A stretch of DNA of 38,745 bases from Chitinophagaceae bacterium (lineage in GTDB: Bacteria > Bacteroidota > Bacteroidia > Chitinophagales > Chitinophagaceae), in NCBI GenBank assembly GCA_036558585.1, contig DATBFI010000337.1, forward strand, positions 1-38,745, in the 5' to 3' direction. This document shows, piece by piece, positions 1-38,745 of this stretch. Under the pieces are notes generated by a model that was not told where the DNA came from, searched no databases, and worked only from the letters and a program-made list of their open reading frames with translations. Every line of letters starts with the position of its first letter. Position 1 is the stretch's first letter. A program made the position numbers and the translations under genes.

Positions 1-106
1 AACCCGCTGTTACCCGTTGTTAACCAATTTTGTGCGAAGGAAAAAGAAACGGTAAATAAAAGAAAACCGAGGAGGGAAATTTTTTTCATACAACATCAAC
101 TATTAA

Positions 107-1759
107 TTATTTTATAAGAACCATTTGTCTTGTGCTGATGAGTTTTCCATTCACCATCAATGAATATTGATAAGTGCCTGATGAAAGTGTTGATGCATCT
201 ACATTCACAATTCCTTTGCCTGCTCCTGAAATGTTTATTTGCTTTATTGTTTTGCCGCTTTTATCTGTTATGATAATTTGCGCTCTTGTAAATTTTTGGG
301 GCAAACTGTAATGAATGGTTGTTGAATTAGTAAAAGGATTTGGAGCGTTTTGTTCTAACGAGGCATCTGTAAGTAATGTATTAATTTTTGCCTCTGATGA
401 AGTGCTGCCTGAATTGCTTTTGAGCATTGCTTTTATTTCACTCATTTCAGATTTCAAATTTTTAATTTCAGATCTTAAACTGTCATTCGTTTTCACCAGT
501 TCCTGTATAGCCTTTACCGCAAGTACGCCAAATGCCGAATAATCCATAGTATAATATTCGTCATTTGTGCCGTCAAGCTTGTTTTTAAATACTACTTCAG
601 GAAAAATTTTTTCCACTTCCTGTGCTATCATCCCATAATATTTTTTATCGTCTTGTTTATTTTTGAGAAAGTGATATTTTTTTACATCGAGCTGTAAAAT
701 TTTTTCCAGCACATCCGGCGCATGTTCAATGTTTTTTTTCATTCTTGCATCGGATAATGAAGTATAAGAACCGCTTGAAGCATTAAAAACACCCAAAGTA
801 CCTCCACCACTGAAACCTTTATTCCTGGATAATTCCAGGTTGCCATTACCTGCTGTATAAAATCCCCAACTGTTAGTTACAGAAGTTGAAGCATTACTAA
901 TGGCTAAGCCTTGAAGACCAGTAAGAGGACCCTCATTAACATGCGCAACAACAAGATTTGTAGTCGGAGATGTTGTTCCAATTCCCAAGTGTCCTTCGTT
1001 CGTTAATACCATTCGTGTGATATTGCCAGCGCCAAAAAAAGTTCCGGTTCTAAACTCCATTTTGTGAGAAGTGCCGCCGTAGACGATACCGCCATCTACC
1101 GCATTGATATTATTGCCGAATAAAATGCCGCTAACATTAGCTACGGGGGTGAGCAGATTAATAAAACTATTGCCATTTGCTTCAGCTACTATCGGAGATT
1201 CTATATTTGGGGCAATTCCCCCGGCGCTGCCTCTGAAAATATGCAGACTCGCTTTTGGAGTGGTTGTTCCTATTCCTACATTTCCTGCACCCGTTAATAC
1301 CATGCGGGGAGTGTTACCATTGGTTCTAAATTGCAAAGCATTAGGAGTACCGCCTGCAAATGAACTGTTATAAATTATTCCACCGCTTGTGTTACCTGAA
1401 TTGTTGCCGAATAATATACCTGTTTCACTCACCGAAGGTGAAAGCAGGCTCATATATGTGTTGGTAGAACTTTCAGCCGTTATTGCACTTTGGAAGAAAG
1501 GACTTATGCCTGAGCTGCCATTTCTTACATGCAGTTTTGATAGCGGTGCTGATGTACCTATGCCCCAAAGTCCGGTTTTAGTAAGCACACCATTGATAAC
1601 ATTGTTGGATATGAATCTCACATCCTGGTTATTGGTGCTTCCCAGTTTTTCGGTTCCGGTAAGGTTGTTGCCTGCTAATTTCCATTGGCCTGTTTGTGCC
1701 ATAGAAGTAAACCCGAAAAAAGCTGTGGCAATAATTGTAGTTATAATAATCTTCTTCAT
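107..1759 (-). CDS. T9SS-secreted tail-fibre-like protein (fibre modules + Peptidase_S74 intramolecular chaperone + coiled coil + T9SS C-terminal sorting domain)
   Basis: 550-aa ORF with signal peptide MKKIIITTIIATAFFGFTSMAQ. It has three internal ~97-aa modules, each starting G(L/V/L)xGIGT(S/T)xPxxxLHV. SDARMKKNIEHAP...YYGMIAQEVEKIFPEVV...MDYSAFGVLAVKAIQEL fits the endosialidase/tail-fibre chaperone (S74) signature (approx nt 488-754). The heptad-like SLRSEIKNLKSEMSEIKAML follows. The C-terminus NPFTNSTTIHYSLPQKF...GTYQYSLMVNGK fits the Por/T9SS type-A CTD (approx nt 110-364). Confidence 0.85.
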   Translation of the reverse strand: MKKIIITTIIATAFFGFTSMAQTGQWKLAGNNLTGTEKLGSTNNQDVRFISNNVINGVLTKTGLWGIGTSAPLSKLHVRNGSSGISPFFQSAITAESSTNTYMSLLSPSVSETGILFGNNSGNTSGGIIYNSSFAGGTPNALQFRTNGNTPRMVLTGAGNVGIGTTTPKASLHIFRGSAGGIAPNIESPIVAEANGNSFINLLTPVANVSGILFGNNINAVDGGIVYGGTSHKMEFRTGTFFGAGNITRMVLTNEGHLGIGTTSPTTNLVVAHVNEGPLTGLQGLAISNASTSVTNSWGFYTAGNGNLELSRNKGFSGGGTLGVFNASSGSYTSLSDARMKKNIEHAPDVLEKILQLDVKKYHFLKNKQDDKKYYGMIAQEVEKIFPEVVFKNKLDGTNDEYYTMDYSAFGVLAVKAIQELVKTNDSLRSEIKNLKSEMSEIKAMLKSNSGSTSSEAKINTLLTDASLEQNAPNPFTNSTTIHYSLPQKFTRAQIIITDKSGKTIKQINISGAGKGIVNVDASTLSSGTYQYSLMVNGKLISTRQMVLIK

Positions 1760-2130
1760 TGTAATTTTTTTGAATTGAGTTTAAAATTTATGCCCCTGGC
1801 CGAATTTTCCTACTCTTAAGGCCAGGTACGCAAAATGAATTTATGCAGGCTGAATTGCTCCCATTTGCACTGCAGATAAACGCCCGCCTGACCGGACGGG
1901 CAGGAATTGCGACGCAAGGGACGATGCCATGAAAAACAAAAGCCGGTATCAAAAAAAATTTCCGATTTGCATTACAGTTTTTTTACTGCATCAAAAGTAG
2001 AATGATCAAATACCTTTAAAAATGGTATATAAGTACTATCTATGGCATAAATTGATGAGTTGTTCTCACCGGATTTGGGGATTGTTTAATAATTGAAGGG
2101 CTGTAAATTGGCTGCTTTAAAAGAAGAAGC

Positions 2131-2895
2131 ATGATGACTTCCCCGTCTTTAACCAGGACATCTGAGAGAATAATAAATTTTTTAGAAGGGCACAGTAAAA
2201 CAACCTCAAGGAGTGCCGTCGAAGATTTTTTGCCGCGGCTGCATACGCTGCAGAATATTTTTCCGCAATGGGTACTGCTTACCTGTCCTATAAAACATAC
2301 TAATACGCGGTTTATTACAGAGAACAGCAACAGCATCCTTAATATCAAACCTGATTTTTTTAAAAAAATTTATGCACCTGAATTTCTTTACGCACAAGTT
2401 CATGAAGATGACCAGCTGCATGTGAACCTGTGCTTTCAGTATGTAAGTGAACTTTTTAGGAACCGCTTGCCGGAAGAATATCCAAAAATGCGCTATGCTT
2501 TGCAATACAGGTACAGGCGGCAGGATGGCAGCTATATAACACTGCATGATGAAAAATGTGCTTTAAGCCTTCCTGACGGCACTGTTTTATACTATACCAT
2601 TATGAAAGACATTACACAAGAAACAATATTTACCGGTGTGAAAGTGGATATGTACAAACAGAATGCCTTACTTGAAAAAATAGACACATACAGGCCAAAC
2701 CAGGCAGGCAACAGTTTATCAAAACGTGAAACAGAACTGGTTAGCTTATTAAGGAAAGGGCTTACAACAAAAGAAACGGCTTATCATTTAAATATAAGTC
2801 AGCATACGGTGAGAAATATGAAACAGAATATGTTTGAGAAATATAAGGTAAATAATGTGATTGAATTGCTGAATAAGACTCTGCACTATAGTTAA
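2131..2895 (+). CDS. LuxR/GerE-family transcriptional regulator with N-terminal PAS-like sensor fold
   Basis: 254-aa ORF. The C-terminus SKRETELVSLLRKGLTTKETAYHLNISQHTVRNMKQNMFEKYKVNNVIELL is a classic GerE/LuxR HTH. The upstream part (VHEDDQ..., YRYRRQDGSYITLHDE) resembles a PAS fold. The start codon is uncertain. The gene is divergent from the first tail-fibre-like gene. Confidence 0.8.
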   Translation: MMTSPSLTRTSERIINFLEGHSKTTSRSAVEDFLPRLHTLQNIFPQWVLLTCPIKHTNTRFITENSNSILNIKPDFFKKIYAPEFLYAQVHEDDQLHVNLCFQYVSELFRNRLPEEYPKMRYALQYRYRRQDGSYITLHDEKCALSLPDGTVLYYTIMKDITQETIFTGVKVDMYKQNALLEKIDTYRPNQAGNSLSKRETELVSLLRKGLTTKETAYHLNISQHTVRNMKQNMFEKYKVNNVIELLNKTLHYS

Positions 2896-2971
2896 ACACT
2901 TCCGGGATTAACTAATATGATTAATGTGTTTGAGCTATTAAAATAAAAATGCTTAACAATCCTTCTCGTCT

Positions 2972-3027
2972 ATGTTTCGACAAGGTTAACATGACAAGAA
3001 ACTGTCAGCCTGAGCTTGTCGAAGGCT
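2972..3027. repeat. REP-like intergenic palindromic element (ttcgacaag / cttgtcgaa inverted repeat; core tgagcttgtcgaag)
   Basis: A 9-bp perfect inverted repeat, ttcgacaag (2976-2984) and cttgtcgaa (3015-3023). A nested agcct/aggct pair sits at 3007-3011 and 3022-3026. A related gtcatgctga fragment lies at 3093-3102. The 14-mer core recurs with one mismatch inside two kinase genes (32703-32716 and 38140-38153). Confidence 0.35.
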
Positions 3028-3133
3028 TATTGGTAAGGTTTTCAACGTTTAATAGACAACGTTATAATTGATAATGAACAATCATTTAAACCGTCATGCT
3101 GAATAAAATCCAATTCGCCAATCACTTCACATA

Positions 3134-3679
3134 TTAGGTGTCAACTTTTTTTACCAGGGCTTTATACGCGTCAATAAAATTATTTAGAGCTTCCCGTGTT
3201 TTAGGGTCGGTAATTATTCCCTGGTCATTTATTTTGCCTTTGATTCCCTGGATAAGCAAAGTGGTCTCTTCTGTGAAATTCGATTCAACAGTCCTCATTA
3301 TCAATTTTAATTCTTCGTGACCTTTCGCGCCATGGGCAGATGCTGTTAAAAGACCTATAGGCTTATCGGAAAAAACTGTTGTGGAAACGCACCATTCAAT
3401 TGCATTTTTCAAGCCGCTTGGAATACTAAAAACATATTCCGGCGTGCAAATGATGATCCCGTCTGCTTTTGCGATACTCTCTCTGAAATTTAATATTATT
3501 TGAGGCGTGTTGTCAATTGAGAGCTCGGGGCTAAAGTGTGGGAGTGACTTTAGGTTGTCAAATACAATCAGATTAAACTCATCTCTTGTCAGGTTTGCAA
3601 TATGCTCCACAAGTTTAAGATTGGATGAGTTTTCACTAGCACTTCCAATAATTGTAAGAATGCTTTTCTTTTTTCTCAT
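3134..3679 (-). CDS. NADPH-dependent FMN reductase family oxidoreductase
   Basis: 181-aa ORF. ILTIIGSASENSSN...ADGIIICTPEYVFSIPSGLKNAIEW matches the flavodoxin-like FMN reductase signature (TPEYN-x-S-x-PG-x-LKNAIDW). Confidence 0.85.
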   Translation of the reverse strand: MRKKKSILTIIGSASENSSNLKLVEHIANLTRDEFNLIVFDNLKSLPHFSPELSIDNTPQIILNFRESIAKADGIIICTPEYVFSIPSGLKNAIEWCVSTTVFSDKPIGLLTASAHGAKGHEELKLIMRTVESNFTEETTLLIQGIKGKINDQGIITDPKTREALNNFIDAYKALVKKVDT

Positions 3680-3784
3680 TCTTTCATTGCCTTTTTTCGT
3701 CTCTTTAACGCTTCAAAATTTTGCTCTTCATAAGTAAAAATAAAAATTAATGATGTTAGTTATAGTTTGATTGTTGCATGGTTC

Positions 3785-3822
3785 AAAACCTCACAGATTT
3801 GCGGGACCTGTGAGGTTTTTTG
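3785..3822. terminator. GC-stem hairpin with flanking T/A runs (bidirectional terminator-like; copy 1 of a repeated hairpin)
   Basis: The stem aacctcacag (3787-3796) pairs with ctgtgaggtt (3808-3817) and is followed by ttttt on the plus strand. On the minus strand it is also followed by tttt. It lies just downstream of the minus-strand gene 3873-4214. Confidence 0.5.
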
Positions 3823-3872
3823 CAGCTGTTTTTCAATAGCTGATTTGTTGAAGCGCCTCACTATAACGTTTC

Positions 3873-4214
3873 CTACTTTTTCTTTTTATTTCGCCTGTCG
3901 TTAAGCAATTCATCTTTTTCTTCAATTTTGTTAAGTGTGCTGTCTTTGTTAGATGTCTGCGATTTAGATAAATCCTGCACAGAAACATCGTGTATATTTT
4001 TTGTCCCCGGATGGCTGTCAACAGCCTTTGCTCTGAAATAATTACCGGTAACGTGTTCCTGCCTTGAATCAGGATTTTGAAATTCAGGGTATATAGCGAC
4101 GTATTGAAGAAAAAGCCTTGTAATATCCCATTTTGTCATCGGGTATTGATATTGCGCATTTGCTGTTATGTATGTCGCACTGATAATTAGAGCTATCATT
4201 AATTTTTGTTTCAT
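3873..4214 (-). CDS. small secreted hypothetical protein with lysine-rich tail
   Basis: ORF 3873-4250. The internal ATG at 4214 gives the signal peptide MKQKLMIALIISATYITANAQ. No recognisable domain. The C-terminus is highly charged (DRRNKKKK). Confidence 0.5.
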   Translation of the reverse strand: MKQKLMIALIISATYITANAQYQYPMTKWDITRLFLQYVAIYPEFQNPDSRQEHVTGNYFRAKAVDSHPGTKNIHDVSVQDLSKSQTSNKDSTLNKIEEKDELLNDRRNKKKK

Positions 4215-4340
4215 GATGAGTTGTGTTGAGAATACAAAACTCAGGAACAATAGTTCTTTTGCAATCCCTAAAGATTGGAGAGGAAATCCCCGAATGTGGT
4301 TAGCTAAAACGTTGAACGGTTGAAAAGTTGAATAGTTTTA

Positions 4341-4376
4341 TACCTCACAGGTTTGCGAGACCTGTGAGGTATTTTT
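4341..4376. repeat. Copy 2 of the repeated hairpin (tacctcacaggtttgcgagacctgtgaggta + ttttt)
   Basis: An 11-bp stem (4341-4351 with 4361-4371). It matches the 3787-3817 hairpin at 27 of 31 positions in the same orientation. It lies immediately downstream of the stop of gene 4383-6131. Confidence 0.5.
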
Positions 4377-4382
4377 CAAACA

Positions 4383-6131
4383 TTATTTTGCTATTGCCAT
4401 TTTCTTTGTATCTGTTACTTTTCCATCGACAATCAATGAATAATTGTATGTTCCTGATGAAAGTGTTGCTGCATCTATATTCAATATGCCTTTTCCAGCC
4501 ACCTCCCAGCTTCCCCCGATGGGGGAAGGGTTTGAAATATTTATTTGCTTCAATTTATTTCCATTCATATCAGTAATTACAAGTTGTGCATTAGTGAATT
4601 TTTGTGGCAATGTGTATCGAATAGTTGTTGAATTAGAAAATGGATTAGGAATGTTTTGGTCTAAAGATGCATTAGTGAGCAATGCATTAACTGTTGCCCT
4701 TGATGAGGCACTGCTTTGATTGCTTTTGAGAACGATTGCTTTTAACTCATCAATTTGTTTTTGCTGTTCTTCATTTTGTTTTTTCTCCGCGAGGAGTCCT
4801 GCGGACAACTCATGATTTTGCACGGAAAGCTCCTGCATTGCTTTGATGATAATGGGAATAAACTCGGTATAATTTAATGCTTTAAATTTTGTCACTTCAG
4901 AAGGCGATGACATTTCTTTATCTGCATCCGGTTTTGTTGAGCGGCTGTCAAACTTTGTATTTTTCACCAGGTTTGGAAGCAGTTTTTCCACATCCTGCGC
5001 TATAAGCCCATAATGATCCCCCTGCGGCAGGTGCATTGAAGCATAATTGCCCTCTTTTTTATACTGATAAAGCTTAGGATGCAATTGATTAATGATATTC
5101 ATAGCGCTGCTGAAGTCGTGAATATTCTGCTTCAGTTTTTCATCCGAGCTTTGATAAGTGCCGGTGGTAAAAACATCTCCATCAAAATTCCCTGCAAAAG
5201 CCTCAGGATTATTGGTTGAAGCGAAAATGCCATCTCCGTTTGTTGAAAAAGCCAGGATAGCCGAACCAACGGTGTTTGTCGCCTGTATTGTGCCAAAAAG
5301 AGAACTGTTATTTAATACCGCTGCACTTCTGTCTTTTTTGCTAATAAGTAGCCCGACTACCGAATTATCATTGTCTCCAAAAATATCAAGTTGTGCGAAT
5401 GGACTTGTTTTTCCTATACCTACCCTTCCTTCACCTGTTAATACCATGCGCGGCTCATTGCCGTTGGTTCTGAATTGTAAAGAATTAGCGGGAGAGCTTT
5501 TAAATGCGCTGTTATAAACTATGCCGCCACTTACATTATTTTCGGAGGTTCCGAACAATATACCTGTTTCATTCGCTTTAGGTGCTAGTAAATTAATATA
5601 GGCGTTGGAGGAATTTTCGGCTGTTATTACACTTTGAAAGAAAGGCGCTGTGCCCGAACTGCCATTTAGTACATGCAATTTTGATTGCGGAGCAGTAGTT
5701 CCTATGCCTACTCTTTTATTTCCAAGATCAATATCCATCGCACTTACGCCTCCTCCGAGAAAATCTATTTTGTCTCCTAAAGTATATCGAAGACCAAAAT
5801 TTGAAAACGCAGGAGAATAGGCAAACACCATGCGGCTTGTATTCGCACTGCCTGATTCATAAATAAACATCATCGGTTTTGGATTTGAGCCCGGGTTTGG
5901 AAATTGTATAACTGACTGATCAGAGTTAAACCTTAAGTTACCCGTATTGGTAAGCGACATGCGTTTAGCATTATTGGTCATAAAGTCGAGCGAAAAATTG
6001 TTAGTACTGCCAAGTTTTTGTGTTCCGTTTAAATTGTTCCCCGCTAATTTCCATTGACCTGTTTGTGCGATTAATGTGCTGCTACTTAATAATGCAGTAA
6101 AACAGTAAAGTAGAATTTTTTTGTTTTTCAT
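4383..6131 (-). CDS. T9SS-secreted tail-fibre-like protein, paralog 2 (divergent S74 chaperone domain)
   Basis: 582-aa ORF with signal peptide MKNKKILLYCFTALLSSSTLIAQ followed by the family motif TGQWKLAGNNLNGTQKLGSTNN. The S74-like segment is SSDEKLKQNIHDF...HYGLIAQDVEKLLPNLV...LNYTEFIPIIIKAMQEL (approx nt 4827-5147). The T9SS CTD is IPNPFSNSTTIRYTLPQKF...GTYNYSLIVDGK (approx nt 4386-4670). Confidence 0.85.
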   Translation of the reverse strand: MKNKKILLYCFTALLSSSTLIAQTGQWKLAGNNLNGTQKLGSTNNFSLDFMTNNAKRMSLTNTGNLRFNSDQSVIQFPNPGSNPKPMMFIYESGSANTSRMVFAYSPAFSNFGLRYTLGDKIDFLGGGVSAMDIDLGNKRVGIGTTAPQSKLHVLNGSSGTAPFFQSVITAENSSNAYINLLAPKANETGILFGTSENNVSGGIVYNSAFKSSPANSLQFRTNGNEPRMVLTGEGRVGIGKTSPFAQLDIFGDNDNSVVGLLISKKDRSAAVLNNSSLFGTIQATNTVGSAILAFSTNGDGIFASTNNPEAFAGNFDGDVFTTGTYQSSDEKLKQNIHDFSSAMNIINQLHPKLYQYKKEGNYASMHLPQGDHYGLIAQDVEKLLPNLVKNTKFDSRSTKPDADKEMSSPSEVTKFKALNYTEFIPIIIKAMQELSVQNHELSAGLLAEKKQNEEQQKQIDELKAIVLKSNQSSASSRATVNALLTNASLDQNIPNPFSNSTTIRYTLPQKFTNAQLVITDMNGNKLKQINISNPSPIGGSWEVAGKGILNIDAATLSSGTYNYSLIVDGKVTDTKKMAIAK

Positions 6132-6327
6132 GATCGTTTTTTTAGTGATAAAAGCAGTTTTGATAATACGCTTTGCAATGCATACGGGCCGTATTATTGC
6201 AATACTGTTTGTTATGAAAGAATTAAATCAGCCGTTATCAATAAGAGAACAGCAGAACAGTGGTGGTTTGTTTTTTATATAATAGGTTATCTTTTTACAG
6301 AACGCGTTTGATGGTTTGTATTTGTAC

Positions 6328-8043
6328 TCATCTTGTCAGTACCATTTGTTTTGTGCTGATTACTTTTCCATCAACAATCAATGAATAATTGTATGTTCCT
6401 GATGAAAGTGTTGCTGCATCTATATTCAATATGCCTTTTCCAGCCCCCTTCCAGCTTTCCCCTGTGGAGGAAGAGTTTGGAACGTTTATTTGCTTCAATG
6501 TATTTCCATTCATATCAGTAACTACAAGTTGTGCATTAGTGAATTTTTGTGGCAATGTGTAGCGAATAGTGGTTGAATTAGAAAATGGATTTGGAGTGTT
6601 TTGTTCTAATGTTGCTGAAGGGATTGAAATATTTTTTGATGATCGAGGATCATTGTTGGAATGTGCATTCATCATCGCTTCAAGCTTTTCAATTCTTTTT
6701 TCATGTTCATCTTTTTCGGATTTCAGATTTCGTATTTCGGATTTTACTTCATCATTCTCTGTTTTCAATGCCTCATTTGTTTTTACCAGTTCCTGTATTG
6801 CTTTTATCGCGATCACACCAAATGCAGAATAATCCATCGTATAGTATTCACCAACACCACCATCGATCTTATTATGATACACGATCTCAGGAAATATTTT
6901 TTCTACCTCCTGTGCGATCATGCCATAATATTTTTTGTCTTCAGTTTTGTTTTTGAGAAAATGATATTTTTTTATATTGAGCTGCAAAACTTTTTCCAGG
7001 ACATCAGGAGCTTTTTCAATGTCTTTTTTCATTCTCGCATCAGAGAGAGGTGTGTAAATGCCACTCGCACCATCGAAGCGACCAATGGCACTGCTGATAT
7101 TATTATCCCTGTATAATTCCAGACTTCCATTGCTTGTGGTATAAAGAAGCCATGAGGTATTGCCAAATTGCGAAACATGATGTATGCGTAAGCCGTGCGG
7201 GTCAAAGCTGGCAATAGCGGGATGCACTAAATGCAAATCAACATCAGGAGTGGTATTTATTCCTAACTGCCCTGTGTTTGGACCAAACAGGTCTTTTTGT
7301 AAAACAAGACGAGTGATGTTATTGTCACTTCTGAATTCCATTCTGGATTGTCCTCCGCTATATACAATGCCGCCCTCGGCAACATTTGAGTTATTTCCAA
7401 ACAAAATACCGCTCACTTTTGTCAAAGGCGTAAGCAGATTAATAAATGCATTCCCATTTGCTTCTGCCACTATAGGAGATTCTATATTAGGAGCGGCGCC
7501 GCCTGCACTACCCCTAAAAACATGCAGGCTGGATTTTGGAGTGGTTGTTCCTATTCCAACATTTCCTGCATCTGTTAATACCATGCGGGGAAGATTGCCA
7601 TTGGTGCGGAATTGCAAAGCTTTGGGAGCACTGCCCTGGAAGCCGCTGTTATAAATAATGCCACCGCTTACATTGTTTTCAGATGTTCCGAATAATATGC
7701 CCGTTTCATTTGCTTTTGGTGCAAGTAAATTAATATAGGAATTCGAAGAATTTTCAGCCGTTATTATGCTTTGAAAAAAAGGCGTTATACCTGAGCCGCC
7801 TGTTTGCACATGCAGCCTTGAAAGCGGTGCAGTAGTTCCTATGCCCATATTGCCTGCATTGGAAAGCGACATGCGTTTAACATTGTTTGTAATAAAATCC
7901 AGCGAAAAGTTGTTGGTGCTGCCAAGCTTTTGAGTTCCGTTCAGGTTGTTGCCCGTTAATTTCCATTGACCGGTTTGTGCTATTAATGTGCTGCTACTTA
8001 GTAATGCAGTAAAAGAAAAGAGTAAAACTTTTTTGTTTTTCAT
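6328..8043 (-). CDS. T9SS-secreted tail-fibre-like protein, paralog 3 (mosaic of paralogs 1 and 2)
   Basis: 571-aa ORF. The N-terminal 66 aa and the CTD are nearly identical to paralog 2. The central fibre modules and the S74 domain (LSDARMKKDIEKAPDVLEKVLQL...YYGMIAQEVEKIFPEIV...MDYSAFGVIAIKAIQEL, approx nt 6778-7044) are nearly identical to paralog 1. Confidence 0.85.
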   Translation of the reverse strand: MKNKKVLLFSFTALLSSSTLIAQTGQWKLTGNNLNGTQKLGSTNNFSLDFITNNVKRMSLSNAGNMGIGTTAPLSRLHVQTGGSGITPFFQSIITAENSSNSYINLLAPKANETGILFGTSENNVSGGIIYNSGFQGSAPKALQFRTNGNLPRMVLTDAGNVGIGTTTPKSSLHVFRGSAGGAAPNIESPIVAEANGNAFINLLTPLTKVSGILFGNNSNVAEGGIVYSGGQSRMEFRSDNNITRLVLQKDLFGPNTGQLGINTTPDVDLHLVHPAIASFDPHGLRIHHVSQFGNTSWLLYTTSNGSLELYRDNNISSAIGRFDGASGIYTPLSDARMKKDIEKAPDVLEKVLQLNIKKYHFLKNKTEDKKYYGMIAQEVEKIFPEIVYHNKIDGGVGEYYTMDYSAFGVIAIKAIQELVKTNEALKTENDEVKSEIRNLKSEKDEHEKRIEKLEAMMNAHSNNDPRSSKNISIPSATLEQNTPNPFSNSTTIRYTLPQKFTNAQLVVTDMNGNTLKQINVPNSSSTGESWKGAGKGILNIDAATLSSGTYNYSLIVDGKVISTKQMVLTR

Positions 8044-8352
8044 GATCGTTTATTTTTAAATAATAAAACAGTTTAGAGATGCGCATTATAAAATGCACAA
8101 AGCATACGTTAGAATTTTGTTTAGAGAAGATTTTTAGAAAAGATTATTTAATGACTATAGAGATAAGCAGCATGATATTAACTGTTCTTCATATTTCATC
8201 GGTAAGTTTTTGAGGCGCAAATTTTGTGGTGAATGGCTTTTGAAAAAATTACCAACTACGGGAAAGTTTGTAACCGGTTCTGATGAGAAAATTTTTACGT
8301 ATGCGCACAGGGGGCAACCAGAGAGCAAAAGGTAAATACATAAAAACCAATT

Positions 8353-10557
8353 TTAATCATGCAATAACAGTTCATACAATCCTTTTTCTTCGTCGCTCAA
8401 ACTTTTTGCTTCGCTCTTTGGCTGAAACCGGGGATCACCGCATTGCCATAAAGCAAATGAAATAGCATCTGCAAAATTTTTAAACGTTATTATTTTATCT
8501 TCGTTATGATGACCGGTATTATAATTTACCCGCAACAAAACAGGTTTACCCGATGATGAAGATTGTTGCAGCGCCGCCGCAAATTTGCCCGGCTGCCAGG
8601 GAATAACACGAGGGTCGTTCATGCCCGTCATGCACAACACTGCAGGATATTTTGTATTGCCTTGTACATGATGCAATGCATCCATTTCAATCAAAGCCAT
8701 TGCTTCGCTGCTGTCTTTTACGGTACCGAATTCTTTTGCGTTGTTGGGCCCGTTGGGCGTTGCTTCAAAACGCAACACATTGGTTATGCCTACTTCGTTT
8801 ATAGCAACAGCAAATAAATCAGGGCGCTCCGTAACGGCTCTTCCTATGGTGATGCCGCCTGCACTCACACCCCAGCCCGTTAATTTTTTTGATGAAGTAT
8901 AGTTGTGCTGTTCAAGATATTCTGCACATGCAATAAAATCTTTCCAGGTATTGGGCTTGGTTTGCTTAAAGCCCGCAAGATGCCAGTTTTCACCGTTGTC
9001 ACCGCCACCGCGCACATGCGCCCATGCTGCAACGATACCCTTGTTTACTGCGGCTAATAAAAAAGGTGCAAAGAACGGATGATAGGTGATCCCATAACTT
9101 CCATAGCCTGCGAGTATACATGGCGCTGAACCATCTTTCTTTACACTTTTATTATAAAAGATAGAGAGCGGGACCATAGTGCCATCATGCCCGGGCACTT
9201 CAATTTCTTCAACAACAATATCATCCACACCGGGATAAACCGCATCAGCATTAAAAATACTTGTTGAAAAATTATCAGCAACTGCATTGTAATCGTACAA
9301 TACCGGCGGCATCTTCCATGAAGTGATGCGTACAGTAATGTCATTTCTTTTTTTCGATACACCGGTAATGCTGATGGCGCCGTTTTCAGGAAGTTTTACA
9401 GCTTCTGTCTTCCTTGTTATATAATTGAAACGTTGCAGTGTGTTGTTGATGCCATCAGTATATTGTATGAACAAATAATCGTTTGCAGGGTAAATTGCTT
9501 CTATCGTATTTTTTGATTGCGGAATAATAACGGATGCTTTCTGTACACTATGTGTGGCTGCATCTGTTACAAGCACTTCATAGTTTGATGCATTTTTATG
9601 CGACAATAGATACAAATCATTTTTGTGAAAAATAATATTTGTTATGCCATCTTCTGGTTTTGTAAATGGCTGCCACTGAATAACAGCCTGCAGCAGTGCT
9701 GATGCAGGTGCATAATAACTATGTAAATCAGCATCAACACCGGAGCGCATGGCAACAAGATGTTTGCCATCATCTGAAATATTTACAAATAGCAAATCTT
9801 CAGGCTGAATATTTAATTGCGGATATTTTCTGCGTGAAAAAATTTCTTTATCATTTGCTGTGTCTGTTCCTGCTATGTGGTACATCACTCTTGTATCAAG
9901 CAGCATTTCCTTTGCATCGCTTTTGCCTGATCGTTGCAGTGTATATAAAAAACCTTTGTTATCGTTTGTCCAGCCATTGATACCAAACCAGCTTGGAAAT
10001 ATTTTTTCATTGTATAATTTTTTTGTATCAACATCAAGCATATAAATTGTTGCTATTTCAACACCGGCTTCTGCAATACCAAAAGCCAGTTTTTTACCAT
10101 CGTGACTTGGAACAAAATAAGCAACCGAGCCATTCTTATCTTTTGAAAAATCATTTGCCTCAACCAGTAAAACTTCCTTGCCATCTTTACCTTCACGATA
10201 ATAAATTTTGCTTACATTTTCATCGGCGAATGTTTTGCGATAGAAGTAGCGGTTGTTTTCAATTGTAATATCAGATACCGATACTGTTTTAATGTTGCTG
10301 ATGTTTATCATATCATTCAGCAACGCATCCCTTCCTTCAATGTTGTTTAAAATATTCCCGGTGTATTCAGCCTGCGCTTTAAACCAATGCTGCACCGCCG
10401 TATCATTCATATTTTCCATCCAGCGATAATTGTCTGTAATTTTTTTGCCGAAATAATCATCGGTAACAGGTTGTTGCCTGGTAGCGGGATATTCATTTTG
10501 CGCATTAGACGTTAGGCACGTTGCATAAAAAATTGCAGCTACTAATTTTAATTTCAT
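8353..10557 (-). CDS. prolyl oligopeptidase family (S9A) serine peptidase, secreted/periplasmic
   Basis: ORF 8353-10599. The likely start at 10557 gives signal peptide MKLKLVAAIFYATCLTSNAQ. The N-terminus DDYFGKKITDNYRWMEN is the S9A propeller entry motif. The C-terminal alpha/beta hydrolase carries GWGVSAGG (nucleophile elbow), MNDPRV and NTGHH. Confidence 0.9.
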   Translation of the reverse strand: MKLKLVAAIFYATCLTSNAQNEYPATRQQPVTDDYFGKKITDNYRWMENMNDTAVQHWFKAQAEYTGNILNNIEGRDALLNDMINISNIKTVSVSDITIENNRYFYRKTFADENVSKIYYREGKDGKEVLLVEANDFSKDKNGSVAYFVPSHDGKKLAFGIAEAGVEIATIYMLDVDTKKLYNEKIFPSWFGINGWTNDNKGFLYTLQRSGKSDAKEMLLDTRVMYHIAGTDTANDKEIFSRRKYPQLNIQPEDLLFVNISDDGKHLVAMRSGVDADLHSYYAPASALLQAVIQWQPFTKPEDGITNIIFHKNDLYLLSHKNASNYEVLVTDAATHSVQKASVIIPQSKNTIEAIYPANDYLFIQYTDGINNTLQRFNYITRKTEAVKLPENGAISITGVSKKRNDITVRITSWKMPPVLYDYNAVADNFSTSIFNADAVYPGVDDIVVEEIEVPGHDGTMVPLSIFYNKSVKKDGSAPCILAGYGSYGITYHPFFAPFLLAAVNKGIVAAWAHVRGGGDNGENWHLAGFKQTKPNTWKDFIACAEYLEQHNYTSSKKLTGWGVSAGGITIGRAVTERPDLFAVAINEVGITNVLRFEATPNGPNNAKEFGTVKDSSEAMALIEMDALHHVQGNTKYPAVLCMTGMNDPRVIPWQPGKFAAALQQSSSSGKPVLLRVNYNTGHHNEDKIITFKNFADAISFALWQCGDPRFQPKSEAKSLSDEEKGLYELLLHD

Positions 10558-10685
10558 TACGAGTTTGAATTTTGAGAGTGTAAAACTGATGCGTGCCAAC
10601 CTTTTTTAAATCGCACTAAAAAAAGGGAATAGGCAGCACCAAATGCGGGCATAGATTTTTATATGGGGATGATTCTTTTTTCAGA

Positions 10686-11642
10686 TCAATAAAATGACTC
10701 ATCTTTTGTAAATCTTTTATCAGTAAGAGAATTAAGAAAGGCTTCAAGATCTTTTTTTTCATTTTCTGTCAGGTCAAGAGGCTTTACCAGTAAGCTGTCC
10801 CTGTTAACAGCATTTGGTACAATCTTATCAGGCTCATTATAAAAATCAATCACCTCTTTTAAAGTTTTGAACATACCATTGTGCATATAAGGCGCAGTAA
10901 CGGCAACGTTGCGAAGTGCTGCTATTTTAAATTTTCCAAGGTCTTCTGCTTTGCCAGATATTGTGATCCTCCCGCTGTCATTTAATTCTTTGCCATTGAA
11001 CAAACCAATGTTGCGGAATTCATTTAGTGTGAAGTTTGAACCGAAATGACATTTGATGCATTTGCCTTTCGTATTGAAAACATTAAATCCTCTTTTTACT
11101 GCATCATCAACGGCATTCGAATCATCATAAAATTTCCATACATCAAAAGGGCTATCGCTCGTTTCCAGTGTACGTTCAAAAGCTGCTATTGCTTCAGAAA
11201 GATTTTTACGCGTTGGGCCACTGTTAAATATTTTTTGAAAGTATGTTTTATACTTATCGCTTTGTTGCAATCGCATCAATGCATTATCAAGAGGCAAGTT
11301 CATCTCTGCAGGATTTTCAATTGGTGACAATGCCTGTTCTTCTAAATTTTTTGCCCGGCCATCCCAAAAGAAAACTGATTGCAGTGCAACATTCATCGCT
11401 GAAGGAGTATTTCTTACACCTTTAGCACCACCAACACCAGGACTTGTTGCGGAAGTATCAGCAAAGGCATAATTGGGTTTGTGGCAACTTGCACAACTTA
11501 CAGTACTGTCTTTTGAAAGAATAGGATCAAAGAATAAAAGCCTTCCAAGTTCTGCTTTATCCGCAGGCTTATCCTTATTAAAAGAAAAAAGACCAGCAAT
11601 GATTACAACGGTTGCAGCACTAAGCACGATATATCTTTTCAT
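10686..11642 (-). CDS. di-haem cytochrome c peroxidase (CCP/MauG family)
   Basis: 318 aa with a signal anchor. Two CXXCH motifs (CASCHKP and CIKCHFG), plus WDGR, PYMHNG and FLxSLTD, all typical of bacterial CCP. Confidence 0.9.
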   Translation of the reverse strand: MKRYIVLSAATVVIIAGLFSFNKDKPADKAELGRLLFFDPILSKDSTVSCASCHKPNYAFADTSATSPGVGGAKGVRNTPSAMNVALQSVFFWDGRAKNLEEQALSPIENPAEMNLPLDNALMRLQQSDKYKTYFQKIFNSGPTRKNLSEAIAAFERTLETSDSPFDVWKFYDDSNAVDDAVKRGFNVFNTKGKCIKCHFGSNFTLNEFRNIGLFNGKELNDSGRITISGKAEDLGKFKIAALRNVAVTAPYMHNGMFKTLKEVIDFYNEPDKIVPNAVNRDSLLVKPLDLTENEKKDLEAFLNSLTDKRFTKDESFY

Positions 11643-11671
11643 CTTTTTATTCTTTTATGACGAATATGATT

Positions 11672-12025
11672 TTATTTTACTCTGCCAAAAACCATTTTAT
11701 TCATTCCCCGCCTTCGTCCTTCACAACTGTCATTTACAACTTCCCAGTGCATTGAGTCTGAATTACTGAAAAAAACAATTTTATAAATTCCCTTTATATT
11801 CCCGCAACCATTGTCTTCAAAAGAAAATATGCTATCACTCCATGCATAGGTGCCACTGAAAAGCGGCTTTTTATTAAAATAGCCTTCCATAGAATTGTCT
11901 GATTTAAATATTACTCCGAGTATATTTCCATCAGGCAATTTGCTCTCCCACCTTCCTGTAATTTTATCTGTTGAAGTAACTGCAAGGAGTAAGATTGTGA
12001 AAGTGAAAACGAGAATTATTTTCAT
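11672..12025 (-). CDS. small secreted hypothetical protein (lipocalin-like GxWE start, two conserved Cys), tandem paralog A
   Basis: ORF 11672-12052. The ATG at 12025 gives signal peptide MKIILVFTFTILLLAV. It aligns with the neighbouring 119-aa protein at roughly 40-45 percent identity by eye, including TG(R/K)WE, GY(F/I)NKKP, DNGC, (I/V)YK(I/V)xFF, (S/T)C, R(R/E)GM and GRVK. Confidence 0.6.
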   Translation of the reverse strand: MKIILVFTFTILLLAVTSTDKITGRWESKLPDGNILGVIFKSDNSMEGYFNKKPLFSGTYAWSDSIFSFEDNGCGNIKGIYKIVFFSNSDSMHWEVVNDSCEGRRRGMNKMVFGRVK

Positions 12026-12075
12026 TTTACTTAAGTGCTGGTTGCTATTCAAAATTTGCTCGTGGGATATAGCAT

Positions 12076-12435
12076 TTATTTCACTCTGCCCATAATAAGC
12101 CTTTGCATACCCTCTCTTCTTTCAGTGCAGGTATCAGTGATAGGAACAAATCGTAATGAATCTGCATTATTGAAAAAATTTACTTTATAAACCCCGGTCG
12201 CTCCGTTGCAACCATTATCTGTAAATGTCAGTACGCTGTCTTCAGCGTTGTATGAATAATTACCGGTTACAAAAGGTTTTTTATTAATGTAGCCGTCAAA
12301 GCTGCCGTCGTTTCTAAATACTGCGCTTGTAACATTTCCTTTGGAGGAGGGTTGAGTTTCCCATTTGCCTGTAAGTTGATCCATTGCAGTAAAAGCAAAA
12401 AGTAGTGTGACGAAAGAAATAAAAATTGTTTTCAC
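12076..12435 (-). CDS. small secreted hypothetical protein, tandem paralog B
   Basis: 119 aa with signal peptide MKTIFISFVTLLFAFTA. It shares the conserved motifs of 11672-12025. Confidence 0.6.
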   Translation of the reverse strand: MKTIFISFVTLLFAFTAMDQLTGKWETQPSSKGNVTSAVFRNDGSFDGYINKKPFVTGNYSYNAEDSVLTFTDNGCNGATGVYKVNFFNNADSLRFVPITDTCTERREGMQRLIMGRVK

Positions 12436-12594
12436 GTTTTTAGATTTTTAGATGATTAAAAATTTGTCCGCAAAAATGAATTGAAAATGTAAAGCTGCCT
12501 ATAACCGAAAGTGGGGAATTTTTAGAATGTTTTTCACAGTTGTAAAACACGGTGATAAATCAATATTGAGTAGTTTTTATTTTTGCCCGAAAAT

Positions 12595-12656
12595 GTTGCA
12601 GTAACCCTGCAACTTTCTACAATCGTTGCATTTCACGACATGAAATGCAAATTTTT
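12595..12656 (-). terminator. two tandem hairpins downstream of the methyltransferase gene
   Basis: A perfect 10-bp stem, ttgcatttca (12626-12635) with tgaaatgcaa (12641-12650). A second 6-bp stem, gttgca/tgcaac, sits at 12595-12612. On the minus strand the second hairpin is followed by atttt. The plus-strand side has attttt at 12651-12656. Confidence 0.4.
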
Positions 12657-12690
12657 AAAGTCATGTTTATGCGCACATGTTTGATATGAT

Positions 12691-13494
12691 TCAATTTTTT
12701 ATGCCCGTTATTCTAAAAATGGCAGGAAAAGATATGAGGGAGTTATTATCGTCGGTAAATTTTTTTAAGTCTTTCAAAATGTCATTTATTGTTTGCTCAT
12801 TTTCCAGTTCCTCTTCGATCAGTGCACTTTTTATTTTGTCCATTGTTTCATAAGCGACCTGTTTTCCTTCGCCAGAAATAAATACAGGTTGTATCACATC
12901 CATTGCAATAATTTTTATTCCTGCATCTGTAAATAATGCAGGTAAAAAAGAACCCAATTCTGCATTACCCCCCTTTCTTTTTACTGTTTCAGGATACAAT
13001 TTTGAATAGCGCTCAAAAGCCGCATTGAAAGGATAACAGAACTGCCTGCTGAATTGAATATCTTCTGCAATGATCTTTCCGCCTGGCTTCGCAGCCTCTT
13101 TCATTTTACGCAATGCAGTAAGAGGATCGCCCAAATGTGAAAGCAAAAATCTTGCGTACACAAAATCAAAATCATTTTTATAATCTATTCCAAAAATATC
13201 TTTGTGTACGTATTGAATATTATGCACGTTTTCTTTTAATGCATCTTCTTTTGCGAGTTTTAGGATTTCATTGTCGAAATCAATTCCAATTATTCTGCAC
13301 TTTTCACCTGTAAGTTTAGCAACAAGCAATGCAACGTTTCCTCCGCCACAGCCTGTATCAAGAAAACCTGAGGCCGTTGTAATACCCGCATTCATGAGCC
13401 ACGCCTGAGTGTACGGCTGCATCGCAGCCGCAAGAATATTTAAGCGGCTTTTTCCTTCTTCACCTCCGGAAATAGCATATGTATTTTGCTGCAT
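12691..13494 (-). CDS. class I SAM-dependent methyltransferase
   Basis: 267 aa. The motif I element LDTGCGGGNVA, the IGIDFD acidic loop and the LKPGG-like AKPGGKII are typical of the Methyltransf_11/25/31 fold. Confidence 0.85.
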   Translation of the reverse strand: MQQNTYAISGGEEGKSRLNILAAAMQPYTQAWLMNAGITTASGFLDTGCGGGNVALLVAKLTGEKCRIIGIDFDNEILKLAKEDALKENVHNIQYVHKDIFGIDYKNDFDFVYARFLLSHLGDPLTALRKMKEAAKPGGKIIAEDIQFSRQFCYPFNAAFERYSKLYPETVKRKGGNAELGSFLPALFTDAGIKIIAMDVIQPVFISGEGKQVAYETMDKIKSALIEEELENEQTINDILKDLKKFTDDNNSLISFPAIFRITGIKN

Positions 13495-13569
13495 AATAGT
13501 TCACACATTTAAGAACTCAATAAAATTTTTTAGCAGGCGAATTGCCTCATAAAGGTATGTCGCAGCCGG

Positions 13570-14928
13570 TTAAAAAACTTTTATACGATTTTGTTTATTT
13601 AAAACCTGGCTGATATAAAAAGTACATAATTCGTACGGGTTATAACTGCTGAATTCGTTACTTAATTTGTCTATGTTGTTTTGATAGGTTTGGTCATTCA
13701 ATACTTTTTCTACACCTTTTCTTATTTGCGATGGTGTTGGTTTTTCTGTACGCAGGTTAATACCCAGTTTAAAATATTCAACTCTTGCATTTATTTCACT
13801 CTTGCCTTCGTGTACTCCCGAAACTACCATCGGCAATTTGTTTTGGATGCTAAGCATAACGCCGCCATATCCGCCATTGGTAATATAGATATCCGCGTAA
13901 GGCATCACCTCTGAGAAAGGAATAAAATCTTCGACGATAATATTATCAAATGCATATTTTTCCTGCAACTCTTTTGTTCCTGAACTACCCGTTGTTGCTA
14001 CTACAAGATAATCGGTGTCTTTAAATGCCTCCAAGGTTGGTATCAATAATTTTGAGGTGTCTTTTTCAACCGTACCCTGCGTTACCAATAACACTCTCGA
14101 ATACTGCGTGAGCTTTTCATTATACCAGGAATGCCTTTTATTTTTAGCGTTATAAGGCAATAGCGCGCCAATAAAACGAATGTTTCTTCCAAGATCGCTA
14201 CGGTAGTACTCAAAACCAGGCGTGCCACTTTGCAATAATAAAGTCGACTTACGAATTAGCATATCAAAAGCATTTGAACCCTCCACTTTGATTCCATACC
14301 GATTCAAAAGGGATGTCATTACCTTATTAGGCTTACTGAATAAAATTTTATCCGCAACGAGACGAAGCAAGTCCTGTTTCCTTCTTCCCCAAAAAGTGCC
14401 GGAGGGCATTAAGCCTAAACCGGCCGGTGCAAGATCTTTTGATGTTTCAGTAAGTGGCAGCACTCCAACAGAAATGACCGGAACATGAAGTTTCTCCCTT
14501 ATAAATGGTATCGCCATAAACATGCAATCACATATTACCATATCAAACGGAAAGCTTTTATGTATCTCTTTTATATCTTCAAAATATTCTGTTGAGCGAA
14601 GAATAAAGCCATTGATCAGATCAAAACAAAGCCTCTTTATCATTCCTTTGATATTCTTTCTTTCAGGAAATAGCTGTTCACCATTCTCACCGTTTATATC
14701 CACTGCTTTTTTAAAAGAGTAATGCGGGATCAATAATTTTCTTAATTTCTCTGCATATGTTGCTGAAGTGTACCAACGCACGTCATGACCAATATATTGC
14801 AAGTGCACTGCAAGACCAGTAAGGGGATTGAAATGACCATCCCCCGGAACAGTTGCGAACAGGATTCGTTTGCCTGAACTTATTAAATGATCAAAGGGAA
14901 TATTTTTTATTAATGTACTTTTCTGCAT
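13570..14928 (-). CDS. GT1-family (UDP-glycosyltransferase / MGT-type) glycosyltransferase
   Basis: 452 aa. The N-terminus ILFATVPGDGHFNPLTGLAVHL and the C-terminal donor-binding region ADIYITNGGYGGVMLSIQNKLPMVVSGVHEGKSEINARV are hallmarks of GT-B GT1 enzymes that glycosylate small lipophilic acceptors. Confidence 0.85.
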   Translation of the reverse strand: MQKSTLIKNIPFDHLISSGKRILFATVPGDGHFNPLTGLAVHLQYIGHDVRWYTSATYAEKLRKLLIPHYSFKKAVDINGENGEQLFPERKNIKGMIKRLCFDLINGFILRSTEYFEDIKEIHKSFPFDMVICDCMFMAIPFIREKLHVPVISVGVLPLTETSKDLAPAGLGLMPSGTFWGRRKQDLLRLVADKILFSKPNKVMTSLLNRYGIKVEGSNAFDMLIRKSTLLLQSGTPGFEYYRSDLGRNIRFIGALLPYNAKNKRHSWYNEKLTQYSRVLLVTQGTVEKDTSKLLIPTLEAFKDTDYLVVATTGSSGTKELQEKYAFDNIIVEDFIPFSEVMPYADIYITNGGYGGVMLSIQNKLPMVVSGVHEGKSEINARVEYFKLGINLRTEKPTPSQIRKGVEKVLNDQTYQNNIDKLSNEFSSYNPYELCTFYISQVLNKQNRIKVF

Positions 14929-15251
14929 GTAGACTGATTTAATTGATGAATTATTTTTACTATGAACCGATTGAAATTTCAGCAGATGTTTCTATAGCCA
15001 TCGCGATCATCATTGAAAATAGAAGAAACCACGACAAAACTGTTTCTGCAGAAAATTTTTTTCAGTTTGAATAAGCTCATCATTGTATTTTTTTTCCTGT
15101 TGATATTTTAATGCTTTATATTTTTCGATGCGATAATCCTGATTGGTGCCCTGTGTGATACAGCGTACAAGTCCTGCAGGCGGATCCCGGTAAATCGGAA
15201 AGATGCGACGCAATCGTAGCATCACAAGAGGGATATAGCCCGCTCAAAAAA

Positions 15252-16412
15252 TCATGAAGCCTTGCGAACAGTATCATCAAAATAATAACTGATGTATTTT
15301 CTTTGCGACCATTTTTTATTAATCCATTTCCTAAGCGGGACTTCGATTCTGTAATAGGTAAGCGAAGAAAGAGCTACAGATAAAACAAGAATGAACAGGC
15401 AGTACCAAATACCCGTAGAGAAAGCAAAAGTTTTGTCTGCAGTCGTGGGTATTGTTATTCCTGATGCTTTTATGATTGCAGGAACGAAAAAAAGAATGAT
15501 CAGTTGGGTCATATATATTGAATAGGAAATATCACCCAGGTATTGCAACACGCGATTGTTGCAAAGCTTTGTGACGTGTCCGTTGTTGCTGGCAAATGCA
15601 AGAACAAGAAGAGCAAACAAAGGAACATACAGCACATCATTGATACCAAAGTGCATAGCTGCAATTAACACCACACTGCTTACCAGCGACAGAATATCCT
15701 TTTTGAAAACATTTTTAATGCGATTTGACTGATAAAATAAATAAAGTATCATACCTGTTATAAAACCGGCCATGCCTCGAAGAAAGCCATAATCAAAAGT
15801 TGAATTAAGATCGTGGGGCACAGGAAGCAAAGGGTTTAAAGGATTCGTTCTCGGCAGCAGGTACATGATTGATAAATAAGCAGTGATAATAAATATAATG
15901 CAACATGTTACAGCCAACCATTTTCTTTTATTGATGCATAACACAACCAGCGGGAATATCATGTAAGACCACCATTCTGCGCTAATGCTCCATGACGGTA
16001 CATTTAAAGTAAAAATTTTATGAATGCCGAAAGATTGCAGTAGCAAAATATGGGTTGGAATTGCCGCGGGATTAAATACGGGATTAACACCTGTTATAAA
16101 TATCATGAGTACTGAGATCAATAACATAAAAAAATGCAAGGGGTAAATCCTTGCAAATCTTGCAACGAGAAATTTACTGAATGAACGACGATCAATGCTG
16201 TTCTTAAAATCCTTGTTGTACACATGAAAAATGATAAACCCGCTCATCACAAAAAACAGGTCGACCATAAGATAACTTTTTCGTATGAACATAGAATCGC
16301 CGGCATTGACAAATCTGCCGATCACTTCTTCGAAGTGATATACTACAACCATTAATGCGGCAAATCCTCTTAAAGGAGTGAGATTAGAAATGTAAGAAAT
16401 TGAAGGTTTCAT
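15252..16412 (-). CDS. acyltransferase family 3 (integral-membrane O-acyltransferase)
   Basis: 386 aa with about 10 predicted TM segments. The N-terminal LRGFAALMVVVYH motif is characteristic of Acyl_transf_3. Confidence 0.85.
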   Translation of the reverse strand: MKPSISYISNLTPLRGFAALMVVVYHFEEVIGRFVNAGDSMFIRKSYLMVDLFFVMSGFIIFHVYNKDFKNSIDRRSFSKFLVARFARIYPLHFFMLLISVLMIFITGVNPVFNPAAIPTHILLLQSFGIHKIFTLNVPSWSISAEWWSYMIFPLVVLCINKRKWLAVTCCIIFIITAYLSIMYLLPRTNPLNPLLPVPHDLNSTFDYGFLRGMAGFITGMILYLFYQSNRIKNVFKKDILSLVSSVVLIAAMHFGINDVLYVPLFALLVLAFASNNGHVTKLCNNRVLQYLGDISYSIYMTQLIILFFVPAIIKASGITIPTTADKTFAFSTGIWYCLFILVLSVALSSLTYYRIEVPLRKWINKKWSQRKYISYYFDDTVRKAS

Positions 16413-16541
16413 GTAAGCTTATTTTGTTTTTTTGTGAACATTGCTTCATCATGTGCAGAGAATCTTTTTGCAGAAAATCTTATTGTGAGCTTTTGCTGAC
16501 TACACAAGAATTATATTCCTGATTCATTCAAAAAACCGTTC

Positions 16542-17516
16542 CTATTTTTTTAAGAAAATTTCCACCTTATTTTTTATCGGTTTTATTGTTTGCAAATAAT
16601 CGTAAATGGCACCCAGATCTTTTTCTGTCATTGTGCTGTAGGTAATCCACGGCATCGGCGTATTAAAATCCGTTGGTTTTAGTTTAACAGGATGATAAGA
16701 TGTATCTGCGTAGAATTTAAATCGCCGGATAAATGCTTCTCTTGTCCAGCCGCCAATGCCGGTTTCTTTATCGGGCGTTATGTTTGGAGAATACACTGTG
16801 CCCGCGGGCATCATAAACTGATGACCACCGCTAAATTCACTGCCCGCAATAATATCTCCTTTAACTTCTTTAGTGTGGCATTGCATGCAACTTGCAGCAT
16901 TCACCAAATATTTTCCGTATTCAATTGTATTGAATGAATCAACTTTTGTTATTAATGCAGCTTTTACAGGAATAGTATTTACAATAAAGTTTAGAGGGAA
17001 GTCCAGTTCCCTTTCTGGTATTTTGCTTTTTATTGGTCTTAGTGTTCTTAAATAAGCTATCATGGAATACACATCTTCTTTATCCATTTGCGCATAGTGA
17101 TCGTAAGGCATAAGAGGAAAAAGCGCAGCGCCATCTTTGCTTACCCCCGCGGTTATGGCTCTGAATACTTCTCCATCTGTCCAGCTTTGCAATGCATAAG
17201 GCGTTATGTTTTTTGTATAAAGGTTTCCGGGAAAATCCATTTCTCTTGTAAACTTTTCGCCGCCTGCTCCAAAGGTTGCAGAGTCAACGGGACCCGCGAA
17301 CAATGCAAAATTTCTTTGCGCATGACAAACCATGCAGGCTGCAACACTATTTACCAAATATCTGCCACGTTCAATTCTTTGCGGTGTTAGCTTTACTTTT
17401 ATATCAGGGGCGTCGCCAATATCCGGCAATGCAAATGACACATAAGCAGCAACCGCAGAAACAAGGATCAGCAGTGCAGCGATAACCGCGAACGTTACTC
17501 TAAAAAACTTTTTCAT
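16542..17516 (-). CDS. membrane-anchored di-haem c-type cytochrome
   Basis: 324 aa with an N-terminal anchor FFRVTFAVIAALLILVSAVAAYV. Two CXXCH motifs (CMVCHAQ and CMQCHTK) lie in two repeated halves, each ending Y(L/D)YL(R/Q)T(L/I)(R/K)PIK. Confidence 0.85.
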   Translation of the reverse strand: MKKFFRVTFAVIAALLILVSAVAAYVSFALPDIGDAPDIKVKLTPQRIERGRYLVNSVAACMVCHAQRNFALFAGPVDSATFGAGGEKFTREMDFPGNLYTKNITPYALQSWTDGEVFRAITAGVSKDGAALFPLMPYDHYAQMDKEDVYSMIAYLRTLRPIKSKIPERELDFPLNFIVNTIPVKAALITKVDSFNTIEYGKYLVNAASCMQCHTKEVKGDIIAGSEFSGGHQFMMPAGTVYSPNITPDKETGIGGWTREAFIRRFKFYADTSYHPVKLKPTDFNTPMPWITYSTMTEKDLGAIYDYLQTIKPIKNKVEIFLKK

Positions 17517-17609
17517 AATGTTGGATTGTTACCTGTAAAATTGTTTGATAGCTTAATTGATTACTCAAGTCCACAATTAACCATTAAGCACTTAAACAAT
17601 TTCTTTTTT

Positions 17610-18428
17610 CTATTCGAACACTACCGTTTTATTCTGGTGCACAAAAACCCTGTCATCAAAAACCAGTTGCAATGCTTTTGCAAGCACGGCCGTTTCAATT
17701 TCTTTACCTGTCTTTATCATATTAGCTAAGGTGAATGAATGATTAACAGGGGCGATTTGCTGGACAATAATGGGACCTTCATCAAGTTCATTTGTTACAA
17801 AATGAGCGGTGGCGCCCATGAGCTTCACACCGCGTTCAAACGCTTGCCTGTAAGGATTTGCACCTATAAATGCAGGCAAAAAAGAATGATGGATATTTAT
17901 GATGCGCATAGGAAATCGCTCTATGAACTGCGGCGATAAAATGCGCATAAATTTTGCAAGCACCAGGTAATCAACATCATGCCGCGAAATAATATCGAGC
18001 ATATCCGCTTCGAATGCAGCCCTGTCTTTTTGCTCGTGGGATACATGGTAAAAAGGTACTTCAAACCGCTCACAGAGATTATATAAAGTAGTGTGATTAG
18101 CAATTACACATTGCACCGAAGCTCCTAATGTTTTAAACTGATTACGGATAAGAATATCGGCAAGGCAATGGTGTTCTTTTGTTGCCAGTACAATAATTTT
18201 TTTTTCCGGCGACGGGTTTACTTTAACCGTTACATCCGCAGGCAGCACATCATATAATTTTTCCTCAAGCGTTCTTGTATCTGCACATTGTTCAACTTCT
18301 ATCCTTGCAAAAAAACGGTTGTTGAAATTGTCTACGTGTTCCCGCATAGAAACAATATTTACGTTCTCCTTTGCAAGAATGCCTGAAATAGCTGTAACCA
18401 GTTCTATCTTGTCTTTACTTGTTTTCAT
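17610..18428 (-). CDS. purU: formyltetrahydrofolate deformylase
   Basis: 272 aa. An ACT-like N-terminus is followed by IINIHHSFLPAFIGANPYRQAFERGVKLMGATAHFVTNELDEGPIIVQQ, the PurU formyltransferase signature. Confidence 0.9.
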   Translation of the reverse strand: MKTSKDKIELVTAISGILAKENVNIVSMREHVDNFNNRFFARIEVEQCADTRTLEEKLYDVLPADVTVKVNPSPEKKIIVLATKEHHCLADILIRNQFKTLGASVQCVIANHTTLYNLCERFEVPFYHVSHEQKDRAAFEADMLDIISRHDVDYLVLAKFMRILSPQFIERFPMRIINIHHSFLPAFIGANPYRQAFERGVKLMGATAHFVTNELDEGPIIVQQIAPVNHSFTLANMIKTGKEIETAVLAKALQLVFDDRVFVHQNKTVVFE

Positions 18429-18467
18429 ACATAGTTTTTATGAATCATTAACCCATCAATGATCCTT

Positions 18468-19115
18468 TCAATTAACTAATAGCATAGGAAGAGTATCCAT
18501 TATGATATTGTGCACCTTTTCTTTTACTTCCGCTACAACAGAAGAATACAACTTTGTAAAATCCGGAGCCAGCGCTTTGCTCTCCAGCGATGCCCATATC
18601 TCTTCTTTGCTAAAGCCGAGTTTAAGTAACGCAGGCGAAGGCATATTTATCTGCATTTCATCGGCTGTATTAACAACAGGTTTTCTAAAAGAGGGGGAAT
18701 ATATCTCCGTAATAAGACCGTAGCTATAAATTTCATTATGTTTTTTTATGATAAACTCTGTTATTCTTGTCTTCGCTCTTTTACTTTCTGTTGCAAATAC
18801 CAGTTGCAGCCAGTAGGGCAGCGTTGTTATGTACACATCCAAAACATTTTTTTGAATTTCATAGCCCCTTGATTTAAATGCCTTTCCAATTGCTTCACCA
18901 TTTTGTATAGCCCTGTTTACGCTGCATATTTCTTCATTCTGTTGCCATTCTTTATTTTTCATGGTAAGTGCGTACGTTCTCGTGATATGCAATTCATCCG
19001 TTAGCAATACTTCTCTAAGGTTGTCATCATCGCACAAGATCTGTACATCAATTTTTCCATATTTTTCTTCCAGCATTTCTGTATGAAGTTTGGTTGGTTT
19101 CATGGTTTGCATCAT
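18468..19115 (-). CDS. hypothetical cytoplasmic protein (no recognisable domain)
   Basis: 215-aa ORF with normal coding composition and no signal peptide or TM segment. It is separated from purU by 39 nt on the same strand. Which start to use among MMQTM is uncertain. Confidence 0.6.
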   Translation of the reverse strand: MMQTMKPTKLHTEMLEEKYGKIDVQILCDDDNLREVLLTDELHITRTYALTMKNKEWQQNEEICSVNRAIQNGEAIGKAFKSRGYEIQKNVLDVYITTLPYWLQLVFATESKRAKTRITEFIIKKHNEIYSYGLITEIYSPSFRKPVVNTADEMQINMPSPALLKLGFSKEEIWASLESKALAPDFTKLYSSVVAEVKEKVHNIIMDTLPMLLVN

Positions 19116-19222
19116 TCTTTATTTTTTTATGAGGCTATCTTTAGTGCTTGCCCCGGTGTTTTCAGAATTTTAGTTTGCTTTACAAAAATGATTGTTAGCG
19201 CAAAAGTTTTTTATTCCTGAAA

Positions 19223-19789
19223 GTGGTAAATCGTATCCCCATTTACGGGGAGAACCCTTTATATCCTCACGCATTGCGTAAATGGAATCATTGCGTGGAA
19301 GGCATTAGAGAGGTTGCAGGTTGGGCTAATGAGATGGGCATTATAATCGCTCTGCAAAATCACGCACCGGTTATTTCGCCCGGCTATGAAGATGCGCTTG
19401 TTATGATACAGGAAATTGATCGCACAAATGTAAAACTGTGTTTAGATGTGCCATTGTTTTACGACAGGCAGGAAGATGAATATGCTCGGGAGGCTGTACA
19501 AAAATGCGGAAAGCAAATTGTACATATGCATTATGGTGCGTGGAACTTCAGTAAAACAAATGGTGGTGAAATTATGTAGGATCCATCCTCCTTTTCAGCG
19601 TCGCTTGTTAATTACCAGGCGTTTATCGAAGAACTGCAACACATAGGGTACAGCGGTTATTTAACTTCTGAATATTGTTTACCCGCAGTAAGAAATCATA
19701 AAATAGCAGGAATTGAGGAAATAGATCATGCAACAGGTATATCACTTCATTATATGAAACAACTGGTTCATTGTTCCGTGCTATCATAA
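19223..19789 (+). pseudogene. sugar phosphate isomerase/epimerase (xylose-isomerase-like TIM barrel) remnant: 5'-truncated with an in-frame TAG
   Basis: The frame opens only after the TAG at 19196-19198. It reads ...GIIIALQNHAP...KLCLDVPLFYD...IVHMHYGAW...GGEIM, then TAG at 19577-19579. The same frame continues DPSSFSASLVNYQAFIEELQHIGYSGYLTSEYC... to TAA at 19787-19789. About 100 N-terminal residues expected for this fold have no room upstream, because only 107 nt separate it from the next gene. Confidence 0.6.
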
Positions 19790-20075
19790 CATACAACCGT
19801 TCGTTTGCATACAATAATAATAATGCACAGAATAAAAGCTCAATTAATTCCAGCCTTTATTCAATTTAAAATTTAGCAATTATTACAATTGATCATATTG
19901 GTTTTTGCAAAATCCGCATAGATGCCCCATATAACTGATCCCTTTTTGCGTTTTGATTCATTTTTTATGGCTGGAGATTTGTACTGGCAAATTCTGCGGT
20001 GTTCCAAAAACCGTATAGCAAAAACCAATTAGAGAACCCTTTGCCGCGGAAATAGATTTGTGTATTCAAAAGATT

Positions 20076-20483
20076 ATGAAAACAAATCTCGTTAACCCCG
20101 CTTACCAGGAGAATCTGAACTTCCAAAATTCATGGACTGCAAACAATACCTGTAATGATTTCCTGGAAAATTTATATAAGATCATCGAAGATAATTTTGA
20201 CACCCCTTTCTTAACTGTTGGATTTTTAGCTACCAACCTGGCTATAAGCAAAAGCACTTTAAACAGGAAATTGTCAAGTATTATCGGGTTATCTGCCAAT
20301 GAATTAATAAGACAATACAGGCTAAAAAGAGCTGCCATATTTCTTCGGTCCGGGAAGAATGTATCAGAAACCGCTTATCTCAGCGGTTTTGAAACACCCT
20401 CCTATTTCACTCAATGTTTTAAAGAATTCTATAAGGTAACCCCGAAAGAATATTCTAAATGCACTTTGTTTGCTATTTTTTAA
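20076..20483 (+). CDS. stand-alone AraC-family HTH domain protein (possible remnant of a larger regulator)
   Basis: ORF 20058-20483, with an ATG at 20076 (MKTNLV). Residues about 45-135 (LATNLAISKSTLNRKLSSIIGLSANELIRQYRLKRAAIFL...TAYLSGFETPSYFTQCFKEFYKVTPKEY) form a complete HTH_18/AraC double HTH. There is no ligand-binding or receiver domain. Confidence 0.7.
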   Translation: MKTNLVNPAYQENLNFQNSWTANNTCNDFLENLYKIIEDNFDTPFLTVGFLATNLAISKSTLNRKLSSIIGLSANELIRQYRLKRAAIFLRSGKNVSETAYLSGFETPSYFTQCFKEFYKVTPKEYSKCTLFAIF

Positions 20484-21328
20484 TAGTAATAATTCTGCAA
20501 ATACTTTAATTAGCGCGGGCAGATTACAGGTGTGCTTATGTTATTTAATGTCTGATTTGGATATATATAAATCCAAATTATCCTCTTCCCGTATGTATGT
20601 GCGATACCTTTATTCTTTCCTTTTTATAAGAGGCTTTTGGTTATCAAAATATATGGTAAGTTAAATTCGGGCAAAGAAATAGCTCTGGTATACATCATCA
20701 ATTGAAAAGCCACTGATGTATTACCAGGGCTTTTTTATTCTCTATACCTCTATATTATATGTTGATAACATTGTATAGAAAGTGGATAATACTTTGACAG
20801 TTCAAAAATATTTTTCCCTATTTTAGTTTTTTAATTACCCAAAACCTGAAATCCATGTTCTTACAAATTAATGAGCCCTACCTCCTGAAAAGGCAATTTG
20901 AAAAGGTCTATATGAAAGACAAGGAGGGTAAGTATAGTACCTTTTACTATAAGCAGGGAATTTATCTTCATTTTTTTAATCATGGCTATTACGATGTTTA
21001 CAGCAATGAAATGAACCTTATTGCTACCGTTAATAATTTTTACCACCTTGAAATATTAATGGTGGCTATCAGTTATCCATTGGGCATGAATTGATTTTAT
21101 ATCAAAAGAATGATAACGTGACCTTTACAGCTTTTTAAGCGAACCCATATTTTCGAAGACTTATACTTACTGCACAAGATATTCTCCATTTAGATTTCAG
21201 GTATTAAATACTTTTATTATCTCCTGCTAACAAAGTTTTAAATTTCTGCTGAATGCGCCGGCGCTGAAGGATATACTTCATTGGATGATTAAATAATCTT
21301 AGTTTGCAATCAGAAATAAACCTCAAAG

Positions 21329-22684
21329 ATGTTGGCGCGAAGAGTGATAATGTACCCTTTCACGGCGTTTTTAGTTCTTATAACAGCCGCAACATGTTAT
21401 GCCCAGGATGCATCGTGGCTAAAAAGAACCTGGGAAGGAAGAGCATATTTGTTAGGCGCTAATCCTGAAAATTATAACCTGGAACTTACCGTCTACAGTG
21501 TAAAGGGGAAGAATTTTGAGGGTGTTATGAAAACCATCCAGCCTTCAGATCCTTCTATCCATTTTGATACAAAGATTTCAGGCACCGTTCGTGACCGGCA
21601 GGTTGTTATCAATATCGGTACGTGGAAAGTAAAGTGTAATACCTGCAAACCGCAAACGCTGGGATATTCAATTGAAAGTGGAAGATTCTTTTTAAAGGGC
21701 GAGGCCAAGGGCTGCTCCATTGAATGCACCTGGATCGCTGAATTTTCAGAGGAAATAGACAAGTTTAACGGGTCACAAAAAGACGAACTATATGCTTTGG
21801 CAGAAGAGCAAGCTCCTGAAACAGATACTGCCGCAGTAGTGCAAAATACTAAACCTGTGGTTTCGCCTGTCGAAACTACTTTACCCACAGAAAGAATTCC
21901 CCTGTTGCCTGCCGGCAGCGTTGCTGTTATTGAACACAATACTGCTTTACAGGTAACACAAAAGCCACCCGCATCATTAGATAAAACCCTTTCAATATCA
22001 ATACCGCAGAATGCTCCGCCGGAGCAGAGGACCGCTGTTTTACCTGCCGGTGATATTGCCACATCAGGCCATGATACAACTTTACAACTATCGCAAAAAA
22101 CTTCGGCATCGTTAGATAAAACCCTTTCAGTATCAATACCACAGAATGCTCCACCCGAACAAAGAGTCGCTGTTTTAGCCGCCGGCAGCATTGTTTCATC
22201 CGAACACCATACTGTATCGGGCGCTCCGCAGAAACCACCCGGCGCTTTGCCTGATAAAAATTCTTCTCTAACAATAAAGAAAAATACGCCTGTGTCAGTA
22301 AAAAAATCCCTCGATACTGCTTCAGCATTGCCGGAAGGTTATGCAGAAAGAAAAAAGAATGTAATAAGAACTTTAATAGTAAATACAGATTCAATTCTTT
22401 TGAGAGTATATGATAATGGCGTTGTGGATGGAGATATAGCATCTGTCATTTATAATGACAGGGTTGTTGTTGACAAACTTTCCTTAACATCACGTGCTTT
22501 GGAAATAAAAATTCCCGTAAGTAAGTCCGGGATAAATACATTGGTTTTTCATGCACATAATTTGGGCGAATTTCCTCCTAACACTGCCAAACTTGAAATC
22601 CTTTATGGCAATAAAAGAGAAGAGCTGACCGTTTCTTCCGATCTTACAGTCAGCAGCACAATTGACATTGAATACAGGCAATAG
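21329..22684 (+). CDS. secreted hypothetical protein: Cys-containing N-domain, Pro/Thr linker, 45-aa tandem repeats, conserved C-terminal beta-rich domain
   Basis: 451 aa with signal peptide MLARRVIMYPFTAFLVLITAATCYAQ. The N-domain carries CNTC and CSIEC pairs. There are 2.7 copies of the unit (V/L)L(P/A)AG...LDKTLS(I/V)SIPQNAPPEQR. The C-terminal segment LRVYDNGVVDGDIASVIYNDRVV...NTLVFHAHNLGEFPPNTAKLEI matches no family I can name with confidence. Confidence 0.75.
   Translation: MLARRVIMYPFTAFLVLITAATCYAQDASWLKRTWEGRAYLLGANPENYNLELTVYSVKGKNFEGVMKTIQPSDPSIHFDTKISGTVRDRQVVINIGTWKVKCNTCKPQTLGYSIESGRFFLKGEAKGCSIECTWIAEFSEEIDKFNGSQKDELYALAEEQAPETDTAAVVQNTKPVVSPVETTLPTERIPLLPAGSVAVIEHNTALQVTQKPPASLDKTLSISIPQNAPPEQRTAVLPAGDIATSGHDTTLQLSQKTSASLDKTLSVSIPQNAPPEQRVAVLAAGSIVSSEHHTVSGAPQKPPGALPDKNSSLTIKKNTPVSVKKSLDTASALPEGYAERKKNVIRTLIVNTDSILLRVYDNGVVDGDIASVIYNDRVVVDKLSLTSRALEIKIPVSKSGINTLVFHAHNLGEFPPNTAKLEILYGNKREELTVSSDLTVSSTIDIEYRQ
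21887..22276 (+). repeat. in-frame 135-nt tandem repeat (about 2.7 copies) inside CDS 21329-22684
   Basis: The repeat anchors LLPAG (aa 192), VLPAG (aa 237) and VLAAG (aa 282) are spaced exactly 45 aa apart. The segment ttagataaaaccctttca(a/g)tatcaatacc(g/a)cagaatgctcc(g/a)cc is nearly identical in copies 1 and 2. Confidence 0.8.
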
Positions 22685-22720
22685 CTTTTTCTTTACTGTT
22701 CCTCATGAGCCGATAAAGTG

Positions 22721-23311
22721 TCACAGCTTTTTTATGCTATAGATATAAACAAGAGGATCAAGTTCGCCATCATTTTCCGGGGCATCGTAAATACTTCTTA
22801 CAACGTCCATGCCTTTTACAACCTTGCCAAACGCTGCATAGCCCTGCCCGTCAGCATTATTTGCTCCGCCATAATCAAACCCGGGCTGATCACCCACACA
22901 AATAAAAAATTCGGTATTTGCTGTTCCCGGCGCTTGTCTTGCCAGGGAGATCACACCATTTTTGTGCAAAATTTTTGTTTGTTGTGTTGTCTCATGTGGA
23001 ATGCCGCGGAGCGAAGCAGAGAGCTTGTAATTTGTTTTCCATATTCCGCCCTGTATCAATTCTGCTTTAGGGGCATCCATGGGTTGTTCATCATCCCGAA
23101 GTACCCTGTAAAAGGCCGCATTCCTGTAATAACCTGAATCAATATAAGATAAAAATGCCGCTACACTTTTTGGCGCCTGGTCAGGAAATAATTCCACCTC
23201 TATATCTCCAAATTTTGTTTCCATTCTTACATGCGGATTTTTATACTTTGGCGCGCACCCGATCAAGATGCAAAGGGAGCATATCAATAAATTCCGGTAT
23301 AACATATTCAT
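22721..23311 (-). CDS. cyclophilin-type peptidyl-prolyl cis-trans isomerase, lipoprotein
   Basis: 196 aa with the lipobox-like LCILIGC. FYRVLRDD...IQGG, GVISLARQAPGTANTEFFICVGDQP and YAAFGKVVKGMDVV are cyclophilin signatures. Confidence 0.9.
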   Translation of the reverse strand: MNMLYRNLLICSLCILIGCAPKYKNPHVRMETKFGDIEVELFPDQAPKSVAAFLSYIDSGYYRNAAFYRVLRDDEQPMDAPKAELIQGGIWKTNYKLSASLRGIPHETTQQTKILHKNGVISLARQAPGTANTEFFICVGDQPGFDYGGANNADGQGYAAFGKVVKGMDVVRSIYDAPENDGELDPLVYIYSIKKL

Positions 23312-23380
23312 TTTTTAAAGAAAAGCCGCATTACAAAATTGATGCAACAAAATAAATGCTAAACGATCGCCAGGATTGAG

Positions 23381-23662
23381 TTATAATTTTACAACCAGTT
23401 CATTATATTCAGGATGACGTTTTATATACATTGCCGTATAAGGGCAATAGACTAATATTTTTAAATGCTCTTTTTTTGCGTATTCCAAAACATGCTTAAC
23501 CATCAGAGCAGCTATACCCTTTCCCTCATATTCTTTTGGCACTTCTGTATGCATTATTGCCAGATCTCCCTTGCGCCACCTGTAGTCTACAAAAGCATAT
23601 TCTCCGTTAAGCGTCACTTCAAATCTGGATCTTTCTTTATTATTTACAATATTATATTCCAT
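23381..23662 (-). CDS. small GNAT-like N-acetyltransferase (single-domain YjdJ/Acetyltransf_CG type)
   Basis: ORF 23381-23722. The ATG at 23662 gives a 93-aa protein. RFEVTLNGEYAFVDY...MHTEVPKEYEGKGIAALMVKHVLEYAKKEHLKILVYCPYTAMYIKRHPEY matches the mini-GNAT family pattern (HTEVP..GKGIA...CP(F/Y)...HPEY). Confidence 0.75.
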   Translation of the reverse strand: MEYNIVNNKERSRFEVTLNGEYAFVDYRWRKGDLAIMHTEVPKEYEGKGIAALMVKHVLEYAKKEHLKILVYCPYTAMYIKRHPEYNELVVKL

Positions 23663-23809
23663 GGCTGAATAAATTTTTTCTATTGCATTCAATCTTTCAA
23701 ATTTAACCATTTGTGATCGCACTTCATTTTAGTAATCAACTGTCTTAAAAGAATACAAGGCTTATAATACATAATTTTGCTTCCGGTTATAGTCCCTAAA
23801 AATCTGAAC

Positions 23810-24589
23810 ATGAAACCCATTATCAGTTTAAAGAACCTTTATAAAAACTATGGTTCCAGGCCGGTGCTAAAAGGAATCGACATCCAAATCTATCCCGGCC
23901 AGGTCATTGGCTATATAGGTCCAAACGGTGCCGGAAAAAGCACTACAGTAAAAATCCTTTGCGGATTAATTACTGACTACGAAGGGCAGGTATACGTAAA
24001 AGATATGAATTTGCGTGATCATCTTGTTGAAGTAAAACGTAATATAGGTTATGTACCTGAACTGGCCGAATTATATGATGTGCTTACCCCTATAGAGTTT
24101 TTGAGCATGATGGCTGAGCTGTATAACATGAATAAAGATATAGCCCTGGAGCGGATAACTAAAATGCTTGCAGCATTTGGGCTTACAAACAATATGAACG
24201 ACAGGATGGACACATTCAGCAAAGGCATGCGTCAAAAAGTACTTATCATCTCAGGACTTTTACACAATCCGGATATTATTATTCTTGATGAGCCATTAAG
24301 TGGTTTAGATGCAAACAGCGTGATTATTGTAAAAGAATTATTAAGTAAGCTGGCGAAAGATGGAAAAACAATTTTCTATTGCAGCCATATGATGGATGTA
24401 GTTGAAAAAGTGAGCGACAGAATAATACTTATTAATGAGGGATCGGTAATCGCTGATGGGACCTTCGACGAATTAAAACAACAGCAGGGCGATAAAAGTC
24501 TTGAAAAAATATTTGCAAATCTTACCGCAAAAGATTCTTTAAGCACTGCTGCAGACCAACTCATTAATGCATTTAATTACCCCAATTAA
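23810..24589 (+). CDS. ABC transporter ATP-binding protein
   Basis: Walker A is GPNGAGKST, the signature is FSKGMRQK, Walker B is IIILDEPLSGLD and the H-loop is CSHMMD. The ATG at 23810 (MKPIISLKNL) is preferred over the ORF start at 23777. Confidence 0.9.
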   Translation: MKPIISLKNLYKNYGSRPVLKGIDIQIYPGQVIGYIGPNGAGKSTTVKILCGLITDYEGQVYVKDMNLRDHLVEVKRNIGYVPELAELYDVLTPIEFLSMMAELYNMNKDIALERITKMLAAFGLTNNMNDRMDTFSKGMRQKVLIISGLLHNPDIIILDEPLSGLDANSVIIVKELLSKLAKDGKTIFYCSHMMDVVEKVSDRIILINEGSVIADGTFDELKQQQGDKSLEKIFANLTAKDSLSTAADQLINAFNYPN

Positions 24590-24651
24590 TTAAAAAATCT
24601 AAAGCCTTACGACTTTAGAACCTGTATACTTTATTCACTATCTCTCCCGAC

Positions 24652-26358
24652 ATGAACTTTATAAACGCTGCCTTATTACGGTTTGTACTTATACCTTCTG
24701 CCTTATACAGAAAAATTGGTGTTAACACGCAACAGCTCAAAGTTATTCTTAATGCCAAACTTATTATGGATGACAGAAGGCCAAATACTTTTCAGCAAAT
24801 AAAAAAGAGCCGAAATAATAAGCCGATACGTTTTGCAACATTAGGAACTATGTTATTATCCGCCTTGATGGGATTGCTATTCCTTATCAGCTTTATGTTT
24901 GGCAAAAGCTATGAAACAAAACTCACGATCTATTTTTCTTTTTATGTAATTACACTTGCCTCGATTCTTATTGCGGATTTTACAGGTGTATTAATTGATG
25001 TACGCGACAATTTCATCATTCTTCCAAAACCTGTAAGCGATAAAACTTTCGTAGTTTCAAGACTGCTCCACATTTTTATCCATGTATGCAAGCTTGTAAT
25101 ACCAATGATCCTTCCTGCGATTGTTTTCCTTATCCTAAACAAAGGCGTTATTAGTATAATTCCTTTTCTTTTTGTCACACTAATGGCAACATTATTCATT
25201 ATCTTTCTCATTAATGCATGTTATATATTAATTCTTAAACTTACAACGCCGTCAAAGTTTCAAAGCATTATCAGTTATATTCAAATAGCATTTGCCATTT
25301 TATTTTATGCAGGCTATCAACTCGTACCAAGATTGATGGATGAGATATCCATTTCGCAATACGAAATAAGCGAATATGCAGGGATTATTCTTTTACCTAC
25401 TTACTGGTTTGCAGGTGCATGGCAACAATTGTATGGTTGGGATAACACGCTTCAACTGTGGCTGTGTCTTACACTAACCATTATGGTGCCTTTATTGAGC
25501 ATATGGATTGTTATAAAATATTTTGCACCCTCCTTTAACCAAAAACTCTCAATGATAACAGGTAGTACTGGTGAATTTTTAAACACTGATAAACCTGCAA
25601 AAAAGAATGCATCATCTTTTTACAGTAGTATGTTGTCAAAGTTGTTTACAAAAAAAGGTGTAGAAAGAATAAGCTTTTTATTCACGTGGAAAATGATGTT
25701 GCGCAGCAGCGATTTTAAAATGAAGGTTTACCCGGCAATTGGATATATAGTTGTTGTTATTGTTGCAACGCTGATAAGAGATAAAACTTTTTCTTTTGCA
25801 GATGTAGCTTCCCAAACTAAACACGGTATTTTTTATACGCTTGCCCTTATTTACTGTAGCAACCTGTTACTTATTGCAGCACTTGGTCAAATTACTATGT
25901 ATGAAAAATATAAGGCAGCGTGGATATTTTTTATAACACCGGTCGCTCATCCGGGCAAACTGATAAGCGGTTCAATAAAAGCAGCTATTGCACAATTTTT
26001 CTTTCCCTTGGTTCTGGCTATTTTTATTTTTATCACATCACTTGCCGGACCGATTGCAATTCCAAACCTTTTATTGGGCATTGCCAATGAACTTCTTGTC
26101 ACTGCCATCGCAGCTTATATGGGCGTAAGTAAACTACCTTTTTCTTCTCCACAACAAATTGATTCCGGAAATACGATTCGTGTATTAGCCGCGATGACTT
26201 TAGGTATTGTGGTTGCCTTTATACATTACCTGCTGTATCGCATTATAGTTTTTGTCTCAATATTTGCAGCGCTCTCTTTTGTCGCCTCCTGGTATATTTT
26301 TAATGCCGTGAGTAATTTATCATGGCAGAAAATATATCGCACCTATAACGAAATATAA
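24652..26358 (+). CDS. polytopic membrane protein, putative permease partner of the adjacent ABC ATPase
   Basis: 568 aa with at least 10 hydrophobic segments. It starts 62 nt downstream of the ATPase gene on the same strand. There is no recognisable ABC-2 or FtsX motif. It possibly belongs to the poorly characterised 'putative ABC exporter' type. Confidence 0.8.
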   Translation: MNFINAALLRFVLIPSALYRKIGVNTQQLKVILNAKLIMDDRRPNTFQQIKKSRNNKPIRFATLGTMLLSALMGLLFLISFMFGKSYETKLTIYFSFYVITLASILIADFTGVLIDVRDNFIILPKPVSDKTFVVSRLLHIFIHVCKLVIPMILPAIVFLILNKGVISIIPFLFVTLMATLFIIFLINACYILILKLTTPSKFQSIISYIQIAFAILFYAGYQLVPRLMDEISISQYEISEYAGIILLPTYWFAGAWQQLYGWDNTLQLWLCLTLTIMVPLLSIWIVIKYFAPSFNQKLSMITGSTGEFLNTDKPAKKNASSFYSSMLSKLFTKKGVERISFLFTWKMMLRSSDFKMKVYPAIGYIVVVIVATLIRDKTFSFADVASQTKHGIFYTLALIYCSNLLLIAALGQITMYEKYKAAWIFFITPVAHPGKLISGSIKAAIAQFFFPLVLAIFIFITSLAGPIAIPNLLLGIANELLVTAIAAYMGVSKLPFSSPQQIDSGNTIRVLAAMTLGIVVAFIHYLLYRIIVFVSIFAALSFVASWYIFNAVSNLSWQKIYRTYNEI

Positions 26359-26427
26359 CCAGTCAGCATATTGGATTCAAAAATATACATCGTTTGGCAC
26401 CACGAGAAATGTCTAAAAAAAACTTCA

Positions 26428-26457
26428 TAAAAAAAACAGGTGGTAAAAACCACCCGT
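26428..26457 (-). terminator. intrinsic terminator downstream of 26510-26938
   Basis: The minus strand reads cgggtggtttttaccacctg followed by tttttttt. The stem is ggtgg (26439-26443) with ccacc (26450-26454). The A-run on the plus strand spans 26428-26436. Confidence 0.5.
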
Positions 26458-26509
26458 TGCACATGAGAAAAACTGATAGTAAATTTTGATGACGCAATAA
26501 GCCTATGGA

Positions 26510-26938
26510 TCACTTCTTAAAATGCTCTTCAAGTGTAATACTTCCTGAGGGTGTTACCGCAATACCATACCAGCTTTTTGCATCCTCTAACCTTAAATGA
26601 TAGGCAATATTATCCTGGGTTGATTCCTCTGTAACCCCGGAAATCTTCTTATCTGCAAATCTTTCTCTCACTGCCAGCAGAATAGAAACAGGCAGGTTCT
26701 CTTCTTTATAATAGCGCAATGCGTAAATAAAATCGCCCTGCGGATCATATACTACTTTAGCTTGAATGCCAAATTGAGTGAAGCTTACAAAATACCCTTT
26801 TGCGTCTTCACTCCACTTTACATTTTCTGCCAAGGGGAATGCCTTATTGAATGAGTATAAAAGTTTTTCATTCCCATTTGCAAATACCATTAGGGTGAAC
26901 ACAAAGAGCGCAATTAAAAGAGCAAATAACTTTTTCAT
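26510..26938 (-). CDS. small secreted protein, PepSY-like/beta-lactamase-inhibitor-like fold (tentative)
   Basis: 142 aa with signal peptide MKKLFALLIALFVFTLMVFA. Two repeated halves show the pattern FNKAFPLAENVKWSED...YFVSF and LPVSILLAVRERFADKKISGVTEE...AYHLRLED, as in PepSY_like proteins. Confidence 0.55.
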   Translation of the reverse strand: MKKLFALLIALFVFTLMVFANGNEKLLYSFNKAFPLAENVKWSEDAKGYFVSFTQFGIQAKVVYDPQGDFIYALRYYKEENLPVSILLAVRERFADKKISGVTEESTQDNIAYHLRLEDAKSWYGIAVTPSGSITLEEHFKK

Positions 26939-27273
26939 ATACTTCTTTTTAGTTTTAAAATATACTTGTTACTTAAACAGGATTTATCATTTAGTACTAA
27001 GGAGATAAAATGTGTTTTTCATACATCAAAAATAGAATACGCATGTTATTAATAAAAATCATTGTTTTAATTATTTAGATGAAAAATACTAATACATTTT
27101 GGGAATTAAAATCGTTTGATTTTGTTACACAAATTTCCATCAGCTGCATTATTATCCCAACCCGATACTTGCTTTTTGTTTATGTACTTCGTTCTTAAGT
27201 GACATTTTTTTTATGTTCTTTTGCGCTTAAGCAACCACTTAAAATTTTCTTTGCGGTTCAGGCCGCAACAAAT

Positions 27274-27306
27274 AAAAAAAGCTTCCTGTGAATGACAGAA
27301 AGCTTT
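27274..27306 (-). terminator. intrinsic terminator of the glutamate dehydrogenase gene
   Basis: The minus strand reads aaagctttctgt-cattc-acaggaagcttt followed by tttttta. The 12-bp stem has one mismatch. It begins 22 nt after the gdh stop. A second hairpin, ttgcgg/ccgcaa, sits at 27251-27268. Confidence 0.6.
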
Positions 27307-27327
27307 TCCTGAAATAATATTTTACTC

Positions 27328-28746
27328 TTACGGAAAAATGCCAAGCTCCGCGTAAGCGGTTCCAACTTTATCAATAGCTACCACGTAAGCTGCAGTACGC
27401 ATATCGGGAATGGCCGGATTGGCCTTCCAGCAATTCATGATTTCGTGTGTTGCCTCAATCATTGTTTCTTCCAAACCACTGTGCACAAGATCAACTTCAC
27501 TGGGGCCATGTTCAATGTAACTTTTTTCTTTTTCATCAACTGTTTTACCGGTAAGTTGCTCCATGGTCCCAAGGATCTGTTTATTTAAATTCTCTGTGAA
27601 ACGCTTTTCCATTCGCCCGTAACGCACATGGCTGAGATTCTTTAACCACTCAAAATAGGAAACAGTTACACCGCCCGCATTCAGATACATGTCCGGGATA
27701 ACCAATACCCCTTTCCTGTTTAGAATTTCATCTGCGTCAGGAGTAAGCGGGCCATTCGCGGCCTCACCGATTATCTTTGCTTTTATCCTTTCGGCATTAT
27801 CTTTATTAATTACATTTTCAAGTGCGGCTGGAATAAGTATATCACATTCAAGCTCTAATGCATCACTGCTTTTTTCAAGGTTTTTTGCTCCGGGAAAATT
27901 AAGAATGGAACCCGTTTTTTTTCTGTATTGAAAAACATCTTCTTCATTTAAACCCTTTTCAGAAAATATAGCACCTTCATATTCTGCAATAGCAACAACT
28001 ACAGCCCCATGCTGACGGAAATATTTTGCCGAGTGGTAACCCACATTTCCAAGACCCTGCACCACCACATGCTTCCCTTTAATACCGGGGGACAGGCCAA
28101 GCTTTTTCATCATGTCGCGAATATGGCATACTTCACGCACACCATAAAAAACACCAAGACCCGTTGCCTCTTTTCTGCCCCGAACGCCGCCCTGTGTAAC
28201 AGGCTTACCCGTAACTGATGCAAGGCCATCAATTTCACCAGGCTTCATACTTTCATACGTATCAACGATCCAGGCCATTTCACGTTCACCAGTACCATAA
28301 TCAGGAGCAGGTACATCAGTACCCGGTCCTATAAAATTTTTTCTTATCAGTTCAGCTGTATAACGGCGGGTAATTTTTTGTAATTCAAACTCACTGTATT
28401 CACGGGGATTTATTTTTATACCACCCTTTGCACCACCAAAAGGAACATTAACAATAGCACATTTGTAAGTCATAAGTGCAGCAAGAGCCATCACTTCATC
28501 CTGGTTTACTTCTTCGCTAAAACGAATGCCACCCTTACACGGGGTCTTGTGCTGGCTGTGCTGTACCCGGTATGCTTCTACTACCTCAATAGATCCGTCG
28601 TCTCTTTTAATGGGAAACCGCATTTGATATACAGCGTTGCATGCTTTGATTTGTTCAAGAAGGCCATCTTCCCATTTAGTGAATTTAGCGGCCTTATCAA
28701 AGCTCTTCGTAACGCTTTCGAAAAAACTATACTGTTGTTCTGGCAT
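27328..28746 (-). CDS. gdh: NAD(P)-dependent glutamate dehydrogenase (Glu/Leu/Phe/Val dehydrogenase family, about 470-aa class)
   Basis: 472 aa. Catalytic region: KGGIRFSEEVNQDEVMALAALMTYKCAIVNVPFGGAKGGI. Rossmann motif: VVVQGLGNVGYHSA. C-terminal segment: NAGGVTVSYFEWLKN. Confidence 0.92.
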   Translation of the reverse strand: MPEQQYSFFESVTKSFDKAAKFTKWEDGLLEQIKACNAVYQMRFPIKRDDGSIEVVEAYRVQHSQHKTPCKGGIRFSEEVNQDEVMALAALMTYKCAIVNVPFGGAKGGIKINPREYSEFELQKITRRYTAELIRKNFIGPGTDVPAPDYGTGEREMAWIVDTYESMKPGEIDGLASVTGKPVTQGGVRGRKEATGLGVFYGVREVCHIRDMMKKLGLSPGIKGKHVVVQGLGNVGYHSAKYFRQHGAVVVAIAEYEGAIFSEKGLNEEDVFQYRKKTGSILNFPGAKNLEKSSDALELECDILIPAALENVINKDNAERIKAKIIGEAANGPLTPDADEILNRKGVLVIPDMYLNAGGVTVSYFEWLKNLSHVRYGRMEKRFTENLNKQILGTMEQLTGKTVDEKEKSYIEHGPSEVDLVHSGLEETMIEATHEIMNCWKANPAIPDMRTAAYVVAIDKVGTAYAELGIFP

Positions 28747-28989
28747 GTTAAGGGATTTAAATTTTACAATTTTCTTTTTACGCTAATTAACATTTGTTTT
28801 TTTCTAATTGAATTCTATTTTTTTGTATCACGCTTTCGTATTTATATTACCTGCTTGTTTGCGTTGCATCGTTGCTATTTCACCGAATCCGGAATCCCGG
28901 GATCAGTACGTGGTAACTATAGAACAGTGTAAAAGCCGGCAGGATCAAAAAAAATCTAAATTATTTTCACGCGATGATCAACTCTCATC

Positions 28990-29214
28990 TTACTGACCTT
29001 TTTCCAGCTTCTTTATCTTCTTGTCAAGATTAAGCAGGTAAATAAAAATTCCCAGTACAATTATTACAACAACGGCCACTACAACATATATTTTACCGTT
29101 GCTGCGCATAAAATCGGTTGGTTCTTCGGTTTTATTATTCACATCCTGGGCAAGTGCAATTCCTCTCATACAGTACAAAGCTATCAGGAGCGCTATTCCT
29201 CTCAATTTATTCAT
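28990..29214 (-). CDS. CcmD-like small membrane protein (Bacteroidetes alternative CcmD)
   Basis: ORF 28990-29238. The ATG at 29214 overlaps the ccmC stop by 8 nt. The 74-aa protein has a signal-like N-terminus, one TM segment (IYVVVAVVVIIVLGIFIYLL) and a basic tail (DKKIKKLEKGQ). Its position immediately after ccmC matches the CcmD_alt arrangement. Confidence 0.6.
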   Translation of the reverse strand: MNKLRGIALLIALYCMRGIALAQDVNNKTEEPTDFMRSNGKIYVVVAVVVIIVLGIFIYLLNLDKKIKKLEKGQ

Positions 29215-29887
29215 GTGCAAGTTTCTTTTCGGTAACAATGCGTAATCTTATGCGAAGGGTAGTTATCCAAACACCGAGCAACGTCCACCCGATAACAGCG
29301 GGCCAGAAAACCATTTCCATTTCGGGCGATGTATCATTTGGATTTAATGCGGGATTACCCTCGCTTCCCATACCACCGGGATGTAAAGACTCAGTCATTC
29401 TTGGTAATATCCATATTGTCGGGAACAACATGGCATAAGCAAAAATATTATATACTGCGCTTATACGTGAGCGCTTGTCAACATCCGTCATCGAACCACG
29501 CAATACGAAATAAGCAAGGTAAATGAGTAATGCAATTGCAGCGCCGTTTTGTTTTGGGTCACCGCTCCAGGGCTTACCCCATTGATAATTAGCCCAAATG
29601 GCACCGGTAATAAGGCCTAATATACCAAATACAATTCCGCTGCGTGCATACTCTGCAGTAAGTGTATCGTGCCGTGGATTTTGTGAGCCTAAATATTTTA
29701 TAGCATTAATAACAGATACAGTAAAAAGGGTCATCATCGCAAACCACATCGGTGCGTGAAAGAAAAGATTGCGAACAGATTGCTGTAGCCTGCCATCCAG
29801 AACGGGGATTGGTACAAGAAAACCCCAGATACAAGTGTACATGAGTAAAACAAAAGAAAGTATTTTCCACCAGTATTGACGAATCAT
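29207..29887 (-). CDS. ccmC: haem exporter / cytochrome c biogenesis protein CcmC
   Basis: ORF 29207-29983, with a likely start at 29887 (MIRQYWWKILSF). It has six TM segments, a Trp-rich periplasmic loop (IWANYQWGKPWSGDPKQNGA, a WWD-type motif) and conserved His residues (FHAPMW, ESLHPGG). Confidence 0.8.
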   Translation of the reverse strand: MIRQYWWKILSFVLLMYTCIWGFLVPIPVLDGRLQQSVRNLFFHAPMWFAMMTLFTVSVINAIKYLGSQNPRHDTLTAEYARSGIVFGILGLITGAIWANYQWGKPWSGDPKQNGAAIALLIYLAYFVLRGSMTDVDKRSRISAVYNIFAYAMLFPTIWILPRMTESLHPGGMGSEGNPALNPNDTSPEMEMVFWPAVIGWTLLGVWITTLRIRLRIVTEKKLAHE

Positions 29888-30112
29888 ACAATAACTTTTT
29901 CCAGCATGACCTGGAGATATAGAGCAAGCAATATGTAAAAATATGCGGGGCAAATTTAGGGGAAAGCAGTGCAATAAAAACACGCTGAGGAAAAAATGTT
30001 CACCATATAAAGATCTGAAATTAGCAAAGCGAATACCATAAGAAAGGAAATGTTGATTGTTTATTCAAAATCATTTAACTTGTTACTTGTACCCTGCACC
30101 TTGCAACCCGCA

Positions 30113-30781
30113 TCAATCTTTCCACAAAAAAGGGAATAAAATAATCGCCAGCAAAATAACCAATGCATCAAGCCCGGCAAGTAATAACACCATTTTCCAT
30201 AAACCACCCTGCAATACCGGAGAGAAAGCAGCTTTTGCAATTTTACCAAGTAACAGCAATTGCGGTATAATGATGGGAAAACCCATGATCGCCATTAAGG
30301 CTGCCTGTTGTTGCGCCTTTGCAGCAATAGCGGCAAGAAACGTGAAGATCAAACTAAGACCAACGCCTCCTAAAAAACTAATACCTATAAATTGAAGGGC
30401 GTGTATAAGGGGATTGCCCAGCAGCAAAGTAAAAATAAAAAGGCTGAGCAAACTCATCACGAGCATAAGCATTGCATTAAATGCCAGCTTGGACAAAATA
30501 AAATCTCTTGCACCGGCAATGGAATAATAGTATAGCATGCGGCCTTTGCTGTCCTGCAGGAAACTTTTCGCAACAGCATTTACACAAACGAATAACTGTA
30601 TCACCCAAAACAGTGCATTCCATACTGTTTCTTCGGGCTCACCCATTGATAAGTATACGATAAATATAGTGGAGGCAACATATAACAATACTCCATAAAA
30701 AGTGTACTGCTGACGAATTTCAAGCAGCAGGTCTTTTTTGATTAAGGTAACAATGTGTTTTAATGAACCGGCAGCAGCCAT
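30113..30781 (-). CDS. ccmB: haem exporter protein CcmB
   Basis: ORF 30113-30829, with a likely start at 30781 (MAAAGSLKHIVTLIKKDLLLEIRQQ). The protein is 222 aa with six TM segments. The KKDLxLExR N-terminus and overall length fit CcmB. It lies directly upstream of ccmC. Confidence 0.75.
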   Translation of the reverse strand: MAAAGSLKHIVTLIKKDLLLEIRQQYTFYGVLLYVASTIFIVYLSMGEPEETVWNALFWVIQLFVCVNAVAKSFLQDSKGRMLYYYSIAGARDFILSKLAFNAMLMLVMSLLSLFIFTLLLGNPLIHALQFIGISFLGGVGLSLIFTFLAAIAAKAQQQAALMAIMGFPIIIPQLLLLGKIAKAAFSPVLQGGLWKMVLLLAGLDALVILLAIILFPFLWKD

Positions 30782-30929
30782 ATAAGCAAAGTAAAAGTAT
30801 ATCGGGATAAATTCAATCTTGTACAACAAGGTTTGAAAAAAAGTTTTTAAAAGGTTCTAAACAGTTCCTTTCAATAAATATCTATATTAGAGGAAATGAA
30901 AGCCATGTCTAACTCCAATTCTTCCACCA

Positions 30930-32165
30930 ATGAATTATAGTGAACTCTTAAAAAAAATAGTGGATCATGTAAATTCATTTTACATTGATCATAATGATGC
31001 AAGACTGTGTTATCACAATTATACCCATGCGAATGATGCGGTGGATGCAGCAAAAAAAATTGCAGATCATTACCAGTTAAATGAGCGCGACTGGTTTATA
31101 GTTTGTGCGGCAACCTGGTTTCATGATACGGGATACCTGGTAGCAGAACCCCGGTCGCATGAGGAAAAAAGTGCAGAAATAGCCGAAAATTTTTTAAAGA
31201 GTATAGAGGTTGGCACAGAAGATATTGATGCAATTAAGAAGTGCATCCTGGCTACCAAAATACCACAGAGTCCTGTTTCTCTCGTTGAAAAAATTGTTTG
31301 TGACGCAGATCTCTTTTATTTGGGAACAAACAGATTTAAAGAGTATAGCAGGCTTTCAAGAAAAGAGCTGGAGACTCTGCAAAACACAAAAATAGATGGC
31401 GATGCCTGGAGAAAAGAAAATATTAAGATGTTGGAGACCCACCGGTTTCATACTGATTACTGCCGGTTATTATTAGAACAAATCAAAAATGCGAATACGG
31501 AGAGATTGAAAAGAAAACAGCAGGAAAAAATATCAGGGGCTGTTGTTGAGGCCGGAAAAAATAATACAATTAAAAAAGAAGACAATAAGGATAAAACCCC
31601 AAAGACAAGGACTATAAAAAAGTTAAAAACAAACAGGCATGCAGTAAGCGGGATTCAAACAATGTTCAGGCTATCTTCTTCAAATAGCCAGCGCATAAGT
31701 GCCATGGCTGATGACAAGGCACATATCATGATTTCGGTAAATTCTATTATTATCTCAATTGTATTGGGATTGATTGTGCGCAATCTTGATGACAACCGCA
31801 ATCTGATCATTCCAACGATCATCCTGTTATTGGTTAGTGTAACAGCCATTATTTATTCGGTATTGGCTACACGCCCAAAGGTTTTAAGCGGAATTTTCAC
31901 ACAACAGCAAGTTGAAAATAAAACGGTGAACCTGATGTTTTTCGGCAGCTTTTACAAAATGGGCTTTAAAGAATACGAGGACGCGATGACAAAAATGATG
32001 CAGGACAATGATTTTTTATATGGAAGCCTTATAAAAGACCTATACTGGCAGGGAAGGGTTTTGGGACGAAAGTACAGGCTGTTGCGCACCTCATACAGCA
32101 TTTTTATGTACGGACTTGTTGCGTCTGTAATAGCGTTTGCAATTGCTGAAATCTTTTTCAGGTAG
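30930..32165 (+). CDS. HD-domain phosphohydrolase fused to a C-terminal 3-TM module resembling the Pycsar TM-effector (DUF5706/PycTM) domain
   Basis: 411 aa. The HD motifs are CYHNYTH...WFHDTGY...CDADLFYLG. A Lys-rich linker follows (KKEDNKDKTPKTRTIKKLK). The C-terminal module is FRLSSSNSQRISAMADDKAHIMISVNSIIISIVLGLIV, then LIIPTIILLLVSVTAIIYSVLA, a soluble loop, then SIFMYGLVASVIAFAIAEIF. Assigning this module to PycTM relies on my recollection of that family's pattern. Confidence 0.8.
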   Translation: MNYSELLKKIVDHVNSFYIDHNDARLCYHNYTHANDAVDAAKKIADHYQLNERDWFIVCAATWFHDTGYLVAEPRSHEEKSAEIAENFLKSIEVGTEDIDAIKKCILATKIPQSPVSLVEKIVCDADLFYLGTNRFKEYSRLSRKELETLQNTKIDGDAWRKENIKMLETHRFHTDYCRLLLEQIKNANTERLKRKQQEKISGAVVEAGKNNTIKKEDNKDKTPKTRTIKKLKTNRHAVSGIQTMFRLSSSNSQRISAMADDKAHIMISVNSIIISIVLGLIVRNLDDNRNLIIPTIILLLVSVTAIIYSVLATRPKVLSGIFTQQQVENKTVNLMFFGSFYKMGFKEYEDAMTKMMQDNDFLYGSLIKDLYWQGRVLGRKYRLLRTSYSIFMYGLVASVIAFAIAEIFFR

Positions 32166-32402
32166 AAAACGAAAATCTCCTTTAACAATCGTTCATAAAA
32201 ATCTCAGTTTGATTTTCCCGGATGATGTTGTACATTTCACGAACAAGATTCATTTATTCAATACAATTATAAACTCACTTCCCTCACCTTCTTTCGTCTC
32301 CGCTTTTATCTCCCCACTATGTGCTTTGTCTCAACCACGATTTATGGGATTTTCCTGATTTACCTGATATAATTTCAACTCCTATCAACAAAATCAGATA
32401 CA

Positions 32403-34442
32403 TCAGGAAAATCGTGGTTCAGACAGAAAATGAATTAGAAACTCACTTCCCTCTCCCTCTTTCGTCTCTACCTTTATTTCTCCACCATGCGCTTTGATAA
32501 TATCATAGCTTAAACTCAAACCCAATCCCGTTCCCTGTCCTGTTGGTTTTGTTGTAAAGAATGGTTGAAAGATTTTATCAATAACTTTTTGAGGAATGCC
32601 GGTGCCGTTATCTGCGACACGTATCTCGATGCCCCCATCCCCTGAAGGGGAGTTGATGCGCTTCGTGCAAACAGAAACAGTGGGTTTATACTGTTGTTCT
32701 GCTGAGCCTGTCGAAGCATTTTGCGTCACAGCACTTTGACTTCGCTCAGCGCAGGCATAAAAAGCGTTATTGAATAAGTTGAGCAACACTCTTCCAATAT
32801 CCTGCGGCACTACATTTATTTTTCCAATTGTATTATCCAAATCAGTTTTTAGTTCTGCATTGAAGCTTTTGTCTTTTGCTCTCATGCCATGATAACTCAA
32901 TCTTAAATATTCATCCGCTAAAGCATTGATATCCGTTAATTCTTTTTTGCCTGTACTTGCTCTTGAATGTTGCAGCATGCCTTTTACAATTGCATCTGCG
33001 CGTTTACCATGATGAAGAATTTTTTCTTCATTATCTTTTATATCATTAGAGATGGCAATTACTTCTTTTGCATTTCCTGATTTCATTTCTTGTTGCAATT
33101 CATCAATGAGTTCCTTGTTGACTTCAGAAAAATTATTTACGAAGTTCAACGGGTTTTGTATCTCATGTGCAATACCTGCGGTAAGTTCGCCGAGTGAGGC
33201 CATTTTTTCGCTTTGTATTAATTGTTGCTGCGTAGATTTTAATTCTGATAAAGTTGTTTCTACTTTTTGTTTCTGCTGTTGAAGTACAACATTCGTTTTT
33301 TGTTTTTGCCTGTTATTGCGGTAAAGTATCAATGCAATCGCTAAAAGGACTGCGAGTCCTGTTAAAAGGCCATACAATCTTAATTTATTTTGATAGGCTA
33401 ATTTAGCATCATCTAGTTCTTTTTGTCTTGCTTCTTCCCTGGCTATAAGATTTTCGATCGCCTGCAAAGTATTTACTCCGTATAAACTATCTTTTGCTGC
33501 GGCAGCAATTTTATAATATTGAAGCGCCAGCGAAGGCTGGGTTGAGTCATATAATTCTGCAAGCAAATTTCCATTAAGCATAATCCCTTTTCTGAAAGAA
33601 ACTTCTTTTCCATAATTAAATCCTTTTAGAGCATAATAAACCGCAGAGTCAATTAGGTTCAGTTTCTTATACAAGGAAGAAAAGTCTGCACATACTTGGG
33701 AAGAACTTATTAAATCGCTGCTTAACTGCGCCTCTTCAAATCCTTTCCTGTAACTAAGCATTGCCTGTTCATAATTTCTTCTTTTCTGTTTAATATGGCC
33801 GTCAATCTCATATACATATTGCATTAAGTTTTTAAGAAGATGCTTCTGTTGTATGGCGAAGTTTATATGAAAAGTTGCTAAATCAAGTTTATCTATTTTT
33901 TCGTAAGCATCAGCTAAAGCGTAACGATCTATAGCAACTTTGCCATCATAATGATTTGCTGCATCTACAGGCAAAGCTTTCACCAAATAGGCTACTGCCT
34001 GCGGATAGTTTTGCAATTCATAATATATGCCACTAATTCTGCGGTTAGCCCGGGCAATATCATATGCACTATTACTTTCCTCTGCAATTTTAAGCGACGT
34101 AAAAAGAAGCTCAAAAGCTTCGGCATATTTTCCCTGATGTTCCATTAAGCCGCTAATGCTTGCCAAAGTTCTTGCTTCAGCCCAGGTATATGATTTTTGC
34201 CGGGCTATTCTTAATGCTTCATTAAGATACTTTAATGAGGAATCAACGTTCAAGCGCTCATAAAAAAATCCAATACGCTCAATAATTATCATCCGGTTTG
34301 AATCACTTTTTACAACTGTAAGTGCTTGTCTAAGGCTATTAAGTTCCCGCGTATTATTTGAATTAAACTGTTCTTCGTTTTGTGAAAGACACAACAATTG
34401 TAACGCTGTAAAAAGAATAGTGTGCAAGCATTTTTTCAACAT
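32403..34442 (-). CDS. sensor histidine kinase with periplasmic/extracytoplasmic TPR-repeat sensor
   Basis: 679 aa. A signal peptide is followed by about 8 TPR-like repeats, a TM segment (LRLYGLLTGLAVLLAIALILY) and a coiled coil. The H-box is SEKMASLGELTAGIAHEIQNPLNF. The HATPase_c motifs are NLFNNAFYA, DNGTGIP and GTGLGLSLSYDI. Confidence 0.85.
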   Translation of the reverse strand: MLKKCLHTILFTALQLLCLSQNEEQFNSNNTRELNSLRQALTVVKSDSNRMIIIERIGFFYERLNVDSSLKYLNEALRIARQKSYTWAEARTLASISGLMEHQGKYAEAFELLFTSLKIAEESNSAYDIARANRRISGIYYELQNYPQAVAYLVKALPVDAANHYDGKVAIDRYALADAYEKIDKLDLATFHINFAIQQKHLLKNLMQYVYEIDGHIKQKRRNYEQAMLSYRKGFEEAQLSSDLISSSQVCADFSSLYKKLNLIDSAVYYALKGFNYGKEVSFRKGIMLNGNLLAELYDSTQPSLALQYYKIAAAAKDSLYGVNTLQAIENLIAREEARQKELDDAKLAYQNKLRLYGLLTGLAVLLAIALILYRNNRQKQKTNVVLQQQKQKVETTLSELKSTQQQLIQSEKMASLGELTAGIAHEIQNPLNFVNNFSEVNKELIDELQQEMKSGNAKEVIAISNDIKDNEEKILHHGKRADAIVKGMLQHSRASTGKKELTDINALADEYLRLSYHGMRAKDKSFNAELKTDLDNTIGKINVVPQDIGRVLLNLFNNAFYACAERSQSAVTQNASTGSAEQQYKPTVSVCTKRINSPSGDGGIEIRVADNGTGIPQKVIDKIFQPFFTTKPTGQGTGLGLSLSYDIIKAHGGEIKVETKEGEGSEFLIHFLSEPRFS

Positions 34443-34448
34443 AATATC

Positions 34449-37400
34449 TTATGCTACTAATTGAATAATAAACTTTGTTCCTTCTCCTTCCTTCGTTTCA
34501 ACTTTTATTTCACCCCCATGTGCTTTGATAATATCATAAGCTAAACTCAAACCCAATCCTGTTCCTTGTCCTGTTGGCTTTGTGGTGAAGAATGGCTGAA
34601 AGATTTTATCTGTAATTTTTTGAGGAATACCTGTGCCATTATCGCTCACTTTTATTTCTACTTTATCATTCAACTTTTTTGTGACTACTGTGACTACGGG
34701 GACATATCCTTCGCCTTCTACCTTTAACCTTTCACCTATTGCATAAAAAGCATTGTTGAATAAGTTAAGTAACACTCTTCCAATATCCTGCGGAACGATA
34801 TTTATTTTTTCTACACTCACATCAAATTCTGTTTTTATTTCTGCATTAAAATCTTTATCTTTTGCTCTCATGCCATGATAACTCAATCTTAAATATTCAT
34901 CGGCTAAAGCATTAATGTCTGTTGGTTCTTTCTTTCCTGTGTTTGCTCTTGAATGTTGCAGCATGCCTTTTACAATTGCATCTGCTCGTTTACCATGATG
35001 AAGAATTTTTTGAAGGTTATTTTGTATGTCGTTTAGTATTTCATCTTCTACTTCATTCCTTTCACCTTTCACCTTATGCCTTTCACCTTTCAACTCATCA
35101 ACTAACTCAACGTTTACTTCAGAAAAATTATTTACGAAGTTTAACGGATTTTGTATTTCATGCGCAATGCCTGCAGTAAGTTCTCCAAGCGAAGCCATTT
35201 TTTCTGACTGGATGAGTTGAGATTGTGTTTGCCTTAATTCTTCCAGCGAATGTTCAAGTTCTTTTGTTCGTTGCGTCACTTTTTCCTCAAGTGTTATGTT
35301 TTGTTTTTTAAGATTCCGCGAATGTTGCTGAACAATAGCATAGACAACAAATATCATCGCTACGACAGACAATATTCTAAACCACCAGGTTTCCCACCAC
35401 GGAGGAGTAATAACAATCGAAATGTTTTTTTCAGCAGCAACACCTGCAGCGTTTATTGCTTTTACTTTAAAAACATAATTGCCCGGCGGCAAATTAAAAT
35501 AGTAAGCTGTTTTTTCGTCTCCTGCTTTGCGCCAGGCATTATCATAGTTTTGCAATGTGTAGAACAGGCGTGTATCTTCATGTGCACTGATGAAATCAAT
35601 GCTTGAAAATTCAAATGAAAAAGTATTCTGATTGTACTTTAATAGTATCTCTTTTGTCTGTGGTAGCGGCGCAGAAAGAATTCCATTTGCGGAGGGTTGA
35701 ACAGCTACATTGTTCAGTAAAAAATTGTTGATGCTTATGTACGGTGGCGAAACATTTTGCACCAGCAATTCCGGTTTAAAATTGTAATAGCCTGAAGCAT
35801 CCGCAAAACAAATTTCTCCATTTTGTAAAATGTACAAAGACCGGAATGGAAGTAACGCCTGCGTATTTACTCCCTGGTTGTTTCCATACAATACAGCAAT
35901 ATTTCTTTCTTTGTTGATGCGTATAACACCTTTTTGAGTAACGAGCCATAGATTTCGCTCATGGTCTTCTTTCAATCCATACACCTGCAGAGATGCAGTG
36001 ATTATGCCTGTCTCATCTATAAAATTTACAAACTTATCACTCTCCTTATTATACTTGAAAAGACCTCCGTTTGTGCTACACCATATATTTCCTTCGCTAT
36101 CCTCTACAATGCTGGAAACAGATAGGTCGTTCAGGTATCTCTTAAATTTACCTGTTTGTTTATTCAGGAGGTTTAAGCCACTAATGGTTCCTGCCCATAC
36201 GTTTTGTTTTTTATCTATACTTACTGTTATAACAAAATTGTTGCTAACACTGGTTGTATCATTTAGATTGTTTTGAAAACGAGTAACAGTTTCAGACCTT
36301 GTGTCCATCAGATAAAGACCATGTAAGCACGCAAGAAATAATTTATTGCCTTCAGTTTTTGTTATTGCAATAATACTATCCGGAAGCAGGCTATTTGAAA
36401 CATTTGCCGGATGATAGGAAGAAAATTTTTTGGCAATGAGGTCAAACAGGTATAAGCCATTAAGTGTTGCCACCCAAAATTTATTACTATCTTTTTCGAT
36501 ATAGGTGATTACATTTGATGGAGAAGATGTGTCTTTGTTAATTAAAAATTGCTCTTCTTTTCCATTACGCTCTTTATGCATTAAACCTTTTGTAGCACCA
36601 ATCCATAATGAGTGTGCATCATCGTTTGCAAAACAAAGAGATGGGTTACCTGTTTCTGTATGCGGCAAAACTGTTTGATAGGGAACTATTTTATATAAGC
36701 TGCTTCCATAAGTATTGTATTGAGTTTGCCCATAAGTACCTACCCAGATAACATTATCGCCTGTTTTATAAGTCGCCCAAAAATCATTATTCTCTAATTT
36801 TTCTTTGCTGTTTGTACCGGCGCCATAGTAATATGTTTTTTGTGTGAAAGGATCATACACATTTATACCTCCTTCAAATGTTCCTATCCATATTCTGCCT
36901 TTGCCATCTTCGGTAATAAACGTAATATAATCTTCAGCACCAGAATAAGTATTTTTAACCGGAGGTCTGCTTAATTTATCAGGATGAGCAGCATCGTACA
37001 GATGTCTCTCAAATATGCCTTTTGCCCTGTTCATCGTATGCAATCCGTCACCTGCCGTGCCTACCCAAAAGTTGCCGTGGCTGTCTTCAAATATTGTACC
37101 CACCCTGTTATCTATAAGGCTGTGCGGGTCTTTATCATCATGCAGGTATCTTGTAAATTTTCCTGTTTGCTTATTTAATTTGTTCAATCCACCTATGCAA
37201 CTGTCAAAGCCTTCGAATGGAGTTCCTGTTCCCACCCATAGCGTTCCCTGCTTATCTTCATAAATGGTCATAACCACATTGCAGCTAAGCGAAGATGGAT
37301 CACTTGCCTTATGAGTGTAGTGAAAAAATTTATTTGTTCTATTATCATACCTGTCAAGACCGCCGAGTGTTCCTATCCAAATAGTTCCTTCACTGTCCTG

Positions 37401-37820
37401 GTTAACAGTTAACGTACCATCATTTATCAAGCTCCCGGGGTCATTTCTATCATGCCGGAAATGAGTAAAAATACCTGTAGCAGGGTTTAAGCGATCAATG
37501 CCCGACGAGCTTGTAGCAATCCATATATAGCCGGCTTTATCGGCTATTACAGCATAAATATTATTGTTGGAAAGTGAATTTGGATTGAATGGTTCATTGT
37601 GGTAAGAAGTGTATTGGTATCCATCATATTTATATAAACCGTTTGAAGTTGCAAGCCACAAGAACCCTTGTGTATCCTGTGTAATATCGGCAATTAAAGA
37701 GCCCGCATCCTCCGAAGGGCGGGGCACCTTACTAAAATGGATGTCTTGTGCAAAGCTTATAAAATGAAAACATAAAAACACCGTGGGAAGAAACAGAGAA
37801 AATGACAAACGCATTTTCAT
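34449..37820 (-). CDS. sensor histidine kinase with two-component-regulator beta-propeller repeats and Y_Y_Y domain
   Basis: 1123 aa with a signal peptide. Many (F/I)W(I/V)(A/G)T..GL..(Y/L)(D/N) propeller blades are followed by a Y_Y_Y-like segment (YYTLQNYDNAWRKAGDEKTAYYFNLPPGNYVFKVKA) and a TM segment (WWFRILSVVAMIFVVYAIV). The H-box and HATPase_c core are the same as in the two neighbours. There is no receiver or AraC domain. Confidence 0.9.
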   Translation of the reverse strand: MKMRLSFSLFLPTVFLCFHFISFAQDIHFSKVPRPSEDAGSLIADITQDTQGFLWLATSNGLYKYDGYQYTSYHNEPFNPNSLSNNNIYAVIADKAGYIWIATSSSGIDRLNPATGIFTHFRHDRNDPGSLINDGTLTVNQDSEGTIWIGTLGGLDRYDNRTNKFFHYTHKASDPSSLSCNVVMTIYEDKQGTLWVGTGTPFEGFDSCIGGLNKLNKQTGKFTRYLHDDKDPHSLIDNRVGTIFEDSHGNFWVGTAGDGLHTMNRAKGIFERHLYDAAHPDKLSRPPVKNTYSGAEDYITFITEDGKGRIWIGTFEGGINVYDPFTQKTYYYGAGTNSKEKLENNDFWATYKTGDNVIWVGTYGQTQYNTYGSSLYKIVPYQTVLPHTETGNPSLCFANDDAHSLWIGATKGLMHKERNGKEEQFLINKDTSSPSNVITYIEKDSNKFWVATLNGLYLFDLIAKKFSSYHPANVSNSLLPDSIIAITKTEGNKLFLACLHGLYLMDTRSETVTRFQNNLNDTTSVSNNFVITVSIDKKQNVWAGTISGLNLLNKQTGKFKRYLNDLSVSSIVEDSEGNIWCSTNGGLFKYNKESDKFVNFIDETGIITASLQVYGLKEDHERNLWLVTQKGVIRINKERNIAVLYGNNQGVNTQALLPFRSLYILQNGEICFADASGYYNFKPELLVQNVSPPYISINNFLLNNVAVQPSANGILSAPLPQTKEILLKYNQNTFSFEFSSIDFISAHEDTRLFYTLQNYDNAWRKAGDEKTAYYFNLPPGNYVFKVKAINAAGVAAEKNISIVITPPWWETWWFRILSVVAMIFVVYAIVQQHSRNLKKQNITLEEKVTQRTKELEHSLEELRQTQSQLIQSEKMASLGELTAGIAHEIQNPLNFVNNFSEVNVELVDELKGERHKVKGERNEVEDEILNDIQNNLQKILHHGKRADAIVKGMLQHSRANTGKKEPTDINALADEYLRLSYHGMRAKDKDFNAEIKTEFDVSVEKINIVPQDIGRVLLNLFNNAFYAIGERLKVEGEGYVPVVTVVTKKLNDKVEIKVSDNGTGIPQKITDKIFQPFFTTKPTGQGTGLGLSLAYDIIKAHGGEIKVETKEGEGTKFIIQLVA

Positions 37821-37854
37821 ATCATTAGTTTATTTGAAGATAATCAGAAAATGC

Positions 37855-38745
37855 TTAGAGTTTTAAGAGAATTACAAACGCTGTTCCTTCCCCTTCCTTC
37901 GTTTCCACTTTTATCTCTCCACCATGTGCTTTGATGATATCATAGCTCAAACTCAAACCCAGTCCTGTTCCTTGTCCTGTTGGTTTTGTTGTGAAGAACG
38001 GTTGAAAAATTTTATCAATAACTTTTTGAGGAATGCCGATACCGTTGTCAGCAACACGTATCTCGATGCCCCCATCCCCTGAAGGGGAGTTGATGCGCTT
38101 CGTGCAAACAGAAACAGTGGGTTTATACTGTTGTTCTGCTGAGCCTGGCGAAGCATTTTGCGTCACAGCACTTCGACTTCGCTCAGCGCAGGCATAAAAA
38201 GCGTTATTGAATAAGTTGAGCAACACTCTTCCCATATCCTGCGGAACGAGATTTATTTTTCCAATTGTATTATCAAAATCCGTTTTTATATCAGCATTAA
38301 AATTTTTGTCTTTTGCTCTCATGCCATGATAACTCAATCGCAAATATTCATCTGCCAAAGCATTTATATCTGTTGGTTCTTTTTTTCCTGTACTTGCTCT
38401 TGAATGTTGCAGCATTCCTTTTACAATGGCGTCTGCACGTTTGCCATGATGAAGGATTTTTTGTTCGTTGTCCTTTATATCATCAGCAATTTCGGTTGCC
38501 TGTTCCCGGTTGCCTGTTGCCAGTTCTGTTTTCAATTCATCAATTAATTCTGAATTCACTTCAGAAAAATTATTTACAAAGTTTAACGGGTTTTGTATCT
38601 CATGCGCAATGCCTGCAGTTAGTTCTCCAAGCGAAGCCATCTTTTCTTGTTGGATGAGTTGGGCCTGTGTAGATTTGAGTTGATTTAGCGCATTCTCAAC
38701 TTCTTTGTTTTTTTTGCTTAGCAGAGCGTTTGCTTTTTGTTTAGT
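37855..38745 (-). CDS. sensor histidine kinase, C-terminal part (5' end beyond window)
   Basis: The reading frame stays open from the stop at 37855 to the window edge. Upstream of the listed Met it reads TKQKANALLSKKNKEVENALNQLKSTQAQLIQQEK. The H-box and HATPase_c core are homologous to the two upstream kinases. Confidence 0.85.
   Translation of the reverse strand, partial: TKQKANALLSKKNKEVENALNQLKSTQAQLIQQEKMASLGELTAGIAHEIQNPLNFVNNFSEVNSELIDELKTELATGNREQATEIADDIKDNEQKILHHGKRADAIVKGMLQHSRASTGKKEPTDINALADEYLRLSYHGMRAKDKNFNADIKTDFDNTIGKINLVPQDMGRVLLNLFNNAFYACAERSRSAVTQNASPGSAEQQYKPTVSVCTKRINSPSGDGGIEIRVADNGIGIPQKVIDKIFQPFFTTKPTGQGTGLGLSLSYDIIKAHGGEIKVETKEGEGTAFVILLKL

Follow-up and report, generated by a model that had tools for sequence, protein, structure and literature searches.

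Paralogous fibre proteins with an S74 chaperone domain upstream of a T9SS sorting domain in a Chitinophagaceae bacterium

The three paralogous genes described here, which we designate P1, P2 and P3, come from a soil-type Bacteroidota bacterium and most plausibly encode cellular homotrimeric beta-helical fibre adhesins in the general class of the mosaic adhesive trimer (MAT) fibres of Bdellovibrio bacteriovorus (PDB 8onc, 8ojn, 8ond, 8oml; Caulton et al. 2024, PMC10769870). The encoded fibres are predicted to be exported by the T9SS and to cleave themselves off a C-terminal cassette composed of an S74 domain and a T9SS C-terminal sorting domain (CTD), a reading to which we assign a probability of roughly 0.6. 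S74-T9SS fibres would then be a common but hitherto undescribed version of the fibre adhesins found in predatory Bdellovibrio.

All three open reading frames lie on the minus strand of the window, the whole 38.7 kb stretch of DNA analysed here, with P1 at positions 107-1759 (550 aa), P2 at 4383-6131 (582 aa) and P3 at 6328-8043 (571 aa). Their products share the same order of parts, comprising a Sec signal, a head, a shaft of ~97-aa modules, a variable tip, an S74 domain, a disordered linker and a T9SS type-A CTD. As read from the sequences, each N-terminus consists of a Lys-rich n-region followed by a hydrophobic core and an Ala-Gln cleavage context. The P1 signal spans residues 1-21 (1697-1759), and a predicted signal peptidase I cut between SMA and Q would leave Gln22, at least 90% conserved across the family, as the mature N-terminus. 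The P1 head (residues 22-62, 1574-1696; QTGQWKLAGNNLTGTEKLGSTNN...) is invariant among the paralogs, all of which carry the motif QTGQWKL(A/T)GNNLxGTxKLGSTNN, and precedes the shaft (residues 66-161 and 161-258, 986-1564), delineated with a module HMM, phmmer and Foldseek. The tip (residues 259-335, 755-985), a degenerate third module defined by paralog and family conservation, ends in Leu335, directly before the putative cleavage serine. The S74/ICA intramolecular chaperone-protease (residues 336-449, 413-754), located with PF13884, Foldseek and phmmer, includes a C-terminal helix (residues 407-448) and is followed by a Ser/Thr-rich linker (residues 450-467, 359-412) and the CTD (residues 468-550, 110-358), to which TIGR04183, PF18962 and a predicted beta-sandwich all point. 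The AF2 monomer model of P1 (mean pLDDT 83.4) comprises a beta shaft, an S74 core, a 42-residue helix, a disordered linker (pLDDT < 50 at residues 450-461) and a beta-sandwich CTD, with low pLDDT at head residues 22-34.

Open reading frame analysis, PF13884, the module HMM and motif reading place the corresponding parts in the other two paralogs. P2 consists of a signal (residues 1-22), head (23-63), insertion (66-140), module (141-237), divergent tip (238-328), an S74 domain starting at Ser329 (codon 5145-5147) and a CTD (490-582, nt 4386-4664). P3 consists of a signal (1-22), head (23-63), two modules (66-162 and 162-251), tip (252-333), an S74 domain starting at Ser334 (codon 7042-7044) and a CTD (479-571, nt 6331-6609). 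HMM searches and the AF2 model bear out the domain assignments of the five-part architecture proposed for all three paralogs in an earlier, sequence-only reading, but its separate coiled coil and its module count did not hold. The coiled-coil helix, predicted as one long helix in P1, belongs to the S74/ICA domain itself, as published work (PMC8326128) and a Foldseek match to 7dc3 indicate, and is not a part of its own. Instead of about three tandem ~97-aa modules per paralog, the module HMM detects two full modules in P1 (E 4e-39 and 2.6e-36) and two in P3, a third being cut down to its first ~25 residues in both proteins, and a single full module in P2, next to its 75-aa insertion. The two P1 modules each begin with a VGIGTTxPxxxLH capping-loop motif and are 43% identical (z = 27 over shuffles), far beyond chance for a repeat.

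The distribution of conservation along these proteins is adhesin-like. Across the family, the mean top-residue frequency is highest in the S74 domain (0.63), the head (0.58) and the CTD (0.58), and falls to 0.40 in the tip, 0.34 in module A and 0.31 in the linker, the lowest of all segments. Among the paralogs the tip is the least conserved folded segment, with windowed identities of 0.33-0.41 between P1 and P3 and 0.10-0.17 between P1 and P2. Windowed identity also identifies P3 as a chimera with P2-like ends and a P1-like middle, the ends of P2 and P3 forming DNA repeats at 85-89% identity, and in proteins elsewhere other tips are joined to the same shaft.

Phage fibres had served as the earlier models for these proteins, but their closest known relatives proved to be bacterial. 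Searches with phmmer against the PDB returned Bd2133 (8ond, 1.8e-7) and Bd3182 (8ojn, 1.6e-5) ahead of phage S16 gp37 (6f45, 7e-5), and Foldseek ranked the Bd2133, Bd1334 and Bd3182 fibres first for the P1 model, followed by the MyRF ICA (7dc3; target TM 0.67, rmsd 3.6 A over 121 columns) and the T5 fibre with its chaperone (4uw8). Like P1-P3, MAT fibres are encoded by chromosomal bacterial genes, carry a signal peptide and a conserved N-terminal region, and have a shaft with VG(I/V)GTxxPxxxL capping loops ~96 aa apart. A subgroup, including Bd3182, ends in a C-terminal S74 domain with SDxxxK, and several paralogs occur per genome, with tips exchanged mosaically between S74 and non-S74 ends. 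In contrast to P1-P3, where a linker and a T9SS type-A CTD come after S74, the Bdellovibrio MATs stop at the S74 coiled coil; their outer-membrane export route is not stated in PMC10769870. P1-P3 are also about half as long (550-580 versus ~1000 aa), their conserved N-terminal element is shorter (~40 versus ~130 aa, a comparison by length), and their host, unlike Bdellovibrio, is not known as a predator.

Phage S74/CIMCD fibres, such as the K1F endosialidase (3GW6), the T5 L-shaped fibre pb1 (4UW8) and S16 gp37 (6F45), share with P1-P3 the S74 fold, the terminal coiled coil, a Ser-Lys dyad five residues apart and an upstream trimeric beta structure, the trimer being a prediction for P1-P3. Matches to PHROG tail-fibre families (phrog_1980, E 1e-27) cover the shaft and S74 region, as do 778 phage records at 25-30% identity, none of which (0/778) extends into the CTD. 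Phage S74 fibres differ in lacking a signal peptide, in assembling in the cytoplasm and in having the coiled coil as their C-terminal end. The closest working analogy for detachment from a C-terminal anchor or export tag is MYRF, whose S74/ICA domain likewise lies after a functional N-terminal part and before a C-terminal holding element and frees the N-terminal trimer from its anchor by trimerisation-gated cleavage (PMC3742443, PMC8326128), a step for which a delaying inhibitor is known (PMC3742443, PMC8326128, PMC7153906). MYRF is a eukaryotic protein held in the ER membrane by a C-terminal transmembrane segment and releases a transcription factor, whereas P1-P3 combine a secretion signal with a fibre. 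With trimer-gated release and a delaying inhibitor on record for MYRF, both the release mechanism and the timing checkpoint suggested earlier for these proteins have precedent.

The course that we infer for P1-P3, from trimer formation and cleavage to reliance on the T9SS, the relative timing of cleavage and export, retention by the head and ligand binding, would begin with passage of the precursor across the inner membrane via Sec and removal of the signal ahead of Gln22 (in P1), after which the extreme C-terminal beta-sandwich CTD would direct the chain to the T9SS translocon. The S74/ICA domain, its C-terminal helix entering a three-helix coiled coil, would align three chains and template shaft folding in the C- to N-terminal direction, and the Ser336-Lys341 dyad would cut the Leu335-Ser336 bond only once S74 has trimerised. 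From the domain order, a cut at the S74 serine would also separate the fibre from the CTD, as had been pointed out. This single cut is predicted to shed one ~24-28 kDa fragment made up of S74, coiled coil, linker and CTD, leaving a mature fibre of ~32 kDa x 3 (P1 residues 22-335) with its variable C-terminal tip freed for ligand. The conserved head would be the likeliest attachment to a conserved cell-surface partner, but this anchor role is a guess, since the head has only ~40 residues, with low pLDDT at 22-34, and is far smaller than the ~130-aa MAT N-domain. With their recombined ends and diverging tips, the three paralogs may then differ in binding specificity.

Canonical T9SS type-A cargo, such as the gingipains, resembles P1-P3 in its Sec signal, flexible linker and C-terminal beta-sandwich CTD, and the CTD of such cargo is expected to come off after export (PMC4804311). 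In canonical cargo, PorU sortase provides the only C-terminal processing, whereas P1-P3 have a predicted autonomous cut ~130-160 residues upstream of the CTD; with this second site, the passenger could leave the CTD without PorU, which would instead handle the chaperone stub. Bypass of PorU, proposed earlier as a route to release, is nevertheless not required for it, because release is in any case the fate of many type-A CTD cargos, as in Flavobacterium johnsoniae.

Because cleavage needs trimerisation, its timing could be set by the site where the chains first meet, in our view most probably at the outer membrane or outside it. The T9SS is reported to move folded cargo and is described as needing only a folded CTD (PMC9251779), so the fibre could instead trimerise and cut itself in the periplasm, where it would be stranded unless the fragments stay together. 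A pathway of this kind, in which the cleaved S74-coil-CTD trimer remains non-covalently clamped on the tip, escorts the folded fibre through the T9SS pore and leaves it outside the cell, would involve the same molecules and the same product in a different order. It is compatible with the ready cleavage of S74 wherever a trimer forms, including upon expression in E. coli (PMC10769870; PMC8326128), and with the reported 40 A width of the Bd3182 beta-helix (PMC10769870), narrow relative to the large 36-strand SprA barrel (PMC9251779). We nonetheless consider it unlikely, given that we found no evidence of retained binding by a cleaved S74 domain, crystals of the Bd3182 632-922 construct holding residues 647-781 only (PMC10769870), that it calls for a trimer with three CTDs, a case we did not find in the literature, and that non-covalent escort is a fragile basis for so large a family.

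The self-cleavage postulated for P1-P3 builds on an S74 domain with an intact entry motif, as originally described. All three proteins exceed the PF13884 (Peptidase_S74) cut-off of 22 bits (E 3.3e-16 for P1, 1e-14 for P2 and 4e-16 for P3), and the Ser/Lys pair is present in each, as SDARMK in P1 (Ser336, codon 752-754; Lys341, codon 737-739), SDEKLK in P2 (Ser329/Lys334) and SDARMK in P3 (Ser334/Lys339). The equivalent residues in MyRF, S587/K592, correspond to S911/K916 of endoNF and cut only in the trimer (PMC8326128), and Bd3182 cleaves itself at the equivalent Ser, the S782A substitution abolishing the cut (PMC10769870). Ser is found in 76 of 82 relatives and Lys in 77 of 82, with Asp also at least 90% conserved. 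Same-architecture relatives devoid of Ser and Lys keep both fold and CTD, and dyad loss, spread over six or more lineages, affects 10 of 153 domains with a CTD and 0 of 118 without (Fisher p = 0.006, with no phylogenetic correction); in one dyad-less relative, P0010, the S74 topology is predicted to persist (pLDDT ~80). An uncleaved form therefore appears viable when a CTD is present, and the S74-like region of P1-P3 might serve only for trimerisation, with PorU removing the CTD and an A-LPS-type anchor holding the fibre C-terminally, head outward. This arrangement is rather improbable for P1-P3, in which S-D-x-(R/K)-x-K and all remaining conserved S74 residues are intact; retention of the dyad in 93% of relatives points to selection for catalysis, and an outward-facing head predicts the opposite of the observed pattern, in which the variable region adjoins S74 and the head is the conserved end.

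The Por/T9SS type-A CTD assigned in the sequence-only reading stands on fold, motifs and family matches, but only P1 (23.4 bits) passes the TIGR04183 cut-off of 23 bits, P3 (19.1) and P2 (17.6), which carry a ~10-aa insertion in the domain, falling below it. P1 also scores 26.7 against PF18962, for which the cut-off is 27. These marginal scores, together with weak matches of FlgD_ig and DUF3244 to the same region and the frequency of CTD-less Bacteroidota S74 fibres with signal-peptide-like N-termini (39/51), would suit an Ig-like binding or spacer domain in a protein exported by another route, such as the CTD-less relatives have to use. Such an identity is very unlikely in view of the hallmark type-A motifs (QNxPNPF, G-T-Y-x-Y or GxYxY, and terminal K-x-(M/L)-x-x-K), the position of the domain at the extreme C-terminus after a disordered linker, and matches of relatives to PF18962 (63 of 82 family members, best E 6.7e-11). 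Residues 479-548 of P1 form a confident beta-sandwich (pLDDT > 90), and the CTDs of the paralogs are 50-68% identical to that of P1 across alignment windows. On the basis of motifs, paralog identity and family matches, we regard CTD homology as secure despite the marginal scores. The C-terminal ends of phage tail-fibre profiles align no further than residue ~455 in P1 and P3 and 468 in P2, which marks the linker and CTD as an add-on, and none of the profiles was found to cover the P1 CTD. No T9SS components were found within the window.

This add-on is confined to the Bacteroidota, where the S74+CTD cassette occurs in 329 clusters at 50% identity, and NCBI already auto-annotates some relatives as "T9SS type A sorting domain-containing protein" and others as "tail fiber domain-containing protein". 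The architecture is therefore not rare; consistent with the earlier statement that no function had been described for S74-T9SS fusions, we found no published description or function in the literature. In Bacteroidota genomes, 45 of 98 S74 open reading frames carry a CTD, and the non-S74 relatives examined have a signal peptide and no CTD. The lack of a CTD in about half of the Bacteroidota S74 fibres and in these relatives indicates that it is not the sole way to handle such fibres. On viral contigs, 71 of 73 S74 open reading frames end within 32 aa of the coil, and the two with a CTD, located beside cellular genes or at a contig edge, are probably both in host flank. A role for P1-P3 as tail fibres in a prophage, tailocin or contractile injection system, as the PHROG matches, the 778 phage records and the tail-fibre annotation of relatives might suggest, is extremely improbable in light of their Sec signals and T9SS CTD, the near-absence of the CTD from viral contigs, and a 38.7 kb window with no phage, sheath, tube or baseplate genes and no tRNA, in which the flanking genes are chromosomal housekeeping and regulatory genes.

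No conserved partner gene adjoining the fibre genes was found. As previously noted, a LuxR-family regulator (2131-2895, plus strand; GerE HTH, E 2.1e-11) is transcribed divergently from P1 and is a candidate regulator of the fibres, its PAS_3 match (22.8 bits) lying under the 25.6 cut-off. Elsewhere, the 1-kb flanks of fibre genes are ~5-fold enriched in GerE/LuxR regulators (5.5 versus ~1 per 100 kb), which occur at only 7 of 76 loci.

The three fibre precursors, P1 (positions 107-1759, 550 aa), P2 (4383-6131, 582 aa) and P3 (6328-8043, 571 aa), are all encoded on the minus strand, exactly where the sequence-only reading had placed them. The proteins can be aligned along their whole length, with P2 and P3 being, respectively, 51% and 65% identical to P1. 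Each starts with a typical Sec signal, read from the sequence, that leads into an A|Q junction, and the mature N-terminus, Gln22 (P1 numbering is used unless stated), is conserved in at least 90% of relatives, in agreement with the habit in Bacteroidota of having Gln at this position. The head QTGQWKL(A/T)GNNLxGTxKLGSTNN is invariant in the three proteins, as had been proposed. It is followed by tandem modules of ~97 aa, but the proposed number of about three per protein was an over-count, most of all for P2: a module HMM identifies two full modules in P1 (66-161 and 161-258; E 4e-39 and 3e-36, respectively), where a third is represented by its first ~25 residues only, two full modules in P3 (66-162 and 162-251), and a single full module (141-237) together with a 75-aa insertion in P2. 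Module against module, P1 presents 43% identity (z = 27 against shuffles). P3 is a chimera of P2 and P1, being ~90% identical to P2 in signal and head, part of module A and the C-terminal domain, and 83-92% identical to P1 in module B and the S74 domain; the tracts matching this mosaic pattern have 85-89% DNA identity.

Conservation varies by segment (head 0.58, module A 0.34, module B 0.54, tip 0.40, S74 0.63, linker 0.31, C-terminal domain 0.58), the pattern that an adhesin anchored by its N-terminus and binding via its C-terminal tip would show. With head and shaft alone as the query, these modules were also found in front of at least four further types of C-terminus, and members were recovered from Planctomycetota and Verrucomicrobiota as well. 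Three homologs (P0251, P0263 and P0277) carry the same head and modules and a different C-terminus of ~90 aa without a sorting domain, which constitutes a recurrent, undescribed end module (...GW(S/C)DYVFEKDYKL...(I/V)xxxxHLP(G/D)(I/V)...IEELTLY..., then a helix). Its WSDYVFEK start loosely recalls the S74 entry motif, with a different Ser-Lys spacing, and P0251 shares a soil-metagenome contig with another homolog, P0018.

The Peptidase_S74 intramolecular chaperone-protease (ICA) domain predicted behind the fibre was confirmed by PF13884 matches of 59.7, 54.7 and 59.4 bits in P1, P2 and P3, respectively (cut-off 22), and by matches in all 82 relatives. Its entry motif retains the expected catalytic pair, with Ser and Lys five residues apart (SDARMK in P1 and P3, SDEKLK in P2), and the P1 dyad, Ser336 and Lys341, is equivalent to MyRF S587/K592 and endoNF S911/K916 (PMC8326128). 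Among the 82 relatives, Ser336 is kept in 76, and Asp337 and Lys341 in 77 each. An AF2 model of the P1 monomer, built on the 82-sequence alignment (mean pLDDT 83), presents a beta-rich shaft, a small S74 core and a single 42-residue helix (407-448), followed by a disordered stretch (450-461) and by beta-sandwich strands (479-548) at pLDDT >90. This helix, which had been read as a coiled coil in its own right, belongs to the ICA domain and forms its C-terminal element; the corresponding helix of MyRF is what mainly drives trimerisation (PMC8326128). When the model was compared with PDB structures by Foldseek, the Bdellovibrio fibres Bd2133, Bd1334 and Bd3182 came out on top, followed by the MyRF ICA domain (7dc3; target TM 0.67, rmsd 3.6 Å, 121 columns) and the T5 L-shaped fibre with its chaperone (4uw8), and a phmmer search of PDB sequences returned 8ond (Bd2133; 1.8e-7), 8ojn (Bd3182; 1.6e-5) and phage S16 gp37 (7e-5). 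The S74 domain of P1 is hence modelled as an ICA fold that ends in a long helix and would presumably be trimeric.

The T9SS type-A C-terminal sorting domain (CTD) occupies residues 468-550 of P1, as a beta-sandwich at the extreme C-terminus after a disordered linker, in a protein with a Sec signal at its N-terminus, and in Foldseek it matches Ig-like domains, including that of PorU. The predicted TIGR04183 match was borne out for P1 (23.4 bits, cut-off 23) and not for P3 (19.1) or P2 (17.6). With PF18962, P1 is 0.3 bits short of the cut-off (26.7 against 27) and P2 and P3, whose CTDs contain a 10-aa insertion, are also below it; 63 of the 82 relatives match this model at E ≤ 0.01, the best at E 6.7e-11. 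Given the hallmark motifs, the very C-terminal position and the family-level PF18962 result, the assignment is sound. PHROG tail-fibre profiles run to their own last residue at or before position ~455 in P1 and P3 and up to 468 in P2, and the 778 phage records listed all stop at or before residue 448, which indicates that linker and CTD follow a complete phage-type fibre end.

Bdellovibrio possesses 21 "mosaic adhesive trimer" (MAT) fibres (Caulton et al. 2024, PMC10769870). These have a signal peptide, a trimeric beta-helix with capping loops and a conserved N-terminal domain believed to attach to the surface of the predator itself, and they end in an S74 domain in 13 proteins and in one of several other tips in eight; cleavage by the S74 domain of Bd3182 takes place at its Ser and is prevented by mutation of this residue to Ala (PMC10769870). 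P1-P3 resemble them in having a signal peptide, a capping loop (V-G-x-G/N-x-x-x-P-x-x-x-L) at each module start and a presumably trimeric state, in the use of one shaft with S74 or non-S74 ends, and in the presence of several paralogs per genome (three in the window); moreover, the two capping loops of Bd3182 lie 96 residues apart, the period of the P1-P3 modules. On the basis of these shared features and of this period, the window proteins are best described as MAT-like fibres. They differ from MATs in their conserved head, which, as compared by length and description, is ~40 aa long whereas the MAT N-terminal domain, placed right behind the signal peptide, is beta-rich and spans ~130 aa, and in the presence of a T9SS tag behind the putatively self-cleaving domain.

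We examined 79 loci from species-representative genomes, sampled from at least 535 in all and covering taxa that include Chitinophagaceae, Saprospiraceae, Cytophagales, Cyclobacteriaceae, Flavobacteriaceae and Sphingobacteriales. Of their 98 S74 ORFs, 53 end 0-44 residues past the coiled coil, whereas 45 carry 95-182 further residues ending in a CTD. On IMG/VR viral contigs, by contrast, CTD-less S74 ORFs outnumber CTD-bearing ones by 71 to 2, and the two exceptions (L080 and L109) are both short Sec-signal proteins. Neither was accepted as a phage-encoded S74+CTD fibre, since their neighbours are cellular genes (TetR, aminotransferase, methyltransferase and subtilase) or a contig edge, and both are probably host flank. 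Against 1.84 billion representative proteins, the P1 segment comprising S74, coiled coil, linker and CTD (330-550) matches 329 clusters at E ≤ 1e-30, and nearly all of the best 150 of these 329 cover S74, coil and CTD and end at the protein C-terminus. Together, the genome, viral-contig and representative-protein results indicate that the S74+CTD fusion is a common, Bacteroidota-specific, cellular adaptation. The relatives all come from Bacteroidota orders, in which T9SS is usual; no T9SS genes were found among the window ORFs scanned. A single gain of the CTD was rejected: when 271 S74 domains were placed on a rough NJ tree (119 columns), parsimony called for 17 or more state changes, although a tree of this kind can be read only as "not one clean clade".

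Several genomes harbor multiple copies, with at least three paralogs in Paraflavisolibacter caeni, a cultured strain in which three S74+CTD genes share an 8-kb stretch (NZ_JAOTIF010000008.1, 10754-18676), and six S74 ORFs (five complete, one partial) on separate contigs of one Flavisolibacter MAG. Adhaeribacter is another cultured relative with such genes. The 329 clusters also contain a second, larger S74+CTD family (the P0150-P0247 subgroup of homologs, 450-880 aa). It is built on another shaft (...SNQVRIGNSSVTSIGGYANWTNISDGRxKKNIKENVPGLAFINKLRPVTYNLD...), its S74 domain is interrupted by 40-60 inserted residues, and the dyad is retained; in one member, P0245, Gly replaces the catalytic Ser. 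The NCBI annotation pipeline names S74+CTD proteins "tail fiber domain-containing protein". No description of the arrangement emerged from literature searches that paired T9SS with S74, ICA or tail fibre, the one apparent match being a strain label "S74", and the available part of the PMC10769870 supplements mentions neither Bacteroidetes nor T9SS. The T9SS tag behind a putatively self-cleaving domain, its wide distribution and the natural variants without the dyad are new elements.

Maturation of T9SS cargo is understood as one event, in which PorU removes the CTD and releases or anchors the passenger, whereas the S74+CTD family has a second, presumably autonomous protease between passenger and CTD. 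The interpretation given in the sequence-only reading is supported in part: the conflict that it had pointed out, in which a cut by this protease would also detach the CTD, is real, but the proteins, for which it knew of no described function, belong to a known kind, that of MAT-like S74 fibres, and the release principle has precedents: in MYRF, ICA cleavage can free a trimer that a C-terminal tether holds back, and a partner can delay this cleavage (PMC3742443, PMC7153906). Two requirements collide in these proteins: the fibre needs its S74 template at the C-terminal end, and the T9SS signal has to come last in the chain. The order fibre-S74-CTD is the only one that satisfies both, and with it one cut would remove both disposable parts. 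The predicted products for P1 are a 314-aa (32 kDa) mature chain and a 215-aa (24 kDa) S74-to-CTD fragment, with similar values for P2 and P3.

Because cleavage in relatives requires trimeric ICA domains (PMC8326128), its timing depends on where the three chains first meet. Since the cargo that T9SS exports is described as folded, its CTD included (PMC9251779), two orders of events are left. In the first, the chains would be exported singly and trimerise outside the cell. We favour this order, with export preceding trimerisation, because assembly outside would need an intramolecular chaperone and because early loss of the tag would be avoided. In the second, assembly and cleavage may both take place in the periplasm, with the cleaved S74-CTD part staying bound as an escort.

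Export before trimerisation is also the order on which we base a reading of the S74-coiled-coil-CTD unit as a self-removing "assemble and export" cassette, to which, with all of its steps, we assign a probability of roughly one in four. Monomers would be carried through the T9SS by their CTDs and trimerisation would be possible only once outside the cell, where it would fire the Ser-Lys cut and let the fibre leave the secretion machinery without the PorU sortase. The conserved N-terminal head would then hold the fibre on the cell, and in lineages without the dyad the same protein would become a C-terminally anchored fibre, of opposite polarity. N-terminal anchoring on the cell and free release of the fibre are, however, equally possible; the head is short, and all-against-all clustering of the ORFs within 8 kb of fibre genes at 77 loci revealed no conserved partner gene for anchoring or processing, the only cluster being a heterogeneous group of two-component systems.

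Five of the 82 relatives lack both Ser and Lys and keep the head, modules, S74-like fold, helix and CTD; one further homolog, P0079, retains SDLQLK, was only misaligned, and is not dyad-less. In a set of 271 S74 domains drawn from genomes, viral contigs and close homologs, the dyad is truly lost in 10 of 153 CTD-bearing domains, spread over at least six lineages, and in 0 of 118 CTD-less domains (Fisher p = 0.006, in a test that ignores shared ancestry and on a homolog set biased towards relatives of P1). Judged from these sequences, the confinement of dyad loss to CTD-bearing domains is suggestive. In an AF2 model of the dyad-less homolog P0010, the S74 topology and helix are kept (pLDDT ~80). 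It is plausible that a fibre can dispense with the self-cut only if something else, namely PorU, processes its C-terminus, and that a dyad-less fibre, if so processed, would stay joined to whatever PorU attaches it to. An apparent large dyad-less group among the representative matches was discarded, as it reflects an insertion inside S74 with SDGRxK kept in 36 of 37 members, and two "motif-less" viral S74 domains likewise keep Ser and Lys, as SLRSHK.

If the cut operates as in the Bdellovibrio, phage and MYRF relatives, these proteins would have a PorU-independent exit from their secretion tag and would show how a trimeric fibre in need of a C-terminal folding template can still carry a C-terminal signal. 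MAT-type adhesins would then extend from one predator to a major environmental phylum, with an export route supplied for the S74+CTD members, and a Ser-to-Ala change, together with the dyad-less relatives, would provide a handle on whether oligomerisation of T9SS substrates precedes or follows their passage across the outer membrane. Were the complete self-removing cassette reading to be true, it would represent a new mode of T9SS cargo maturation and a natural two-state switch in which two residues decide whether a fibre is released or anchored.

A prophage or tailocin origin of the fibre genes was rejected, as Pfam scans of 20 further window ORFs detected only housekeeping and regulatory genes, and no tRNA or phage-like gene occurs in the 38.7-kb window; housekeeping flanks and Sec signals also set P1-P3 apart from tail fibres of phage virions. 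The remaining genes encode a prolyl oligopeptidase, a cytochrome c peroxidase, methyl-, glycosyl-, acyl- and formyl-transferases, a glutamate dehydrogenase, cytochrome c maturation proteins, an ABC ATPase, a cyclophilin and three histidine kinases, and the window genes are chromosomal and cellular.

Between P1 and P2 lie a LuxR-type regulator (2131-2895, plus strand), an FMN reductase (3134-3679) and a small ORF with a signal-peptide-like start (3873-4250, minus strand; 125 aa from a TTG start). Both the divergent position and the LuxR nature attributed to the regulator were upheld (GerE E 2e-11), and its presumed PAS domain is represented by a PAS_3 match below threshold. GerE/LuxR-type regulators are about five times commoner within 1 kb of fibre genes (8 ORFs in 145 kb) than further off (7 in 730 kb). 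They are found at only 7 of 76 loci, are often paired with a histidine kinase, and are receiver-domain response regulators, not PAS proteins. The divergent regulator is a reasonable candidate regulator of the fibres, and nothing more.

The small ORF lies immediately 3' of P2 on the same strand, has a Lys-rich tail and an internal Met that gives MKQKLMIALIISATYITANA|Q, and produced no Pfam or PHROG match. A 52-nt element, present in two copies with 83% identity (3773-3824 and 4327-4378), contains a GC-rich, perfectly paired hairpin (CCTCACAG...CTGTGAGG) with a T-run behind it; one copy lies directly 3' of the P2 stop and the other 3' of the small ORF, and the element is probably a repeated terminator-like element. 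A simple terminator scan listed neither copy, and sigma-70 promoter and terminator scanning did not exceed shuffled expectation, with a sigma-70 model ill-suited to Bacteroidota promoters.

Two plus-strand ORFs (21329-22684, 451 aa; 24652-26358, 568 aa) lack Pfam and PADLOC matches, and the first may be spurious, as two shorter ORFs overlap it in antisense. A 411-aa protein (30930-32165, plus strand) matches the Pycsar effector TM domain in its C-terminal ~150 residues (Pfam PycTM E 7e-34; PADLOC PycTM/2TM effector E 8e-14) and nothing in its N-terminal ~255; flanked by cytochrome c maturation genes and with no cyclase seen adjoining, it may be a stand-alone or fused anti-phage effector. The three histidine-kinase genes are consecutive (32403-38640, minus strand), ~24 kb away from the fibre genes, and the product of one is a sensor of 1123 aa that combines Reg_prop beta-propeller repeats with a Y_Y_Y domain. 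In other genomes, two-component systems are repeatedly found next to fibre genes.
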